Shown one piece after another: positions 1 to 64,000 of a stretch of 64,000 bases of DNA (positions are counted from its first letter, which is position 1; the number at the start of each line of letters is the position of its first letter). The notes beneath the pieces were generated by a model that searched no databases, was not told the origin of the DNA, and saw nothing but the letters and a program-made list of their open reading frames with translations. The position numbers and the translations under genes were made by a program. Where the stretch lies: positions 46,688-110,687 of the forward strand of contig CANMWZ010000010.1 of assembly GCA_947501605.1 (NCBI GenBank), in the 5' to 3' direction. The stretch is from Planctomycetota bacterium. Lineage in GTDB: Bacteria; Planctomycetota; UBA1135; UBA2386.

Positions 1-296
1 GAAACTGCAGGCCTTCGCGATCCGCGGCGCTGCGGACCTGATCGGCCTGGCGGCCGAGCTCCCGCTGGCCAAGCCAGGCCAATGCCCCCAATGGCACAAG
101 AAATGTGCACATCGCTAGGAGATGGCGACGGACAGAACGCGGGCGGGACATCAGGGAGACGAGGGCGACGGTCGGTTCGAGTGCGGCAGATTATCCAAGG
201 TACGCAGGTCGTGCCGACCAGCCCATGCACGATTGGAGGTTGTGACCATAATGTGGCGACGGATTTCCTCGGCCCATCGTGGTAAGCACTATCGCG

Positions 297-1088
297 ATGA
301 CGGTGCCTGCGGCACGAAACGATCCGAAGCTGTCGCGCTTTCCGCTGCGTCGCCTGCGGCTGTCGATGGCAGACGGAACGGTATCTGTGGTGTTGCCGCG
401 CGGCGCCACGTGGATGCGGCGCGAAGCCATGGCGGCACCGCTGGACGAGCCACCGTACTGGGCGGACGTCTGGCCGGCCGCGGTCGCAATCGCGCGCTGG
501 CTGTCGCGGCGGCGCAATCTCCTCGGGCTGCGTGTGCTCGACCTTGGCTGCGGCCTCGGAGTCCCTGGGATTGCCGCGGCGCGCTGTGGCGCCGAAGTGA
601 CGTTTGCGGATCGTCAACCCGACGCCCTGGCCTTCGCCGAGTGGAACGCCAAGCATCAGTCGCCGCCGCGCCAGAAGCTCCTCATGGAACCGCGTGGCGT
701 CAACGCGCCCATGGTGCGCTGCGTCGTGCACGATTGGCACGCTGCTACCCTGCCGGGCACCTTCGATCTGATCTGCCTCGCGGATGTCAGCTATCGTCCT
801 GTGCATCACGCGCCCTTGTTGCGGCACCTGCGACAGTGTCTGGCCGACGGCGGCATGTGTGTGCACGCCGATCCGGAGCGTCGTGAGTCGGATGGCTTCT
901 TGGTGCAGTTGCGCCGCGAATTCGCTACTCGCGAAGAACTCGTCGAGACGCATTTCGAGGAGACGCGCCGGCAGGTGCGGATGACGTTCGTCGCGCGTAA
1001 CCCCAAAGTACTCGAGCAGTGGCACGAAGTGCGTCGACCGCACGCCACCGCCCCGACCGCGACCGACGAGGCCACGAGATCCCAATGA
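297..1088 (+). CDS. Class I SAM-dependent methyltransferase, METTL21/lysine-methyltransferase-like
   Basis: PPYWADVWPAA motif followed by SAM motif I VLDLGCGLG and LICLADVSY; ATG at 297 preferred over GTG at 279; stop overlaps the next ATG (ATGA). Confidence 0.8.
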   Translation: MTVPAARNDPKLSRFPLRRLRLSMADGTVSVVLPRGATWMRREAMAAPLDEPPYWADVWPAAVAIARWLSRRRNLLGLRVLDLGCGLGVPGIAAARCGAEVTFADRQPDALAFAEWNAKHQSPPRQKLLMEPRGVNAPMVRCVVHDWHAATLPGTFDLICLADVSYRPVHHAPLLRHLRQCLADGGMCVHADPERRESDGFLVQLRREFATREELVETHFEETRRQVRMTFVARNPKVLEQWHEVRRPHATAPTATDEATRSQ

Positions 1089-2020
1089 CAGTCCAACTCG
1101 ACCAAGTCGTGATCCGCTACGGCACGTTCACGGCGGTGGCAGGCATCACGGTTACGTTGCCTCAGGGCGCCGTCGGCTTGCTGGGCCGCAATGGTGCTGG
1201 CAAGAGCTCGGTGCTGAAGGCGCTGCTCGGATTGGTGAAGCCGACCTCTGGCCGCATGCGGATCCTCGATCTTCCCGAGCATGCGAGTCCGTCCGAAGTG
1301 CGTTCGCGGGTCGGCTACATGCCCGAGCGCGACTGCCATCTGCCCGGCATGACCGGGTTCGAGATGGTCAGCGTGCTGGGGCGTCTGAGCGGCCTGCCAG
1401 AACGGGATGCATACCGCCGCGCCCACGAGGTCCTCTACTTGTGCGGGCTCGAGGAACAGCGCTACCGCCCGGTGTCCGGCTATAGCGCCGGCATGCGGCA
1501 GAAGGTCAAGCTGGCGTCAGCACTGGTGCACGACCCCCAGGTTCTGTTCCTCGACGAGCCGACAAATGGGCTCGACCCGGATGGCCGCACGGAGATGTTG
1601 GCCATGGTCAAGCAGCTCGCCGGCAAACTCGGCAAGTCGGTGGTGTTGTCCACGCACATCCTCCAAGACGTCGAGATGGTCTGCGACTCGGCCGTGGTGA
1701 TGGAGAAGGGGGCCGTCGTGGCAGAGGGGCGCATCGTCGATCTGTGCAAGACCAGTGAGCGTCGGTTCCATCTTCAGGTCGAACCGGCCGGACTGACGTT
1801 GCCCGAACGAATGGCAGACGGCATCCGGATCGCTCCCTTGGGTGCCGGTCGATTCGATATCGAGGTCGACGGCGACTTGTTGCCGCACGAGATCTTCGCG
1901 CTCGTCCAGGCGAACGGTGGCACCGTCCGCGAACTCTTGCCGCATCGCCGCTCGCTCGAAGAGGTGTTTCTCGGAGCAGTGCAGGATCACGCCCAGAAGG
2001 CGGGGGAGGCTCACTGGTGA
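1085..2020 (+). CDS. ABC transporter ATP-binding protein
   Basis: Walker A GRNGAGKS, signature YSAGMRQK, Walker B LFLDEP, H-loop STH; ATG at 1085 overlaps the upstream stop. Confidence 0.95.
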   Translation: MTVQLDQVVIRYGTFTAVAGITVTLPQGAVGLLGRNGAGKSSVLKALLGLVKPTSGRMRILDLPEHASPSEVRSRVGYMPERDCHLPGMTGFEMVSVLGRLSGLPERDAYRRAHEVLYLCGLEEQRYRPVSGYSAGMRQKVKLASALVHDPQVLFLDEPTNGLDPDGRTEMLAMVKQLAGKLGKSVVLSTHILQDVEMVCDSAVVMEKGAVVAEGRIVDLCKTSERRFHLQVEPAGLTLPERMADGIRIAPLGAGRFDIEVDGDLLPHEIFALVQANGGTVRELLPHRRSLEEVFLGAVQDHAQKAGEAHW

Positions 2021-2910
2021 CGGTCTATGGTCTTGAGTACCGGCCGAAGGCGTACACGCCGACCGGCCCATTCCAGCGATTGCGGCCACTCGTGCACAGC
2101 GAACTCCACGTGCTGTTTCGCAGCAAGTGGGGCATCGGCCTGTATGGGCTCTGCGTGTTCCCCGTGCTGGTGCGGCTCGTCATGCTGCTCGGCTACCTGG
2201 GACTCCTGCCGCTCGGCAATCAGCTGCGCGAAACGGCGCAGGCGCTGCCGCCTGAATTGCGCTTGTTCGTGCCAGTCAACATCGAGTTCTACGTCGAGCA
2301 GGTGGTCCGCATGGATCAGGGGTTCTTCATCATGCTCGTGCTCACGGCGATGGCGACGGCGCGTGCTGTGGCCAAGGATCGTGCGACGAACGCGCTCGAG
2401 CTCTACTGGACCCGAGGCATCCGCCCCTCCGGCTATTTCTTCGGCAAGTGGTTGGGAGCGTTCTTGCTGGTCGCTTCGATCACCGTTGGCGCGCCGATGC
2501 TGCTCTGGGTCATCGGAGTGATGTTTGCGGCGGACTGGGCATTCCTCAGCGACACGATTGGCTTCATGCCGCGGGCGTTGGCTGCGCTGGCCGTGTTCAC
2601 GTTTCTTCTGACGGGCCTGTGCCTCTTGGTGTCGGCGATTGCGGCCTCGGCCAACGTCGCGACGATCCTGTGGTGCCTGCTCCTTGGCGGCTCCTCAGCA
2701 GTGGCGCAGGTGATTTCGGAGTTGCAGGGTGGCAACGCCGGCACCTCGATCAGCGTGTGGGACGCCGCCGCAACTCTGGCGCGGGACGTAGCCGGCATCC
2801 CGGAGCGCGGAACCAGTACCGCGGGCGCTTTGATGCTGATGACCGGGTTCGGGGTCGTGTTGGGGTGGTTCGCGCGGCGCCGCTTGCGGCTCTCGGAGGC
2901 GATCGGATGA
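2017..2910 (+). CDS. ABC-2 type exporter permease
   Basis: About 6 hydrophobic segments; DRATNALELYWTRGIRPSGYFFGKW motif typical of ABC-2 permeases; GTGA coupling. Confidence 0.85.
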   Translation: MTVYGLEYRPKAYTPTGPFQRLRPLVHSELHVLFRSKWGIGLYGLCVFPVLVRLVMLLGYLGLLPLGNQLRETAQALPPELRLFVPVNIEFYVEQVVRMDQGFFIMLVLTAMATARAVAKDRATNALELYWTRGIRPSGYFFGKWLGAFLLVASITVGAPMLLWVIGVMFAADWAFLSDTIGFMPRALAALAVFTFLLTGLCLLVSAIAASANVATILWCLLLGGSSAVAQVISELQGGNAGTSISVWDAAATLARDVAGIPERGTSTAGALMLMTGFGVVLGWFARRRLRLSEAIG

Positions 2911-3854
2911 GTGTTGCAACCGAGATTTCGACAGGAGCCGCGTCGCCACGCCTGCAGTACTCCTCTGCCAGCAAGTGGTACGGCCAGGTGTCCGCCCTGA
3001 TGGACGTCACACTCGCTGTCGGCAATGAGGTGGTGGGGCTCGTCGGCCGCAACGGCGCCGGCAAGTCGACTCTGATGAAGCTCGCCGCGGGACTACTGCG
3101 GCCGAGTCTGGGTGAAGTGCGGATCGCCGGCGCAATCGCTGGAACGGTCGCCGCCAATGCCGTGCTCGGGTTCAGCCCCGACCTCGATCGACTGTACGAA
3201 CGCTGTAGCGGCCGGCAGTTCGTCGCCTGGATGCTGCGTCTCCATGGGCAGTCGGGGGCGACGGCGAATGCGCGGGCAGGCGAAGTCCTTGACGAGTTGG
3301 GGCTCGGACCGCACATGCACCGTCCGATTCGGGAGTACAGCAAGGGCATGCGCCAGCGTGTCCGGCTGGCGCAGGCCTTGGCCCATCGGCCGCGAGTGCT
3401 ACTGCTGGACGAACCGATGACCGGGCTCGACCCGATTGCTCGCCATGAACTCGCAGAGCAGATCAAGCGACTTGGACGCGAGGGTTTGGGCGTGCTGGTC
3501 AGCAGTCATGTGCTGCACGAGTTGGAGGCAATCGTCGATCGCGTTGCGTTGATCCACCAAGGGCGCTTGGTCGCCGAGGGGCGGATTGGCGAACTGCGGG
3601 GCCAGTTGCGCGAACAGCCGCACAGGATCCGTCTGCACAGTCCGTCGCCTCGAGATCTCGCCGGTCTTTTGGCAGCGTTGCCACAGGTGATCGGAATCGA
3701 ATGGCGCCCCGATTCTCTCGATGTTGCCCTGAGCGGCGAACCGGGCTTCTACGCCGCGTTGACGTCTATCGGTGCCGGAGTGCGCGGGCTCGTGCTCGAC
3801 GTGCGGCCACTCGACGACTCGTTGGCTTCGGTGTTCGGCTACCTGGTGGGTTGA
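2907..3854 (+). CDS. ABC transporter ATP-binding protein (second)
   Basis: GRNGAGKS, YSKGMRQR, LLLDEP, SSH; start ATG 2907 (MSVATE) overlaps the upstream stop. Confidence 0.95.
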   Translation: MSVATEISTGAASPRLQYSSASKWYGQVSALMDVTLAVGNEVVGLVGRNGAGKSTLMKLAAGLLRPSLGEVRIAGAIAGTVAANAVLGFSPDLDRLYERCSGRQFVAWMLRLHGQSGATANARAGEVLDELGLGPHMHRPIREYSKGMRQRVRLAQALAHRPRVLLLDEPMTGLDPIARHELAEQIKRLGREGLGVLVSSHVLHELEAIVDRVALIHQGRLVAEGRIGELRGQLREQPHRIRLHSPSPRDLAGLLAALPQVIGIEWRPDSLDVALSGEPGFYAALTSIGAGVRGLVLDVRPLDDSLASVFGYLVG

Positions 3855-3858
3855 TTCG

Positions 3859-4668
3859 ATGCATACCCTGCGAATCGTGTTCGAGATCGCGCGTCAGACC
3901 GCGCTGCTGCAGTTGCAGAACCGGTTGTTCCGCTTGCTGTGGCTCGCCTTGCTCGGCGTCGCGGCGTTGGTGTTTTTCATCGGCCTCAATGCCCCGACAC
4001 ACTTGCAGGGCCGACACCTGTTCGCAGTGGCCACGTGGTGGATCCTGATGAACGTCACGATGCCATGGACGACCATGTACTTTGGTGTCCAAGCAGTGCA
4101 CGGAGACGTAGAGGACCGAACGTTTCAGTACCTGTTCATCCGACCCGTTCCTCGCTTTGCCGTGTTGCTGGGCAAATGCATGGCGGTGGCTGGCTTGGCC
4201 GCGTTGAGTCATGCTTTCGGCATGGCGATGGTGTTCTTGGCGGCAGCGCTCCATCCTGATCGCTGGGCCGATGGCATCGAATGGGAGCTGTTGGTGGTGT
4301 TCGCCCAAGCGAGCTTGTTGCTGGCCGTCGCCTACTCGGCGGTTGCCTGCCTGTTCGGCGCGTTCTTCAAGCGGCCACTGGTCTGGTGCGCGGGCTTCAT
4401 CCTGTTCTGCCAGATGTTCTTGGCCAACCTGCCCTCTCAGGCTGGTATCCGGTTGGCGACCATTGCCGACCCGGTGCGCCGCTTCGTGCTCGATCGTCTC
4501 GACCCGGACCCGCGGCTTGCTCGTGCTTTGTGGCCGAGCGAGCGGAACTGGAACGATGCTCTGATCGGCAACCCGTTGCTGAACTTGTCCATCTTGGTGG
4601 CTGTCGCCCTCGTCCTCGCCCTCGTTTCGTACTCGCGCAGCGAGTACGACTCGCGCGAGCGAGAATGA
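3859..4668 (+). CDS. ABC-2 type exporter permease (second)
   Basis: Multiple TM segments; EDRTFQYLFIRPVPRFAVLLGK motif. Confidence 0.85.
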   Translation: MHTLRIVFEIARQTALLQLQNRLFRLLWLALLGVAALVFFIGLNAPTHLQGRHLFAVATWWILMNVTMPWTTMYFGVQAVHGDVEDRTFQYLFIRPVPRFAVLLGKCMAVAGLAALSHAFGMAMVFLAAALHPDRWADGIEWELLVVFAQASLLLAVAYSAVACLFGAFFKRPLVWCAGFILFCQMFLANLPSQAGIRLATIADPVRRFVLDRLDPDPRLARALWPSERNWNDALIGNPLLNLSILVAVALVLALVSYSRSEYDSRERE

Positions 4669-4695
4669 CCTCCTTCGGGGCCTCGCGCGCTGCGC

Positions 4696-6033
4696 ATGCC
4701 GAATAGTCCACTGAATCCGGGACTGCTGATCCCCGGCGAGGCACCCCAGACGCGCCACCTGCTCTCGCAGGTTGCATGGTTCAACCGCTTGCGCATCTAC
4801 GCCGCCGCTGGAGTGGTGTGGGGCACGGCGTTGGCAACGCATGTGATCGCCGTCGTCGAGCAGCCGTGGCCGCTGTACTCGCTGGGCGCGCTGATTGCGC
4901 TCGTCGACGGCGGCTACATGCTGTACTTCCCGACGCTGTCGCGGCTGTCGATCCGGCACGTTCGCAGACACGTGTTCTCGCAGATCACCATCGACCTGCT
5001 GATCCTGACGACGCTGCTGCACTTCACCGGCGGAGTCACCAATCCGCTGCTGTCCTTCTACCTGTTCCACGCGTTCATCGCGGCGCTGGTGCTGTCCGAG
5101 GTTGCGGGCTTTGCCGTGGGTGCGATGTCGTTGGTGTTGGTTTGCGGGCTCGCGTTCGGCGAACGCTCAGGGCTGCTGTCGCACCACCCACTGTCCCTGG
5201 GTCTGGTGGACCTCTTTGCCGTCGAGCCGCTGGGGTTTGCGCTGGTGCTGTTTGCCTTTGCGACGACGTTGGCGTGCTCCGTCTACTTTGTCGCGCAGGT
5301 CCTGCGGCGGCTGCGCGCGGGCGAAGCCCAGCTCATCCGTATGGGGCGTCACCTGGCTCTGAGTGAAAAGCTCGCCTCGATCGGGACTCTGGCGGCCGGA
5401 GTCAGCCATGAGATCAACAACCCTGTCGGCGTCATCGCCAACAAGGTGCAGGTGCTGCGCTACCGGGTGCAGGACGGGGACGAACCGCAGAAGCTGCTCT
5501 TGGAACTCGATGTCGTCGAGAAGCACGCTCGCCGGATCGGCCAGATCACTGCTGGGCTGCTGGCGTTCTCGCGCGAGACGCCGTTCGAGTTGCGCTCGGT
5601 CGATGTTGCGCAACTGGTCCGCGAAGCCGTCGACCTCGTGCGGGTGCCGTTCCGGTCGGCTCAGGTCGAGTTGCGCGTGTCACCAGGAGACGCTGTGACG
5701 GTGCTCGGGTCGACGAATCACCTGCTGCAGGTGCTCATCAACATCCTGCTCAACGCCAAGGACGCGTCGTCGGTGGGCCGCGAGGTGGAACTGCGATGGG
5801 AGCACTTGGGGTCGGAGGCGGCGATCTCGATCGTCGATGAAGGCACCGGGATTCCGCCGGACGTGCTGGCAAAAGTGTTCGACCCGTTCTTCACCACGAA
5901 GGACGTGGACAAGGGCACAGGTCTTGGCCTCGCGATCAGTCACGGGATCGTGGAGCGGCACCACGGCCGCATCGAGGTCGAGTCGAAGCTCGGGGAAGGG
6001 ACGGTGTTCCGAGTCATCCTGCCGACCGAGTGA
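4696..6033 (+). CDS. Membrane sensor histidine kinase (NtrB-like HisKA + HATPase)
   Basis: N-terminal TM helices; H-box SHEINNP, N-box [30 protein letters not shown]. Confidence 0.95.
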
Positions 6034-6102
6034 AGTCGCACGTCGTTGCGGTGGCTGCGGCGCGCTGCGACGACATCTGGTGGCGGCAACGTCAAGAAGT
6101 GC

Positions 6103-6130
6103 TTGCGGGGCGGCGCACGCGCCGTAGCCT
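6103..6130 (+). promoter_or_regulatory. Candidate sigma70-type promoter in an intergenic region
   Basis: TTGCGG-N16-TAGCCT; no credible CDS downstream on + strand. Confidence 0.3.
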
Positions 6131-6176
6131 CTGCGCCTGTGTTGGGCGGTCGCACCTTGGGAGGGGGCCACCTGCA

Positions 6177-6209
6177 CGAACCGCCAGGACTAGGCATCCT
6201 GGTGGTTCG
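6177..6209 (+). terminator. Strong hairpin (terminator or sRNA stem)
   Basis: CGAACCGCCAGGA-ctaggca-TCCTGGTGGTTCG, a 13-bp stem with one G-U pair; no clear poly-U tail. Confidence 0.45.
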
Positions 6210-6595
6210 CTCTGGTCGCTCGTTCGCGGGCTTGGTCGGCTTGCCGACTGCGGCAGATTCCGGTTGGGACCGGTCTTCGACAAGCAAGGCTGCTCGCTGT
6301 CGCTGCTCGCGGATGAGCCTAGGGAAACCGCGCCGTCGGGGTGCAAGCTCCGGCGGCGCTCTTTATCGATGCTGGGCCCGAGCCATCGATTGCGGTGTTG
6401 GCCGGCAGCGCCCGCCTCGCAGTCGGGTGCGGAGCCGATCCAGCGGAGGTGAGGCCAGCCGTCGCCGGGCCAGCGTTCGAGTCGGCTGGCGGCAGAAACA
6501 ACGCAGGCCGCTTGGTGGAACCAAGCGGCCTGCGTAAGTGCTCATGCCACCCTCCGGAGCAGTGGCCTCCGGGGACGGCTGCGTGTGAGCGATCG

Positions 6596-6823
6596 TCAGA
6601 GTTTGACGTCGACGACCTGATCGACACGGAAATCAAAGCTGATCTCCTCGTCGATGTTGATCAGGCGGCCCGTGCCCTTGAACTCGTTGAAGATGATGGC
6701 GCCCGACAGCGAGCGGCCATCATCGAGAGACAGCTGCACCCAGTCGGCTTGACGGGCGTTCATCAGCAGGTCGTAGACCTCTTCCCGCGTGGGGCGAGTG
6801 ACATTGCGCTCAGCCATTTTCAT
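6596..6823 (-). CDS. Small protein, possible Sm/LSm/Hfq-like fold
   Basis: Purine-rich RBS (AAGGAG..GAGG); predicted helix followed by VQLSLDDGRSLSGAII, resembling the Sm1 motif. Confidence 0.6.
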   Translation of the reverse strand: MKMAERNVTRPTREEVYDLLMNARQADWVQLSLDDGRSLSGAIIFNEFKGTGRLINIDEEISFDFRVDQVVDVKL

Positions 6824-7544
6824 TCCTCTCTACTCCTTCCGTTTGCGCGGAACGTGTCCGCAGCGCTCGGGAAACCGCATTGGGACCGGCAAGGCCGGCT
6901 TGGAACAGTATCCGTGACCAGGATTCGAATCGGGCCGGATCTTGCCACAGGTTGTCCAACTCAGCAAGGTGCCGGAAGCCCCCAGCCATTTTGGAGACCT
7001 CGCGAACGCGCACGATGGGCACGCCGGGAGCCGGGCTCGGGAAATCGAGGGCGTAGACCAAGCCGCAATGTACGCGACCGACTTCGGTCGCGTCGTCGTT
7101 GAGCAGGCCGCAAAAAGCCGGTTTGGGCACGTCGCGGACCTCGCCGTCGGCCGTCGCCGCCGCGGTGACGAAGGCGAGTTCTTCCTCGAGTTCCTGCAGC
7201 AGCGCGGCCGCGAAGAAGCTGTGAGACCCGGTCAGGGCTGCGGGCCTCGGGTTGATGTGGCCACCGATGCCGATCGAGAGCAGATTGTGTAGGCGCACCT
7301 CGGTCTGCGCCTGCTTTCGCTGCACGCAGAACACCTGCGCGGGGCGGCGCAGCACGCAGTACGGAATCAGCTGCTTCCATTCCGGGTTCTGCTCGGCCTC
7401 GGGGCGGCCGACGAAGAAACCACGCTGGACGAATTCGTCGAGCATTCCGGCCGTGTGGGCCCCTTGCTCGAGGAAACCCTGCGGCCAGTCACCGCCGAAA
7501 AAGTCGCGACGGGCGACAACGAAGACTTCTTCCACGGCGGCCAT
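6810..7544 (-). CDS. Predicted NUDIX-like phosphoesterase (COG4112-type)
   Basis: AEQNPEWKQLIPY, RLHNLLSIGIGGHIN, QELEEEL, NDDATEVGRVHCG, FESWS motifs; start MAAVEEV. Confidence 0.8.
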   Translation of the reverse strand: MAAVEEVFVVARRDFFGGDWPQGFLEQGAHTAGMLDEFVQRGFFVGRPEAEQNPEWKQLIPYCVLRRPAQVFCVQRKQAQTEVRLHNLLSIGIGGHINPRPAALTGSHSFFAAALLQELEEELAFVTAAATADGEVRDVPKPAFCGLLNDDATEVGRVHCGLVYALDFPSPAPGVPIVRVREVSKMAGGFRHLAELDNLWQDPARFESWSRILFQAGLAGPNAVSRALRTRSAQTEGVERNENG

Positions 7545-7560
7545 CGATGGGTCTCGCCTC

Positions 7561-10302
7561 TCAGCTCTTCGAGCCGTCGCCCGAGCCCCCATCGCCCGAG
7601 CTTCCGTCGCCCTTGGACTTGGGCTCGGCCTGCTTTTGCAGCAGGTTGCGGAGGCCCGCGAGCGAGGTCAACTCGCCGCGGTGGCCCTTGGTCTCCGCTG
7701 CTTCGCGACCGCTCTCGATCGTGAACACGCGCGGATCGTTGGCGCGGCCAGGACCGCGATCGTCGCGATCGCGCCCGCCACGGTCCCCGCGATCGTCGCG
7801 GCCGCCAAAGCGGCTACCCCGGCCGCCACCATCGCGGCCACCAAAGCGCCCGCCGCCGCCTTCGCGACCGCGTCCACCGTGGCGCTCACCGCCGCCCTTC
7901 TGGCCTTCTCCGACGGCTGCCGGCGTTGCGCCTTCGACCGGCGCTTCGCCGCTCTCGAGCAGCATCCGATCCTTCTCGGGCTTGCCTTCCGGGGTCAGCG
8001 GCGCCGAACGGTTGCGGCCGCGGCGGCTTTCCGGGGCCCGCGCGGCGCGCGACAACACCGGTGTCTGCGGCTCGTCGCGGCGCGGGCGGCGCTCACGGCG
8101 ATCGGCCGGGCGATCGAGTTTCTCGCCGAGCGTGGGGGCCCGCCCTTCGAACACGTGACGCGGCGGGTGCATCGTCAGCGAGATCTTGCGCGTCTCCAGG
8201 TCAAGGTGCGCGATCCAGACTTGCACGACCTCGCCGACGCGTAGCATTTGCTGCGGGTCGCGGAGCCGGTAGCCGGGGATCTGCGAGATGTGGATCAGCC
8301 CGTCCTGACCGATGCCGAGATCGACGAACGCGCCGAACTCTGTGAGATTGGCGATCCGACCCCGCAGTTCGAGGTCGACTCGCAAGTCGGCCATCGTGTG
8401 CACGCCCTGGTTGGTCGTCGCGGTTAGTTCCCCGCGCGCGTCCGTGCTGGCGTTGCGCAGCGCATTCACGGTGTTCAGCACACGTTGACGGTCGACATCC
8501 GGGCCGGTGAAGGCATCAAGGTCCGCATCCCGCAGGTCCTTGCCGAACAGCTCTTGGACCGCGACGCCCTGCTTCTGCGCGATCGCGCGGGCGATGTCGT
8601 AGTCTTGCGGCAGCACCGGGCTGCGATCGAGTGGCTCGTCGCCGCCTTCGATGTGGAGGAAGCTGCTGAAGTTGGCGACGGTTGCTGCATCAAAACCCGC
8701 AACCTCGAGTAGCTGCGCCCGATTGCGGAAGCCGCCGATCTTCTTCTTGTGGTCCAGGATCGACTTGGCGCGCTCCGCGCCGACGCCGGGCACATAGGCC
8801 AACAGATCGAGATCTGCCGTGTTCAGGTCGACCCCGACGGCGCCGACGCACGAGCTGACGACGGCGTCGAGCTCGCGCTCCAGCACGCCCTGGTGCACGT
8901 CATCCAGGGTCTGGCCGAGTCCCAGTGTGCGGAACTCCATCCCGAGCAATTCGCGCATCGGGTCCTGCAGCCGGCGGCCCAGTGAGATCGCAGTGCGCAC
9001 GCCGACTTCGACGCCAGGCATCGCGCGGCGGCCGGTGGAGCTGGTCGCGAAGATCGCCGAAGCCGCTTCGTCGACCGGGATCAGCATCGGTAGCTCTTCT
9101 TTGGTGAGCGACTGGCGCAATGACTCGACGAGTTTCTCGGCGGCAATCTGGCGCTTGCCGTGCGGCAGTGCGATCGCGGCCGGCTTCTCGGTGCGGATCA
9201 AGGTGCAGAGTTCCGCGACCATCGCCGAGCGCTGTTCGTCGGTCTCGCTGTGCAGCGTCTTGTGCTGTGCGACCGAGCCATCTTCGCCGAGCAGGGCGAG
9301 CCACACCGTCTTGCTGCTGTTGCGCAGAGCCAGCACCTTCTTGTGCCCGAGCGGGGGGGCCATCAACTGCGAGCGGAGGTTGCGCGCGTAGGTGCGCACC
9401 GCTTCGCGGTCGGCCTTCTCTTTGAGGCGGCGACGGACATCGCGACCGCAGCCAGCGCACAAGCCGCTCTGCCAGGCGTGGTCGAAGACGACGTCATAGA
9501 ACTCGCGCAGCGGCGAATCGGCCGGCAAGTCGTCACAGTGCAAGGATCGCAGCACCTCGCGGTGCTGTTGGTCGGGCAGCGTCAGTTCGAGCTCAAGGAT
9601 CTTCTCACGCTCGGCGCGGCGCAGCGCCAGCATGCGGCTGGCAGAGATACGGCTGATGGGCTCGGCGAAGTTGAAGAACTGCTCATAGCGTTCTTGACCA
9701 CCCTTGCCGGGATTGACAGCCTTGGCGCGCAGGACGCCGCGGCGCAGTTCGTCGCGACACTTTGCCCGCGTCGTTGGATCGAGCACGATCTTCTCGGCGA
9801 GGATCAAGGCAACGCCTTCGAGTACGGACTCCACGGACGGCATGCCGTTCGCTTCCGACACGTACTGCTGCGCGGCTTCGGCGAGGCCTTGTTCCCCGAG
9901 TTGCCGGTGCTGGATCGCCAAGGCCAATGGCAGCAGGCCCTTCTCCTCCATCTGCATCGCCGTCGTGCGGCGGCGCGGACGCAGCGACTGGTAGAGATCG
10001 TCGATCAGGTCCTGGTCGAAGCAGGTCTGCAGCATTGTGCGCAGCGGCTCGACCTCCCGACCGCGCTCCTGCGCTTGCTGGAGGATCGCATCCTTGCGCT
10101 GCTCCAGTTCGAGGAGGAAGTGCAGCCGGTCCGCGATCGCCGCCAGCCGGTCTTCCGGCATGCCGCCGCACAGGTGGCGACGGAAGCGAGCGATGAGGAC
10201 GGGCGGCTCACCGTGTTCGAGCAGGGACACCGCGGCGGCGATGTGGTCCTTGTTGCTGTCGAATTCGGCGCAGAGACGATCGAGGGTGGCGTCGTTTGCC
10301 AT
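7561..10302 (-). CDS. tex: Tex/YhgF family transcription accessory protein (YqgF, HhH and S1 domains) with an R/G-rich tail
   Basis: LIARFRRHLCGGM, RMLALRRAERE, RTAISLGRRLQDP, VGVDLNTA, S1 FGAFVDLGIGQDGLIHISQ; start MANDAT at 10302. Confidence 0.9.
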   Translation of the reverse strand: MANDATLDRLCAEFDSNKDHIAAAVSLLEHGEPPVLIARFRRHLCGGMPEDRLAAIADRLHFLLELEQRKDAILQQAQERGREVEPLRTMLQTCFDQDLIDDLYQSLRPRRRTTAMQMEEKGLLPLALAIQHRQLGEQGLAEAAQQYVSEANGMPSVESVLEGVALILAEKIVLDPTTRAKCRDELRRGVLRAKAVNPGKGGQERYEQFFNFAEPISRISASRMLALRRAEREKILELELTLPDQQHREVLRSLHCDDLPADSPLREFYDVVFDHAWQSGLCAGCGRDVRRRLKEKADREAVRTYARNLRSQLMAPPLGHKKVLALRNSSKTVWLALLGEDGSVAQHKTLHSETDEQRSAMVAELCTLIRTEKPAAIALPHGKRQIAAEKLVESLRQSLTKEELPMLIPVDEAASAIFATSSTGRRAMPGVEVGVRTAISLGRRLQDPMRELLGMEFRTLGLGQTLDDVHQGVLERELDAVVSSCVGAVGVDLNTADLDLLAYVPGVGAERAKSILDHKKKIGGFRNRAQLLEVAGFDAATVANFSSFLHIEGGDEPLDRSPVLPQDYDIARAIAQKQGVAVQELFGKDLRDADLDAFTGPDVDRQRVLNTVNALRNASTDARGELTATTNQGVHTMADLRVDLELRGRIANLTEFGAFVDLGIGQDGLIHISQIPGYRLRDPQQMLRVGEVVQVWIAHLDLETRKISLTMHPPRHVFEGRAPTLGEKLDRPADRRERRPRRDEPQTPVLSRAARAPESRRGRNRSAPLTPEGKPEKDRMLLESGEAPVEGATPAAVGEGQKGGGERHGGRGREGGGGRFGGRDGGGRGSRFGGRDDRGDRGGRDRDDRGPGRANDPRVFTIESGREAAETKGHRGELTSLAGLRNLLQKQAEPKSKGDGSSGDGGSGDGSKS

Positions 10303-10552
10303 GGGGCTTAGCCGTGGGGGATCCCAGGCTGGCTGTCTTCGGGAGAGAACCTGTGGACGGAGGATCCTGCTGCAGCGGGCTGCAGCGTGCGGCGAAAGCG
10401 CAGGGTCGCTAGGCGGCGCGGAAACGGCGCGGAACCATAGCAGACATCTTCGCCGGACCACAGGGGCCCATGGCCAGACCCGCGGCGTTCGCGCCCAGGC
10501 GGAGGACAGAACGTTGCGGTGGGCCCTCCTGGACTCCAAGATCAGATCCCCG

Positions 10553-11623
10553 ATGACCGCCAACGGCGAGCTTTCCAACGTCCGTCGGATTTTTGTGCGG
10601 GCGCCAAACTGGGTCGGGGATTTCGTCATGGCGACGGCCGCGTTCGCCCGCATCCGGCGGGCGTTTCCTGCGGCTCACATTGCCCTCGGCGGGCGACCCT
10701 TCTTGCAGCCGCTGATCGCTGGCAGCGATTGGTGCGATGAGTTCCTGCCGACCCCTAGAGCCGGCGGCCTGCGCGGGTTGCTCGCCCAGATTCGGGCTGT
10801 GCGGCAGGGCCGCTTCGACCTCGCGGTGGTGTTGCCGAACTCCCTGGAGACGGGGCTGGTACCGTTCCTCGCCGGTGTGCCGCTGCGCCTTGGCTACCGC
10901 CAGGGGCGGCCGCTGCTGATGAACCGCGGCCTCACCGTGCCGGCGCAGCGCCAGCTGTGGCAGAAACGCGTCGGTCCAAGGCGCAAGCCGGTACCGATGC
11001 CGCGCTACTACAAAGAACTGCTCGACGTGCTGCAGTTGCCGGGCGCCGATATGCACCCGCAACTGTGTGTGACCCAGGAGGAGTCGGCCTGGGTCGATGC
11101 CGACCTCGAGGCTCGCGGGATCGGCCCACACGAACGCATCGTCTTGATCGTGGTCGGAGCCAACTTCGGCGCCAGCAAACTGTGGTTGCCGGAGCGCTTC
11201 GCCGAGGTCGCCCGCCACTTCCGAGCGCTTGGCTACCGCCCGCTCGTGACCGTGGGGCCGAGCGAGGTTGACCTCGGCAAGCGAATCGCCGAGGCCGGCG
11301 GCGTGCAGGCCCTGGTCGATCCCGTTCTGCCGCTCGACAAGCTCAAGGCTCTGGTTCAGCGTTGTGTGCTGATGGTGACCGGGGACACCGGCCCTCGGCA
11401 CCTCGCCGTGGCGTTCGATCGACCCGTCGTGTGCTTGATGGGGCCGACCGACCGCAGCTACACGGATTACTGCACGGAACGCACCGAGTTGATCCAGAAG
11501 GACCTCCCATGTGTGCCGTGTCAGCGCAAAGTGTGCCCACTGGGGCACCATCAGTGCATGCGCGATATCGCGGTCGCGGACGTGGTGGCTGCAAGCGAGC
11601 GGTTGCTCACCCGCTGGACGTAG
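10553..11623 (+). CDS. waaF: Lipopolysaccharide heptosyltransferase II (GT9)
   Basis: RAPNWVGDFVMA, GANFGASKLW, TGDTGPRHLAVA, C-terminal PCVPCQRKVCPLGHHQCM. Confidence 0.85.
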   Translation: MTANGELSNVRRIFVRAPNWVGDFVMATAAFARIRRAFPAAHIALGGRPFLQPLIAGSDWCDEFLPTPRAGGLRGLLAQIRAVRQGRFDLAVVLPNSLETGLVPFLAGVPLRLGYRQGRPLLMNRGLTVPAQRQLWQKRVGPRRKPVPMPRYYKELLDVLQLPGADMHPQLCVTQEESAWVDADLEARGIGPHERIVLIVVGANFGASKLWLPERFAEVARHFRALGYRPLVTVGPSEVDLGKRIAEAGGVQALVDPVLPLDKLKALVQRCVLMVTGDTGPRHLAVAFDRPVVCLMGPTDRSYTDYCTERTELIQKDLPCVPCQRKVCPLGHHQCMRDIAVADVVAASERLLTRWT

Positions 11624-11635
11624 GGCCGGCGGGCG

Positions 11636-12865
11636 TTACTGCGTGAAGGCCGCGGCGCAGAAGCTGACGACCTGACTACCGTCCTCAGCAAGAGCTTGGC
11701 CGTAGTGGAGCAGCGACGCCTGGCCTTCCGCCAGCAGCGCACACAGGGTGATCGCGGGCGCCGAGCACACCCGGTCGTCGTTGCCCGGCCCTTCGATGGC
11801 CTGATGAAACGCTCCGGCATCGCCGCGCGTCAGGTGGACTAGGCGCCCCCGGTCATCGTGCTCCAGGCGCGCGCAGCGGGCGCGGTCCACCGGTTCGACA
11901 TCGTCGAATAGCGGGCCCAAGTGGGCGAGGTCGGCACCGGCGATCCACAGGACCCGACCGCCGCGCTGCGCGGCCGCAGCTCGGAACGATGCGACCAGCC
12001 GGTGCAGCCAGGGCTCGCGGGTCGGGTCACCATCCCCAGAGGGCAGGGCGCCGCAGAGAAACGCGGCGACGGTCGGCGGCGGCAGGCGCAGCTGTTCATG
12101 AACGAACTGCAGCCACAGCACCTGGAACTCCAGCGAGTGTTCGCCGCGGTGCATCAGCACGTCCTCGGTCCGGGGGGCGTGAACTTCTTGGTGCACGGCG
12201 GCCACAAAGGCGCGGTCCGTTCTGCAGGTTCCAAGCGGCGTGCTCCAGTCGAGCGCAAGGCCCGCGACGGGGCCAGCTGGGCCTTGGTGACCGGTCCCGA
12301 AGAGAACGTAGAGATCGGCTGGTCCGCTAGCGAGTAGGTGACCGTAGGCGGCGCCGTAGCCGAGCTGGCCACGAAGGAGATCGATGTGCGGCGCGATCAG
12401 CCCCGTGGTGACACTCGTCAGTGCGGGGCGGGTCCGGCACAGAGACAGCGTCCGTTCGAGTTCGCGGCGCAGACCAGCAGCGTCGGCGGGATAGCCAGCC
12501 GACCCGGCATGCGCCGCCTCGCGAACGCCGGTCGCAAGCCACTGCGCCAAAACCTGGTCGCGGGCACGTTCGTAGCGCTCAGAGTGAAGCAGGAGTCGCT
12601 CGTCAAGGTGTGCGACGAGACCGGCGACGTCCGCCGGTCGGATGGCAAGGCGGAGCTCGCGGCTCGCTGCCGTTGCGATCGCGGCCACCGACTGCATGCC
12701 ATCGAGACGTATTAAGACCGGCAAGAACTCGCGCGGTACGAAGCTCGGCTCGGCAATCCCCAGCGGATCATGGAAGGCGATGCCATCGACGTTCTGGTGC
12801 ACGACGCGTTCGCTCGGCAGGGCGCGTAGCGGCGGCGGGCAGTACGAAGGATCGGCCTTGGACAT
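11636..12865 (-). CDS. amrB: AmmeMemoRadiSam system protein B (MEMO1 family)
   Basis: AGSAGYPAD, IAPHID, GTGH, EHSLEFQ, ADLAHLG motifs; start MSKADP. Confidence 0.85.
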   Translation of the reverse strand: MSKADPSYCPPPLRALPSERVVHQNVDGIAFHDPLGIAEPSFVPREFLPVLIRLDGMQSVAAIATAASRELRLAIRPADVAGLVAHLDERLLLHSERYERARDQVLAQWLATGVREAAHAGSAGYPADAAGLRRELERTLSLCRTRPALTSVTTGLIAPHIDLLRGQLGYGAAYGHLLASGPADLYVLFGTGHQGPAGPVAGLALDWSTPLGTCRTDRAFVAAVHQEVHAPRTEDVLMHRGEHSLEFQVLWLQFVHEQLRLPPPTVAAFLCGALPSGDGDPTREPWLHRLVASFRAAAAQRGGRVLWIAGADLAHLGPLFDDVEPVDRARCARLEHDDRGRLVHLTRGDAGAFHQAIEGPGNDDRVCSAPAITLCALLAEGQASLLHYGQALAEDGSQVVSFCAAAFTQ

Positions 12866-12954
12866 GGGCGGGGTAGGATAGCTGGCCGGGGGGTCGCTGC
12901 GGCGACGCCCACAGGCTAACCAAGACTGCTGGGGCGAGACCCCGCGTCCGATCC

Positions 12955-14964
12955 ATGTCGCAAGAAACCTTCCTGCTGCTCGTTGCCCGCGATGGCCAGA
13001 CGGAGACGCATGCATTCCGTCAGGATGCGGTCACTATCGGCCGTTCGCATGAGTGCGACTTGGCCCTCCCGGATCGGCTGATCTCCCGAATGCACTGTCG
13101 CGTCGAGCGGGTGGACGAGGGCTTTGCGCTGGTCGACCTCGGGGCCCAGAACCCTGCCCGGCTGCGCAATCGGCCAGTGGTCCGCGCCGAGTTGCGCCCA
13201 GGGGATTCGTTCACGATGGGCAGCTACGAGATCACGCTCTCGGTGCCAGCCGAGGAGCATGCCTCGATCGAGGACACCCGTCTGCACGGCGACGCGCGCA
13301 GCGCCCACGACCTTTCGACGTTCCTCTCGATCGCCAAGTCACTGAACGAAGAGCACCAACTGACGCGACTGCTCACGCAGATCGTCGATGCGGCGATCGA
13401 ACTGGGCTCGGCCGAGCGGGGCTTCTTGATCCTGGCCAGCGGCGAGGACCACTCGGTCGAAGTTGCGCGGAACTTCGCGCAAGAAGAGGTGCTGTCGCCA
13501 GAACACAAGGTGTCGCGCACGATCGCGCGTCGAGTGCTCGAGTCCGGCGTCCCGGAGTTGACGACCAACGCGCAGCAGGATGATCGCTTCCGCGATCTGC
13601 AGTCGGTATCCGATCTGCGGCTGCGCTCGGTGCTGTGCATGCCGATCCGCATCCAGGGCAAGGTCGGCGGCGTGCTCTACATCGACAACCGGCTACAGCA
13701 ACAGGCCTTTGGGGAGCGCGAGAAGCAGTTGCTGACGTCGCTGTCGGACTATGCGGGCGTTGCGATCCAGAACGCGCGTACGCGCGAGGAAATCGAGCGC
13801 AAGACGCTCGACTTGCAGCAGGCGCTCGACCGGGTCGATCAGCTGAACGCGGCCTTGAAGGGCCAGCTGCAACAGAAGACGGCGGAGCTGAGTGAGATTC
13901 GTGAGGAACTCTCGTCGCAGAGCCACGGGCCGCGAACGAAGTACGACTACAAGCACATAGTCGGCACGGGGCGCGCGATGCGTGTCGTGTTCAACCTGCT
14001 CGACAAGTACATCGAGACCGATGATCCGGTGATGGTCGCTGGCGAATCCGGCACTGGCAAAGAGCTGGTCGCCCGCGCCATCCATTCACAGAGCCATCGG
14101 GCGCAGAAGCCGTTCATCAGCGAGAACTGCGCGGCGCTGCCCGAGTCCTTGCTCGAGAGCGAGTTGTTCGGTTACGTCAAAGGTGCCTTCACTGGGGCTA
14201 CCGGCAACAAGAAGGGCCTGCTCGAACTCGCCGACGGTGGCGTGCTGTTCCTCGACGAGGTCGGAGATATGCCGCTCGACCTGCAGAAGAAGTTGCTGCG
14301 CGTGCTGCAAGAAGGCGAAGTGCGCCCGATTGGCGGCAGCGAGACCAAGAAGGTCGACGTGCGGTTGATCACGGCCACCAACCGGAATCTCGATGAGATG
14401 GTGAAGGAAGGCGACTTCCGCGAGGACTTGTTCTATCGGATCTCGGTCCTGCCGATCACGCTGCCGCCACTGCGCGAGCGCCGCGAGGACATCCCGTTCC
14501 TCATCAAGCGGTTCCTCACCGACGTCATGCACCCGCAGCACGGACGTGTGCGACTGTCCGCCGAAGCGCTGCAGAAGCTGGTCGAGTTTCATTGGCCCGG
14601 CAACGTGCGCGAGCTGCAGAACGAGTTGCGGCGTGCGTCCGTTCTTTGCGATGGTCTGATTCTCGAGTCCCACCTGTCGCCGCAAGTTCGCTCCGGTGGC
14701 GGACCGCCCGTTGCTGACTTTGCCGATCACGGGCTCGTACCTGCCGAACGCGGCACGTCATTGCCCGACATGGTCACCGACCTCGAGGTGCGTGAGATCA
14801 AGAAGGCCTGGGCCAAAGCCCTCGGCAACAAGAGTCGCGCGGCGGACATGCTTGGCCTGTCGCGCTTCACGTTGCAGCGCAAGCTGGAGAAGTACGGCAT
14901 GGATGCGGGCGGCGGCGAGGGCAGCAGTCGAGACGAAGCGGGCGAGGACCGCGCCCCGTCATGA
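12955..14964 (+). CDS. Sigma54-dependent activator: FHA + GAF + AAA+ + Fis-type HTH
   Basis: [69 protein letters not shown]-terminal HTH. Confidence 0.95.
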
Positions 14965-17900
14965 CCTTCGCGCAGCCCTTCCGCGAGTATGAGATCCTCG
15001 ATCGCGTCGGCGCCGGGGCCATGGGGACCGTGTTCAAGGCACGGCACGGCAAGCTCGGGCGCATCGTCGCCCTCAAGGTGCTTCGTCCGTCGCTCGCGCG
15101 CGACAAGCGTTACGTCGATCGACTGCGGCGCGAGGCGCGCATCGTCGCGGCGCTGAACCACCCCAACATCGTCACGGGCTACGACCTTGGTGAGGAAGGC
15201 GGCTACCACTACTTCGTCATGGAGTTTGTCGAAGGCCGTTCGCTCCGGTCGTTGCTGACGGAGTGGGGCATTTTCCCGGAGGACCAGGTTCTCAACGTCG
15301 CCATCCAGGTCGCGGCCGCGCTCGACCATGCCTTCCAGCGTGGTGTGATCCATCGCGACATCAAGCCAGGCAACATCCTCATCGACGAAGCGGGCGCGGT
15401 CAAAGTCACGGACATGGGGCTGGCCAAGGGCCCTGCCGACCTGGCGCTCACGCGCGATGGTTCGACGGTTGGAACGCCCCAGTACATTTCCCCGGAGCAG
15501 GCTCGCAACCCGCAGGATGCGGATGTGCGCAGCGACCTCTACTCGCTCGGCGCAACCCTGTACCACATGGCCACGGGCCAGCCGCCGTTCCAGGGAACGT
15601 CCTTGGCCGAGGTCATCACCCAGGTTTTGAACGACTCGCCGGTTGCACCGCGGGTCATCAACCGCGACCTCAGCGAGGGCATGGCGCTGGTCATTCGCAA
15701 GCTCCTGGCCAAGAGCCCGAAGCTTCGTTACCAGACACCACGTGAGTTGCTCGACGACCTCGATCGCGTCAAGAAGGAGCTGCCGCCGCAGGTCGACGAG
15801 AGTCGACTGTCGACTGAAGACACCGACCGGCAACCAGCGTTGTTGCGCTGGTCTCTCGCGATCGTCGGTGCCGGCGCGTTGATTGCCTTCGGCTACTGGC
15901 TCGGTCTTGGGCGCGGCGACCTACCGACGACTCCTGGAACGCCCGATGCGTTTGTCGCCGCGTTGCGCGTCGAACTCGACGCGATGGACACACCTGGACA
16001 ACAGTGGCTTCGCTACCTCGCACGGACGAAGGATGCGCCTTTTGGCGGCAGCGAGGCGCGGTTGCGGCTGCAGCGAGAGCTCGTTGCCGACCTGCAGACG
16101 GCAGTTGACACGCTGATTGCCGAGCTGCGTTCGTCCGGCTTCGCGCGCATCGCTGCCGATGTGCGCGACCCACAGCGCTGGCCCGAAGCCGCGGTCGTTG
16201 TCCGCGACCATGTCGGAACGTTGCTGCAATCCCGAGTCGGTCTGCTCCAGGACCAGCTACCGAATGGCGTCGTCGCGACCGAACTGGACCGCCTTCTGAA
16301 CGACATCGACCAACTGGTACGCCAGCGCGATCGCGCGCTTGTCGACCGCGCGCGCCTGCACCTCGAAGTCGAGCTTCCCTTGCGCGCGGAGGAGCGCGTG
16401 CGACAGCGGGACTTCAGCGGGGCGGAGCGCCTGTGGCGCGAAGGCTTCGTCGGCTTCTTCGATGGACTGCGGCAGCCGTTGCCGGAGCGGCTGGCGACGC
16501 CGCAGCGGCAAGCTCTCGAAGACAAGTTCGAACGGCTGCGCACTGTGGGCTTGGCGCAGCTCGATGCCGCGGAGCAGCTGACGCTCGCGGCCTTGCGCTT
16601 CGAGGCCGCCGAAGGTGCGAGAACCTTGCGCGCAGGGCTGGCTGCCGCAGCCGATCTCGACGGCGAGTTGCGGCGCGTACTGCTCTTGGCTTCGCGATTT
16701 CGCGAGCAGCTTGCCGCGGCGTATCCGCAGCCGGGTCGATTTCGGGCAGCCACCGATCCTTGGCAAGAGATCGCTGCCGCCGCGACCGCGTTGGAGCGCG
16801 AGGTGGACGAGCGGTTGACGGCGGCGATTCGTCGTCACGAGAACCAGCTTGCGGATCTGGCGTGGCGCGCATTCGTCGACGGCGATGCCGCGGCTGGCCT
16901 CTCGGTGTTGCCTCCACCTTCGAGCCCTGGTGCGGACCAGGTGGACTGGACCGAGGCACATCGAACGGCGTTGCGCGCCGCCGACGCGGTCGCGCGCGCC
17001 TGCGTCGAGGCGCTGCAAAAGGCCGCACCGCCGATCCCGGGCTACCCGCGTAACGGCGGCGTCCCGGTGGAACTGCGCGCCGGAGCGGATGGGCGACTCG
17101 ATGCCCGCGCGGTGGGCGGCACTTGGCGACAGGTGCAGTTGCAGGAGTTCCGGTTTGGCGACTTGTTGCAGCGCGCCATGGCGGCGAGTCCGGAGCGTAT
17201 GCAAGCGATCCCTGCTGACGATTTGCGCATCGGACGGACGGTGCTAGCGATGGCCTGCGATCAGCTCGATGTCCTCGCGGCGGACCTGCCGGCCGGGGAT
17301 CGGACCTTCCTTCGGGACGACGTCTGGCCGCGGCTGCTGCGCATGCGCAATGAGCCATCAGGCCGCGGCGAGGAGCGTGCCGTTGCGTTGCAGCGCCTGC
17401 GTGAGGCGCACACTCGCGCTATCACGCAACGGGACTTGCGCGAGCTCGAAGCCGTGTTGACGCAGTGGCAGATGGGGTTCGCCAGCGACGCCTCGGCCGC
17501 AGAGCGCTCGATTGCGACGGAGGCGGCCCACTTCATCAGCCGCGAGGGCATTCGCCAACTTCGTCAGGCCGAACTCACGCTGCGCGCCCCGGCAGACTCG
17601 ACCGTGACCGTTGTCGATCAAGGCAACTCGCTCCAGTCCGAGGTGCAGATCCCGGCCCCGGCGCTCCGCAACGCTGGGGATGGCTGGCAACTGCGCAGCG
17701 GTCGCCTCGAGTACGCGTGCGCGGTACCGCGGTGGCGGGATGTCCGCGAGCATCGTCTCGATGTCGACCCCGGCTTTGGCCCTGCGGTTGCGGACTGCAG
17801 TGCGGAGCTCGAGTTCGCGATGCCCGCGATCACCGAGGGCCAGCGTCTCTACGTACTGCAGTTCCACGGCATTGCCTGTGTGGTGTTCGCGACTGCGGAC

Positions 17901-18266
17901 GACCGCTGGCTTGCTGGCATCGTCGAAGGCGATGCGCTGAAGGCTCAGGATGTTGCCGCGGCGTTGCAGCGAGCGGTGCACGCCACGGCCGACCGACGGG
18001 GGGCTTCGATCGCCGGTTCCGCTGCCGCTGGCGGCGCGGAGCAACACCAGGGACGGCCGTCGGCCCTGCCGCTCGCGGTGCATCGGTTGCGCTTCTCGCT
18101 CCAGTGCGCGCCATCGCGTCGTACGGCCGCCGCAGTGGTGACCATCGATGGAGCGGAACTTTGCCGGCAGTTCGTGCCGTTCGAGCAAGGTCGCTCGTCG
18201 GGGCTGTTGCTCTACCCAATGCAGGAACTGTCGGTGCGTTCGGTTCGGTTCCGCGCCATCGACTGA
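14961..18266 (+). CDS. Membrane Ser/Thr protein kinase (Hanks type) with a large C-terminal, probably extracytoplasmic, domain
   Basis: GAGAMGTV, VALK, HRDIKPGN, DMG (DFG variant), GTPQYISPEQ, DLYSLG; TM segment around aa 297-317. Confidence 0.93.
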   Translation: MTFAQPFREYEILDRVGAGAMGTVFKARHGKLGRIVALKVLRPSLARDKRYVDRLRREARIVAALNHPNIVTGYDLGEEGGYHYFVMEFVEGRSLRSLLTEWGIFPEDQVLNVAIQVAAALDHAFQRGVIHRDIKPGNILIDEAGAVKVTDMGLAKGPADLALTRDGSTVGTPQYISPEQARNPQDADVRSDLYSLGATLYHMATGQPPFQGTSLAEVITQVLNDSPVAPRVINRDLSEGMALVIRKLLAKSPKLRYQTPRELLDDLDRVKKELPPQVDESRLSTEDTDRQPALLRWSLAIVGAGALIAFGYWLGLGRGDLPTTPGTPDAFVAALRVELDAMDTPGQQWLRYLARTKDAPFGGSEARLRLQRELVADLQTAVDTLIAELRSSGFARIAADVRDPQRWPEAAVVVRDHVGTLLQSRVGLLQDQLPNGVVATELDRLLNDIDQLVRQRDRALVDRARLHLEVELPLRAEERVRQRDFSGAERLWREGFVGFFDGLRQPLPERLATPQRQALEDKFERLRTVGLAQLDAAEQLTLAALRFEAAEGARTLRAGLAAAADLDGELRRVLLLASRFREQLAAAYPQPGRFRAATDPWQEIAAAATALEREVDERLTAAIRRHENQLADLAWRAFVDGDAAAGLSVLPPPSSPGADQVDWTEAHRTALRAADAVARACVEALQKAAPPIPGYPRNGGVPVELRAGADGRLDARAVGGTWRQVQLQEFRFGDLLQRAMAASPERMQAIPADDLRIGRTVLAMACDQLDVLAADLPAGDRTFLRDDVWPRLLRMRNEPSGRGEERAVALQRLREAHTRAITQRDLRELEAVLTQWQMGFASDASAAERSIATEAAHFISREGIRQLRQAELTLRAPADSTVTVVDQGNSLQSEVQIPAPALRNAGDGWQLRSGRLEYACAVPRWRDVREHRLDVDPGFGPAVADCSAELEFAMPAITEGQRLYVLQFHGIACVVFATADDRWLAGIVEGDALKAQDVAAALQRAVHATADRRGASIAGSAAAGGAEQHQGRPSALPLAVHRLRFSLQCAPSRRTAAAVVTIDGAELCRQFVPFEQGRSSGLLLYPMQELSVRSVRFRAID

Positions 18267-18281
18267 AGGGCGTTCCCTGAC

Positions 18282-19502
18282 TCAGCGCGCCGGGGCGGCA
18301 AGCGCATCGGGCCACCAGCGCTGCCTAGTGCCAGCCAGCCAATCCTGACCTTCGCGCCGCCACCGGCGCAGCATCGGTTGCGGCACGATTGCGAGCAGCA
18401 GCCGCGCACCTGCTCGGTCCGCGAGGGCGCGCTGCCCAGCGCGTTCGAAATCCTGCGCGAGTAACTGGTCCACGGTCCATCCCACCCCGTACTCGCGCAG
18501 CAAGAGCGCCGTGCCGAGCGAACCCCTGGTGTCGCCGCTGGTCTCCTGCAGTTGATGCCGCAGCAGTAGATCCGCGATGGGATCTGGATCCGAGGTCCGC
18601 GCCGCGAGTGCCAGCGCCCGGGCCGAGGCTTCGCAGCCGCGGTCGAGTTGTACGAGTGCGGCATCGCGCAGGCTGCTGCCGTCTGGGCTGCGCAATCGCG
18701 CCTCGGCTCGCTCGGCGCCGAGAGCGGCCATCGTCCGCGCAAGGGGATCCTCGGCACTGCGACTAGCCTTTGCGAGTCGATCGGCCGCTTGCTCGTCGAA
18801 GCCAAGCGCTTCCTCGAGTCTCCCGAGGGCATGGTCGAGCTGCGAGAGGTGCGGCGCATCGGCCTTCGCCTGCTGCAAGGCGCTGCGCGCGGCCAGAGGG
18901 TCGCCGTGTTCGACCTGTTGCCGGGCAAGCCGGATCAGCAACTGGGCGCGCCATGGCGAGTGGTGCGCGCAACATGGGCGCAGCATCGGATCTTCGCCTC
19001 GCGCGATGCCGACGGCGAAGCTCGTGGCGGCGTTCAGATGACGAACGAGGGCCGCATCATCGAACCCAGTCGAGGTGCACTCCACGCTCGGACCGGAGGC
19101 TCCTTCGCGCACGAGCACGACGACTTCCGCGTCGGGGTGTTGGAACCCGAGCAGACCGCGGGCCAGTTGGTAGTCCACTCGGTTCGGCAGCTCATGGTCG
19201 CTGGCGGGCGTCGCCAGCAATCGGCCGGCCGCCTTGGCTGTCCAACGACCATCCTCGCGGCGTTGGTAACGAATCTCGAAGAGGCCATCGTGCCGACGCG
19301 TTGCCGGCGCCATGGCGTGATAGGGCAGTGGGTCGGATCCGGGAAACTCGTTGCGGCACGCATCGGCGCACAGCCATGCGACGAACTCCACGGGCACCGA
19401 GTCCGCATGGGCAGTGGCCGTGCGCGGGACAGTGCTGCACGCCGACCCTGCAAACAGCAGGGCTAGTGCTTTCAGCGTATGGAAGCGCGGATGCATCGAC
19501 AC
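18282..19502 (-). CDS. Hypothetical lipoprotein with TPR-like repeats
   Basis: Signal peptide/lipobox ALLFAGSAC; Ala/Leu helical repeats; frame chosen over antisense ORFs by operon direction. Confidence 0.55.
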   Translation of the reverse strand: MSMHPRFHTLKALALLFAGSACSTVPRTATAHADSVPVEFVAWLCADACRNEFPGSDPLPYHAMAPATRRHDGLFEIRYQRREDGRWTAKAAGRLLATPASDHELPNRVDYQLARGLLGFQHPDAEVVVLVREGASGPSVECTSTGFDDAALVRHLNAATSFAVGIARGEDPMLRPCCAHHSPWRAQLLIRLARQQVEHGDPLAARSALQQAKADAPHLSQLDHALGRLEEALGFDEQAADRLAKASRSAEDPLARTMAALGAERAEARLRSPDGSSLRDAALVQLDRGCEASARALALAARTSDPDPIADLLLRHQLQETSGDTRGSLGTALLLREYGVGWTVDQLLAQDFERAGQRALADRAGARLLLAIVPQPMLRRWRREGQDWLAGTRQRWWPDALAAPAR

Positions 19503-19613
19503 GCGACCCGATCGGGATGCGCAGTGGGTGCCTTGAGTCCCGCGTTGATGCAGCCACGGGGTCCATCGCGAATGCCCACCGCGAACGTCGAACTGCGGCC
19601 CCTCGCACTGGCG

Positions 19614-19997
19614 TCAGCCGCGACCCTCGGCGATTGCGACGGCGAAGGCGGTGTCCTCATTGTGGGAAATACTGAGGTGCACGCGGGTGATGCCAAGTGC
19701 TTTCGCGCGGGCGCGCGCCGCACCGTGCAGCACAACACGCAGCGCGCCGCTGGCTTCGCGAACCACTTCGATCGACAGCGGCGTGATACCCAACGAGAAG
19801 CCGGTACCGAGGCACTTTGCGACCGCCTCCTTGGCGCACCAGCGTGCGGCCAGTGCTGCGAAGGGGCGCGCCTGTTGTTCGCAGTAGGCCCCTTCTCGAT
19901 CGGTGCACACTCGGGCCAGGATTCGGCCTTGGGATCTCTGCCACAGCCCGGCGAAACGCGCGATCGTGGCGTGGTCAGTGCCGACGGCGACGATCAT
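19614..19997 (-). CDS. acpS: Holo-[ACP] synthase
   Basis: MIVAVGTD, AARWCAKEAVAKCLGTG, HLSISH. Confidence 0.9.
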   Translation of the reverse strand: MIVAVGTDHATIARFAGLWQRSQGRILARVCTDREGAYCEQQARPFAALAARWCAKEAVAKCLGTGFSLGITPLSIEVVREASGALRVVLHGAARARAKALGITRVHLSISHNEDTAFAVAIAEGRG

Positions 19998-20479
19998 GGT
20001 CGCAGCTCCATCGCAGTCACAGTGAAGGGCACGCGGTGCATGCCGTACTCGTCGGCCCACCAGAACGTGACTTCGAAGCTGCCGTCTGTTCGCGCGGCGG
20101 CAATGCCCTGCAGGCAGTGGCGCCAAGCTTCGACCCGGTCGATCGCCGACGGCTGTGCTGGACCGTGGGGATGGCTGTGCGCGAACCCGAGCCACGAGAG
20201 GCCGCGGCGCTCCGTTTGGGCGACGGCCTGGGCGAACGCGATCGGATCGAAGCGGAATCGCGAGCGCGGTTCGGTGGCCAAGTTGTCGAGTGCAGCGAAT
20301 GCAGTGAGTCGCCAGGCGTCGTCGTCGCGCCGACCGACGAGCAGGCCGCCAACCTCGCACTGCCCGCCAAGTCGGACGGCGTCGCCGAGGATCGTCAGAA
20401 CCGCGGGTTCGACGGCGAGGGCTCGCGGTTGCGAGGGTGGCACTAGGTGCCGTGCCTCGCCTTCAAGTTGAGCTCGCAT
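19994..20479 (-). CDS. JAB/MPN (M67) metallopeptidase
   Basis: EVGGLLVG and JAMM motif HSHPHGPAQPSAID; start uncertain (20479 or upstream); stop overlaps acpS start. Confidence 0.8.
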   Translation of the reverse strand: MRAQLEGEARHLVPPSQPRALAVEPAVLTILGDAVRLGGQCEVGGLLVGRRDDDAWRLTAFAALDNLATEPRSRFRFDPIAFAQAVAQTERRGLSWLGFAHSHPHGPAQPSAIDRVEAWRHCLQGIAAARTDGSFEVTFWWADEYGMHRVPFTVTAMELRP

Positions 20480-20567
20480 TGGAGCCGCGGAGCATAGCGG
20501 CGACCACGTCGCTGCATCGACCAGCTCGTTGCGAAGGGCTACCGTAGTGAGGCTCGCGAGAACCCGC

Positions 20568-21740
20568 ATGGACGAACCCCTCTACGGCACGCCAATCCCG
20601 CACCACACGCCGACCGGACCGCTGTCGCCACCGCTGGCGCGCGCAACGACCTCAGCGCAACCAGATGCCGAGACCCTTCGACTGCTGGGAGCCGGACAGC
20701 GGAGTGGTGAGTTCTATCAACGACTGGGGCACACCAACGGCCGCATGTTCGAGAGCCTTGCGGCCGCCCGTGAGGGCGCCGACGGCGCCGTGGCGTTCAG
20801 CAGTGGGATGGCCGCGATCAGCGGCGCGATGCTGGCGCTGGTGCGGCGCGGGGATCGGGTGCTCATCCCGCACGAGGTCTATGGTGGCACCGCGGCGTTC
20901 GTCACGCAGGACCTTCCGCGATTTGGCATCGAGGTCGAGCGCTTTCACTCGCTCGATGACGCGGGCCTGGAAGCGGGCCTCGCGCGCGGCGCGCGTCTCG
21001 TGGTGCTCGAGACGCCGGTCAATCCGACGCTGCGGCTGGTCGATCTCGCCGTGACCACAGCCAGATGTCGCGCCCATGGCGCCATCACGTTGGTCGACGG
21101 CACCTTTGCGCCGCCGCCGATCCAACGTCCGCTTCAACTTGGTGCGGATCTGGTGGTGCACTCGGCAACCAAGTTCTACGGCGGTCACTCGGATGTGCTG
21201 GCGGGCGTGGTAGCTGGACGGCATGAACTGATGCGGCCCATCGAGGCCTTTCGTCGGCGCACGGGCGGAGTGCTGGCTCCGGATCCCGCCTGGCTGCTGT
21301 GCCGTTCGTGGGCGACGCTCGATCTGCGCCTGGCGGCACAGCAGGCCGCCTCGCTCGAGCTGGCTGTTGGATTGCAGCGACTGTGCGACGAAGGCGAACT
21401 TGCGGCTGCGATCTACCCTGGCCTACCGCAGCATCCCGATCGCGCGCTGGCGCAGCGGCAGATGCAGGGGGGCGGCACTCTGGTCAGCTTCGAAGTGCAC
21501 GGCGGCCACGACCGGGCGCGGCGCGTGTTCGACGCGCTCCAAGTCGTGGCGCGAGCTGCCTCGCTCGGTTCCGTGGAGTCCCTGGCCTCCCTTCCCGCCT
21601 ACACCACGCACGCATCGCTCAGCGCGGCCGAACGGCACGCGGCTGGTATCCCCGACGGGCTGCTGCGCATCTCTGTGGGATTGGAAGGCGCGGCCGTGCT
21701 GCTGGCGGACATCGCGTCGGCGCTTCGCCGCACTCGTTGA
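20568..21740 (+). CDS. Cys/Met metabolism PLP-dependent enzyme (cystathionine gamma-synthase/lyase family)
   Basis: FYQRLG, FSSGMAAI, ETPVNP, VDGTFA, HSATKFYGGHSD (PLP lysine), SLGSVESL, LRISVGLE. Confidence 0.9.
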   Translation: MDEPLYGTPIPHHTPTGPLSPPLARATTSAQPDAETLRLLGAGQRSGEFYQRLGHTNGRMFESLAAAREGADGAVAFSSGMAAISGAMLALVRRGDRVLIPHEVYGGTAAFVTQDLPRFGIEVERFHSLDDAGLEAGLARGARLVVLETPVNPTLRLVDLAVTTARCRAHGAITLVDGTFAPPPIQRPLQLGADLVVHSATKFYGGHSDVLAGVVAGRHELMRPIEAFRRRTGGVLAPDPAWLLCRSWATLDLRLAAQQAASLELAVGLQRLCDEGELAAAIYPGLPQHPDRALAQRQMQGGGTLVSFEVHGGHDRARRVFDALQVVARAASLGSVESLASLPAYTTHASLSAAERHAAGIPDGLLRISVGLEGAAVLLADIASALRRTR

Positions 21741-21761
21741 GTCGTTGCGCCCACGCCCGCG

Positions 21762-23423
21762 GTGCGCGAATCTGCGCGTATGGTCGAGACTTATCGTTCG
21801 CCCCGCGGTTCCCAACTCACGTGCGCCAACTGGCAGATCGAGGCTGCCTATCGGATGGTCCAGAACAACCTGGATCCCGACGTTGCTGAAGACCCGGCGA
21901 ACCTGATCGTCTACGGCGGTCTCGGCAAGGCCGCACGCAACCACGAGGCGCTGCACAAGATCCTGGCGACTCTCAGGCGACTGCAACCTGACCAGACGAT
22001 GCTCGTGCAGTCCGGCAAGTGCGTCGGCGTGATGCAGTCGCATGTCGATGCTCCGCGCGTGTTGTTGGCGAACAGCAACTTGGTCGGTGACTGGGCCACT
22101 TGGGACGAGTTCCGCCGGCTCGATGCGCTTGGTCTGATGATGTACGGGCAGATGACGGCCGGGAGTTGGATCTACATCGGCAGCCAAGGCATTGTGCAGG
22201 GCACCTACGAGACCTTCGTTGCCGCGGGCAAGCGTCACTTCGGCGGGGACCTCTCGGGTCGACTCGTGGTGACTGCGGGCCTCGGGGGTATGGGGGGGGC
22301 GCAACCATTGGCCGTCACGATGGCGGGGGGCGTCTGTCTCGCCGCCGATGTCGACGGCACGCGCATCGACAAGCGCCTGCACACACGCTACCTCGACGAG
22401 CGCATCGATGACCCCAAGCAGGCGCTGCAGCGAGCGCTCGAGATGCGGGCGCAGAAGAAGGCCTGGTCGATCGGCGTTGCCTGTAACGCGACGCAACTGC
22501 TGACCATCGTGCGCGACGCCGGTGTCGTGCCGGATCTGCTGACCGACCAGACTTCGGCCCATGACATGCTGGTCGGCTATGTGCCCGATGGCATGTCGCT
22601 CGAACAGGCGAACCTCCTTCGTCAGCGCGACCAGAAGGCCTACCAGCGGGAGTCCTCACGCACCGTGTGCAAGCACGTCGCGCTGATGCTCGATCTGCAG
22701 GAGCGCGGGGCGATCACCTTCGACTATGGCAACAACATCCGCACCGAGGCTCGCGATGGGGGCGTCGCGGAGGCCTTCCGCATCAAGGGCTTCATCCCGG
22801 AGTACATCCGACCGCTGTTCTGCTCGGGGCGTGGCCCGTTCCGATGGGTAGCGCTCAGCGGTGAGACGTCGGACATTGCCAAGACCGACGCTTTGGCACT
22901 GAAGATGTTCTCCGCGAATGCATCGCTACGGACGTGGATCGAGAAGGCGCAGGCGCGCATTGCGTTCCAGGGCCTGCCGGCACGCATCCTGTGGCTCGGC
23001 TATGGCGAGCGCGCAGCGTTTGGACTTGCCGTCAACGATATGGTGCGGAAGGGGGAGCTGAAGGCCCCCGTCGTGTTCGGTCGCGACCATCTGGACTGCG
23101 GCTCCGTCGCTTCGCCCTACCGCGAAACCGAGGCGATGAAGGACGGCAGCGATGCGATCGCCGACTGGCCGTTGCTCAACGCGATGGGCAACGTGGCCTC
23201 GGGCGCCACCTGGGTGTCCATTCACCATGGCGGCGGCGTCGGCATCGGCAAGTCGATTCACTCGGGGCAGGTCTCGGTTGCCGACGGTACGGAGTCCGCC
23301 GAACGGAGACTACGCCGCGTGCTCAACTTCGATCCAGCCTCCGGCGTCATGCGCCACGCCGATGCGGGCTACGAAGCGGCCGAGATCTTTGCCCGCGAGC
23401 GGTCGATTGACCTCGGCGGCTGA
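21762..23423 (+). CDS. hutU: Urocanate hydratase
   Basis: [59 protein letters not shown]; start GTG 21762 or ATG 21780. Confidence 0.97.
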
Positions 23424-23551
23424 GTCTGGCGGCACGCCCGACTTGCCCGGTCCGGCCCCGCTCGTATTCAGGCGCTGACACGGGCATCGCAGGCGACCGT
23501 TCGTGCTTTGCGCAGCGAAGGAAAAGTCTTGGTGGGGAGAAGTCCGACAAG

Positions 23552-24331
23552 ATGATGCACGGACCTGCCATGTTCCGATCCCGCAAGGCCAAAACCACCG
23601 CCGAGTCCCAGGCGCAGAACGATGACCTAGTGGTGATCGTCGATCGCGCCGTGAACCCGTACCTCGTGATGTTCCACGAGCCCGCGAGCTACCGTGCCGA
23701 GCAGATGCGGGCACTCCGCAATCGCCTCGCGACGTTGAACGCCGACGCCGAGCCCAAGACATTGGTCGTGACCTCCGCCAGCCGCAGCGAGGGAAAGACC
23801 GTGACGGCGCTCAATCTGGCGATGGCACTGTCTGAGCTCGAACGGCAACAGGTCGTTGTCGTCGATGCGGATCTTCGGCGACCCTCGATCGAGCGCTACC
23901 TCAACCTCAATCCGGGGCCGGGTCTCAGCGACGTGCTGCAAGGGGATGTTCCGCTGGAGAAGGCCCTGCGACCAGTTGGCTTCCGACGCTTGATGGTGCT
24001 CGGCGCCGGCACCCGCGTCAACAACCCGGCTGACGTCCTGAACGGGTCGCGGATCGACGAGCTCTTTGCGCGACTGAAGGAGCGCTTTCAGTACATCGTC
24101 ATCGACACACCTCCAGTGCTGCCGTCGACCGATGCCGGCGTGTTGGCGGCCCGCGCCGACGGTACGTTGTTCGTGTTGCGACTCGAGCACACGCTGAAGG
24201 GCAGTGCACGCGAGGCGCTGCGTAGCCTGCAAGAACTCGGCGCCAATGTGCTCGGCACCTTTGTCAGCGAGTTGCGTGGTCGCGATCCAGAGAGTGATCC
24301 AGATCTGCGCTACGACAGCGTGGAGGACTGA
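23552..24331 (+). CDS. CpsD/CapB-family (BY-kinase-like) P-loop ATPase
   Basis: EQMRALRN, Walker A TSASRSEGKT, A' VDADLRRP, Walker B IVIDTPPVL; no C-terminal Tyr cluster. Confidence 0.85.
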   Translation: MMHGPAMFRSRKAKTTAESQAQNDDLVVIVDRAVNPYLVMFHEPASYRAEQMRALRNRLATLNADAEPKTLVVTSASRSEGKTVTALNLAMALSELERQQVVVVDADLRRPSIERYLNLNPGPGLSDVLQGDVPLEKALRPVGFRRLMVLGAGTRVNNPADVLNGSRIDELFARLKERFQYIVIDTPPVLPSTDAGVLAARADGTLFVLRLEHTLKGSAREALRSLQELGANVLGTFVSELRGRDPESDPDLRYDSVED

Positions 24332-24337
24332 CCAGAA

Positions 24338-25132
24338 GTGGGCGGGTTCCGGGAGTCTCTGAAGCAGGCTGTGCGGCAAATCGCGTTTCGCACCGACCTG
24401 AACTCGCTGAAGAAGCAGGGTATCGAGCAGGTCAGCGTGCTCGGAATGGACCGCATCGTCGGACTCATCGAAGAGGCCGTGCACCGCAGCCTGAAGAGTC
24501 GGTTGGTCGGACTCGAACGCGAGGCCGTCGCGGATGCGACCAAGGCCGAGTTCTTGCGGTTGCTCCGCACGAACCAAGACTTGCAGCGGGAGAAGTCGGA
24601 GGTCGAGCGGCTCAAGGAGCGCGCCGAAGAGGAGATCGACCAGTTGCGTCGCCAGCTCGGTGCCGACAAGCAAGCATTGGAGCAGCGACTACAGAGCGAC
24701 TCGCTGTCGTCACAGGCTCGCTACGAGGGCGAGAACACTCGGCTGGTCGAACGGGTTCGCGAGCTGCTGTCGAGTGCAGGTCCGGGTGCAGGCGCCGCGC
24801 TGCAAGAGCAAGTGCTCGACCTGGTGTTCCAGACGGTCGACAAGGAACGTCGGTCCGCCGAGCACGCCCGCTCTGCGCTCCGCGATCGCGAGGTCGACAA
24901 CCTGCAGCGCCGAATCGAGAAGCTGACCAGCAGCCTCGAGACTACCGAGCATCGCCTGCGTCAGGTCGCGGCGATGAAGAACATCGACGACGGCATCTCA
25001 TCGATTTACCGAGAAGTGCAGGGCCTCAACGACGGCTCCGAGCAGTTCGGGAAGAAGAAGGACCTGATGTCGGCGATCTTCGCGGCCAACTTGCGCCTGC
25101 AGAAGAAGACCGGCTCGACGAACGGAAACTGA
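24338..25132 (+). CDS. Coiled-coil protein of unknown function
   Basis: Long E/K/R/L heptad-rich helices; sits tightly between operon neighbours; GTG start. Confidence 0.75.
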   Translation: MGGFRESLKQAVRQIAFRTDLNSLKKQGIEQVSVLGMDRIVGLIEEAVHRSLKSRLVGLEREAVADATKAEFLRLLRTNQDLQREKSEVERLKERAEEEIDQLRRQLGADKQALEQRLQSDSLSSQARYEGENTRLVERVRELLSSAGPGAGAALQEQVLDLVFQTVDKERRSAEHARSALRDREVDNLQRRIEKLTSSLETTEHRLRQVAAMKNIDDGISSIYREVQGLNDGSEQFGKKKDLMSAIFAANLRLQKKTGSTNGN

Positions 25133-25148
25133 CGCATAACCAATCTCT

Positions 25149-26234
25149 ATGAGCCAAAACGACAAGCAAGGTACGGGTGCGCCCGACACTCCCAGCAAGA
25201 ACCACGGCGTCCTCTACATCGGTATGGACCTCGGGACTTCGCGCACATCGGTCAGCGCGAGCAACGGCGTTCGTGAGACGGTCTACTCGGTCGTCGGCTA
25301 CCCGAAGGACGTCGTGAGCAAGAAGCTGCTCAAGAAGGACGTCCTGTTCGGCAAGGAAGCGATCGAACGTCGACTGTCGCTGAAGGTCTACAAGCCGCTC
25401 GAGAAGGGCGTGCTGAAGTACAGCGGCGCTGGCGGCATGACGGATCAGGAGAAGGACAACCTGAAGGCCGCTCAGGACCTGATCGGAGAAGCGATCCGCC
25501 TAGCCCGCCCGCGCAAGGACGAGTTGGTCTACTGCGTCATTGGTGCCCCGGCCGAGGCCTCGATGAAAAACAAGGAGGCGATCATCGAAGCCGCGCGCGC
25601 CCATGTCGACTCGGTGATGCTCTGCAGTGAACCCTTCTCCGTCGCCTACGGCCTCGACTGGCTGGAAGACGTGTTGGTGATCGACATCGGGGCCGGCACG
25701 ACCGACCTGTGCCGCATGCATGGCACGATGCCAGAGGACGCCGATCAGGTGATGTACGAGATTGCTGGTGACTCGGTCGATGCCGAGCTGTCGCGACTCA
25801 TCCGCGAGACGTGCCCGGGAGCCCAGTTCAGTGACGTCATGGTCAAGGACATCAAAGAGCGTTACTCGTTCTTGGGCGAGACCGGGGAGCGCGTGGTCGT
25901 CGAATTGCCAGTCAACGGCAAGCCGACGCCATTTGACCTGACGGATCAGATCCGCAAGGCATGTTCGGTACTGATCGATCCGATCGTCGAAGGCATCAGC
26001 AAGCTCGTTGCGACTTTCGATCCCGAGTTCCAGAGCCGGTTGAAGAACCGCGTCCTGCTAGCAGGCGGTGGTTCGATGATCAAGGGCTTGGACACCGCTA
26101 TCGAGAAGGCGATGCGCGAGCGCTTGGGCGGCGGCAAGGTCATCCGCATCGAGGAACCGATCTACGGTGGCTCCAATGGCGCGCTCAAGATCGCGCACGA
26201 CATGCCTGAGGAGTTCTGGGAGAAGCTGAAGTAG
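25149..26234 (+). CDS. mamK: MamK-like bacterial actin
   Basis: IGMDLGTS, SVVGYPKD, SEPFSVAYGLD, IDIGAGTTD, LAGGGS and C-terminal ALKIAHDMPEEFW match MamK-type motifs better than MreB motifs. Confidence 0.85.
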   Translation: MSQNDKQGTGAPDTPSKNHGVLYIGMDLGTSRTSVSASNGVRETVYSVVGYPKDVVSKKLLKKDVLFGKEAIERRLSLKVYKPLEKGVLKYSGAGGMTDQEKDNLKAAQDLIGEAIRLARPRKDELVYCVIGAPAEASMKNKEAIIEAARAHVDSVMLCSEPFSVAYGLDWLEDVLVIDIGAGTTDLCRMHGTMPEDADQVMYEIAGDSVDAELSRLIRETCPGAQFSDVMVKDIKERYSFLGETGERVVVELPVNGKPTPFDLTDQIRKACSVLIDPIVEGISKLVATFDPEFQSRLKNRVLLAGGGSMIKGLDTAIEKAMRERLGGGKVIRIEEPIYGGSNGALKIAHDMPEEFWEKLK

Positions 26235-26300
26235 CTCGCTTCGTCCTAGCCTGCTACAGAATGAAGGCGCGCGTGCCGGAGTCGCTCCGGGCGCCTTCTG

Positions 26301-27023
26301 TCATTCGAGCGCGAACTCGCGGCGCAGGATCGCCTGCAGCTCGAAGAAGTCGCGGATCTCCCACTGAGCCGTCGTGCGACCGTCTTCGGTCGCGTGCTTG
26401 CCGCTGCGGCGGATCCGCACCGTGTGCCAGCCCTCTTGGTTGCAGGGGTCGATGTCGTGCGTCGGGTTGTCGCCGACGTAGAGACACCGGCTCGGGTCGA
26501 GGCGCATGCGCTGGAGGATGCGGCGGTAGAGCTTGGGGTTCGCCTTGCTGAAGCCGATTTGATCGGTGAAGAAGACCGCCGACGGGGTCATGAACTCGAC
26601 GAGTTGCAGGCGCACGAGCTTTTCTGCCTGCTTGACGGTGATCCCGGCCGAGATGATGCCGCGGATCAACTGTGTGCCAGCCAGCCACTTGAGCACTTCG
26701 TAGACATCGTCGTGGACCTGCAGTTCGCGCCACTTGGTGTCGTGGTAGGCGACGACGCCGGCCGCAACGAGCACCGCCTTGTTCAGGCCCTGGCTGGCTT
26801 CTGCGGGAAGACGATCGACGACCTTGTCGAAATGGTTGCCGTAGTTGCTGGTGAACTCGGCGAGGACCTCTTCCAATTCGCGGAGCGCCGTCGTTCGGTC
26901 GGTGCGCAGTCCGGCGCGGATCATCGAATCGACGGCCGCTCGGCGAGCCTTGTCGGCGAACACGGTTGTCGAGAACAACGTGTCGTCGATATCGAAGAAG
27001 ATCGCGTCGAGGGGCTTGGTCAC
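26301..27023 (-). CDS. HAD-superfamily hydrolase (subfamily IA)
   Basis: DIDDTL (DxDxT), motif II ISAG, K in SKANP, VGDNPTHD. Confidence 0.9.
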   Translation of the reverse strand: MTKPLDAIFFDIDDTLFSTTVFADKARRAAVDSMIRAGLRTDRTTALRELEEVLAEFTSNYGNHFDKVVDRLPAEASQGLNKAVLVAAGVVAYHDTKWRELQVHDDVYEVLKWLAGTQLIRGIISAGITVKQAEKLVRLQLVEFMTPSAVFFTDQIGFSKANPKLYRRILQRMRLDPSRCLYVGDNPTHDIDPCNQEGWHTVRIRRSGKHATEDGRTTAQWEIRDFFELQAILRREFALE

Positions 27024-27106
27024 GGGCGCTCGCTAGGCCGGCGGCGACTGGAGGCGAACTCGCACCGAGGGCGGCGCTGCGGTCGTCCCGCAGCGCCAGG
27101 TCGAGA

Positions 27107-29668
27107 TCACTTGCCCTCGATATCGCGGATGTCCGTGATCCACGCGCGGACCATGACCATCAGACTGCGGTTCTCGTCGGCGACGCCTTCCTGCTTGAAG
27201 AAGAAGGACAGCAGCGGCAGCTGCGAGAGCAGCGGGATCTCCGCGCGGCGTTCGCGAGTGAGCACCTGACGCAGGCCACCGAGCAGGACCGTGCCGCCGT
27301 CCGGTACTCGCACCGTGGTCGCAAAGCTGGTGACGCGCAAGTTCGGCAACTGCAGCGTCACTGGCAGCGTCGAGCCGGCGAGCGACGTGGTGAACGTCGG
27401 GATCGGGCGGCTCAGTTCGGCGATGGTCGGGTTGAGGTTAAGGATGATGTACTTACGGTCCTGCTGGATCACCGGTCGCACGTCCAGAACGATGCCGTCC
27501 TGGATCACGTCGACCTTCGGGTCCGCGATGAACGAGGCCTGCGCGACCTCGACGTCGAAGTCACGGACATAGGCCGTCTGGTTGATCACCGCGACGTGGC
27601 CACGCTCCTTGTCGAGGACTGACAAGTATTGGCTATTGACGATCTCGACATCCTCCTGCTTCTCGACCGCGCGCAGGATCATCTGCAACTCCGTATCGCC
27701 CAGATAGGCCCAGCTTGCAGTGAATCCGCCATTGGGCGTCAGCGCTTGGCCAAGGCCTGAGGTGAACAGGTTCTCGGTCCGGCCGCGAACGTCGCCGTCG
27801 TTGCCGTCGTTGAAGAACGCACCTGAGGTCGGGTTGGCTGCCGGGTCGCCGGTGCCGCCGTTGTCGGTGCCACGCGACGCGTTGTCGTCGAGGCCATTGG
27901 TGACGTCATCAAGGGTCGCATTGGTCCCCTTGCTGCCGGCTCCGCCGAGGCCCCGGAAATCGACGCCGATCTCCTGCAGGAAGTTGCGCGTGATCGTCAG
28001 GAACTTGCTGTCAATCGTGACCACCGGCGTCGCCGAGCGGCGCATATCGGCGAGCACGCCCGCAACGAGCTTCTGGATCGTCGGGCTAGCCTTGACGATC
28101 AAGTAGCCGGTGTCTTCGGGCGTGATTCCCACACCCTCGCTGCCCCAGTAGGCGGGATCGGTAGCGTCTTGAACGTTGGTGACGAGGTCGGCGATCTCGA
28201 TGTAGGAGACCTTGTCGTCCCCTTCACCACCAGCGCGCGGCGAGTCATCCGTATCGCCGCTACCCGGGATGTCACGGATGCGAGGCGCGAGGAACTCGGT
28301 GCGCTTGAAGACGAGGTCCTTGACGTCGTAGACCTCGCTCTGAATCTGGCCAGACGCGTCGGACTTGTTGCCGATGACAACAACTCCATTCCGGACCGTC
28401 CAAGCAAGGTTCGTCGACTTCTGAACCATCAGGTTCAAGAAGTTCTCGAGCGTGACCGAGTTCACCAGCTCGATCTCCATCTTCAGGCTCTCGCCGTTGA
28501 TCACCTCGCGGCCGGCCGGAGTAATGATGATCGAGACGTTGGTGACCAACTGGAGGTTCTTGACGACCTCGGTGAACTCGCCCGTCTCGGCCGTGTAGGT
28601 CAGCTTGCCGACTGGCGCGATGCGGACTTGCTCCCAGAGAGCGGCGTCCTGCGGATCGATGCTCTGCTGTGAGCCGACGGTCCCGGCGCGGCGCTGAGCC
28701 CGCTCCCAGGTGTCGTTATCCATCGACAGCACCTTGGTGTAGGGGATCTTGAGCTCCTCGCGGCTCTCGAGCAAGGAGCGGATTTCCTTCGCCTTCTGCG
28801 AATAGTAATCCTCGTTCATCTGGTCGCGCGCGGCCTTGGTGGTGACGTGCACCATCTCTTGGGCGACGGCGCTGGTCGGATCCGCCTCGAGGGCCTTGAG
28901 TGCATACTCCTGCGCGTTGCGGAACTGGCGGCTCTCGAAGGCCACCTGAGCCTGCTGCAGGAAGAGATCGAGCCGAGCGCGGCGGCGCGCTTCCGTCTGG
29001 CGGCGCTCCTCAGCGAGGCGCTGGGCCAATTGGTCGTTGTATTGGCTCTGCGTGGCCCGCTTCTGCTCGGTCAGCTTTTGCTCCGCGTCACTGAGCAGGC
29101 CATCGACTTGCTGCGGCAGAGCTTGCCAGTCCACCTGGTCGCGAGTGCGAACGATGACCTGCGCGTGACTCAGTTCGTCGACGGCACCAGCGAAGTTCTG
29201 CTCCGCCAGCATTTCGCGAGCACGCTGCAGCTTCTCGGTCACGAGCGCGCGCGAGCGGTCTTCGGCGATGCGCTGCTGTTCTAGTTGCTCGGTGTGGAAA
29301 TCGATGGCGCCCCCGATCGGCACGCCGCGTTCGGCTTGCACCGCCGCGATCATGTTGCGGACGGCCTCGTTCTCAGGCTGGAGGTCCTTCGCCTTCAGCA
29401 ACTCATGCAGCGCTGCATCGAGTTTGCCATCGAGGCGGAGACGTTCGCTGACTTCCAGGTACTTGGCGACGAGAGCGGCGCGGCGCTCTTGATCGAGCGT
29501 GCGCGCACCTCCTTGCGGGTCCTGCGCAGCGGCGTTGGCTTCGCCCTGGTTCGGATTCGTCGGGTCCATGCCCGGTTCGGTGGTGGTATCGCTGGATGTC
29601 GAGCACGAAACACCAGCAAGGGCGGCGGTCAGAGATGCGGCGAGAAGGCGCGGATGTTCGAGGGCCAT
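27107..29668 (-). CDS. Secretin-family (GspD/PilQ-like) lipoprotein with a TPR N-terminus, paralog A
   Basis: Lipobox LAGVSC; C-terminal secretin motifs DGIVLDVRPVI, TTVRVPDGGTVLLGGL, IPLLSQLPLLSFFF. Confidence 0.85.
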   Translation of the reverse strand: MALEHPRLLAASLTAALAGVSCSTSSDTTTEPGMDPTNPNQGEANAAAQDPQGGARTLDQERRAALVAKYLEVSERLRLDGKLDAALHELLKAKDLQPENEAVRNMIAAVQAERGVPIGGAIDFHTEQLEQQRIAEDRSRALVTEKLQRAREMLAEQNFAGAVDELSHAQVIVRTRDQVDWQALPQQVDGLLSDAEQKLTEQKRATQSQYNDQLAQRLAEERRQTEARRRARLDLFLQQAQVAFESRQFRNAQEYALKALEADPTSAVAQEMVHVTTKAARDQMNEDYYSQKAKEIRSLLESREELKIPYTKVLSMDNDTWERAQRRAGTVGSQQSIDPQDAALWEQVRIAPVGKLTYTAETGEFTEVVKNLQLVTNVSIIITPAGREVINGESLKMEIELVNSVTLENFLNLMVQKSTNLAWTVRNGVVVIGNKSDASGQIQSEVYDVKDLVFKRTEFLAPRIRDIPGSGDTDDSPRAGGEGDDKVSYIEIADLVTNVQDATDPAYWGSEGVGITPEDTGYLIVKASPTIQKLVAGVLADMRRSATPVVTIDSKFLTITRNFLQEIGVDFRGLGGAGSKGTNATLDDVTNGLDDNASRGTDNGGTGDPAANPTSGAFFNDGNDGDVRGRTENLFTSGLGQALTPNGGFTASWAYLGDTELQMILRAVEKQEDVEIVNSQYLSVLDKERGHVAVINQTAYVRDFDVEVAQASFIADPKVDVIQDGIVLDVRPVIQQDRKYIILNLNPTIAELSRPIPTFTTSLAGSTLPVTLQLPNLRVTSFATTVRVPDGGTVLLGGLRQVLTRERRAEIPLLSQLPLLSFFFKQEGVADENRSLMVMVRAWITDIRDIEGK

Positions 29669-30124
29669 CGGTTCACGCTCTGGAACTTGTGGGGTGCGAG
29701 CACCCACAAGGGTTTGGGACGATTCTCCGAACCGACGATTCGCGAGCGAGCGTGCGCGAGGGGTTGCTACGCGGCGGTCGTGATGCGGCGGGGGAGGGGC
29801 TTAGGGACAACAACGTCGCGACTGCTGCAGCAGAACGCCACGTCGAAGTCGGCGAAAGCTAGCCACGCCTGCGGGCTCGTGCCAGCGGATTCTGCGTCCA
29901 TCCTGCTGGGATCTTCTTCGATTTGCGCGGGGCCGAGCACTGCGGGAGGCGATCGACGCCCGCCGGTGCGGCGGGCGCGGCGCCCACCGTTCTGTGCTTA
30001 GGCCTTGGTGCTCTCGCGAAGATCGAGATCGAGCACTCGTGAAACAGCGCGACCCTGCTGCGGGGTTGCCGCAGCAGGGTCGCAGGTGGACTCGCCCAGC
30101 GAGTCCTTGGGCACGCTCGCCGGA

Positions 30125-30691
30125 CTACTTCTTTCCTGGAGCCTGGCCGAGGCCGCCGCCGAAGTTGATCTCGCCGAATCCAGCGGCCTTCACCAAGTCC
30201 GCGGTCTTCGCCGCATCATCATAGTACGTGCCCGGGTGTGGTTCGATGACCACCGGCATCGGCTTCTTCTGGCCGGGCTTCTCTTTGTCATCCTGCCAAG
30301 TGTCGCGGTTGTTGTAGATCCGCTTCAATTGGTTCAGCAGGTCGTCGCTGTTCGTCACCAACGTTGGGCCCACCATCCATTTGATGGTGTGACCCTGAAG
30401 GGCGAAGCGGTAGGGACGCTGGGTCTGGCTGTTGACCAAACCAGGGCCGCCGCCATTGGGAAACCGCTGGGTGCCCCTGGAGTCCTCGTAGACGCCGAGC
30501 GATAGCTGTTCCTGTGGCTCCACCTTGGTTGCTTGGCTGCCCTTGTCCTTGGGCAGGTAGGCTGGCAGCTTGGCCTCGAGCACTTTGAATTCGATGCAGA
30601 TGAAGAAGATGATCATCAGGAAGACGCAGTCGATCATGGGCGTCATGTCCGGCTTGACTTCTTCCTGGGCTGCTGCGAGTAGATCGCTCAT
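30125..30691 (-). CDS. exbD: ExbD/TolR family protein
   Basis: DMTPMIDCVFLMIIFF TM segment with the conserved Asp. Confidence 0.85.
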   Translation of the reverse strand: MSDLLAAAQEEVKPDMTPMIDCVFLMIIFFICIEFKVLEAKLPAYLPKDKGSQATKVEPQEQLSLGVYEDSRGTQRFPNGGGPGLVNSQTQRPYRFALQGHTIKWMVGPTLVTNSDDLLNQLKRIYNNRDTWQDDKEKPGQKKPMPVVIEPHPGTYYDDAAKTADLVKAAGFGEINFGGGLGQAPGKK

Positions 30692-30712
30692 CGTCGGTTC
30701 CTTGCTGGTTGT

Positions 30713-31234
30713 CTAGTTCTTGCCCTTGAGCAGCGCCTCTTCCTTGTCCTTTTCGGACATGGCGAGCTCGACCTTCCAGAAGGCAGCTTCGGGCTGGCTG
30801 CACTGCTTCATCACTTCGCCGACGAAGTGCCACTCGGTCCACTTGTCAGCGCGCAGGAGGATCGGATCGTCGACCAGTTCTACGTCGCGTCCGCCGAGAT
30901 TCTCAGTCTTCGTCTTCACGTTGCCGGTCTGCTTGATCAGCTTCAGCATTCGTAGGATGCCGGAGTAATCGCTGCCGTGGACCGCAGGGTCGTACTGCAT
31001 CTTCCCCTTGTAGTAGACCGCGCCCGTTTGCAGCAGGTTGATGACGGGTCGGTTCTCGGGCGGCGAGTCATCGGCTTGCTGATACTGTGCCTTGGGGAGA
31101 ATCAGGTCTTCGAGGTTGGTCTGACTCAGGTCGATGATCAGCACGAAGAAAATCATCAGCAGGAACACGCAGTCGATCATCGGAGTCATGTCCATCTCCT
31201 GCGTCTGCTGCGCTTCTTTCTTGAGGTCGGTCAT
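30713..31234 (-). CDS. exbD: ExbD/TolR family protein (second)
   Basis: DMTPMIDCVFLLMIFF; ILLRADK..WHFVGEVMKQC periplasmic motif. Confidence 0.9.
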   Translation of the reverse strand: MTDLKKEAQQTQEMDMTPMIDCVFLLMIFFVLIIDLSQTNLEDLILPKAQYQQADDSPPENRPVINLLQTGAVYYKGKMQYDPAVHGSDYSGILRMLKLIKQTGNVKTKTENLGGRDVELVDDPILLRADKWTEWHFVGEVMKQCSQPEAAFWKVELAMSEKDKEEALLKGKN

Positions 31235-31296
31235 TGCTCAGCTCCTTGCCCGCGAGACGGGACTAGGTCGAACGTGCACGGGGACAAGTGGTTCGA

Positions 31297-32025
31297 TCAC
31301 TGCCCCTTGCGGAAGCGCTCGAACATGTCCTCGGCGATGGCATTGACCTCGGTGCAGATGCGGACGACGCGGTTTCGGAGGACGAAGAAGCACACGCCGA
31401 CTGGCATCGCGACCGTAAGGCCGAAGATCGTCGTGATGAGTGCCATCTTGATGCCCTTGGCCAAGATCGCAGGGCTCACGGATCCACCGGCAGAGGCGAT
31501 CGTTCCGAAGGTCACGAACATGCCCGTCACGGTGCCGAACAATCCCATCATCGGTGCCGTCGCGGACATGAGCGACAGCCAGCCGACCTTTTGGAACAGC
31601 TTGGTGGATTCTTCCGCCTCCATCTCGCGGACGGTGGCCTGAATCGTCTCGAACGGGTGGCCAAGCTTGCTGAGGCCCGCGCCGACACACCGCGTCAGGT
31701 AGAACTTTTCGTTCTCACAGAGCTCGGTCGCTTCCTGAAAGTTCTCTTCGTCGAACAGCGCGCCCAGCTCGTCAATCAGGTCGGGCGGCGCAAGCTTCTC
31801 GCGCTTCAGGGAGACGAAGTTCTCGATGATTAGCGCCAGGGAGATGACCGACATGGCGACGATGATGTAGCCGATGAGGCCAGCGTTTTCGTACGCGAAC
31901 ATGTCCGCGAGCGCGCCGGTTTGCTCGGCGGCGGCGGGCTTCGCATCCTGCGCGGAAGCGAGGCTGGTCACGAACAACGGCGTGGCAAGGGCGAGGAATC
32001 GAGCGATGCTAGATGGGAGGTTCAT
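31297..32025 (-). CDS. exbB: MotA/TolQ/ExbB proton channel protein
   Basis: APMMGLFGTVTGM and ALITTIFGLTVAMP TM motifs; signal-like N-terminus; start MNLPSS. Confidence 0.92.
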   Translation of the reverse strand: MNLPSSIARFLALATPLFVTSLASAQDAKPAAAEQTGALADMFAYENAGLIGYIIVAMSVISLALIIENFVSLKREKLAPPDLIDELGALFDEENFQEATELCENEKFYLTRCVGAGLSKLGHPFETIQATVREMEAEESTKLFQKVGWLSLMSATAPMMGLFGTVTGMFVTFGTIASAGGSVSPAILAKGIKMALITTIFGLTVAMPVGVCFFVLRNRVVRICTEVNAIAEDMFERFRKGQ

Positions 32026-32179
32026 GGAGCAGCGACTCCGTGTGCAGGAGTAGGGCAGGTAGCAGGGAGAGGGGGTTAGATCGAGCCGCAGAGTTTGCGC
32101 GGTCGCGCGACCGCGGAAAAGACCCTGAGACAGATGGAAACGAAAAAGGGGTGGGCACGCGGCATGCGGGCCGTCGATG

Positions 32180-33316
32180 TCACTTGGCGAGCTCGGTCTT
32201 CGCCGGACCAACCCAACGGCTGGTGGAGTAGCTACGAATCACGAGGTTGAAGTAGGCGGTTGCGCGATTCTTCCAGTCCTGGCTGGCGCGTTCGCCCAGC
32301 GCTGTAACCACGCGACCGAGGTAGTAGTTGGCTTTCGCAGCCGTGTCGCCGGCGCCGGTGTCGAGCACGCAGGCTTCGGCGAGCGCGATTTCGGCCGTGC
32401 GCAGCCCAGCGGCGTCGTTGGCGCCCACTGCAACGAGGAACGTGGCTTCACCGAGGCCGGCCTTGCCGGCGGCGGCGAGCGATGCGTCCGTGTTCTGGGC
32501 TAGGGTCCGGAAGTAATCCGAGGCGCGGACATAGTCCTTCTCGAAGACAAGCGATTCGCCTTCGCCGACCTTCGAGTTGACCTTGATCGCGACCATTTCC
32601 GCGCTTTGGCCACCAGCGGCGGCGAGAGCGGTGTCCGCAGTGCCGCCGGCGCTCTGGAAGGAACTGCGGGCGTCGGCTGCTCGGCCTTGTTCGAGCAGAC
32701 TCAGGGCCAATTCGTACTTCGCGCGCGCATTCCAGATCGCTCCCCAGCCATCGCTACCAGCGCGATTGTCGAGGTCCTTCAGTGTCGCTTCGGCGTCCGC
32801 ATGCACTTGGCCGAGTCGCAGTGCACGGCCGAGTAGATACATCCCTTCGGGGACGCGCCAGTGGTCGGGGAACTCGCTGAGCCACGCCCGCATGGCACCC
32901 GACGCGTTCGCCGCGGCGGCGGGATCGCCGGCGGCTGCCATGACCGCGGCCCGGCCTTGCAGCAGGCGGGCTTCGGCCTTGACCACGGGACGGTCGCTGG
33001 CAGTTGCCGCCTCGCCGAATTGCTGTCTGGCCAATTCGTACTCGTTGCGAGCCATGGCGGCGAGGCCGCTCGTGAAGCTCTCAGGGACTCCGCCCCACTG
33101 GATGTCGACAATCTGGTGCGGGGGGATCTCGACTTCCTCTTTGCTGCGCGTCACCTTGACCGAGGTCAGCGTGAAGACTGTCACCGTCACGCCGCGAAGG
33201 CTCGAGCCGTCGACCTTGACAATGGTGTCTGACGATTCCTGCGCCGGCAACCAGGCTGTGCACAGCGACAGACAGAGAACGAACAAGGAGCGCATGGCGG
33301 GTGTGCGGGCGTTCAC
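32180..33316 (-). CDS. Exported TPR-like protein
   Basis: Signal peptide (SLFVLCLSLCTAWLPAQ), small beta domain, then helical repeats ending YSTSRWVGPAK; start GTG 33316 (GTGA coupling) or ATG 33295. Confidence 0.75.
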   Translation of the reverse strand: MNARTPAMRSLFVLCLSLCTAWLPAQESSDTIVKVDGSSLRGVTVTVFTLTSVKVTRSKEEVEIPPHQIVDIQWGGVPESFTSGLAAMARNEYELARQQFGEAATASDRPVVKAEARLLQGRAAVMAAAGDPAAAANASGAMRAWLSEFPDHWRVPEGMYLLGRALRLGQVHADAEATLKDLDNRAGSDGWGAIWNARAKYELALSLLEQGRAADARSSFQSAGGTADTALAAAGGQSAEMVAIKVNSKVGEGESLVFEKDYVRASDYFRTLAQNTDASLAAAGKAGLGEATFLVAVGANDAAGLRTAEIALAEACVLDTGAGDTAAKANYYLGRVVTALGERASQDWKNRATAYFNLVIRSYSTSRWVGPAKTELAK

Positions 33317-36195
33317 GGGCGGTTCAGGTCGAAGTAGGTGAAGAGGTTCATGCCGTCCTGGCCGAGCGCCTTGAGGCCGGCGAACTTGTCGAGTGCTCCC
33401 GTCGTGCGGTAGATCGAAGCCGCGTAGCCCTTGTAGGTGCTGTCCTGCTCGCCAGCCTGTTTGGCGTACCAGTAGCATTCCCATTGGAAGCGATACCAGT
33501 CGATGCTGTACTTCTGGACTGCGGGGCGCTGAGCCCAGGTCCGGTACTCGGAGTAGTACTTGTCGTAGGCTTCCTTGTAGCGGCCGAGGCCAGGCTCCTT
33601 CACCGGCTTGCCACGGTTATTGAGGTAGAACCAGCCGCCAAGGGCCTTGCAGACCAGGCGCTTCAGCTCGTACTGGTTGGGGTTGGCCTTCTCGGCTGCG
33701 AGCAACATGTCGAGTGCCTGCTGAAACTGGCGTTGCTCGAGCAGCGCTTCACCGATTTTCGGCCGAATCGTGAGGTCGATGACCTCCTTGGTCTTCGCCT
33801 CTGCTTCAGTTCCGTACAGTTGCAGCGCCTTCTGCGCGACCTCGTCGACTTTCTTCCAGTCGCCGAGTTTCTCGAAGGCGTTCATCGTGTTGACCAGGAT
33901 GCCGAGCTGCGGCTTGCCCGACGAACGGATGTAGTCAACGCCCAGGTTGCACAGGCGCGTGCGCATCTGCGTGATGTCGTTGCGCAGCTTCTCAATGCCC
34001 GCCTTGTCCTTGTCGGCACTGACGGCAGCGTCGAGTTCTTTGTCCAGATTGGCCGTGTGCGTCAGGTAGGCACCGAAGATGACGCTTGCTAGCTTGCTTG
34101 CGCGCTGCTCATCGAGGTCCTTGATCTGCAAGTACGAGGCTTCGGCCTTGTCGAGTTCGCCCAGGTCTGCGTGCATCCGGCCAAGAGCGTCGAGCGCCTG
34201 TGCGATCGTCGCTTCTTTCGACTTGCCGTGGTTGGCGACAAAGGCCTGCATCAGCGCGATTGCCGCCGGATACTTTGCAGGGTCGCGTTGCAGCTTCAGG
34301 GTCGCATCGCCATAGGCCTGCGCGTAGGCGATTGCTGCCTCGGTGTAATCCGTGCGCCGGATGGCACTCTCGCGGACTTGTGCCTTGTCGGCTCTCTTGG
34401 GGTCGAGAACGGCTTCCTTGGAAGCGAGCCAAGAGCGGTAGTCGGCGATGGACTGCGTGGCCTCCGCGATCTTGCCGCCAAAGAACTGCATCCGGATCAG
34501 GTTGGCGCGCGCGAGCTCGTACTGCAGGAACTCCTTCGGTACCTGAGCAAAGGCGTCGACCGCTTCCGTCCACTTGCTCTCGGCCATGCGGTCATTGCCG
34601 TTCTTCCAGTGGACCTTGCCGGCGCCGGCCGTCGAGTAGGCCAACACGGTCGGCTCGGCCATGGCAAACAGCGGCTGCAGAGCAGGGTCGTTCTTGCTGA
34701 TCGACTTGAGCTGCGTGACGGTGCGATCCAAGCGGTCTGCCATGTCGCTGGCGAGCGGCGATTCGGTGCCGTCCTCTCGCTTGCCGAAGCGCTTCAGTCC
34801 TTGCTCGAAGGCAATCAGCGACTCGAGGAATCGATCCGTCGCAGCGAAGATCTTCCCGAGGAGGTCATAGGCTTCGAGGCCGATTGCTCTTTGCTCTTCT
34901 GGTGACATCGTCGCGAGCGCGCGGCGGAGACCCTTGATGCCCTCCTCGTAGTTCTTGTTCTGATATTCGCCCTTGGCGATTTCGAACAGGAGCGAGCCCG
35001 AAACCAAGTTGCGCTGGCGATCGAGAATCTGACGCAGCACCGCCTTGGCCTTGATGCCGACGTAATCGCTCGGATGCTTGTCGTTGATCTTCTGCGCCAT
35101 GGTCAGCGCCTGTTGCACCTTGGCAGCATCTCCCGACTCGGCAAGGAACCGGCATTCGGCCAGGAAGGTAAGGTGACCAAAGCGCGGATCGCAGATCTCG
35201 AGCGGATCGAGCCCCTTCTCACCGTTCTTGGCGAGGTTGTCGCGGAACGAAAGGAACATCTCCGTCGCCGCCGCCGTGTCGCCCTGCTCGAACAGGAGTT
35301 CGCCGAGATGCGCGTAGACCTCCTGCATCATGTCAAAGAGGAAGGCCAGCGTGTCGCCGCTGAGCTCGTTGTCCTCGGCATTGAGTGTGACGCCGATCTG
35401 TTGGATGGTTGCGCTATAGCTGGCGATTGCATCGGCAGTGTTGCCCGCAACCTCACGGCACTGAGCGATCTCGAAGAGCCCGCGCAGGCCGAGTGCGGTT
35501 TCCTCCCCGTACTCAAGCACCATCTCTTCGAGTTCATTGATTGCTCGTCCCGTCTGAACTTCCCGGTCCTGCTTGATGGCGCGACCATGTTCGCGCAGCA
35601 GCACGCCTTTGCGCATCCAGGCAAGACCGTACTCGAGCTTCGTCTGCGGATCCTTGGCTGCACCCTCTTGCAGCGCCTGCATGACCTTCACGCACGATTC
35701 GCCGCCGAGTGCGAACACGTCCTTCGCTTCCTGTTCCAGTTCGGCCACGCGAGTTGGCGATTCCGTGCGCGCAACATCGAGTTCTTCGTTGAGGAACTGT
35801 CCAAATTCCTGAGCTGCTTCTGCGAGCGTCGCGCGAGCGTCGCGCTGGACCGTTGCGTCGCTGCTGCGCTCGAGCAGTTCTTTGCTCTGCAGCAGAGCCT
35901 TCTTGTAGTCGCTGCGCTGCTCGATGCGGTTCTGCTTGATGCGCGCGCCGAACAGCGAGACCTCCACTCGCAACTGCAGGACGCGGTCCTGGTCGCTAGC
36001 CGTCTTGAATTCACTCTCGAGTCGCGCGAGCTCGGTCTCTGCGACCGACACGAGTCCGAGATCGCGCGCGAGGCCGCGCACAAAGGTCATCTCCCGGTCG
36101 AGCTTGGCCGGTCCCTGAGCGACAGCAATCGTCGTCTGGAACGACATCGCCAAGAGGCCAAGGGCGACAGGAGACAGGAACGCTCGGGCGCGCAT
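33313..36195 (-). CDS. Large exported TPR/alpha-solenoid protein (~960 aa)
   Basis: Signal peptide ending AVAQ; predicted all-helical, TPR-like repeats throughout. Confidence 0.75.
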   Translation of the reverse strand: MRARAFLSPVALGLLAMSFQTTIAVAQGPAKLDREMTFVRGLARDLGLVSVAETELARLESEFKTASDQDRVLQLRVEVSLFGARIKQNRIEQRSDYKKALLQSKELLERSSDATVQRDARATLAEAAQEFGQFLNEELDVARTESPTRVAELEQEAKDVFALGGESCVKVMQALQEGAAKDPQTKLEYGLAWMRKGVLLREHGRAIKQDREVQTGRAINELEEMVLEYGEETALGLRGLFEIAQCREVAGNTADAIASYSATIQQIGVTLNAEDNELSGDTLAFLFDMMQEVYAHLGELLFEQGDTAAATEMFLSFRDNLAKNGEKGLDPLEICDPRFGHLTFLAECRFLAESGDAAKVQQALTMAQKINDKHPSDYVGIKAKAVLRQILDRQRNLVSGSLLFEIAKGEYQNKNYEEGIKGLRRALATMSPEEQRAIGLEAYDLLGKIFAATDRFLESLIAFEQGLKRFGKREDGTESPLASDMADRLDRTVTQLKSISKNDPALQPLFAMAEPTVLAYSTAGAGKVHWKNGNDRMAESKWTEAVDAFAQVPKEFLQYELARANLIRMQFFGGKIAEATQSIADYRSWLASKEAVLDPKRADKAQVRESAIRRTDYTEAAIAYAQAYGDATLKLQRDPAKYPAAIALMQAFVANHGKSKEATIAQALDALGRMHADLGELDKAEASYLQIKDLDEQRASKLASVIFGAYLTHTANLDKELDAAVSADKDKAGIEKLRNDITQMRTRLCNLGVDYIRSSGKPQLGILVNTMNAFEKLGDWKKVDEVAQKALQLYGTEAEAKTKEVIDLTIRPKIGEALLEQRQFQQALDMLLAAEKANPNQYELKRLVCKALGGWFYLNNRGKPVKEPGLGRYKEAYDKYYSEYRTWAQRPAVQKYSIDWYRFQWECYWYAKQAGEQDSTYKGYAASIYRTTGALDKFAGLKALGQDGMNLFTYFDLNRP

Positions 36196-36427
36196 AGGGC
36201 GCCGGATGGTGCTGCCGATCACGAGGCTGACTCCAGAATGCAGAAGAGGCACGATTCGGATTGCGCCCGAGGGTGCATGCGGGCGCCACCGACTCGGGCA
36301 AAGACCAGCGCGCGGAGGGGTCTCACCACGCGTTGGACAAGGAACGCTGAACATAGCGATCGGTTCAGTGGAGCCAATCGCCAAGGGCGCGAGCGCTGAG
36401 ACAGCAGCACGCGCCCCGCTAGGGGTG

Positions 36428-39103
36428 TTACTTGCTCGCGGCGACGCCGGCGTCGGGCAGGGTCATTGAGTCGGGCTGCAGCTCTTCCATGATCACGATC
36501 TTGGCATTGATCAGGATGAGGATCTTGCGGTTCTGCATCGACTGGCCTTTGCGACTGAACAAGAACGAAATGCCGGGCAGGTCCTTGAGGATCGGCACAC
36601 CGGACACCAAGTTCTGCCGTTCGACCAGGCGCATGCCGCCGAGCATCATGGTCGCACCATCGGGCAGCGTGACCGTGGTCCGAACTCGTTGCAGGGAGAC
36701 TTCCGGCAGCTGGATCGAAATCGGCTGACCGACGCCCAGTGTGGTCGTGAAGTTCGGGATCGGCAGCTGCAGCGTCATCACCGTCGGGCGCAGCTCCATG
36801 GTGATGAACTTCAGGTCGCTGTCGACCACGGGCCGAACGTCCAGCGTCACGCCGTCATAGACGGTTCCGATCACTGGGTTCGCGACGCCGGCGGCCTGCG
36901 CGATCTCGACCTCGAAGTCCTTGATGTAGCTGATCTCATTGAGCACGTGCATGCTGGCGCGCGTGTTGTTGTAGATCAGCAGGCGCGGTGCCTCGATCTG
37001 CTCGCTGCGCTCCTGCTTGCTGACCGCGCGCAACACGGCCTCGACCTCGGTGTCGTCGAGGAAGGCATACTGCAGCGAGAGACCACCGAGGTTGTTCATG
37101 CCGCCGTCGCCGCCCAGGGTGCGGTCAAACAGATTCTCGGCGCGGGCCATGTAGTCGCCGTCGTTGCCGTCATCGAAGAAGATGCCGGGTTCCGTGCCTG
37201 TGCCGAGGAGTCCCGGCGTTGCGGCGTTCTGCTGCTGCGATGGCCCGAAGTCGTCAAAGCTCGCATTGGGCCGAGTCTCGAGACCACGGCCGGGGAGCCC
37301 CTGCGACGACTGATCGCCGAGGCCGCGAAGGTCGACACCGACGTCTTCGAGGAAGTTGTCTTCGACCTTGAGGAAGCGCGATTCGACATCGATCTGGATG
37401 CCGACATTTCGGCGCAGATCGCGCAGCAGCTTCAGCACCGAATCATGGGTGTCCTTGTCGGCCCGCACCATGAGCATGCCGGCCTGGAAGTTCATCGTGA
37501 ACGGGCTGCCGTCCCAGCGACCTGTGGCGACGGCTTCTTTCAGGATGTCCTGGAGGCGACTGTCGTTGACAACCGCTGGCGCCGGCTCTTCGTCGACTTC
37601 GGGGAACAGTGGCGTGTCATCGTCCGGGGCCTTGAGCTTGAGGTCCGGGCCTGGCTTGCTGGTGAAGCCGGTAACGAGGTCACTGACGTTGTAGCGATCG
37701 TAGTAAAGCGTGCCGATCGCGTTCTCTGGGGTGACCAGTTGCACCAATCCGTGGTTGATACGGTAGGCGACGCCCGTCTGGGCCTGGATGACCTTCAGTG
37801 CCTCACCTACCGAGCGGCGCGACAGACGGAAGTCGGTCAGAGTGGTCGCGGTCGCATCCATGCCGGCGACATCCGGACCGACCACAAACGTCACCCCTGT
37901 CAGGTTGCCGTAGTAGGTCGCCCAGTCCTGGACCGAGGCGCTCGGGAAGTTGTGCTCCAACGAGGTCTCCGCCAGCTTCCGTTCGATGGCGCGGTTCTCC
38001 GGGCTGTCGAGCTCCGCCGGGGTTGCGAAGGCTTGCTGCTTGCGCTGCGAGACTTCCGCCCATCGGATCGGATCGAACACGACCGTCTCGGTCTGCGGCA
38101 TGTTCGACTGCTGGTTCTCCAACACCGTCGCGTTCCACTCCTGGCGCCACTGCTCGCGGTTGAGCTCCATGGCGCTGTTGTGGCGCGCGCGGTCCGCAAC
38201 GTCGCGCAGTTGCGTCGCTGCGGTGTTGGTCGGGTCGATCTGCAGCGCTTGATCGATGCGCTCGACGGAGCCGTCATACTGCCCCGCGAGGAACTGATTG
38301 TTTGCATCTTCGAGCAGGCGCTCGACCCGCGCCTCGCGCGACTCCTGCTGCTGCTTGGCGATGCGATCCAGTTCGGCCTTGGAGGCGGCCTCCTGGTTCT
38401 GCAGGCTCTGCTTGTCGGATTCCAGCTTCCGCTTCGAAGCGGCTTCGAACTCAGCCTCGGCGCGCCGGAGCAGGGGGTCGTTGGGTTGGAAGTGCGGCGA
38501 CAGCCGAAGGGTCGCGAGCGACCGCTGGTAGTTCTCGATTGCACGGCCGTAGGCGCCCTGCTGCATGTGGGCGTTGGCTTGCTCGAGTTCACGCTCGACC
38601 AGGGTCCGGTCGCGTTCCGCGGCGATGCGGTTGCGCAGGATCTCGTCGGCGAAGCGGCCACCGACCGTAGCTACTCGATCGCCCAGCACCTCGTTGCAGC
38701 GCCGGAGGATCTCGCGGGCTTCCGGGTTCTGGTTGTCGAGCTCCAAGGCAAAGGCTGCCTCGTTGCGCGCATCGGCAAACAGACGAGCCTCCATGGAGCG
38801 TCGCGCATTCTGCAGCGCGCCTTGCAGGAGGGCTTGCGTGCTCGGCCGGCCTTGCGGGTCTTGCGCGTCGCCTTGCGGGTTGTTGCGGTCGACGGCAGCG
38901 AGGCCAATCGCAGTCGCTGCCGTCTGCGTGCTCGCTGATGCCGTCTCTGCCTCGCTCATCACTTGGCCCTGGTTCGTCAGGGAACCTGGGTTTCCAGATC
39001 CTGAGTAACCAGATCCGGAACTCATGGTGCCAGAACATGCAGCGAGTGCGAGCAGCGAGGACGCACAGAGGCCGCGAAGGCGCAGGGTCTCGACCTTGAT
39101 CAT
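36428..39103 (-). CDS. Secretin-family lipoprotein with a TPR N-terminus, paralog B
   Basis: Lipobox LALAAC; DGVTLDVRPVV, TTVTLPDGATMMLGGM, GVPILKDLPGISFLF; start MIKVETL. Confidence 0.85.
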   Translation of the reverse strand: MIKVETLRLRGLCASSLLALAACSGTMSSGSGYSGSGNPGSLTNQGQVMSEAETASASTQTAATAIGLAAVDRNNPQGDAQDPQGRPSTQALLQGALQNARRSMEARLFADARNEAAFALELDNQNPEAREILRRCNEVLGDRVATVGGRFADEILRNRIAAERDRTLVERELEQANAHMQQGAYGRAIENYQRSLATLRLSPHFQPNDPLLRRAEAEFEAASKRKLESDKQSLQNQEAASKAELDRIAKQQQESREARVERLLEDANNQFLAGQYDGSVERIDQALQIDPTNTAATQLRDVADRARHNSAMELNREQWRQEWNATVLENQQSNMPQTETVVFDPIRWAEVSQRKQQAFATPAELDSPENRAIERKLAETSLEHNFPSASVQDWATYYGNLTGVTFVVGPDVAGMDATATTLTDFRLSRRSVGEALKVIQAQTGVAYRINHGLVQLVTPENAIGTLYYDRYNVSDLVTGFTSKPGPDLKLKAPDDDTPLFPEVDEEPAPAVVNDSRLQDILKEAVATGRWDGSPFTMNFQAGMLMVRADKDTHDSVLKLLRDLRRNVGIQIDVESRFLKVEDNFLEDVGVDLRGLGDQSSQGLPGRGLETRPNASFDDFGPSQQQNAATPGLLGTGTEPGIFFDDGNDGDYMARAENLFDRTLGGDGGMNNLGGLSLQYAFLDDTEVEAVLRAVSKQERSEQIEAPRLLIYNNTRASMHVLNEISYIKDFEVEIAQAAGVANPVIGTVYDGVTLDVRPVVDSDLKFITMELRPTVMTLQLPIPNFTTTLGVGQPISIQLPEVSLQRVRTTVTLPDGATMMLGGMRLVERQNLVSGVPILKDLPGISFLFSRKGQSMQNRKILILINAKIVIMEELQPDSMTLPDAGVAASK

Positions 39104-39448
39104 GGTATGCCTGCCCAATGAGGGCGTAGCAGAGAGGGAGTAGCGGTCCGAGGGGAGGGACAAGCGGATCACCTTGCGTCGGCTGTTGCCGCAGGGGCTC
39201 GCGGCGAAGGCCGAATGCGAGGTGAGTCTCAACCAAGACGACGGGAAAGAGCACAACTCGGCAGGGCTCGTCGATGCGTCTGGGCAACCGTGACGTCAGC
39301 GAGTCGCACGGTGTTCAGGCCTCGGAACGGGGTCTGCGAAGCAGTCTCCGTGCGCAAGAACCACAAGGTTCCCACGCAGGGACCGGCGGACGGTAGCGGC
39401 GTGCATGGGCACGGTCAAGAACGGCCAACACGCGAAACCAACAGGATT

Positions 39449-40312
39449 TCAGGCACCGGTGTCAGGCGAGCGACGGGGGTCTTCCGGCCGCCCGAGCATG
39501 CGGTTCACGCGTTTGATATCGATCCAGGTTTCGGCCTTGCGCGAGGGGTCGCGCAGCAAGAACGCCGGGTGCCAGGTCACGACCAGTGGAATGCCCTCGT
39601 AGCGGAGCTCGCGGCCGCGCAACTCGCGCATCGGTGCCTCGGTCTTGAGCAGGTTGTGGGCCGCGATCCGACCCAGGGCCACGATCACCTTCGGCTGCAG
39701 CAGCGCCACTTGTTGGCGCAGATAGGGTAGGCAGGCGGCGACTTCCTCGGGTTCCGGGTCGCGATTGCCGGGTGGCCGGCACTTGTTGACGTTGGCGATG
39801 TAGACCTCCTCGCGACGCAGGCCCATGGCGCCGTCGAGAATGCGGTCGAGCAGCTGGCCGGCTGGGCCAACGAAGGGCCGGCCGGTCTGGTCCTCAACCG
39901 CTCCGGGGGCCTCGCCAACAAACATCACGTCGGGTTGGCGGGCACCCTCGCCGAACACGACGGAACGGCGGCTCTCGCACAGCTTGCACAGCTTGCACGC
40001 GAGTGCCTCGGTGCGAAGCACGTTCAGGCGATCGGCGACCGCGTCGGTTGCTGTCGCTGCCGCCGGTGCAGGCGCCGGTGCACGCACTGGCGGCGCGCTC
40101 GGTTCGATCCCCGGTTCCGATTGTGGCGGTGAGCCCGATTGTGGCGGTGAGGTTGTCACCGACGTGACAGGGCCCGGGTCCTTCGGCTCCGACTGTGGCA
40201 CAGCCAGCACCAGCTTCGGCACTGCGAGCAAGAGATCGGCGCCGTAGCCTGAGAGTGCGTTCTGCAGGGTGTTCTGCAGGTGGAGTCGCAGGCGGTCTTG
40301 GCTTTCGGTCAC
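39449..40312 (-). CDS. Uracil-DNA glycosylase family 4 (Fe-S)
   Basis: CKLCKLC, VGEAPG, GRPFVGPAG, KCRPPGNRDP, TWHPAFLLR. Confidence 0.95.
   Translation of the reverse strand: MTESQDRLRLHLQNTLQNALSGYGADLLLAVPKLVLAVPQSEPKDPGPVTSVTTSPPQSGSPPQSEPGIEPSAPPVRAPAPAPAAATATDAVADRLNVLRTEALACKLCKLCESRRSVVFGEGARQPDVMFVGEAPGAVEDQTGRPFVGPAGQLLDRILDGAMGLRREEVYIANVNKCRPPGNRDPEPEEVAACLPYLRQQVALLQPKVIVALGRIAAHNLLKTEAPMRELRGRELRYEGIPLVVTWHPAFLLRDPSRKAETWIDIKRVNRMLGRPEDPRRSPDTGA
40117..40151. repeat. 18-nt tandem duplication in the UDG N-terminal linker
   Basis: CCGATTGTGGCGGTGAG repeated twice (encodes SPPQSG-SPPQSE). Confidence 0.7.
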
Positions 40313-41481
40313 GGCGCCACCTTCGGGCCGCGTCGACTGGCAGGGGCCATGGCTACGGTTGCCGCATCCTCGCCGAGCAGCGGGAAGATGCCGTAGCTGT
40401 GGGCCAGGCTCGGGCGATCTCCGAGGGCGATCACGGAGTGCCAGGCGCAGTCGTCGAAGCCCTGCGACGGCAGCAGGATCGAGTCGCCCTCCTCGACGAC
40501 GTAGACCGCGCCGAGCGCCGACAGGTGTTTGGCGAAGCCCAGATCGCGGTTGAGAAGCTGCCAGATCTGGCGATCGCCGTCGTGGTCGAGTCGATCGAGG
40601 CCGGCGCGTTCGTTCGTCGCGAGGCCAAGGCGCACGACGAGCCGCGCGAGCCGGCGCTTACTGAGCGTCAACCAAGTGGTGCGCCCTTGCAGTTGCGTGT
40701 AGCAGACGCCGAGTTGGCCCGGCTCGGCGTCGTGGTGGAACACGGCGCCACCGTCCGGCGCGTTGTTGTAGAGAATGCGTTCGGACAGGTGGTAGGGGCG
40801 CCCCAGTAACGTGCGCAACAGGCCCTGCAACTCGCCGCAGCCATCGATGGCCGCGCACTCTGGAAAGGCGCTGCGGGCGAGCGCATCGACGGCCAGCGTG
40901 GTGCGTTCGGTAGCCCTCATCCAGCCGTCTGCCGCGCCGTCGCCGCTGCTGTGGCGGATTCGCAGCGAACGATCGCTTTCGTCGTTGGCGATCCAGCTCG
41001 CTCGGGCCCACAGGTCCGCGGCGCCAGCGAAGGTCCCCGTTGCGGCGTCGAAGAACACGGTCTCGACGTCGCGAGGGTCCAGGTGCTCGACAGTGCTCCC
41101 CGAGTAGGCGAACTCGTGCTGGTCGCGGAGTCGGCGTTCGAGTTCGTCGAGGAAATCGCGACCTTTGCGCAGGCGTTCGAACATCTGCAGCGATGCTTCG
41201 ATCGCGCCGGCGACCGAGGGCAAGATCGAGGCAACGATGCCAGGCAAGAACACGGCTTCGCTTGCATCCCAGCGATAGCGCGCGGCCGCGCGGTCCAGCG
41301 GATCGCGTCGCAGCGCGAGCACGAAACCGAAGTCGACGCCGCGCCGGCGCAAGGGCCACGCCGTCCTTTCCCGGCGCCGCCAACTCGCCACGAGCGCCTC
41401 GCTGCCCGGGGGCAGGATGCGCGCGGTAGCGGCTAGGGCCACTGCACGGTTGCTGGCACGGCGGTCCGTTTTGGTGGGCAC
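40309..41481 (-). CDS. Hypothetical protein with a possible cupin/2OG-Fe(II)-type HxD...H site
   Basis: VFHHDAEPG ... GDSILLPS..AWHSV; stop overlaps UDG start; start uncertain. Confidence 0.6.
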   Translation of the reverse strand: MPTKTDRRASNRAVALAATARILPPGSEALVASWRRRERTAWPLRRRGVDFGFVLALRRDPLDRAAARYRWDASEAVFLPGIVASILPSVAGAIEASLQMFERLRKGRDFLDELERRLRDQHEFAYSGSTVEHLDPRDVETVFFDAATGTFAGAADLWARASWIANDESDRSLRIRHSSGDGAADGWMRATERTTLAVDALARSAFPECAAIDGCGELQGLLRTLLGRPYHLSERILYNNAPDGGAVFHHDAEPGQLGVCYTQLQGRTTWLTLSKRRLARLVVRLGLATNERAGLDRLDHDGDRQIWQLLNRDLGFAKHLSALGAVYVVEEGDSILLPSQGFDDCAWHSVIALGDRPSLAHSYGIFPLLGEDAATVAMAPASRRGPKVAP

Positions 41482-41650
41482 CCGCGCACGCTACCGCGAA
41501 GCCGGGAGCGGCGTCACGCATGCAGTCGCCGCGATCGCTCACGGCGGCGACTTCCACGCGGTGGACGAAAGGCCCGTCCTGTGCAACAGTCAGTCGCTCG
41601 CCTTCCGGACCACGCTAGTGACTTCCACGAACGACGCCGCCGTTGTGCGG

Positions 41651-44506
41651 GTGACTGCATCGCCGCGACTGCCACCCCTGGCGTTCGCGCTGGCGGCCTT
41701 GGCTTGCACGTTGCTCGCCCTCTTGGCGTACGGGCCGAGCCTGCCGGGTGCGGGCTTCCTGAACTTCGACGACAACCTCTACTTCGGGCCGGACAACGAG
41801 CTGTTTCGCGCCGCCAACGATGCCGCGCGCGAGCGCGGCGTGTTGGCAGGGTTGTGGGCCGTGGTTGGGCCGGGCGCCGTGGTCGCGGACGTCTACCTGC
41901 CCGTTGCCCATGCGTCGCTCTGGCTCGATGGGTGGTGGTTCGACGGCCGCCCGTTCGGGCCGCACCTTGTCGCCGTCTTGCTACACGCATGCGCCGGCGT
42001 GCTGTTGCTGCGTTGGCTCCTGGCGATGCGCCTGCCGGTCGTGGTCGCGGGCGCTACAGCCGGCGCCTTCGTCGTGCATCCGGCGCTGTGCGAGTCGGTT
42101 GCCTGGGTGAGTGGTCGCAAGGACCTGCTCTGCGGCGTGTTCGTGTTCGCGGCCCTGTGGCGGACTTCGTGTTTCGTCACCACGGGCCGCCGCATGGAGT
42201 TGGTGGCGATGTTCGTACTGGCCGTGTTGGCGATGTACAGCAAAGCCACCGCGGTCGTGTTGCCGCTGGTCGCGGGCCTCACCGTGCTCTGGCTGCACGG
42301 CGACCGCCGCGCCTATCTCGCGCCGCTCGTGCTACTGCTCGCGACGTTGCCGATTGCTCTGCATCATCAGTCCAACGCAGCGCTCGCCGGAACGATGATT
42401 GGCGGCGGTGCCATCGATCGCCTGCCGCAGGTTCCTGGTGCCTTGCTGCACTACGCGATGACGGCGGCTTGGCCGACCCATCTCAATGTCCTCTATCCCG
42501 AAGTCGCAACGCTCGAGCGTTTCCGCCTTGGCGCGTTCGCGGCTTCCGGCGCGCTCGGCGTGCTGCTGTTGGTCGCGCTGATGTGTTGCTGCCACCGGCG
42601 ACTGCGTTGGACCGGCATCGGTCTCGCGGGCTTCTTCGTCGCCCTGCTGCCCTTCAACACCGCATTCCCCGCGTCCGTGATCGGCGTCGCCGACCGCTAT
42701 CTGTACTTGGCCGTGCCGTGGCTGGCCGTGGCGCTGTTTTCGCTCGTGCCACAGCGAGGACGCTGGCCTTGTGTCGTGGGGGTGGCGGTGGTGTTCGTGC
42801 TGTTGGTCGCGACCTGGCAGCGCGCGCCGACCTTCGGCTCGAGCGAGCAGCTGTGGTGCGACAGCCTCGAGCAAGATCCTGTCAATGCGGTCGCGCTACT
42901 GAACCTCATCCAAGCGACCTCGCGACGTCACGAAGGTGCGTCGGTCGTCGATCTCGCTGCCACCAAGGAGCTCGCCGAGCGAGCGGTGGCCGCGGCACGC
43001 TATCCCGAACACGAACGCCGTGCGCAGTTGTTGCTGCTGCAGTTTGCGCTGGCAGAGAACCGGCTCGAAGCGGCCTCGCTTGCCTGTCGGCGCGCCTTGG
43101 CCGCCACCGAGCGCATCGCAGACTCGGGCAGGGTGTCGCGGCCGGTTGCCGAGCAGCTTCTGGTCGAGACCTTGCTGTCGTCGATCACGCCGCTGCGGCT
43201 CGCCGGCGAAGGCGAGGCGGCTGTCCGAGCGCTCGAGCGCGCGAAGTCGCTGCGACCCAGCGACGCTCGCATCGCTGCGGCCGAGGTGCTGCTGGCGGTC
43301 GAGGCGTTGGTCGCCTCGACGGGTGGCGCTGCAGTCGCCCCGGCCGATCCCCGATTGACTGCGATCGAGCGCCAGATCGAGGCAGCGCGCAAGGACAAGG
43401 CGGAGGATGCCCAACTCGAGTATGCCGCGGGCGTCTTCGCTCGCCTGAAGGGGCAGAGCTTGAAGGCCATCGCGTGCTTTCGCCGCGCCGCCGGACGGAG
43501 TCCGGAACTTGCCGAGGCCTGGGTTGGCGCTGCCGAAGTCTGTCTCGACGGGGCGATGGCGGCCGAGGCCGAAGAGTACGCGCGCGGTGGCATCTCGATT
43601 GCCGTTCAACTGGGCCGCGCCGCGGACCCGCGCTTGCGTTTGTGCCTCGCGCGGGCGTTGCAGGGCCAGGGGCGCCTCGACGAGGCAATCGGTTCCCTGC
43701 AGGACTACGTCAACCAAACCGGTCTGCGTGATCGCGACGCCGCGCGGTTGCTGTCCGGTCTCCTGATGCACAAGGCGCGGCAGCGGTTGTCCGCACCCGA
43801 CGTCACGCACACAGAGCTGCAGGGCATGATCGAACGAGCCCTGCGGGTCAATCCACAGGAGCCTGCGGTCGATCTCGTCAGGGCCCGGATCCTGCGGGAT
43901 CAGCGGCGATTCGCTTCGGCCATCGAAGCGCTGGAGCGGCTGCAGCGAGCGATGCCCGACCTCGAAGACACGGCGGAGATGCTGGCCGAGAACCTCCGCG
44001 ACCTCGGCTACCAACGGCTCATCGCCAAGGACGATGCCGCTGCCGCCGACGCATGGCTTCGCTGCGTCGCGCTCAACGTGCCCGAAGTTCCGCTCGACGC
44101 CGTGAAGCTCCAGCTCGCGGCGATCTGGCGACGGCAAGAGCAGGCGGGCATCGCTGCGCGCCAGAATGGCGACGAGTCGGGTGCGCGGGCGGCTTTCCGC
44201 TTGTGTCTGCGAATCGCTCCAGACCAGTGGTGGGCCGCGTGGCTGTTGGTCTTGGGCTTGGTCGAAGATCCCGCTGCAGATGTCCACGAACTGGAACAAC
44301 GGAGCCAGCAGGCGATCGACTGGCAGGTGCAGCACCAGTTGGAACGCAGTCGCCAAGTGATCGTGAGAGCCATGGTGTTGCGGCGTCTGCAGCGCCAGGA
44401 GGAGGCCAGGACGCTGCTCGATGACTACTTGGCGGCGCCGGATGCCGAGACCTCGGCGGAGATGCTGCAGGCGTTGCGTAGTCTGCGCCGCGAACTCGAT
44501 CCTTGA
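41651..44506 (+). CDS. TMTC-like GT-C membrane glycosyltransferase with C-terminal TPRs
   Basis: NFDD after the first TM, HPALCESVAWVSGRKDLL, YSKA, ADRYLYL, then TPR repeats; start approximate. Confidence 0.75.
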   Translation: MTASPRLPPLAFALAALACTLLALLAYGPSLPGAGFLNFDDNLYFGPDNELFRAANDAARERGVLAGLWAVVGPGAVVADVYLPVAHASLWLDGWWFDGRPFGPHLVAVLLHACAGVLLLRWLLAMRLPVVVAGATAGAFVVHPALCESVAWVSGRKDLLCGVFVFAALWRTSCFVTTGRRMELVAMFVLAVLAMYSKATAVVLPLVAGLTVLWLHGDRRAYLAPLVLLLATLPIALHHQSNAALAGTMIGGGAIDRLPQVPGALLHYAMTAAWPTHLNVLYPEVATLERFRLGAFAASGALGVLLLVALMCCCHRRLRWTGIGLAGFFVALLPFNTAFPASVIGVADRYLYLAVPWLAVALFSLVPQRGRWPCVVGVAVVFVLLVATWQRAPTFGSSEQLWCDSLEQDPVNAVALLNLIQATSRRHEGASVVDLAATKELAERAVAAARYPEHERRAQLLLLQFALAENRLEAASLACRRALAATERIADSGRVSRPVAEQLLVETLLSSITPLRLAGEGEAAVRALERAKSLRPSDARIAAAEVLLAVEALVASTGGAAVAPADPRLTAIERQIEAARKDKAEDAQLEYAAGVFARLKGQSLKAIACFRRAAGRSPELAEAWVGAAEVCLDGAMAAEAEEYARGGISIAVQLGRAADPRLRLCLARALQGQGRLDEAIGSLQDYVNQTGLRDRDAARLLSGLLMHKARQRLSAPDVTHTELQGMIERALRVNPQEPAVDLVRARILRDQRRFASAIEALERLQRAMPDLEDTAEMLAENLRDLGYQRLIAKDDAAAADAWLRCVALNVPEVPLDAVKLQLAAIWRRQEQAGIAARQNGDESGARAAFRLCLRIAPDQWWAAWLLVLGLVEDPAADVHELEQRSQQAIDWQVQHQLERSRQVIVRAMVLRRLQRQEEARTLLDDYLAAPDAETSAEMLQALRSLRRELDP

Positions 44507-44533
44507 ATCGCGACATGAGTTCGTTTTCGCAGC

Positions 44534-44593
44534 TTGCCGCGCGCCTCAGCGCTGGCTAACTTCGCCGCACTTCCGGTCGGTCAACCGGAAGTG
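44534..44593 (+). promoter_or_regulatory. Sigma70-like promoter followed by a 10-bp inverted repeat
   Basis: TTGCCG-N17-TAACTT (44534-44562); CACTTCCGGT-N6-ACCGGAAGTG (44568-44593). Confidence 0.5.
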
Positions 44594-44670
44594 GTTTCCG
44601 CAGGCGGTTCGTCCCAGCGCCATTGCTCATGGTGCAGGAGGGTGCTTTGGCACGTCGGTCAGGCGATTTG

Positions 44671-45297
44671 ATGAGTTTGTTGGCGCATCGTGGCTCCAGT
44701 TCTAGGGGCTCCGGTCGGCGCAGTTCGGTCTCCGGCTTCTTCCACCAGGTGTCGTCGGTCATCCGCGCCGTGGTGGGCAGCAGTCGCAAGGACCCCACCG
44801 CGCCGAGGCGCAGCAGTCGTTCTTCGAGCCCTGGGCGCTCGGCCAGCATTGGCGTCGCCGGAGCGGCGATCGTCTGCATGGGCCTTGGCTATGTGCTAGG
44901 GAACACGTTCCCGTGGCAGCAAGAGGCCAGTAAGGGCGGCTTGAAGGTTCAGGCGCCGCGAGCCGGACTCGCGCCGGGGCCGATCGGGGAGCAGGAGGAT
45001 ATGCGGCCCTTGTCGGGCGCCTTCTTCCTGACCTCCAGCTACCGCGACGTCGATGGCGCCTCCGGCGCTGCCAAATCTCTGCGCCAAGCCGGAATCGCCA
45101 AAGCGCGCGTCCGCGAGTTCAAGAAGCCAGGGGATGCAACTGGGGCGGTGGTCTACGGCCTTGTTGTCTACTTCGACGGCCCGCGCGAGCGCGGCGTCGC
45201 CTTGACGGCTCTCCAGGCGGTGCCGGCGCCCGACGCGGCGTTCGACAACTTCAGAAAAACGGCCAAGGTCTGGCCTCTTGAGGACATCGTCCGCTAG
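44671..45297 (+). CDS. Single-TM protein with a possible SPOR-like C-terminal domain
   Basis: Basic Ser/Arg-rich N-terminus, TM IGVAGAAIVCMGLGYVLG, then a beta-alpha-beta-beta-alpha pattern; start uncertain. Confidence 0.55.
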   Translation: MSLLAHRGSSSRGSGRRSSVSGFFHQVSSVIRAVVGSSRKDPTAPRRSSRSSSPGRSASIGVAGAAIVCMGLGYVLGNTFPWQQEASKGGLKVQAPRAGLAPGPIGEQEDMRPLSGAFFLTSSYRDVDGASGAAKSLRQAGIAKARVREFKKPGDATGAVVYGLVVYFDGPRERGVALTALQAVPAPDAAFDNFRKTAKVWPLEDIVR

Positions 45298-45353
45298 ACT
45301 GCTCCGCCCTTTGAGTGCCCGGCTTGCGTCCGGGCCCATGAATCTGACTGGTC

Positions 45354-45641
45354 ATGTCGATCCACTCTAGTCTCAAGCTTTCCGGCGCCGGCAGTGGCCA
45401 GCGCAACGTCTGGTCGCGCATGGAGCGCATCGCCGTGCTCAAGAAAAGCGGCCGTTGGCAGGATGGTGATCGCGTCACCGGCCTTCCCAAGGTTCGCACC
45501 AGCTTCAAGGTCAAGTCCAAGAAGTCTGCTCCCAAGGCCGATGCGGCCGCACCTGCTGGTGGCAAGGCCGCTGCGAAGCCCGCTGCCGCGAAGGCCGCTG
45601 CGAAGCCCGCCGCTGCTGCGAAGCCCGCCGCGAAGAAGTGA
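45354..45641 (+). CDS. PVC-superphylum small basic protein with a Lys/Ala/Pro tail
   Basis: MSIHSSLK..RNVWSRMERIAVLKKSGRWQDGDRVTGLPKVR matches the family pattern; AKPAAAK repeats. Confidence 0.85.
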   Translation: MSIHSSLKLSGAGSGQRNVWSRMERIAVLKKSGRWQDGDRVTGLPKVRTSFKVKSKKSAPKADAAAPAGGKAAAKPAAAKAAAKPAAAAKPAAKK

Positions 45642-45775
45642 GCTGAGGCCCTCGCGACGGAGCCCAGGAGTCCTCGCCCGTGGCCCATCCGAATCCTCCT
45701 GCAGCGCTCGTAGGTCCCTGCTGCGTGCGTTTGCTGGCGTGGCCTGCACGGGCGCGCCGCGAGGACTGAATCATC

Positions 45776-46897
45776 ATGCTTGCTGAGCGCATGGGTCGCA
45801 TTGAGCCGAGCGGCATCCGCCGCATCTTCGAGCTCATGACGACCATGGACGATCCGATCAACCTGTCGATCGGACAAGCCCATTACGACACGCCGCCGGA
45901 GCTGGTCGAAGCCGCATGTCGCGCGCTGCGCGCTGGCTTCAACCGCTACACGGTGACGCAGGGGTTGCCGCGGCTGAACGCCCGCATCCTTGACGACGTC
46001 AAGCTGCGCTACGGCCGACGGCCGGAGGCGAGCCTAGTCACGGCTGGTGTTTCAGGCGGCATCGTGCTGGCGTTCCTCGCCCTGCTCGATCCGGGCGACG
46101 AGATCCTGCTGCCCGATCCGGGCTTCATGATGTACCGCAATCTCGCCACGGTGATCGGGGCCGTGCCGCGGTTTTACTCGGCATATCCCAGACAAGTCGG
46201 CGGTCGCTTTGCCACCGACGCAGACGAGATCGAGTCGCTCATCACGGACCGCACCCGCGTGCTGTTCTTGAACTCCCCATCGAACCCGACGGGTGCGGTG
46301 ATGACCAAAGCCGAGATCGAGGCCGCGTGCGCGGTGGCGGATCGTCATGGGCTCGTGGTCATCAGCGACGAGATCTACGATTTCTTCACGTACGATAGCG
46401 ACTACGCATCGCCCGTTGCGTGTGCGGCTCAGTGCGTGCAACTCGGCGGCTTCAGCAAGACCTATGGCATCCCTGGATGGCGCATGGGCTATGCGACCGG
46501 ACCGACCAAGGTGCTCGAGGCGATGAAGACGTTGCAGCAGTTCAGCTTCGTCTGTGCACCGGCACCGTTCCAGCACGCGCTGCTCGACGTCGCATTCGAA
46601 CTCGACATGAAGCCGTACTTCGATGACTACCGCAGGAAGCGCGACTTCGTCGCACGCTCGCTGCACCCGTCGTACGCGCTGTTGCCCCCCGAAGGGTCCT
46701 TCTACGCATTCCCGCAGCTACCACGCGGCATGAATGGCGACGCGTTCCTCCAGGCTGCGATCGAACACAAGCTGCTCATCGTTCCCGGCAAGTCGTTTTC
46801 ATCGCGCGACACGCACTTCCGCCTCGCCTTTGCTGCGGACGACGCCACGTTGCGACGCGGCGTCGACGTGCTGAATCAGCTCGTCGTCCACGACTGA
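45776..46897 (+). CDS. Class I/II PLP aminotransferase (aspartate aminotransferase-like)
   Basis: NSPSNPTG, SDEIY, GFSKTYGIPGWRMG. Confidence 0.93.
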   Translation: MLAERMGRIEPSGIRRIFELMTTMDDPINLSIGQAHYDTPPELVEAACRALRAGFNRYTVTQGLPRLNARILDDVKLRYGRRPEASLVTAGVSGGIVLAFLALLDPGDEILLPDPGFMMYRNLATVIGAVPRFYSAYPRQVGGRFATDADEIESLITDRTRVLFLNSPSNPTGAVMTKAEIEAACAVADRHGLVVISDEIYDFFTYDSDYASPVACAAQCVQLGGFSKTYGIPGWRMGYATGPTKVLEAMKTLQQFSFVCAPAPFQHALLDVAFELDMKPYFDDYRRKRDFVARSLHPSYALLPPEGSFYAFPQLPRGMNGDAFLQAAIEHKLLIVPGKSFSSRDTHFRLAFAADDATLRRGVDVLNQLVVHD

Positions 46898-46914
46898 GCC
46901 GCGGCGGCCTCGAT

Positions 46915-47673
46915 ATGCAGGAACCTCGCGCGCCCCTGATCGAGATGTTCTGGTCGGTACAGGGCGAGGGGCGATTCGTCGGCGAGTCGATGGCGTTTCT
47001 GCGCGTGGCAACGTGTCCCTTGCGCTGCAGCTACTGTGACACGCCGCACAGCTACACCGCAGCAGCGGCCTACCCTGTTCACGGTGCGCGCGGCGAATCG
47101 CAGGAGCCCAACCCAGCGCCGGCGTCGCGGGCCGCCGAGCTCGTGACCTCGTTGCGGCCGCTGCAGCATCGCCCGACGCCGCGAGTGTCGATCACCGGCG
47201 GCGAGCCTCTGGTGTTTCCAGCGTTCATTCGGGCTGTTGGTGAGCGGCTGCGTCCGAGCGGGTGGAAGGTCCACCTCGAGACTGCTGCTATCGATGCCGC
47301 GGCGCTGCAGCTTTGCGCCGCCCAGGTCGACCACTTGTCGGCGGACTACAAGCTACCGGAGACGATCGGAGGCCATGACTACGGTGGGGCCCACGTCGAT
47401 TGTTGCGATGTCGCACTACGGAACGGCGCCTCCGTCGACGTCAAGATCGTGCTCACGGCAGGTGCCACCGAGGCCTCCTTGAACCGTGCCCTCACGCGCT
47501 TGCAGCCCCTCCGCGCTCGGATTCTGCTCGTACTGCAGCCAGTGACGCCGTGCCTGCGTGAGACCGAGCCGCTGCCGGCAGCGGCGCTCGAACGCGCAAT
47601 CGACCTCGCTGTCACAGCGGGCTTCGACCTGCGTGTGCTGCCGCAGGTTCACAAGCTGCTCCAAGTGCCCTGA
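46915..47673 (+). CDS. queE: 7-carboxy-7-deazaguanine synthase (radical SAM)
   Basis: EMFWSVQGEG, CPLRCSYCDT, TGGEP, LET, RVLPQVHKLL. Confidence 0.88.
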   Translation: MQEPRAPLIEMFWSVQGEGRFVGESMAFLRVATCPLRCSYCDTPHSYTAAAAYPVHGARGESQEPNPAPASRAAELVTSLRPLQHRPTPRVSITGGEPLVFPAFIRAVGERLRPSGWKVHLETAAIDAAALQLCAAQVDHLSADYKLPETIGGHDYGGAHVDCCDVALRNGASVDVKIVLTAGATEASLNRALTRLQPLRARILLVLQPVTPCLRETEPLPAAALERAIDLAVTAGFDLRVLPQVHKLLQVP

Positions 47674-47743
47674 TCGCCAGGGCGCTCGCCGCCAGCGATC
47701 GTGCTCGTTACGCGCTGCGCGTTGTCCGCTATGGTGAGGCTCC

Positions 47744-48949
47744 ATGGCCGATCGAATCGGACGCAGCAGTTCCCAGCGCTGGGCTGGCGCCCTCGCAGCA
47801 ATCTTCGCGCTGGTCGGACTCGCAGTCGCTGGTCCTGCACAGTCGGTTCCCGCGACGACGTGTCGCACATGCGGCAACCACGGCGTTCTCGACTGCAGCA
47901 AGCACAAGAAGGGCTGGCTCGAGATCGAGCGTGCGGTTGCTTTTTGCAGCGTCGCCGAGTCGTGCAAGAGCTGTCTTGGTGCGCTCTGCTTGGACTGCAA
48001 GCAGTGCACGAACGAGAGCGCCGAGGGCGAGATGCAGAAGCGAGTTCAGTTGGTCAAGTCATGGCGCGAGTCGCTGCGCACGACGATCGACGCGCACAGC
48101 AGGGGCGAGCCGCTGCTGCACGTGCAAACAGCGCACATCGATCTCGGCTTCGCCATTCCGAAGATTGCCGTCGACAAGGACAAGCTCGACTCGCACGAGG
48201 GCATGCATCTCTACGGCGACCGCATCGAGGCGCTTCGCGCGCTCTACCTGCAGACTCTGGAACTCGACGAGAAGGACTTCTCGACGCGCTTGCGCATCTA
48301 CATGTGCCGGGACTCCAAGCAGGCCAACGAACTCGGCCCACGCGTAACGGGGCTTGGTGGCAACTTCGCCGTCGGCACCAAGTTGATGGGCATCGACGCC
48401 GTGTACTGCATGTGGCAAGAGCCGCGCGGCCTGCCCGACGACGAAGCCCTGCATCGCAACATCGTCCACAACGTCGTGCACCTGCTGACTTCGAACATGG
48501 ATCCTGCTGGTTACTTCGGCAACCCTGCCAACGGCTGGGTCGACGAGGGCCTTGCCCACTGGTTTGAGGACAAGATTGGCGGCAAGTGCACCAACTACTG
48601 CTTCGAGGAGGTCCTCACCCAGCAAGGACAGACGTTCAAGGGCGGGCGTTGGCGACCGGCCGTTCGACAGATGCTCGACACCGGCGCGGTGCAGAGCCTC
48701 GCGGCGTTGGCGCAGAAGAACACGGATCAGCTGACCTATCCGGAGCACGCCCAGTCGTTCGCGATGGTCGACTACCTGATGGTCGTCTACGGCGGCAGGC
48801 AACTGCGCGATTTCGTGCGGGAGCTGAAGAGGAAGACGCCGATGCGCGATGCGATGCAAGCCGTCTACGGCACGACGCCACTGTCGTTCGATACGGAGTT
48901 TCAAGCATGGGTCAAAGCCAACTACTCGCCGCTCGACTCGCAGCGCTGA
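47744..48949 (+). CDS. Exported protein: Cys-rich N-terminus plus a gluzincin/peptidase-MA-like domain with HNxxH
   Basis: Signal peptide; repeated CxxC; HNVVH followed by WVDEGLAHW. Confidence 0.65.
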   Translation: MADRIGRSSSQRWAGALAAIFALVGLAVAGPAQSVPATTCRTCGNHGVLDCSKHKKGWLEIERAVAFCSVAESCKSCLGALCLDCKQCTNESAEGEMQKRVQLVKSWRESLRTTIDAHSRGEPLLHVQTAHIDLGFAIPKIAVDKDKLDSHEGMHLYGDRIEALRALYLQTLELDEKDFSTRLRIYMCRDSKQANELGPRVTGLGGNFAVGTKLMGIDAVYCMWQEPRGLPDDEALHRNIVHNVVHLLTSNMDPAGYFGNPANGWVDEGLAHWFEDKIGGKCTNYCFEEVLTQQGQTFKGGRWRPAVRQMLDTGAVQSLAALAQKNTDQLTYPEHAQSFAMVDYLMVVYGGRQLRDFVRELKRKTPMRDAMQAVYGTTPLSFDTEFQAWVKANYSPLDSQR

Positions 48950-50424
48950 CTGTCGTTGCGGTCCAGCTTCTGGCCCAGGGTCCGCTCTATCGCGAGCGCT
49001 GGGCTGACCTGCACCTTCTGCTGCTGCGCGAACGTGTGCTGGTCGAGTGCGGCGGTCGCGATGACGAGACCGTGAAGAAGGTCGCGTCGTTGCTCGTGGA
49101 GGGGAACGACTCGATCCCGTTCCGGCCGGCCAGCAAGGCTCTGGCGCACTTGCGCGGCGTTGCCTGTGACGAGGCGTTCCTCGTGCGCTCGACGATTGGT
49201 GCATTCGTGCTGCCCGAGGTGGTGGACCCCGAGGGCCAGCAGCCGGCGTGTCACTCGCTCAACGTGACGGTCTTGCTGCCCTACTTGCTGCCGATGCCGG
49301 GGGGCGCGCGGTTCAACGTGCAGGTCTTTGATGGCGCCGGCGAACGCTGCTTCGACGAGGACTTCGGCGCCGGTGCGTCGATCGAGGACCTGTGCCTAGG
49401 GCAGGTACGTGCGACGGTACCGTGCGGGGAGTTCGCCGATGGGACCTATCGCGTCCGGCTGACGACGATCTTCGATGGCAAGGGTCCGCGCGAACACGAC
49501 TTCGTGGTCGAGCACAGGTTCTTCGTACAGCGCGGCTACCAACGGCGGGCGGAGAGTGTGCAGCAGCGCTTCCCAGCGGTTGCCGCCGCGCTGGCACCGC
49601 TGCCGTATGCGCTGCTGCGCGGCTTGGTCCAGGAGATGAATCGTGCCTACGCCGGCGAGGCCTTCGATGGCAGCAGCGACGCAGTTGCGGACCTGCAACG
49701 CGCCGAGGCCGCAGTCAGTAACGTGGCGGCGGACAAGTTCGTGATTGCCGGTTTCACGGATCTGCTGCCGGCGGCGTTGCCCGCTGGGCGCGGCGAAGTG
49801 CTCCCCGCGGTGCTGCGTTGGCCTGATGGGGATCAGCAGCCGAAGGACCGCCGCCCGCTGGTTGTCGTGCTCTCGGCGATGCCGGCTTTTGATCCGGATG
49901 GCCGCCGCCCAAGTTGGCCCGAAGTGCGTTCTGGGCGGTGGGCCCATCGTCGCGTCGGCGACTTCGGTCTCGGCACGCAGTTCCCCTTCGCGTGGCTGCA
50001 GTCGCCGGGCGGGACCGTGGAGTATTCGAAGTCGCTGCCGATCGCGATTGCCGCGTTGCATGAACTTCTGCCCACGGACGGCACCACGATTCTCGTGGCC
50101 GAACTCGAGGCTGCCGTGGCGATCTGCTACGCGCCCGATGTCCTGAAGCTCGCCCGGGGTCTGGTGCTGGTTGGCGCCGGAGCAATGACGCAGAAGCAGC
50201 TGGAAGCGATGGCCGACGTGCCGATGCTCGGCATTCCGCTGACCGGCCACGCGAGTGCCGGTGGACTCGCGTTCACGGCAGAAGTCGCGGAGCAGATTCG
50301 CCGGGCTGGGGGCAAGAGCGGCTATCAGCTGGCGACGCCGCGACCGCGGCCGTGGATCGGCGGTGCGCAGTGTGCGCGCGGCGAGATCGCGCAGTTCGTT
50401 CGTGCTGTCACGGCGGCGAAGTGA
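48907..50424 (+). CDS. Exported hypothetical protein, possible degenerate alpha/beta-hydrolase C-terminus
   Basis: Signal-like N-terminus (MGQSQLLAARLAALTVVAVQLLAQ); RPLVVVL, GLVLVGAG; overlaps the upstream gene by 43 nt. Confidence 0.55.
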   Translation: MGQSQLLAARLAALTVVAVQLLAQGPLYRERWADLHLLLLRERVLVECGGRDDETVKKVASLLVEGNDSIPFRPASKALAHLRGVACDEAFLVRSTIGAFVLPEVVDPEGQQPACHSLNVTVLLPYLLPMPGGARFNVQVFDGAGERCFDEDFGAGASIEDLCLGQVRATVPCGEFADGTYRVRLTTIFDGKGPREHDFVVEHRFFVQRGYQRRAESVQQRFPAVAAALAPLPYALLRGLVQEMNRAYAGEAFDGSSDAVADLQRAEAAVSNVAADKFVIAGFTDLLPAALPAGRGEVLPAVLRWPDGDQQPKDRRPLVVVLSAMPAFDPDGRRPSWPEVRSGRWAHRRVGDFGLGTQFPFAWLQSPGGTVEYSKSLPIAIAALHELLPTDGTTILVAELEAAVAICYAPDVLKLARGLVLVGAGAMTQKQLEAMADVPMLGIPLTGHASAGGLAFTAEVAEQIRRAGGKSGYQLATPRPRPWIGGAQCARGEIAQFVRAVTAAK

Positions 50425-50445
50425 GGTTCGCCATCCCGAGCTACT

Positions 50446-50883
50446 TCAGAGGCCGATCTGTGCTTCCACGGCGCGAACTAGCTCGGCTGGGCGCAGGGGC
50501 TTCTCGAGCCAGCACCCCGGTTCGAGCAGTTCATGGCCTGACTTGAGCATGCGCACGGAGGCTCCGCTAACGACGATGACGGGGATCGAGCGGTGCTCAC
50601 TCTCGCGCAGGCGTCGCAGCACTTCGATACCAGGGACGGTCGGTAGACCCAGGTCGAGAACGACGATGTCGGGGGCGTGATCGCGCAAGGCGTGCAATGC
50701 CCGGATCCCGTCGCTGGTGACGCGTACCTCGTGCCCGGCGCGCTGCAGTGCGCGAGCGAAGACCTCGGCGGTGACCGGTTCGTCTTCGACCAAGAGGATG
50801 CGCGCGGTCGCTGCGAGTCGCGACGGGATTACCTGGGTCTGCGACTTCGGACGGACGGCAGTTTGGAGTGGCGAATGGGGCAT
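50446..50883 (-). CDS. Single-domain response regulator (receiver)
   Basis: ILLVEDE, VLDLGLP (phospho-Asp), VSG, EKP; RBS GGAGG. Confidence 0.9.
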   Translation of the reverse strand: MPHSPLQTAVRPKSQTQVIPSRLAATARILLVEDEPVTAEVFARALQRAGHEVRVTSDGIRALHALRDHAPDIVVLDLGLPTVPGIEVLRRLRESEHRSIPVIVVSGASVRMLKSGHELLEPGCWLEKPLRPAELVRAVEAQIGL

Positions 50884-50941
50884 GGAATCCTCCTGCGGAT
50901 CTACTCATGGTGTCGGCGAATCCACCACCGCACCTGAATGA

Positions 50942-50957
50942 GACTCCCGCGGGAGTC
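50942..50957. promoter_or_regulatory. Perfect 16-bp palindrome upstream of the receiver gene
   Basis: GACTCCCGCGGGAGTC. Confidence 0.4.
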
Positions 50958-51136
50958 CGCTCTGAGGCTGGCCTGTTCCGCACGGCATTAACCGAGGAAC
51001 CGTGGACTGTGCTTGGAAAGTGATCGAAACGGCGGTTGCGGACCGAGAGCGACCGAGAGCCTCGAATCCGTGTGGTTGAGCCCCACATCGAATCGCCAAG
51101 CGCTTTCGTGGGTCAGAGAGCGGCCGCTTCGCCTCG

Positions 51137-51760
51137 TCAGGTTGCGGCGTCAGGCAGGCACAACGCAAACGTCTGTTCGGCGAGGAACCGCCGGAGTGCC
51201 ACGAACCTCACGACCCGCAGGCCGGCGGCGCGCGCCTCGCGTTGAAACTCCGCTCGCGTGATCGAGCTGCGACCGCTTCGTGCCTTGCCCAAGGCACGGC
51301 GCACGGCGCGACGGAGACTCTGCAGGCTGCGGCGGTCGAAAAATGTGACGAGCACAGGCCCGCGACTTACCCGGCACAGTTCGCGCAGTACCGCCACGCG
51401 CTCGGCTGCGGCGGGCAAGTGTTGCAAGAGTCGACAGCAGAGTGTTCCAGCGAAGGTGTCGTCTCGAAACGGCAGGGCCGTGGCGCACGCGCACGCACGC
51501 TGCTCGCGGCCGTCGATGGCGCGCAGCATCTCTGGGTTGCGATCGGCCTGGATGACCGGGGATGGCAGCTCCTGGCTCATTCGCCCGGCGCCGGAAGGGA
51601 CGTCGAGCCACGGCCCGGGGGGCGGCACGACGTCGGCGAGCAACCGCCGCAACGCGCGGCGCTCGCGATCGTCGGTGCGCGGGCCGGAGCCGCTCTGAAA
51701 CCGCTGATCGCGGTAGCGCAGGGCATATCCAGGCTCGCGCACGTACGGGGTCGGTTTCAC
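51137..51760 (-). CDS. Class I SAM-dependent methyltransferase (Methyltransf_11-like)
   Basis: WLDVPSGAGR, LPFRDDTF, RLLQHL, LRELCRVS. Confidence 0.8.
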   Translation of the reverse strand: MKPTPYVREPGYALRYRDQRFQSGSGPRTDDRERRALRRLLADVVPPPGPWLDVPSGAGRMSQELPSPVIQADRNPEMLRAIDGREQRACACATALPFRDDTFAGTLCCRLLQHLPAAAERVAVLRELCRVSRGPVLVTFFDRRSLQSLRRAVRRALGKARSGRSSITRAEFQREARAAGLRVVRFVALRRFLAEQTFALCLPDAAT

Positions 51761-51824
51761 GGCGCGGAGGATACCGCTTCAGCAGAGAGCCCGATGCTGC
51801 CGATCGTTGGCGAGGAGGCACCCA

Positions 51825-52112
51825 GTGCAGGAACCAAAGGACACGCTCGCGCAGAATCTTCGCCGCGAAGAGCGCCTTCCGCTCGATGGCGACGTGACCA
51901 TCACGATCTCCGCGCAGGATATCGTCGGGCCGGGGCGCAACGTGTCGGCGCAGGGGGTGTACTTCACGACGGCTGGCGCAGTGCGAGTAAACGTCCAGGT
52001 GCCGGGCAACCCCGTGGCGATGGCAGGAGAACTGGTCCGCGTCGAGTCCATGGGCGACGGCAGACTGGGCATCGCGGTCCGCTTCGTGGCAGTCGAGCCG
52101 AGCAAGCCCTAA
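51825..52112 (+). CDS. Stand-alone PilZ-domain protein
   Basis: RREER (RxxxR) and NVSAQG (D/NxSxxG), plus GELVRVE..GIAVRF; GGAGG RBS before GTG 51825. Confidence 0.75.
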   Translation: MQEPKDTLAQNLRREERLPLDGDVTITISAQDIVGPGRNVSAQGVYFTTAGAVRVNVQVPGNPVAMAGELVRVESMGDGRLGIAVRFVAVEPSKP

Positions 52113-52340
52113 CCGTTCCGTTGTAGAACGTAGCCCGCTGGCGTTCGTGATCGGGGCCGATCCAGGTGTCGTGCGAACTGGACCGAGTCCCAGGGTTCGA
52201 TGTCGTTGGCAGACGCCGATGTCGCCCCGTCGGCCGGGGGGCGAATACTGCATCGTGCTGCAACCGGCGGCTTACTGCGGTCCGGACGACGTTGCGTCCG
52301 CCCCTTCTGCCGAGTCGCGCAGTCCGCTAGCCTTTCGCTC

Positions 52341-52838
52341 ATGAGCCTGCGCGATCAGTTCAAGAAGGCCAATCTGCTATCGGACAAGGATGCTCGTCGC
52401 CTCGCGCATGAGGCTCGGATCGAGCGCACCGAGAAAGGGAGTGAGCAACTGCAGCGGGAGGAACAGGAGAAGCAGCGGGAGTTGGTACGAATCCAGGCTC
52501 AGGACCGCGCCCGCGTGCAGCAAGAACAGAAGGAGCTCGATCAGGCTCGCGCGCAACGGGAAGAAGAGTCCGCGGTCGACGCCATTCTGAGCCATCAGGC
52601 ATGGAAGCCAGGTCCTGGTGCTCTGCGCTACTACTTCGAAGTCGAGGACGGTTCGCTGCCGTGGCTCGAGGTCTCGCCGCGCGAGGCTCAGGAACTGCGA
52701 GCGGGTCAGTTGTGCGTCGTGACGCCCAGCAGCGTCGCCGCCCACGACTACCGATTGCTTGGGCTCGAACTGGCGCGTCGAGTCGCGCGCGTGCGCCGGA
52801 GCGCGATCGTCCTCGCACCGCGCGGTGTGCTGAACTGA
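52341..52838 (+). CDS. DUF2058-like protein
   Basis: MSLRDQFKKANLL N-terminus, coiled coil, RYYF, LRAGQL. Confidence 0.7.
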   Translation: MSLRDQFKKANLLSDKDARRLAHEARIERTEKGSEQLQREEQEKQRELVRIQAQDRARVQQEQKELDQARAQREEESAVDAILSHQAWKPGPGALRYYFEVEDGSLPWLEVSPREAQELRAGQLCVVTPSSVAAHDYRLLGLELARRVARVRRSAIVLAPRGVLN

Positions 52839-53001
52839 GCGGCCGTCAGCGTCGTGCGTGCGGCAGGAGCTCTCCGTCCCGGCACTCTGCGGGTCGCCAT
52901 CGTGCCGAGCATGCTGCGCGAGTTTCGGACTAGGTCGGGCGCGATCCTCGGCGCAGCGTCCGGTTCGATTCGCTGTGCGCCAGCCCTAAAGCGGGAGGGG
53001 C

Positions 53002-53289
53002 TCAGCTCTTCTTGCCCATCTTGCAGCCGGACGGAGCGTCCGGCGTGCCACACGAAGGGGCGCAACCGCCTCCATCGCCTTTGGTCTCAGTGCTGGTCTG
53101 GCCGCTGTTCTTGTAGTCCGTTTGGTAGAAGCCCGATCCCTTGAAGATCACGCCGGCACCGGCGCCAATAAGACGGTCGAGCTTCATCTTCTTGCATGCG
53201 GGGCACTTCTTGAGCGGCGCTGCAGACATCGCCTGCATCTCCTCGAAACGGTGTCCGCAGGCGGAGCAGAGGAAGTCGTAGGTGGGCAT
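53002..53289 (-). CDS. FmdB-family zinc-ribbon protein
   Basis: MPTYDFLCSACGH..CPAC..FKGSGFYQTDY. Confidence 0.9.
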   Translation of the reverse strand: MPTYDFLCSACGHRFEEMQAMSAAPLKKCPACKKMKLDRLIGAGAGVIFKGSGFYQTDYKNSGQTSTETKGDGGGCAPSCGTPDAPSGCKMGKKS

Positions 53290-53312
53290 GGTGGGTGTAT
53301 CGGGTAGTTCGT

Positions 53313-53897
53313 CTACTGGGCTTCGCTGGGTTTGCCGGAAACGACGACTTTGGCGTGCCGCAGAACGCGATCCGTCAGCAAGTAGCCTGGCATCAAGACC
53401 CGCAACACGCGACCGGGGTCGACGCCGGCCTGGTTCTCCACAATGACGGCTTCGTGGCGCGCCGGATCGAATACCTGGTCCTTGGCGTCAATCTCCTGAA
53501 GGCCGTGCCGTTCTAGCGCGGAACGCAGCAGCACCTGGACCATGCGAACTCCCTGCACGAGGGCTGCGGGGTCCTTCGAGGCCGTTTGTCCATCCCATGC
53601 CTGGAGTGCAAGTTGGAAGTTGTCGAGCACGGGCAGTAGTTCCTGCGTCATGCCCTCGAGGATGCGGCGGCGCATGTCGTCGGCTTCCTTCTGCTGACGT
53701 CGGCGCATGTTCGCTGCGTCGGCCAGGGTGCGGCGCAACTGCTCCTCGAGTTGATCGCGCTCGCCTCGCAGCGTCTGCAGCTCTGCTGCGGAACCCTCGG
53801 TGGCCTCGCCTTTGGGCTCGGTGCCGTTCGGAGTCTGCGAGCCGGTCTTGGGCTCGCTGCGCGAATCATCCGCGTTGTGTCCTGAGTGTTCGTTCAC
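53313..53897 (-). CDS. grpE: Nucleotide exchange factor GrpE
   Basis: [32 protein letters not shown]. Confidence 0.95.
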
Positions 53898-55045
53898 GAG
53901 AAGATGTCCTTCACCTTTTCGAAGATCGTCTTCTTGGCGCCCTTCTTGGCCCGCTTGCCGTCCTCGAGTTCATCGAAACGCCGCAGCAGTTCTTCTTGCT
54001 CGACGGAGAGTTGCTTTGGCACGTCGATCTGTACTTGCACGATCAGGTGGCCCTTGCCGTAGCCGTCGGGTCGAGGCAGGCCGTGGTTGCGCACGCGCAA
54101 CTTCTCGCCCGGTTGCGTGCCCGCCGGGATGTCGAGGCGAACGGTGTCGCTGGTAATGGTGGGGATGTCTATGGCTTCGCCTAGGACCGCTTGGCGGAAA
54201 CTGATGCGGGTCTGCATGAGGAGGTCGTCACCGGAACGCAAGAACACCGGGTGCTCCTTCACATGGATGACGACGACCAGATCTCCAGGCGGTCCGCCGC
54301 CGGCGCCTGGTTCGCCTTGGCCTTGGATGCGTTCGGCGTGGCCGTCCTCGATTCCCGGTGGAATCGAGATGGTGATGGGCACCTGCTTTGGCACAAAGCC
54401 GCGACCGCGGCACTTGGTGCAAGGTGTGGTGATCATCTCGCCCTGACCTTGGCAGGTCGGGCAGGTCTGACGGAGCTGGAAAAAGCCCTGATTGCGAAGG
54501 ACTTCACCGCGACCGCCACAGGTTTCGCAGCGCGTGCGACCGGTGCCAGGCTTCTGGCCATTGCCGGTGCAGGTCTCGCAGGTGTCCGGACGCTTGATCT
54601 CGAAGGTCTTCTTGACGCCGGTCGCAACTTCGGCGAGTTCGACTTCGAGGTCGATCTTGAGGCTGCTGCCGCGGCGGCCGCGGCCTCGGGCTCGGCTGCC
54701 AGCGAAGAACTGCTCGAAGAAGCCCGAGCCGGCGCCGCCGCCACCGCCAAACATCTCGCCGAATGCGGCGAAGATGTCCTCAGCTGACGTGGAACCTTGG
54801 CCACCGCCCTGTGGGCCGTCGACACCGGCGTGACCAAACTGATCGTAGCGCGGGCGCTTCTGGGCGTCGGACAGGACGGAGTATGCCTCGGCAGCGTCCT
54901 TGAACCGCTGCTCCGCCTCCGCATTGCCCGGATTGCGGTCCGGGTGGTTGTCGAGCGCGATCTTGCGGTACGCCTTCTTGATCGCGTCTTCGGACGCGTC
55001 GCGAGCGACGCCGAGGATCTCGTAGTAGTCGCGCTTCTGGGCCAT
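53894..55045 (-). CDS. dnaJ: Chaperone DnaJ
   Basis: J-domain HPD, G/F-rich region, four CxxCxGxG motifs. Confidence 0.97.
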
Positions 55046-55127
55046 GGTCTAGCGGTGCCGCATGGGACCGCGCGCCAAGCCTACAGTGGCGCGCAGTCCT
55101 TCGCCGGCGGTGTCGCGGTCGTCGAGG

Positions 55128-56740
<1,613 letters not shown>

Positions 56741-56744
<4 letters not shown>

Positions 56745-57040
56745 TCCTCCCAGCGAGCGAGGATCTCGCTCTCACGCAGGATCTTGTAGTCATCGCCGCC
56801 GACCTTGACGTCGCTGCCGGCGTACTTGCCGAAGAGGACCACGTCGCCCTTCTTGACATCGGGCTTGGCGCGCTTGCCGTCCTTTTGCAGCTTGCCGTCG
56901 CCGACTGCTGTCACCTTGCCGCGCTGGGGCTTTTCCTTCGCCGTGTCGGGCAGCAGGATGCCGCCAGAACTCACTTCTTCGGCGTCGAGTACTTTCAGCA
57001 CGACGCGATCATCCAGGGGTCGCAGGGTTGCCATCGTCAT
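56741..57040 (-). CDS. groS: Co-chaperonin GroES
   Basis: [36 protein letters not shown] before 57040. Confidence 0.97.
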
Positions 57041-57072
57041 GTCTCCTTGTCGTTGATTCGGGGTTGCGGCGC

Positions 57073-58701
57073 TCACATGTGCCCGTGGGCGCCGTCGTGG
57101 TCCTTGTCGTCGTCCTTCTTCTTCAGCTCCGTGATCAGGCAGTCCGTGGTGAGCAGCATGGAAGCCACCGACACCGCGTTCTGGAGCGCCGAGCGCGTGA
57201 CTTTGGCAGGATCGACGATGCCAAACTCGAACATGTCGCCGTACTCGTTGGTCAGCGCGTTGAAGCCGAAGTTCGGGCCCTTGCCGGCCATCACCTTGCG
57301 GGCGACGACCGCGCCGTCGAGACCGCCGTTCTGCGCGATCGTGCGCGCTGGCTGTTCGCAGACCGAGCGCATCAGTTCGACGCCGAATTGCTGATCACCC
57401 GGCAACTCAAGACCGTCGAGAACCTTCTTGGCCTTCAGCAGGGCCGTGCCGCCACCGGGCAGCACGCCTTCTTGAATCGCCGCGCGCGTCGCGTGCAGTG
57501 CGTCCTCGAAGAGTGCCTTGCGTTCCTTCATTTCGGTCTCGGTATGAGCGCCGACGCGGATCTCAGCGATGCCGCCGGTCAGCTTGGCCAAGCGCTCCTG
57601 GAGCTTCTCGCGGTCGTAGTCCGACGTGGTGGCGTCGATCTCGCGCTTGATCTGCTCGCAGCGCGCCTTGACGTCCGCAGCCTTGCCCTTGCCCTTGACG
57701 ATCGTGGTGTTGTCACCGTCGATCAGGATGCGCTCGGCGTGACCAAGTTGGCGCACCTGCACCTTTTCGAGGTCCATGCCGAGGTCCTTGAAGATCGCCT
57801 CGCCGCCACAGAGGATCGCGATGTCCTGCAGCATGGCCTTGCGGCGGTCGCCGTAGCCAGGAGCCTTGACGGCGCAGACCTTGAGGATGCCGCGCAGCTT
57901 GTTGACGACCAGCGTCGCCAGGGCTTCGCCTTCGATGTCCTCGGCGATGATCAGCAGCGGCTTGGTGCTGTCCTTCAGCTTCTCCAGAAGGGGGAGCAGC
58001 GGCCGGACGCTCGAGAGCTTGTCCTCGTGCACGAGCACGAGGCAGTCGCGCAGGTCCGCCGTCATGCTGTCCGGGTCCGTCACGAAGTGCGGCGACAGGA
58101 AGCCGCGGTCGAACTGCATGCCGGTCACGTTCTTGATCTCGGTCTCGAGGCCCTTGCCTTCTTCGACCGTGATGACGCCGTCTTGGCCCACTGCCTTCAT
58201 TGCGTCCGACAGGCACTTGCCGATGTCGGTGTCGTTGTTGCCGGAGATCGTCGCGACTTGGGCGATCGCCTTGTAGTCGGTCGCTGGGACCGGCTTGGCC
58301 ATCTTCTTCAACTGTTCGACCACCTTGTCGCTGGCAATCTTGATGCCCTTGATCAGCTCGGCGTGGTTGGCGCCGGCGATCAGGTAGCGCATGCCGCTCT
58401 CGGCGATGGCGTGAGCCAGCAGCGTCGCGGTCGTCGTGCCATCACCGGCATTGTCGGACGTCTTGCTGGCAGCTTCCTTGACCAGCTTGGCGCCCATGTT
58501 CTCGTACGGGTCGTCGAGATCGATCTCTTCGGCGACGGTCACACCGTCCTTCGTGATCGTCGGGCCGCCCCAGCCCTTATCGAGCACGGCGTTGCGGCCG
58601 CGGGGGCCCAGAGTGGAGACGACTGCCTTGGCAAGCTTGGCGGCACCGCGCAGCACTGCGTCGCGGGCATCGTTTTCGAATACGAGTTGTTTGACCATCA
58701 C
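57073..58701 (-). CDS. groL: Chaperonin GroEL (paralog 1, His/Asp-rich C-terminus)
   Basis: [26 protein letters not shown]; ends [16 protein letters not shown]. Confidence 0.97.
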
Positions 58702-58867
58702 GTCCTCGACGGAGAATCTCGAAGGGGTTGCGGGTTCCGCACGGGCACACGTCGGTTGGTCCGGGGTGGACCGCTTTTGAGCATGCAGACGATGGGTGTC
58801 AGAGCCGAGGAATCAAAACCTCGGGGTTTGGCACCACCGGCCGCGTCCGGCGTGGGGTCGGCGCGAA

Positions 58868-58883
58868 AGCAAAGCCGGTGCCG
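58868..58883 (-). promoter_or_regulatory. Sigma54 (-24/-12) promoter of the chaperone operon
   Basis: Minus strand CGGCACCGGCTTTGCT = GGCAC-N5-TTGC, about 170 nt upstream of groEL. Confidence 0.7.
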
Positions 58884-58993
58884 CCGCAGAAGCGACCTTC
58901 GCAGACTGCATCCTGTTTCCGTATCTCGTTGGCTGCGATCTAGTTGAAACTGCTAGTAGTGTTCGAACTGGAATTGCGACGCGGACAGCCGCG

Positions 58994-59048
58994 CGTCAAA
59001 CTGGCAGAGGTGGAGGCAACGGTGCGTTGCCATGGTGTCAATCTGGCA
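58994..59048. promoter_or_regulatory. Paired imperfect palindromes, candidate enhancer sites for a sigma54 activator
   Basis: CGTCAAACTGGCA (58994-59006) and TGTCAATCTGGCA (59036-59048), 42 nt apart. Confidence 0.55.
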
Positions 59049-60265
59049 TGAAGACCCTCCCGCTCCGATTCACTCTTGCCGCAGTTGCGGCCATCCTCGT
59101 CTCCTCGGCCGTGGCGCAGCGTCCGCTCTGTGAAGTGCTGATGCGCGACGGCCGCATGCTTCCAGCCGATGGCCTCGTGCGTGGTGCTGGCGACGTCCTG
59201 CAACTTGTGCGAGCAACTGGCAGCGAGACCGTGAGCTTCCAGGCCGTGCTCGCCGTGCTCGGGACTCGGGTGCAGGATTCGGCGCTGCCAGCCGCGCATC
59301 TCGCGAAAGGCGATGTGGTGCGAGGTCTGCTCGTGGGTGGCGATGTTGCCGGCGACACGCTCCTGCTGCAGTCGGCCGTTCTTGGGCGGCTCAACGTGGC
59401 GGTCGAACGGCTCGAGTGCCTCGTGCTACGACCCGAGGCCGCCCGCGCGCGCGATCTGGTAATGCCTGAGGCTGCGACCGAGGCGCTCTTCTTGCCCGCC
59501 TCGCTCGGCTTTGACCGACAAACGGGGACGCTGCACCAGTTTGGCGAGGCGGGCATCCGCTTCCAGCCCGAGGTCGACAAAGCCCCGCGGTGGTTTGCCC
59601 CGCGAGAACTGATCGGCCTGCGTCTGAGTGGCGCCTTGCCGCCGGACCAACCGGCCGTCGCGGAGTTGTGCACGCGAGCCGCCGACCGCATCGGTCTCAC
59701 CGGGTTCGTGTTCGAGGGGGCCACGATCCGCTGCCGACTCGAGGGCGATGTCGAAGTGACGGTGTCGCTCGCGGACCTGGGGTGCCTCCTGCGCCTGGAC
59801 ACCGGTGTGGTGATGGTCTCGGGCCTCGAACCAGTGCGCGTCGTCGAAGCCGCGTTCGACGGCGATGCGCTCATGTCGTGGCAGCGCGACCTTGCGGTCT
59901 CGGGCTCCATGCTCGCCGCGAGTGGTCGTTGCTACGCCCGCGGACTCGGGGTGCACAGTCGCAGCCGACTCCAGTTCGTAGTGCCCCCCGGTGTCGATTC
60001 GTTTCACACTCGGGTCGCGTTCGATGACTCGGCGCTGCAGTTGCCGGTGCGAGGCAGGGTGGCGATCGCTGTGCGTATCGAAGGTGTTGGCAAGCCGACC
60101 GAGTTCGAGCTCGCGGCTGGCGGTGCGGTCCAGACCGTGGGGCCCCTCGAGGTGCAACCGGGACAGGTGCTATCTCTGGAAGTGGAGTTTGGTGCGGGGC
60201 GCGATGTTGGCGACCGAGTCGATTGGCTCTTGCCGGTGTTCCTGCCGACCGCGGCGGCGAAGTAG
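59048..60265 (+). CDS. Exported protein with a C-terminal NPCBM/NEW2 domain
   Basis: Signal peptide ending AVAQ; GRCYARGLGVHSRSRLQF..FHTRVAFDD..LSLEVEFG..DRVDW. Confidence 0.75.
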   Translation: MKTLPLRFTLAAVAAILVSSAVAQRPLCEVLMRDGRMLPADGLVRGAGDVLQLVRATGSETVSFQAVLAVLGTRVQDSALPAAHLAKGDVVRGLLVGGDVAGDTLLLQSAVLGRLNVAVERLECLVLRPEAARARDLVMPEAATEALFLPASLGFDRQTGTLHQFGEAGIRFQPEVDKAPRWFAPRELIGLRLSGALPPDQPAVAELCTRAADRIGLTGFVFEGATIRCRLEGDVEVTVSLADLGCLLRLDTGVVMVSGLEPVRVVEAAFDGDALMSWQRDLAVSGSMLAASGRCYARGLGVHSRSRLQFVVPPGVDSFHTRVAFDDSALQLPVRGRVAIAVRIEGVGKPTEFELAAGGAVQTVGPLEVQPGQVLSLEVEFGAGRDVGDRVDWLLPVFLPTAAAK

Positions 60266-60275
60266 GCTCCGCGCT

Positions 60276-62642
60276 GTGTTGTTCTGGTTTGTGTTGGCAC
60301 TCGGGCTCGGCTGCGCCCTGTCGGTGTTCGTGCGCACGGGCGCGCCGCTCCCGCGCAGCAGCGGCGTGCTAGTGATGCTGGCGGTTGCCGTAGCCGCGTT
60401 CGTACCGCCGCGCTCGCAATCGGTGGTGGTCCCGGCCGAGGTGGCGATTGGGTGCAGTGTCGATCCCGCCACCGGCGGTGTGGCGGCACTCGCGTCGCTG
60501 CAGGCTGCGAAGGGCGAACCCCCGCCGCACGTCGTCGTGGTTGGCGGTGGCTCGACGCTGTCGGCGTCGTTGGCACTGGCGGCGATGCGCGCTGGTCCGC
60601 GGCGCGACGATGTGATCGCGGTCTGGAACGGCCCGCTCGCCGACACGGTCTCGACGTCGGCCCCCGCTGCCGGCCACGGCTACACCACGACGCCGCCGTT
60701 GCCGTTCGCGCCCGAGGCACTCTCCGTGCAGGCCGTCACCGCGCCGCGCGCACAACGCCCACTGCGCCTCGTCGCCAGCGTCGAAGGGGCACCCTCAGCG
60801 TTGACGGGCCGCCTCGTTGCCGATGGCGGCGCCTGGCACCAAGAGCAGCGGGTCGTGCTGCCGGTCGCTCAGTCCGCCACGCTGGACCTCTTGCCGGTAG
60901 CCGCCGGGTCGATCGCCGTGCAGTTCGAGTGTGACGTGCCGCCGCATCGCTTCGTGCGCACCGGTTCGTTGGCCGTGCGCGCCGCCGAGAGTGTGCTGGT
61001 CCTCGAGCCCTCGGGAACGGTTGCCAATGCCCTCGCCGCGCAGGGCATTGCCGTGCGCAGTGCCGCGTCCCTGCCGACAGAGCTCGTCGACTTCGACGCC
61101 GTGGTCGTTGGCCTGCCGCTGACCGTGGAGGCACAAAGGCTGCTCGTCGGCGCGGTCGAGGATGGCCTGGGCCTGTTCGTTCTGGGCCCCGGGTTGCAGC
61201 AGGACGGCGAACCGATGCGTTCGCTCTTGCCCATCACGGTGTTGCCGCGGACTGGCGACGGCACCGCCCCTGGCAACGGCGGCGGCGACCTACCCGAGGT
61301 CCCGCCGCCAGAGCCGCAACAGGCGCCTTCCGGGGTGCACGCGGACGAGCCGCAGATCGCGCCGGACGGGCCGGTCGAGGTGGACAAGCACACGATCGCG
61401 ATGGTCTTCGTCATCGATCGCTCCGGCAGTATGGGAATGCGGGTGCTCGGCGGCGGCACCAAGATGAGCTATGCGAAGACCAGCGCGCGCCAGACGGCGC
61501 TCGCGCTGGCCGAAGGCGACGAAGTGGGGCTGATCACGTTTGGTGACGACGATCAGGCGCGCGTCGAGTTGCCGCTCTGCAGCGCCGTCGATCGCGTTCG
61601 GGTCGAGCAAGGCATCGCGCGACTGGCGCACTCCAACGAGCGCACGTATCTCGACAACGGACTCGTTCGTGCTCGCGAACTCTTGCTGCAGAGCAAGTGC
61701 GCTGTGCGCCACGTCGTCGTCTTGACCGACGGCGAGGTGTGGGACCAAGAACTGGTATTGCGCAAGCGCTCCAACACGATGCGCAACGACGGGATGAGCG
61801 TCAGCATCGTGTCGATCATCGACGACGGGACGCTGGCCACCTTCCAGGGCATGGCCGAGCGCATCGCCAAGGACGGCGGTGGCTTGTTCTTGCCAGTGCG
61901 CGATCCAAGAGTCGTGCCGCAGTTGGTCAGCGCCGAGGTTGTGCGGGCGCTCGATCGCGTTGGCCGCAAACCGAACGGCGCTGGAGCTCCCAATCCGGCG
62001 AACCCGCAACCGGAACCACGGAAGCCCGAACCGAAGCCGCCAAAGCCCACACCACCAGAGCCCACACCACCAGAGCCTGCCGCTGCTGCCGACTCGAGCG
62101 ATCGCGACCAGGGCCTTGAACTCCTCGCCGTCGCGAACTCGCCGCTGCTGGAGCCCGCACTCTCGACTTGGCCCAGATTGCGCGCGGCGGTGCCGACGAC
62201 TGGGACGAGGACTGCGCACGTGTTGCTGGTCGCCGGCCCCTTGGGCTCGCCGGTTCTCGCCTACGGCAACCGCGGGCTCGGCCGGATCGGCGTCTTTGCC
62301 GCCGATCTCGCCGGCGACGACGCCAAGGAGTTGCGCGCCGAGGAGTCGTTCTCCGCCCGCATCGCTCAGTGGGTCACTGCCGCGCTGCGTTCGTTGCCCG
62401 AAGTAGAGAGCGAAGTGCTGCGCACCGCCGCAGTCGAACCCGTGGCGCCGCTGCCGCGCGAGGTCGCATTGTTGACGGCGATGACCGGCGAGGCACCGCG
62501 GTCGATCGACCAACTCGAACTGCCACCGCCGTCGGCCGGCGTCGCCTACCGATCCCAGGTGCCAGTGTGGGCGCTTTCTGTGGCGTTCCTGCTCGCCGGT
62601 CTGGCGCTGATCGAGTGGTGGTCCTCGCGTCGCTCGGTATGA
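60276..62642 (+). CDS. Membrane-anchored VWA-domain protein with Pro-rich linkers
   Basis: N- and C-terminal TM segments; MIDAS VIDRSGSM ... VLTDG; start approximate. Confidence 0.75.
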   Translation: MLFWFVLALGLGCALSVFVRTGAPLPRSSGVLVMLAVAVAAFVPPRSQSVVVPAEVAIGCSVDPATGGVAALASLQAAKGEPPPHVVVVGGGSTLSASLALAAMRAGPRRDDVIAVWNGPLADTVSTSAPAAGHGYTTTPPLPFAPEALSVQAVTAPRAQRPLRLVASVEGAPSALTGRLVADGGAWHQEQRVVLPVAQSATLDLLPVAAGSIAVQFECDVPPHRFVRTGSLAVRAAESVLVLEPSGTVANALAAQGIAVRSAASLPTELVDFDAVVVGLPLTVEAQRLLVGAVEDGLGLFVLGPGLQQDGEPMRSLLPITVLPRTGDGTAPGNGGGDLPEVPPPEPQQAPSGVHADEPQIAPDGPVEVDKHTIAMVFVIDRSGSMGMRVLGGGTKMSYAKTSARQTALALAEGDEVGLITFGDDDQARVELPLCSAVDRVRVEQGIARLAHSNERTYLDNGLVRARELLLQSKCAVRHVVVLTDGEVWDQELVLRKRSNTMRNDGMSVSIVSIIDDGTLATFQGMAERIAKDGGGLFLPVRDPRVVPQLVSAEVVRALDRVGRKPNGAGAPNPANPQPEPRKPEPKPPKPTPPEPTPPEPAAAADSSDRDQGLELLAVANSPLLEPALSTWPRLRAAVPTTGTRTAHVLLVAGPLGSPVLAYGNRGLGRIGVFAADLAGDDAKELRAEESFSARIAQWVTAALRSLPEVESEVLRTAAVEPVAPLPREVALLTAMTGEAPRSIDQLELPPPSAGVAYRSQVPVWALSVAFLLAGLALIEWWSSRRSV
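62044..62077. repeat. 15-nt tandem repeat encoding a PTPPE linker
   Basis: AGCCCACACCACCAG x2 plus a partial copy. Confidence 0.65.
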
Positions 62643-62666
62643 GTGAAGGCCGTGCTGACCGCCCGA

Positions 62667-64000
62667 TCACGGGATGAGGGACAGAGCGACCTCGCTGCCC
62701 GACGCGACCGCAATGGCCGCGGTGCGCAGCTTGCCGTCTGGCGTGCGCCAGAGCACGGCGTAGTTGCCCGGCGGCAACGCGGCCGTAGTCGCGTCGAGCC
62801 ACTGTGGTTCGACCAAGATGTCGGTGTCTTGGCGCTGCAGCCGAAAATCGAGCTTGCGCGACTGCGGCGACGGCGTCCCCTCGACGTCGGACAATCGCAC
62901 GGAGCCGGGCTTTGGCAACTCGACGGCCCCAAGGTCCCACAGTCCGCGGCCATCGAGGTGGATCGGGCCGAGCGTGACCCAGCCGAGTCCTTCGGCCCCG
63001 AGTTCGAGCCGGTAGGGGCCCGCCATCAGGCCTTCGAGTCGGAAGCCACCGGCGATCGGAGAACTCTCGAGATGGGTGCCGCGACCGGTGTCGATCTGTA
63101 GTAGTCGAACGCAGATGCGCGCCGCTTCGCATCCGGCCGGCAACTTCGCTTCGACGCGGAGGCGCGATCGTTGCGGTGGATCTGCCGACAGGCGCAGGCT
63201 CACGCCCTCGGCATCGGGCAACACGCTGTCCGAGAGCAACACCGGCAAGCGCAGATCGGCGTCCTTGGGCCAAAGCAAACAGCGGCCTGAGCGCGGCAGT
63301 TGCGCCAGCGCAAACGAGCCGTCGCTTGCCGTCACGCCCAGTCCGGTGCCATCCTCGACGTCGCTCGAGAACTCGACGCGCGCGCCTGCAAGCGGGGCCC
63401 CGGTTTCATCGAGCGCGAAGCCATGAACGAACCCACGTAGGTGCAAGGTGAAGTCCTGCTGCACGACCCCCGATGGAACTGCGGCGACGAGAGCTTCATC
63501 GCGACCACGACCACCGCCCGCAGCGACCAGGGTACACGCGCCCGAAGCTGGCAGCCCGATGCGGTAGCGCCCCTCGGCATCGGTTTCGGCGCGATTGCGA
63601 ACGACGCCATCGGCCGCGCGCCAGGCAACCAGAACACCCGGCTGTGGCGCGCCATTCTCAGCCCGCACGGTTCCGGTAACCGAGCCCATGCGGGCGGCGC
63701 CGACTTCGCGCGACAGTGCGGCTTCGAGGTCGTCCGTCCGATGGCGTTCCCTTCGCGGCGGCTTCGTCTTGGCGTCGGCCTCGGGTGGGCCGGATCCATC
63801 GATCCCGCGGGTCCTCGGCTGCAAGTCCGCGAACAGCCGATGGTAGCCCAGCCCCGCGCGCATCGGTACTGCGGATCCGAACGGCGCATAGCACTGCACC
63901 AACGTCGGTGCGTGGCACACGCCGCAGTCGATCCGCGCAAACAAGGAGAGCGAGCGCCCGCACAGAGTGTCGGCGTCGTCGCGCCGGCGAACGCGGCCGG
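62667..64000 (-). CDS. Carboxypeptidase-regulatory-like (beta-sandwich repeat) protein, 5' end outside the window
   Basis: Repeats GSVTGTVRAENGAP..TDAEGRYRI and VHGFALDETGAPLAGARV..ASDGSF; frame stays open to the window edge. Confidence 0.7.
   Translation of the reverse strand, partial: GRVRRRDDADTLCGRSLSLFARIDCGVCHAPTLVQCYAPFGSAVPMRAGLGYHRLFADLQPRTRGIDGSGPPEADAKTKPPRRERHRTDDLEAALSREVGAARMGSVTGTVRAENGAPQPGVLVAWRAADGVVRNRAETDAEGRYRIGLPASGACTLVAAGGGRGRDEALVAAVPSGVVQQDFTLHLRGFVHGFALDETGAPLAGARVEFSSDVEDGTGLGVTASDGSFALAQLPRSGRCLLWPKDADLRLPVLLSDSVLPDAEGVSLRLSADPPQRSRLRVEAKLPAGCEAARICVRLLQIDTGRGTHLESSPIAGGFRLEGLMAGPYRLELGAEGLGWVTLGPIHLDGRGLWDLGAVELPKPGSVRLSDVEGTPSPQSRKLDFRLQRQDTDILVEPQWLDATTAALPPGNYAVLWRTPDGKLRTAAIAVASGSEVALSLIP

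Follow-up and report, generated by a model that had tools for sequence, protein, structure and literature searches.

A probable saltatorellin-type actin of Planctomycetota encoded with a modular adaptor that is predicted to bind its hydrophobic groove

Why would a planctomycete encode a MamK-like actin beside a coiled-coil protein and a P-loop ATPase, with no magnetosome genes around them? The question is posed by a 64,000-nucleotide stretch of Planctomycetota DNA (contig CANMWZ010000010.1; hereafter the window) from a genome of 4.65 Mb with 66% GC and 91% completeness. The original prediction for this locus, made from the sequence alone, described a three-gene operon and proposed a module that positions a non-magnetosome cargo or internal membranes. 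ORF coordinates bear out the layout: the genes for the ATPase, the coiled-coil protein (here termed the adaptor) and the actin lie on the same strand, separated by intergenic gaps of 6 and 16 nt (Table 1). The triplet is flanked by hutU upstream and by a HAD hydrolase gene on the opposite strand, and these flanking genes are retained in close kin only (13 of 60 loci). No membrane segment was seen by inspection in any of the three proteins, and a promoter and terminator scan of the region stayed at chance level. Near-identical contig pieces of the triplet region are present in RNA libraries of three studies, with the flanks covered as well; none of the listed pieces spans all three genes.

Table 1. 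Features of the actin locus (positions within the window)
Feature	Position	Strand	Remarks
BY-kinase-type P-loop ATPase, by sequence (P0001)	23552-24331	+	259 aa, soluble; probable start 23570
Helical adaptor (P0002)	24338-25132	+	264 aa; head, long coiled coil, conserved C-terminal domain; no Pfam/NCBIfam family
Adaptor head (residues 1-80)	24338-24577	+	Head profile match at volactin partner; degenerate GGDEF instead in other lineages
Adaptor conserved C-terminal domain (residues 176-262)	24863-25123	+	11 invariant columns in 67 rows
Adaptor terminal helix, predicted actin-binding element	about 25046-25120	+	Complex model interface
MamK-family actin, Planctomycetota (saltatorellin-type) clade (P0003)	25149-26234	+	361 aa; NF040964 403.2 bits

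The actin and the magnetosome question

The actin passes the NCBIfam model for MamK (NF040964; 403.2 bits, cut-off 400) and falls below the cut-offs of the MreB model (62.3 of 293 bits) and of the BeeR model NF053558 (202 of 530 bits). Its closest solved relatives are the MamK structures 5jyg, 5ljv and 5ljw (E about 4e-70), followed by BeeR (8r2n) and then MreB, and the same order of MamK, BeeR and MreB was obtained when an AlphaFold2 model of the protein (pLDDT 89, low over residues 1-13) was ranked by fold (MamK 5ljv, TM 0.85/0.94). The motifs that had prompted a MamK-like rather than MreB-like assignment are present as described (SVVGYPKD, SEPFSVAYGLD and GALKIAHDMPEEFW), except that three residues, not two, separate the C from the GT downstream of DIGAGTTD; the phosphate-loop motifs and E161 are invariant among aligned homologues. 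As had also been stated, no mreC or mreD lies beside the gene. A separate true MreB (435 bits) is encoded on another contig (C1) near PBP and RodA genes, where the two ORFs in the mreC/mreD position are without a Pfam match. We rejected MreB as the identity of the actin on its score, its neighbours and the presence of this true MreB, and BeeR on its score.

In a tree built from 62 of 88 rows (26 were left out, three of them as long branches, and BeeR and Mad28 are absent), 41 Planctomycetota rows, this actin included, make up one side of a 100/100 branch, separate from magnetosome-cluster MamK and from MreB, which agrees with the proposed assignment. Almost all named homologues come from Planctomycetota assemblies. 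Of 41 near genomes, 35 carry orthologues (E<1e-90), and MamK-family matches are present in 111 of 301 sampled Planctomycetota genomes; no relatives were found in viral contigs, and plasmids yielded two matches only, at 23-25% identity. MamK of magnetotactic bacteria (5ljv, 5ljw, 5jyg) shares the fold (TM 0.85) and 36-38% identity with the actin, but belongs to a separate clade, and the actin here is accompanied by its own adaptor and by no MamJ or other Mam partner. BeeR of Verrucomicrobiota, described in the accessible text of PMC11929497 (PDB 8r2n), is likewise related to MamK, without being a magnetosome protein, and its N-terminal extension is also disordered, but it is only 29% identical and its model is not passed.

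In 2019 the MamK-like actin of Saltatorellus ferox, Engelhardtia mirabilis and Rohdeia mirabilis, non-magnetic deep-branching planctomycetes that retain MreB, was named 'saltatorellin' and a role in shape-shifting was proposed for it; in both E. coli and M. gryphiswaldense the S. ferox protein assembled into filaments (10.1101/817700, accessible part). Full-text search finds the name in two papers only. The genome studied here presents the same combination of a MamK-like second actin with Planctomycetota homologues and an MreB on C1. Comparison was through primer-encoded ends only: the C-terminus specified by the published reverse primer, YWEQLK, is common to 22 of 120 close homologues of the actin, and the N-terminus encoded by the S. 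ferox primer matched none of the proteins and named loci compared. The actin is very likely saltatorellin, a protein already named but barely studied, in a family that extends far beyond the published clade (111 of 301 sampled genomes). The accessible part of that paper names no partner genes, and the word 'coiled' is absent from it.

The lack of recognisable magnetosome genes and of feoB in the window had been noted and was borne out, both locally and genome-wide, by the searches that follow. As controls we used 41 metagenome loci with the MamK pattern, several of which are real magnetosome clusters by NCBIfam, of the MamJ/MamY-bearing type and none Mad-bearing. Queries from the real clusters left MamA, B, P, I, L, R, S, T, Y, H and J without a genome match at E<=1e-5; those for MamE, O, M, N and Q met only partial matches or paralogues at 22-43%, and those for FeoB only generic paralogues; on the window's contig they recovered nothing but this actin among the matches listed. 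The same Mam queries found 50-78% matches in most other clusters. Searches of the genome with Pfam MCR and NCBIfam MamI, run without a positive control, gave no match. MamB over its cut-off was found in 0 of 301 Planctomycetota genomes, all 111 actin-bearing ones included, among them a closed one-contig relative (G014) that has the triplet. A contig with two actins in another genome (C271 of G068) was suspected of being a magnetosome cluster and was rejected, its neighbours not being Mam proteins by Pfam. The adaptor profile had no significant match in the 41 metagenome loci (best E 0.025).

One could still suppose that the actin derives from, or serves, magnetosomes whose cluster is absent from the assembly, given that it passes the MamK model, that the genome is 91% complete and that magnetotactic Planctomycetota have been reported (PMC12713370, accessible part). 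This explanation is largely refuted and we consider it extremely improbable: queries of the MamJ/MamY-bearing type that succeed in most other clusters find no orthologue here, the core mam set (A, B, E, I, M, O, P, Q) included, MamB exceeds its cut-off in none of the sampled genomes, not even the closed one, and the actin sits in its own 100/100 clade. Soluble coiled-coil proteins that work with MamK-type actins do have a parallel, by description, in the Mad20/23/25/26 network of deep-branching magnetotactic bacteria (PMC12748827, accessible part), although that network has a magnetosome context, unlike the adaptor.

The adaptor and its predicted contact with the actin

The adaptor was modelled by AlphaFold2 at pLDDT 85.8 with helices at residues 60-146, 153-218 and 237-261. 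It had no fold match at E<=0.001; fold, Atlas and PDB profile searches returned generic coiled coils only, 87 homologues compared with NCBIfam revealed no family beyond scattered SMC/GGDEF matches, and no solved chain resembling its tail was found by PDB profile search. A relative of this middle gene is nonetheless present in 107 of 110 loci around close actin homologues (some loci come from the same genomes). Its constant part is the last ~85 residues, a domain whose profile collected 926 clusters at 50% identity. Among the 301 sampled Planctomycetota genomes the domain occurs in 77, all of them among the 111 with the actin, and in 0 of the 190 without it, counts that come from kin genomes and are not independent. 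Most domain matches (79 of 93) lie no more than 1.5 kb upstream of an actin gene on the same strand, as do 37 of the 41 weak matches (E>1e-10) that fall outside the profile's own rows. The domain was not detected upstream of 68 of 146 actin places or anywhere in 34 of the 111 actin genomes; five more actin neighbours with weak or no profile match end, by pattern, in a similar hydrophobic-x-x-N-x-x-L helix. The fixed core of the module is the adaptor with the actin, and the kinase-type ATPase is optional: the expected synteny of the triplet holds for the adaptor-actin pairing, but no more than 28 of the 111 actin genomes have the kinase next to the actin.

The idea that the coiled-coil protein is an adaptor of the actin gained support from a complex model of actin residues 17-361 with the adaptor tail domain, which predicts binding with a score of 0.76 (best of three controls, 0.00). 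At the mark used, 116 of 157 solved complexes pass and 2 of 215 mismatched pairs do, rates that are approximate with the alignments used here; at least 62% of contacts agreed between runs, and partner pLDDT was at least 60. On the adaptor side the modelled interface is formed by the last helix (K240, M244, I247, F248, N251, L254), and K240, I247, F248, N251 and L254 are invariant or nearly so. On the actin side it covers residues 139-146, 157-159, 167-173, 192-194 and 348-360, with contacts that include M157-C159, Y167, D170, T193, M194, I348, D351, M352 and F356; by actin numbering, we take this surface to be the hydrophobic groove between subdomains IA and IIA. The model therefore predicts that the adaptor's last helix binds the actin groove. 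Many solved actin complexes feature a helix bound in the groove, and the pass may partly reflect likeness to them.

Such an arrangement has precedents. According to the accessible text of PMC5173319 (2016), arcadin-2 and ParR bind the actin groove, which in crenactin also makes the intra-strand contact; arcadin-2 is co-encoded with crenactin and depolymerises it through a conserved C-terminal helix, and ParR is the sole bacterial groove binder cited there. The arrangement of a co-encoded partner with a C-terminal helix in the groove is what is predicted here, but the adaptor has no detected sequence likeness to arcadin-2 or ParR and differs in carrying interchangeable signalling-type front ends.

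The most frequent alternative front end that we recorded is of the GGDEF type, seen in 45 of 107 loci and confirmed by Pfam in 10 of 13 proteins scanned. The active site of these heads is degenerate (GG[DE]E[FY] is kept in 0 of 45); an RxxD five residues before that position is present in 34 of 45 and is lacking or not evident in the other 11. Retention of RxxD with a degenerate GGDEF is the pattern of c-di-GMP receptors. No GGDEF-headed adaptor (0 of 45) has a kinase beside it. In the 62-row actin tree a 97/96 branch unites the loci without a kinase, most of them GGDEF-headed, and lies within the kinase-linked ones; because of this nesting, the kinase with a coiled-coil adaptor looks ancestral to the kinase-less form. 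At a single locus (L104), a kinase domain without the Walker A lysine, a pseudokinase, is fused to the adaptor tail. Full-text literature searches, with thin coverage of subscription journals, turned up no account of the adaptor, of its GGDEF-headed variant or of its link with the kinase, and the adaptor is apparently an undescribed modular partner of a known kind of actin.

The kinase-type ATPase and a second, volactin-type actin

The original prediction called the ATPase MinD/BY-kinase-like, and the latter half of that label stood. The protein passes TIGR01007 (111.4 bits, cut-off 108.05) and scores best with TIGR03018, though under that model's cut-off, whereas it is below the NCBIfam cut-offs for MinD (44 of 202 bits) and ParA (23 of 180 bits), on which grounds the MinD/ParA reading was rejected. 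Its closest solved relatives are BceF, VpsO, CapAB and Wzc. Walker A, A' and B and the ExxRxxR motif are intact, and E50/R53/R56, G81-K82, D105/D107 and D185 are invariant or nearly so in 24 aligned homologues. By these sequence features the ATPase is of the BY-kinase type, not MinD. The same motifs are intact in split BY-kinases (CapB and the XrtA-associated autokinase of TIGR03018), but the ATPase differs from them in its single tail tyrosine and in adjoining an actin gene instead of its co-polymerase. In place of a C-terminal tyrosine cluster, which was found only in some distant copies (L128, for example), it has Tyr254 alone, at least 90% conserved in the 24 homologues; two copies from family f50 lack the tail tyrosine. 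Homologues begin MFR, which makes the ATG at 23570 the probable start. No transmembrane activator partner is encoded in the operon. The adaptor has a conserved tyrosine, Tyr224, but Phe takes its place in 3 of 49 kinase-linked loci, evidence against this residue as the phosphosite.

Among kinase profile matches at E<=1e-60, 28 of 59 lie within 2.5 kb of an actin gene, in nine families and in two orientations (7 same-strand, 21 divergent); adjacency was scored against 100 of 146 actin places, and the genomes that hold the remaining places have no kinase match. At that threshold 83 of the 111 actin genomes have no adjacent kinase. Where the linkage exists, it has survived inversion, and this, together with the one fusion, argues for a functional tie. 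Second kinase copies in families f68 and f10 were expected beside co-polymerases; four in f68 instead adjoin an acyl-CoA dehydrogenase gene (and aroA in the two checked for it), and the neighbours of those in f10 had no NCBIfam match.

The adaptor head profile has one other match in the genome (contig C16, E 8e-7; best reversed-sequence control, E 0.36), in a gene that immediately precedes the one for a volactin-family actin (PF25216, 275 bits). Direct pairwise comparison gives a weak match (28% over 87 residues, E 0.003), and the tail of the volactin partner differs from the adaptor tail. Volactin is present in 33 of 41 relatives, and 28 of 30 loci have an adaptor-type head in an adjacent frame. 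Searches of four f9/f10 genomes found no volactin, and many adaptors in these two families carry other heads.

What the module may do

The reading that we prefer, and to which we assign a roughly even chance, is that a saltatorellin-type actin works with a dedicated, predicted groove-binding adaptor that likely sets where filaments end or become anchored, with the kinase as a likely optional input. The adaptor's last helix would occupy the hydrophobic groove. That groove would be filled by the next subunit within a filament, and the helix should therefore have access to nothing but monomers and one end of the filament. A coiled coil that forms oligomers and presents several such helices would most likely act as ParR does on ParM, holding and stabilising that end. 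Timing would be set by the front end, which here combines the head shared with the volactin partner and the neighbouring tyrosine-kinase-type ATPase, a likely but optional input; elsewhere the input may come from a c-di-GMP-binding degenerate GGDEF in the derived lineage or, in one locus, from the fused pseudokinase. We infer signalling control of the filament from these front ends. By analogy with the proposal for saltatorellin, the cellular output is likely to be cell shaping or envelope remodelling rather than the carrying of an organelle; no phenotype links the source organism to shape change.

The same 1:1 complex model would result if the adaptor sequestered monomers, and it is from the rest of the protein that we infer end-anchoring. 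As a depolymeriser like arcadin-2 it would use the same groove to hold the actin in unpolymerised form pending its release by a signal. The precedent of a co-encoded groove-binding helix that depolymerises crenactin (PMC5173319, accessible part) and the polymerisation of saltatorellin in hosts without a partner (10.1101/817700, accessible part) both fit this alternative, but a coiled coil of 150 residues and a conserved head suggest a scaffold more than a small sequesterer, and we regard sequestration as unlikely. A slightly weaker case can be made that the kinase is the autokinase of a kinase-less co-polymerase, so that the module would tie the filament to sites of exopolysaccharide export, or the kinase would be a mere neighbour. 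The genome has a candidate for this on contig C8, an exosortase-type EPS locus with an O-glycosylation ligase, a TIGR03007-like kinase-less co-polymerase and an export protein; P0001 is the sole strong kinase-profile match in the genome, and the Wzc on contig C6 lacks, by inspection, the Walker A lysine. A co-polymerase is likewise present in 39 of 41 relatives, and none of 30 such loci inspected with 1.5 kb flanks has a kinase beside it. In a quick kinase tree, whose root is unreliable, the kinases next to an actin and those next to a co-polymerase are not firmly separated. However, one genome (G127) has one kinase beside the co-polymerase and another beside the actin, adjacency to the actin persists in two orientations across nine families, and in L104 the kinase domain is fused to the adaptor tail; we judge the exopolysaccharide connection unlikely.

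The positioning system first proposed, read here as ParA/MinD-like and acting on a soluble cargo or internal membrane, fares less well and seems to us quite improbable. Its appeal lies in the three-part layout of filament, adaptor and P-loop ATPase and in MamK ancestry. The ATPase, being of the BY-kinase type, is unlikely to be a ParA/MinD-style positioning ATPase and is missing from the majority of loci. Comparison of the loci revealed neither a conserved cargo gene nor a membrane anchor; flanking genes are kept only in close kin, and the proposed link to a cargo or to membranes was not found.

The module provides the saltatorellin-type filament with a dedicated partner and a predicted site of binding, down to individual residues, in a setting where bacterial actin-groove binders are rare. 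Direct control of a bacterial actin by c-di-GMP or a tyrosine kinase, if true, would surprise specialists. A broader picture, which we offer as a doubtful conjecture, is that of a phylum-wide, signal-controlled actin system in the FtsZ-less planctomycetes, in which one tail is combined with exchangeable inputs (tyrosine kinase, c-di-GMP receptor, pseudokinase) and the shared head joins MamK-type and volactin-type filaments. If true, a two-actin network with eukaryote-like regulation would lie behind shape-shifting and amoeboid movement.

Adaptors and other MamK-family actins

A 6.8 kb contig (L035), which bears the record title Luminiphilus and is probably mis-binned, also carries the triplet, with 77% identity. 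At three loci (L116, L118 and L122) the adaptor is long and has an additional domain at its N-terminus. By eye this domain resembles PilZ; it has no Pfam match.

Beyond the triplet, a separate clade of MamK-family actins comprises loci L142, L145, L146, L157, L161-L164, L167, L168 and L172, whose scanned members score about 404-492 bits; mam genes are absent from the fetched DNA of all these loci. Here the actin is paired with a small coiled-coil protein. This protein has a hydrophobic segment at its N-terminus and, at its C-terminus, a conserved motif that differs from that of the 264-aa adaptor in the window. hemL lies near two loci of this clade. The divergent actin at L123 forms a long branch falling outside both main clades. 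The frame at L112 runs from an N-terminal hydrophobic segment through a long acidic region to its MamK-like domain.

Volactin-family actin and EPS locus of the source genome

A third actin of the source genome (G000) is a volactin-family gene on contig C16. The partner encoded upstream of it has a head in common with the window adaptor and a different conserved tail. An exosortase-associated EPS locus on contig C8 is kept in 39 of 41 relatives.

Coordinates of actin-related features, the EPS locus and further window genes
Feature	Location	Strand	Remarks
Degenerate MamK-like domain in 764-aa frame	L112:5066-7357 (G068)		intact actin gene adjoins
Divergent MamK-family actin	L123 = G217:C4:500532-501560		248 bits
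Volactin-family actin	L227:5763-7513 = G000:C16 about 35762-37512	minus	PF25216, 275 bits
Exosortase-associated EPS locus	L178 = G000:C8:52098-61746		chain-length determinant without kinase
FHA-GAF-sigma54 activator, then 1101-aa Ser/Thr kinase	window 12955-18266		
Two groEL genes, adjoining dnaJ	window 53894-58701		
Cluster of two secretin-domain proteins, ExbB, two ExbD and TPR proteins	window 27107-39256	minus	

Secretin/ExbBD cluster

Of 60 loci, 13 retain one secretin from the window cluster close to the actin. The cluster as a whole could encode a motor-driven envelope machine or a gliding-type machine.

Follow-up and report, generated by a model that had tools for sequence, protein, structure and literature searches.

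The window analysed here is a stretch of 64,000 nucleotides from a planctomycete genome, and its minus strand carries at 27107-39103 a cluster of seven co-oriented genes in the order SecB, TPR1, TPR2, ExbB, ExbD1, ExbD2 and SecA. The first-pass annotation of this DNA had claimed the same order, and all seven genes were recovered at these coordinates and on this strand. The first gene encodes secretin B (SecB, 36428..39103, 891 aa). It is followed by TPR1 (33313..36198, 961 aa), an exported TPR/solenoid protein, by a second exported protein, TPR2 (32180..33295, 371 aa), by an ExbB/TolQ-like proton-channel subunit (31297..32025, 242 aa), and by two distinct ExbD/TolR-like proteins, ExbD1 (30713..31234, 173 aa) and ExbD2 (30125..30691, 188 aa). 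A gap of 456 nt (29669..30124) then separates ExbD2 from secretin A (SecA, 27107..29668, 853 aa). On the same strand, 83 nt downstream of SecA, lies a gene for a HAD-family hydrolase (26301..27023, 240 aa; Pfam HAD; NCBIfam TIGR02253 at 147 bits, cut-off 170), which may be an eighth member of the unit.

The Pfam scores given below were obtained with the open reading frames SecB 36428-39256, TPR1 33313-36384, TPR2 32180-33484, ExbB 31297-32211 and SecA 27107-29707, and the likely starts, taken from the translations, are ATG 39103 for SecB, 36198 for TPR1, 32025 for ExbB and 29668 for SecA. The expected Secretin, MotA_ExbB and ExbD domains all scored above the Pfam cut-offs. The TPR assignment stands for TPR1, which matches TPR_2, TPR_14 and TPR_12, but not by this measure for TPR2, whose own product has no Pfam match. 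TPR2 would start at the ATG at 33295 or at a GTG at 33316, which overlaps the TPR1 stop codon as GTGA. A scan of 26000-41600 for promoters and terminators detected no promoter-like site, and the terminator-like sites that it listed were weak and lay inside genes; it has no bearing on the operon structure.

Secretins, TPR proteins and motor subunits

Both secretins are predicted lipoproteins. SecB has a signal peptide with Cys23, an N-terminal TPR/helical region (weak TPR matches in Pfam), N-domains and a C-terminal secretin domain, and SecA, with Cys22, consists of a helical TPR/coiled-coil region (55-306), alpha/beta N-domains (339-546) and a beta barrel (549-845). The Secretin domain (PF00263) scores 85.7 bits in SecB and 82.9 bits in SecA against a curated cut-off of 27.5. 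The AlphaFold2 model of SecA (pLDDT 77.1) shows N-domains and the protomer of a double-walled beta barrel, and Foldseek matched it with probability 1.0 to BfpB (E-value 4.6e-24), PilQ (3.9e-20), PulD, GspD, InvG, RcpA and pIV. The earlier claim that the C-terminal halves are secretin barrels is therefore supported, for SecA, by the predicted fold.

Neither of the twins belongs to a described secretin family by score. SecB and SecA reach 70.4 and 68.0 bits with the PilQ model (TIGR02515, cut-off 284), and 68.5 and 65.4 bits with the GspD model (TIGR02517, cut-off 351), with no ATPase gene nearby. The highest NCBIfam scores of SecB, all under the cut-offs, are MshL 107, Amuc_1098_fam 105 and PilQ 70 bits. 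The match to the Amuc_1098 family (NF042912; 105.4 bits, cut-off 750) extends over model positions 141-796 of 805 and SecB residues 246-870, while that of SecA (56.5 bits) covers the C-terminal part only; as judged from these alignments, the relation of SecB to this family is one of remote similarity and not of membership. In the trees, all 24 SecA rows fall in one clade (bootstrap/SH-aLRT 100/99; support 98 in another tree), as do 11 of the 13 SecB rows, the SecB of this cluster included (88/96; SH-aLRT 95 in another tree), and the twin-secretin family forms a clade apart from the four canonical secretins of the genome (100/99). On this phylogeny, an ancient duplication gave rise to SecA and SecB, and neither belongs with those four. 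Compared with the pairing of PilQ with a TPR pilotin (PilF/PilW/Tgl), the best matches of SecA and SecB are of the PilQ, BfpB and MshL type, and both TPR2 and the N-terminal region of the twin secretins recall PilF/PilW-type TPR proteins. Unlike in PilQ, however, a TPR region is here fused to the secretin, and there is no PilB/PilT or PilC nearby.

TPR1 has a cleavable signal peptide, and its orthologues occupy the same slot in relatives. The nearest ESM Atlas clusters of TPR1 and TPR2 are TPR proteins, mostly from Planctomycetota, with no link to Verrucomicrobiota in that atlas, and sequence searches of the PDB with either protein gave designed TPR proteins or chance matches only. A 1034-aa TPR protein encoded in a cassette on contig 7 was considered as a relative of TPR1 and was rejected (best BLASTP E 0.054, not significant). 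For TPR2, the orthologue in one other-family locus (L111) has clear TPR matches, and the AlphaFold2 model of TPR2 itself (pLDDT 91.5, pTM 0.88) shows a beta domain of five strands at residues 23-66 and, after it, a TPR solenoid at 72-370. The model matches the TPR domain of LGN/Pins, PilW, PilF, NlpI and, at rank 13, the Campylobacter motor scaffold 9hmf_K, and the protein scores 36 bits with the NCBIfam model of YbgF/CpoB (cut-off 90). When TPR2 was modelled as a partner of the ExbD1 and ExbD2 periplasmic parts, the complex prediction scored 0.00, which speaks neither for nor against binding.

ExbB, with an N-terminal signal peptide, matches the MotA/ExbB/TolQ channel family (PF01618) at 82.4 bits (cut-off 22.9), and ExbD1 and ExbD2 match ExbD/TolR (PF02472) at 56.4 and 52.8 bits (cut-off 25.4). 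Among 15 orthologues of ExbB, the invariant columns include G164, T165, T199 and P208; what the conserved channel residues do is known from E. coli. In both ExbD proteins the transmembrane Asp21 does not vary, in 23/23 orthologues of ExbD1 and in 20/20 of ExbD2. The proton-path residues are kept by ExbB and both ExbD proteins. The three proteins thus share with the TonB-ExbB-ExbD and Tol-Pal systems the channel, its ExbD/TolR partners and the conserved transmembrane Asp, but the cluster has no TonB/TolA-like force transducer, no TonB-dependent receptor, and neither TolB nor Pal; Pfam gave no match to TolA, TolB or Pal in any of the seven products. The scores also set the motor apart from both systems: ExbB reaches 51 bits with the ExbB equivalog (cut-off 206) and 66 bits with TolQ, its nearest NCBIfam model (cut-off 221), and the TolR score is 28 bits (cut-off 127).

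Other machinery in the genome and metatranscriptome cover

The first-pass annotation had recognised in the window neither a secretion ATPase nor a TonB or a TonB-dependent receptor, and this is borne out: every match to T2SSE, TonB_C or Plug in the genome lies on another contig. TonB_C was matched on contig 6 only and Plug on contigs 30 and 6 only. A canonical TonB-ExbD-ExbB-receptor locus is on contig 6, a MotA/MotB pair is on contig 32, and an orphan TonB, which the motor could conceivably use, is present elsewhere in the genome. No T2SSE ATPase lies on the contig of the twins; 11 T2SSE-type matches were found elsewhere, several without an adjacent secretin. Three of the four canonical secretins have a T2SSE ATPase within ~8.5 kb, and a PilM-secretin-ATPase locus on contig 1 is separate from the twin cluster.

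Three metatranscriptome studies, with four libraries between them, yielded contigs that cover the cluster at >=99% identity, and in one library these bridge the junctions SecA-HAD, ExbD2-ExbD1-ExbB, TPR2-TPR1 and TPR1-SecB. Cover of the flanks is very uneven in two libraries, the pattern that RNA would give, while two others show even cover throughout, so that DNA carry-over is possible there. The X10 contigs end at 39373 and the UDG bin is without cover, but contig ends do not mark a transcript start. An X12 contig (28844-30153) spans the full ExbD2-SecA gap; as it has just 29 letters on the ExbD2 side, it was not counted as bridging. Being widespread and present in lake metatranscriptomes, the cluster is likely to be an active and ecologically relevant machine.

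Gene order across Planctomycetota

The order SecB-TPR-ExbB-ExbD-ExbD-SecA was found in 17 of 20 loci from the same taxonomic order, and among the 80 closest relatives, 66 loci are informative, 64 of which have the motor directly upstream of SecA. ExbB and/or ExbD lie between the secretins in 12/14 loci of other families, which were chosen for having two secretins within 14.3 kb. Of 301 genomes sampled across the phylum, 238 have the secretin family at E<=1e-40; the other 63, which include all 16 genomes of one family with near-complete genomes, lack it, and it is thus not universal in the phylum. Positions of both were listed for 81 of the sampled genomes, and in 69 of these the best ExbB match lies <=8 kb from a secretin of this family. 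The arrangement is far from chance, and the linkage on which the first-pass annotation had built its case holds in the same order (17/20), among close relatives (64/66) and in the phylum sample (69/81). The ExbB profile by itself matches 297/301 genomes at E<=1e-30 and is therefore a poor phyletic marker, of which only score ranges can be compared: the best ExbB E-values are 1e-61 to 1e-67 in genomes with motor-less twin secretins versus ~1e-75 to 1e-107 in those with the full cluster.

The flanks are conserved as well. In 77 of 80 loci the gene after SecA is HAD, and the remaining 3 end at a contig edge; HAD also comes after SecA in L125, a locus with a lone SecA. Since the unrelated UDG and HAD genes on both sides are kept too, the synteny extends to the whole region and part of the gene order is simply frozen. 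This is harder to maintain for the rearranged lineages L128 and L130, where the motor is still 5-6 kb from a SecB-type secretin; frozen order alone does not readily explain such proximity.

Proposed machine and alternative readings

Literature searches found no published description of a cluster in which a secretin pair is combined with an ExbB/ExbD motor. The cluster is a real, conserved and undescribed variant, the mechanism of which we infer. Our preferred reading, which we hold tentatively as plausible and just short of probable, is that the seven genes encode one envelope machine whose motor powers either the opening of the secretin pores or transport through them. ExbB5-ExbD1-ExbD2 would form a TonB-less 5:2 proton motor in the inner membrane, and the periplasmic TPR1 and TPR2 would serve as scaffolds that link this motor to the N-terminal TPR/coiled-coil arms of both secretins, so that proton flow would be turned into work at the outer-membrane pore. 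The cargo, the least firmly held part, may be a large polymer taken into the periplasm, by analogy with the MUL loci of Akkermansia; the other possible direction would be polymer export. The separate Ton locus and MotA/MotB pair, together with the invariant Asp21, suggest that the motor is dedicated to this cluster. There are precedents for two of these steps: the Campylobacter TPR scaffold (PDB 9hmf), here a generic fold match, holds flagellar stators and shows that TPR proteins can position 5:2 motors, and the GldL/GldM motor of type IX secretion drives secretion across the outer membrane with protons. Both are taken as analogies only.

The closest functional parallel comes from Akkermansia muciniphila, of the same PVC superphylum. 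Its MUL1 locus (Amuc_0543-0550, mul1A/mul1B) we take to encode an ExbB, a pair of ExbD and two TPR proteins. MUL2 (Amuc_1099-1102) has PilM-like and pilin-like genes with the secretin Amuc_1098 adjacent, and mul1A is Amuc_0544. MUL1 and MUL2 are both reported to be needed for the accumulation of mucin inside the cell (PMC13174399, PMC12418764, bioRxiv 10.1101/2024.03.27.586211). SecB matches Amuc_1098_fam over most of its length, and a PilM-like gene precedes SecB-type secretins in relatives of the twin cluster: in L128 and L129, a gene upstream of such a secretin matches Amuc_1101_fam at 201 and 191 bits. However, these scores are far under the cut-offs (750 for Amuc_1098_fam, 650 for Amuc_1101_fam), and MUL1 and MUL2 are separate, while here a secretin gene stands on either side of the motor cassette and no PilM-like gene adjoins. 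A search of the present genome for a near orthologue of the PilM-like protein from L128 gave just the canonical PilM of contig 1 (27% identity), which was rejected, and a weak Amuc_1101-type match on contig 22. A bolder statement, that this is the first secretin transport system running on a 5:2 ExbB/ExbD proton motor in place of a cytoplasmic ATPase, serves with its two paralogous TPR-secretins as the long-sought planctomycete gate for the uptake of whole polymers into the periplasm and has in the MUL loci its split version, seems to us rather unlikely as a whole.

The strongest competitor to a single machine is that two separate systems are neighbours, an autonomous motor of a type known from the PVC group with a remote transducer, and secretins that work in a MUL2-like PilM/N/O system, possibly driven by a remote ATPase, with the nesting due to co-regulation or frozen order. 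Williams-Jones et al. (2025; Mol Biol Evol msaf138, PMC12204202) describe a cassette in Planctomycetes and Verrucomicrobia, made up of a gene for a TPR protein, one tolQ-like gene, two heterologous tolR-like genes and a vWA force transducer, and the paper has 0 mentions of the word 'secretin'. The core order and the two different TolR/ExbD-like genes recur here, where TPR1-TPR2-ExbB-ExbD1-ExbD2 stand in a row, and the description of such a motor free of secretins favours the two-systems view. The published cassette ends in an inner-membrane vWA protein with an SHLS-type helix; in our cluster there are two TPR genes, secretins flank the motor, and SecA follows ExbD2 in place of a vWA or SHLS-type-helix transducer, Pfam finding no vWA domain in the seven proteins, and this counts against an autonomous motor. 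Variants without a motor again point to two systems: SecB-TPR1-TPR2-SecA alone (L058), SecB adjoining SecA (L110, L025-L027), and both secretins with no motor between them (L116, L117). So do the genomes G047 and G109, where the parts lie 2.7-6.4 Mb apart, the PilM-like genes of L128 and L129, the conserved UDG and HAD flanks, and the secretin-less ATPases and orphan TonB of the present genome. In L125-L127 and L129, no motor was found within 20 kb around the secretin. Nevertheless, the motor stays beside the secretin family in the 69 of 81 genomes and also in the rearranged L128 and L130, and Akkermansia is reported to depend on loci of both kinds for a single process. We regard two independent systems as somewhat unlikely.

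Considerably less probable, in our judgement, is that the machine exports a polymer or assembles a surface structure (exopolysaccharide, holdfast or fibre), with the motor supplying periplasmic energy. TPR-porin pairs operate in synthase-dependent polysaccharide export, and the combination of TPR proteins with a pore fits this logic; to our knowledge, secretins are export pores in all well-studied systems. In other families, the slot between ExbD2 and SecA is filled by a ~650-aa protein of the sulfatase/alkaline-phosphatase family that ends in a TPR region (the Pfam Sulfatase score is 121.8 bits in L111 and 91.5 bits in L117), and this insertion, like the HAD phosphatase-type gene after SecA, would suit export. 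However, the sulfatase-TPR orthologue is absent from this genome (best tblastn match 28% identity over 211 residues), Pfam recognised no glycosyltransferase, synthase, pilin or ATPase in the cluster, and the sole genetics on related loci, reported for Akkermansia, points to import.

A role in envelope maintenance or division similar to that of Tol-Pal, in which a CpoB-like TPR2 and the motor tether or constrict the outer membrane with the secretins as anchors, is very improbable. The nearest NCBIfam models are indeed TolQ, TolR and YbgF/CpoB, and planctomycetes are reported to divide without FtsZ (PMC11131199), but the three scores are far under their cut-offs, TolA, TolB and Pal are missing from the cluster, the secretins are missing from 63 of the 301 genomes sampled, and the TPR-ExbB-ExbD set with a PD40-containing arm on contig 7 is a better Tol-like candidate.

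The first-pass annotation had likened the motor to AglRQS of Myxococcus and named surface motility as one possible use. In the report on that system (PMC3169522), AglR/AglQ/AglS combine one TolQ-like with two TolR-like proteins and work with the periplasmic TPR proteins GltC/D/E, and PilQ figures as an outer-membrane marker only, the secretins being no part of Glt. The likeness in motor stoichiometry and TPR content stands, but as an analogy only, as no Glt-type component was recognised: Agl-Glt uses OmpA-like and autotransporter-like outer-membrane barrels where this cluster has secretins, and Pfam gave no TonB_C or OmpA-like match in the seven proteins. With no TonB-like GltG/J, OmpA-like GltA/B, GltH-type barrel or cytoplasmic partner recognised in the cluster, a surface-motility machine of the Agl-Glt type is hardly credible.

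Secretins are known as the pores of ATPase-driven systems, namely type II and type III secretion, type IV pili and phage export, and the partners through which ExbB/ExbD motors are known to work are TonB, TolA or Glt proteins. If the preferred reading of a single machine is true, an operon of secretins and ExbB/ExbD without ATPase or TonB would represent a novel means of supplying energy to an outer-membrane pore of very large size. One report calls the mechanism by which certain Planctomycetota take up polysaccharides unknown (PMC11131199), and the cluster would then provide concrete gene candidates for this import, as well as a mechanistic frame for the mucin-uptake loci of Akkermansia.

Gene content, motors and metatranscriptomes

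All seven open reading frames of the cluster (27107-39103) are on the minus strand, and the identities that the first-pass annotation had proposed for them were upheld. SecB (open reading frame 36428-39256) and SecA (27107-29707) match the Pfam Secretin family with 85.7 and 82.9 bits against a cut-off of 27.5, ExbB (242 aa) matches MotA/ExbB with 82.4 bits, the two ExbD proteins match ExbD with 56.4 and 52.8 bits, and TPR1 (961 aa) is a large TPR protein by Pfam. The product of TPR2 (32180-33484, 371 aa) gave no Pfam match; its identity comes from its orthologue at locus L111, which has many Pfam TPR matches, and from an AlphaFold2 model (pLDDT 91.5, pTM 0.88), in which a five-strand beta domain is followed by a TPR solenoid. 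ExbB, TPR1 and TPR2 have ordinary signal peptides. The translations place the start of SecB at 39103 and that of SecA at 29668, and each signal peptide closes with a lipoprotein-type cysteine; a crude search found the lipobox cysteine in 65 of 76 SecA and 41 of 49 SecB orthologues in which the N-terminus was covered. The GTGA overlap claimed for TPR1 and TPR2 is present, with the GTG at 33316 overlapping the TPR1 stop, and an ATG seven codons further on is an equally possible start for TPR2.

Both flanks lie on the same strand. A HAD hydrolase gene (26301-27023), for which the nearest NCBIfam model is TIGR02253, is found 83 nt downstream of SecA. Upstream of the cluster are a family-4 uracil-DNA glycosylase (UDG) gene and a 390-aa open reading frame (40309-41481) without a match in Pfam or NCBIfam. 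The latter is kept upstream of UDG among close relatives, and a gene for a 1029-aa TPR protein (41417-44506, plus strand) diverges from it.

The nearest NCBIfam models are TolQ for ExbB (66 bits, cut-off 221) and TolR for ExbD1 (28 bits, cut-off 127), and TPR2 shows a weak likeness to CpoB/YbgF (36 bits, cut-off 90). Asp21 in the membrane helix is invariant in both ExbD paralogues (23 and 20 orthologues), as are Gly, Thr and Pro columns within the last two helices of ExbB. We take these to be the proton-path residues of the E. coli work, and judged by sequence the motor of the cluster looks functional. Three further motors of this family exist in the genome. Contig 6 carries a canonical TonB-ExbD-ExbB-ExbB-receptor locus and contig 32 a MotA/MotB-plug pair; the third, on contig 7 (L133:4239-13357), is a TPR-ExbB-ExbD cassette with a TPR protein of 1034 aa, followed by a protein of 1120 aa. 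TonB genes occur only elsewhere, on contig 6, in agreement with the earlier statement that the window has none; thus the cluster motor is a fourth, dedicated one without a TonB-like gene of its own. The contig-7 cassette is also TonB-less; its 1034-aa TPR protein has a BamD/YfiO-like match, the 1120-aa protein has PD40 and squalene-cyclase-like (toroid) matches, and a beta-lactamase-family gene comes next. A second TonB_C protein on contig 6, an orphan (L134:6248-7093, plus strand, a 282-aa open frame), has a membrane helix with a Ser...His pattern and is located between a family-2 glycosyltransferase gene and a methyltransferase gene, away from any ExbB/ExbD.

The stretch is present in public sequencing data of lake water and freshwater sediment, and 54-92% of the words sampled from it occur in four runs recorded as metatranscriptomes, which come from three studies. 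Of the 30 bins between 25500 and 41500, contigs of these runs cover 27-29 at an identity of at least 99%, and in one run single contigs span the HAD-SecA, ExbD2-ExbD1-ExbB, TPR2-TPR1 and TPR1-SecB junctions. Over the neighbouring 41500-61000, two runs are very uneven and RNA-like (depth zero to 165), and the other two are evenly covered, so DNA carry-over is possible there. We therefore hold with moderate confidence that the cluster genes are transcribed in nature, on contig-based evidence that is blind to strand, ends and level. The peak RNA-library depth, up to 165 in run X10, is at 55000-58500; it is partly due to related organisms (95-99% identity), and several contig joints there jump 0.1-3.3 kb. 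A contig of run X14 lacks 2 bases at 32045, 20 nt upstream of the presumed ExbB ATG, probably as a strain variant.

The twin secretins and their possible partners

Pilus secretins are the nearest NCBIfam models for the twins, SecA and SecB, with every score far under its cut-off. SecB and SecA score 107 and 97 bits with MshL (cut-off 250), 70 and 68 with PilQ (284), 68.5 and 65 with GspD (351), and 105 (residues 246-870) and 56.5 with Amuc_1098_fam (750). An AlphaFold2 model of SecA (56 homologues as input, pLDDT 77.1) is helical in its N-terminal region (residues 55-306), which is followed by alpha/beta N-domains (339-546) and then by a beta-rich C-terminal half (549-845). Foldseek matched it with a probability of 1.0 to BfpB, the Vibrio competence PilQ, PulD, GspD, InvG, RcpA and phage pIV; therefore the C-terminal domains do model as secretin barrels, and this check proposed with the first-pass annotation does not refute it. 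The N-terminal part resembles TPR proteins including PilF. When the family profile was compared with solved secretins, PilQ ranked first, and TPR repeats were found near the profile start.

There are six Secretin matches in the genome, of which the four canonical copies on other contigs score 130-149 bits and the twins 88-91 bits. In a 44-row tree rooted on the four canonical copies, with 19 of the 43 SecA rows omitted, the twin family is a single clade apart from the canonical secretins (bootstrap/SH-aLRT 100/99). All 24 SecA rows form one clade (100/99), and one clade holds 11 of the 13 SecB rows (88/96). Tandem secretins from two other families, three at L129 (7481-14834) and two at L130 (8235-13650), group apart as one further clade (99/96) and show duplications of their own. 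A 63-row quick tree agrees with these groupings; the root is uncertain because the outgroup branches are long. On the tree, SecA and SecB go back to an old duplication and stand apart from the canonical secretins. Several separate duplications are seen, and therefore paralogues of this secretin arose more than once, which hints that two or more distinct subunits may be needed.

As the first-pass annotation had noted, no GspE/PilB-type ATPase is encoded in the window: all 11 T2SSE matches of the genome are on other contigs, none on that of the cluster. Three of the four canonical secretins have a T2SSE gene within about 8.5 kb (contigs 6, 1 and 52), and a canonical PilM adjoins the contig-1 secretin. 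Several ATPase genes (contigs 8, 20, 18 and 17) are without an adjacent secretin, and therefore a distant partner is possible; the twins may be served by an ATPase encoded far away.

Conservation of the linkage

The linkage of secretins and motor is kept in relatives. Within the same taxonomic order, 20 loci were taken from 20 of 40 relatives, picked for two matches on one contig, and 17 of these 20 have the gene order SecB-TPR1-(TPR2)-ExbB-ExbD-ExbD-SecA; in the other three, SecB and SecA are adjacent and no motor is found within the 20 kb fetched. A scan of species representatives gave 427 SecA relatives, of which the best 80, nearly all from Planctomycetota metagenome-assembled genomes, were used. 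Upstream sequence of at least 3.9 kb beside SecA exists at 66 of these best 80 loci, and ExbB-ExbD1-ExbD2 is upstream of SecA in 64 of the 66, a count not independent of the 17 of 20, as some loci are the same records. The two exceptions are L058 (SecB-TPR1-TPR2-SecA) and L110 (SecB-SecA). Together with L025-L027, these are motor-less natural variants keeping both secretins, and L058 keeps both TPR genes too. HAD follows SecA in 77 of the best 80 loci, the remaining three reaching a contig edge, and follows even a solitary SecA at L125; it may be co-transcribed with SecA and tied to its function.

Across the phylum, the SecA profile at E<=1e-40 matched 238 of 301 sampled genomes (completeness at least 85%), mostly twice, and 63 had no such match, including 16/16 of one family. 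For the 81 genomes common to the best 150 matches of each search, the best ExbB match is at most 8 kb from a twin-family secretin in 69 (median 4.6 kb), 2.7 and 6.4 Mb away on a single contig in two, and on a separate contig of a fragmented assembly in 10. Another 20 loci came from 18 genomes of other families. In 12 of the 14 selected for two secretins at most 14.3 kb apart, ExbB and/or ExbD lie between the secretins, and in two none does. Of the six dispersed or tandem-secretin loci, two (L128 and L130) show TPR-ExbB-ExbD genes at a distance of 5-6 kb from a secretin of the SecB type, and in the other four the motor is absent from the fetched stretch. One family has all the cluster parts scattered.

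The best ExbB match of genomes whose cluster has no motor is at E 1e-61 to 1e-67, compared with 1e-33 to 1e-70 in genomes without the twins and about 1e-75 to 1e-107 in those with a complete cluster. With matches as weak as in twin-less genomes, these genomes probably lack the orthologous motor altogether and have not just relocated it. Together with the dispersed family, the motor-less lineages thus make the motor a common but not obligatory companion of the secretins.

Accessory genes differ between families. Other families have a gene of about 650 aa between ExbD2 and SecA (L111:12300-14264, L115:12164-14173, L116:9086-11563, L117:6431-8401), whose product belongs to the sulfatase/alkaline-phosphatase family (121.8 and 91.5 bits with Pfam Sulfatase) and carries a TPR region at its C-terminus. 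In the window this slot has 456 nt left (29669-30124), and a genome search found no orthologue of the sulfatase-TPR gene. L128 and L129 have, upstream of the SecB-type secretins, two further genes and a PilM-like gene of the Amuc_1101 family (201 and 191 bits against a cut-off of 650); the tandem secretins of L129 sit downstream of this PilM-like gene.

The strong linkage and its survival through some rearrangement favour a functional tie, and we lean, tentatively, towards one machine in which the motor would act on the secretins. That secretins and motor are two neighbouring systems, merely adjacent, is rather unlikely in our estimate. The unrelated UDG and HAD flanks are also kept in most loci, so the gene order of the region is conservative as such; these flanks, the motor-less lineages and the dispersed family limit how far the linkage argues for a tie.

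Known systems and a proposed mechanism

Genetic work on Akkermansia and a computational survey of 2025 have already described related modules. We assume that MUL1 of Akkermansia encodes ExbB and two ExbD together with two TPR proteins. As far as the available text of four papers goes (PMC13174399, PMC12418764, bioRxiv 10.1101/2024.03.27.586211 and 10.1101/2025.02.20.639370), MUL1 and MUL2 serve mucin transport and processing, mul1A (Amuc_0544) acts in mucin transport, and MUL2 includes, next to a "secretion system channel protein", one PilM protein and one that is pilin-like. The paper of Williams-Jones et al. (PMC12204202) nowhere uses the word secretin. The proposed scaffold role of TPR1 and TPR2 has a parallel in the Campylobacter motor, where a TPR scaffold holds the stators; the fold match to it is generic (rank 13).

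Literature searches with secretin, ExbB, TPR, TolQ, crateriform and Planctomycetes gave no description of this cluster, and none of the papers searched names secretin, ExbD and Planctomycetes together. A motor cassette nested phylum-wide between two ancient paralogous TPR-secretins is absent from the searchable literature. The parts of the cluster belong to known families, and the nesting of the motor cassette between twin secretins would be the new element.

On the observed side of the single-machine reading are the parts, their folds and their conservation, in a unit without ATPase or TonB. ExbB and an ExbD1/ExbD2 heterodimer would form a 5:2 inner-membrane motor, the exported TPR1 and TPR2 would be periplasmic scaffolds, and the TPR/coiled-coil arms of both lipoprotein secretins would extend toward them. 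Export, Tol-like and gliding readings share what probability remains beside this machine and the adjacent systems. In the single machine, proton flow would lead to opening of the secretin pore or to movement through it, with export as the alternative direction. In its available text, one report describes polysaccharide import by certain Planctomycetota as of unknown mechanism and cites work on crateriform structures (PMC11131199). By analogy with the Akkermansia genetics, the favoured direction would be polymer uptake into the periplasm.
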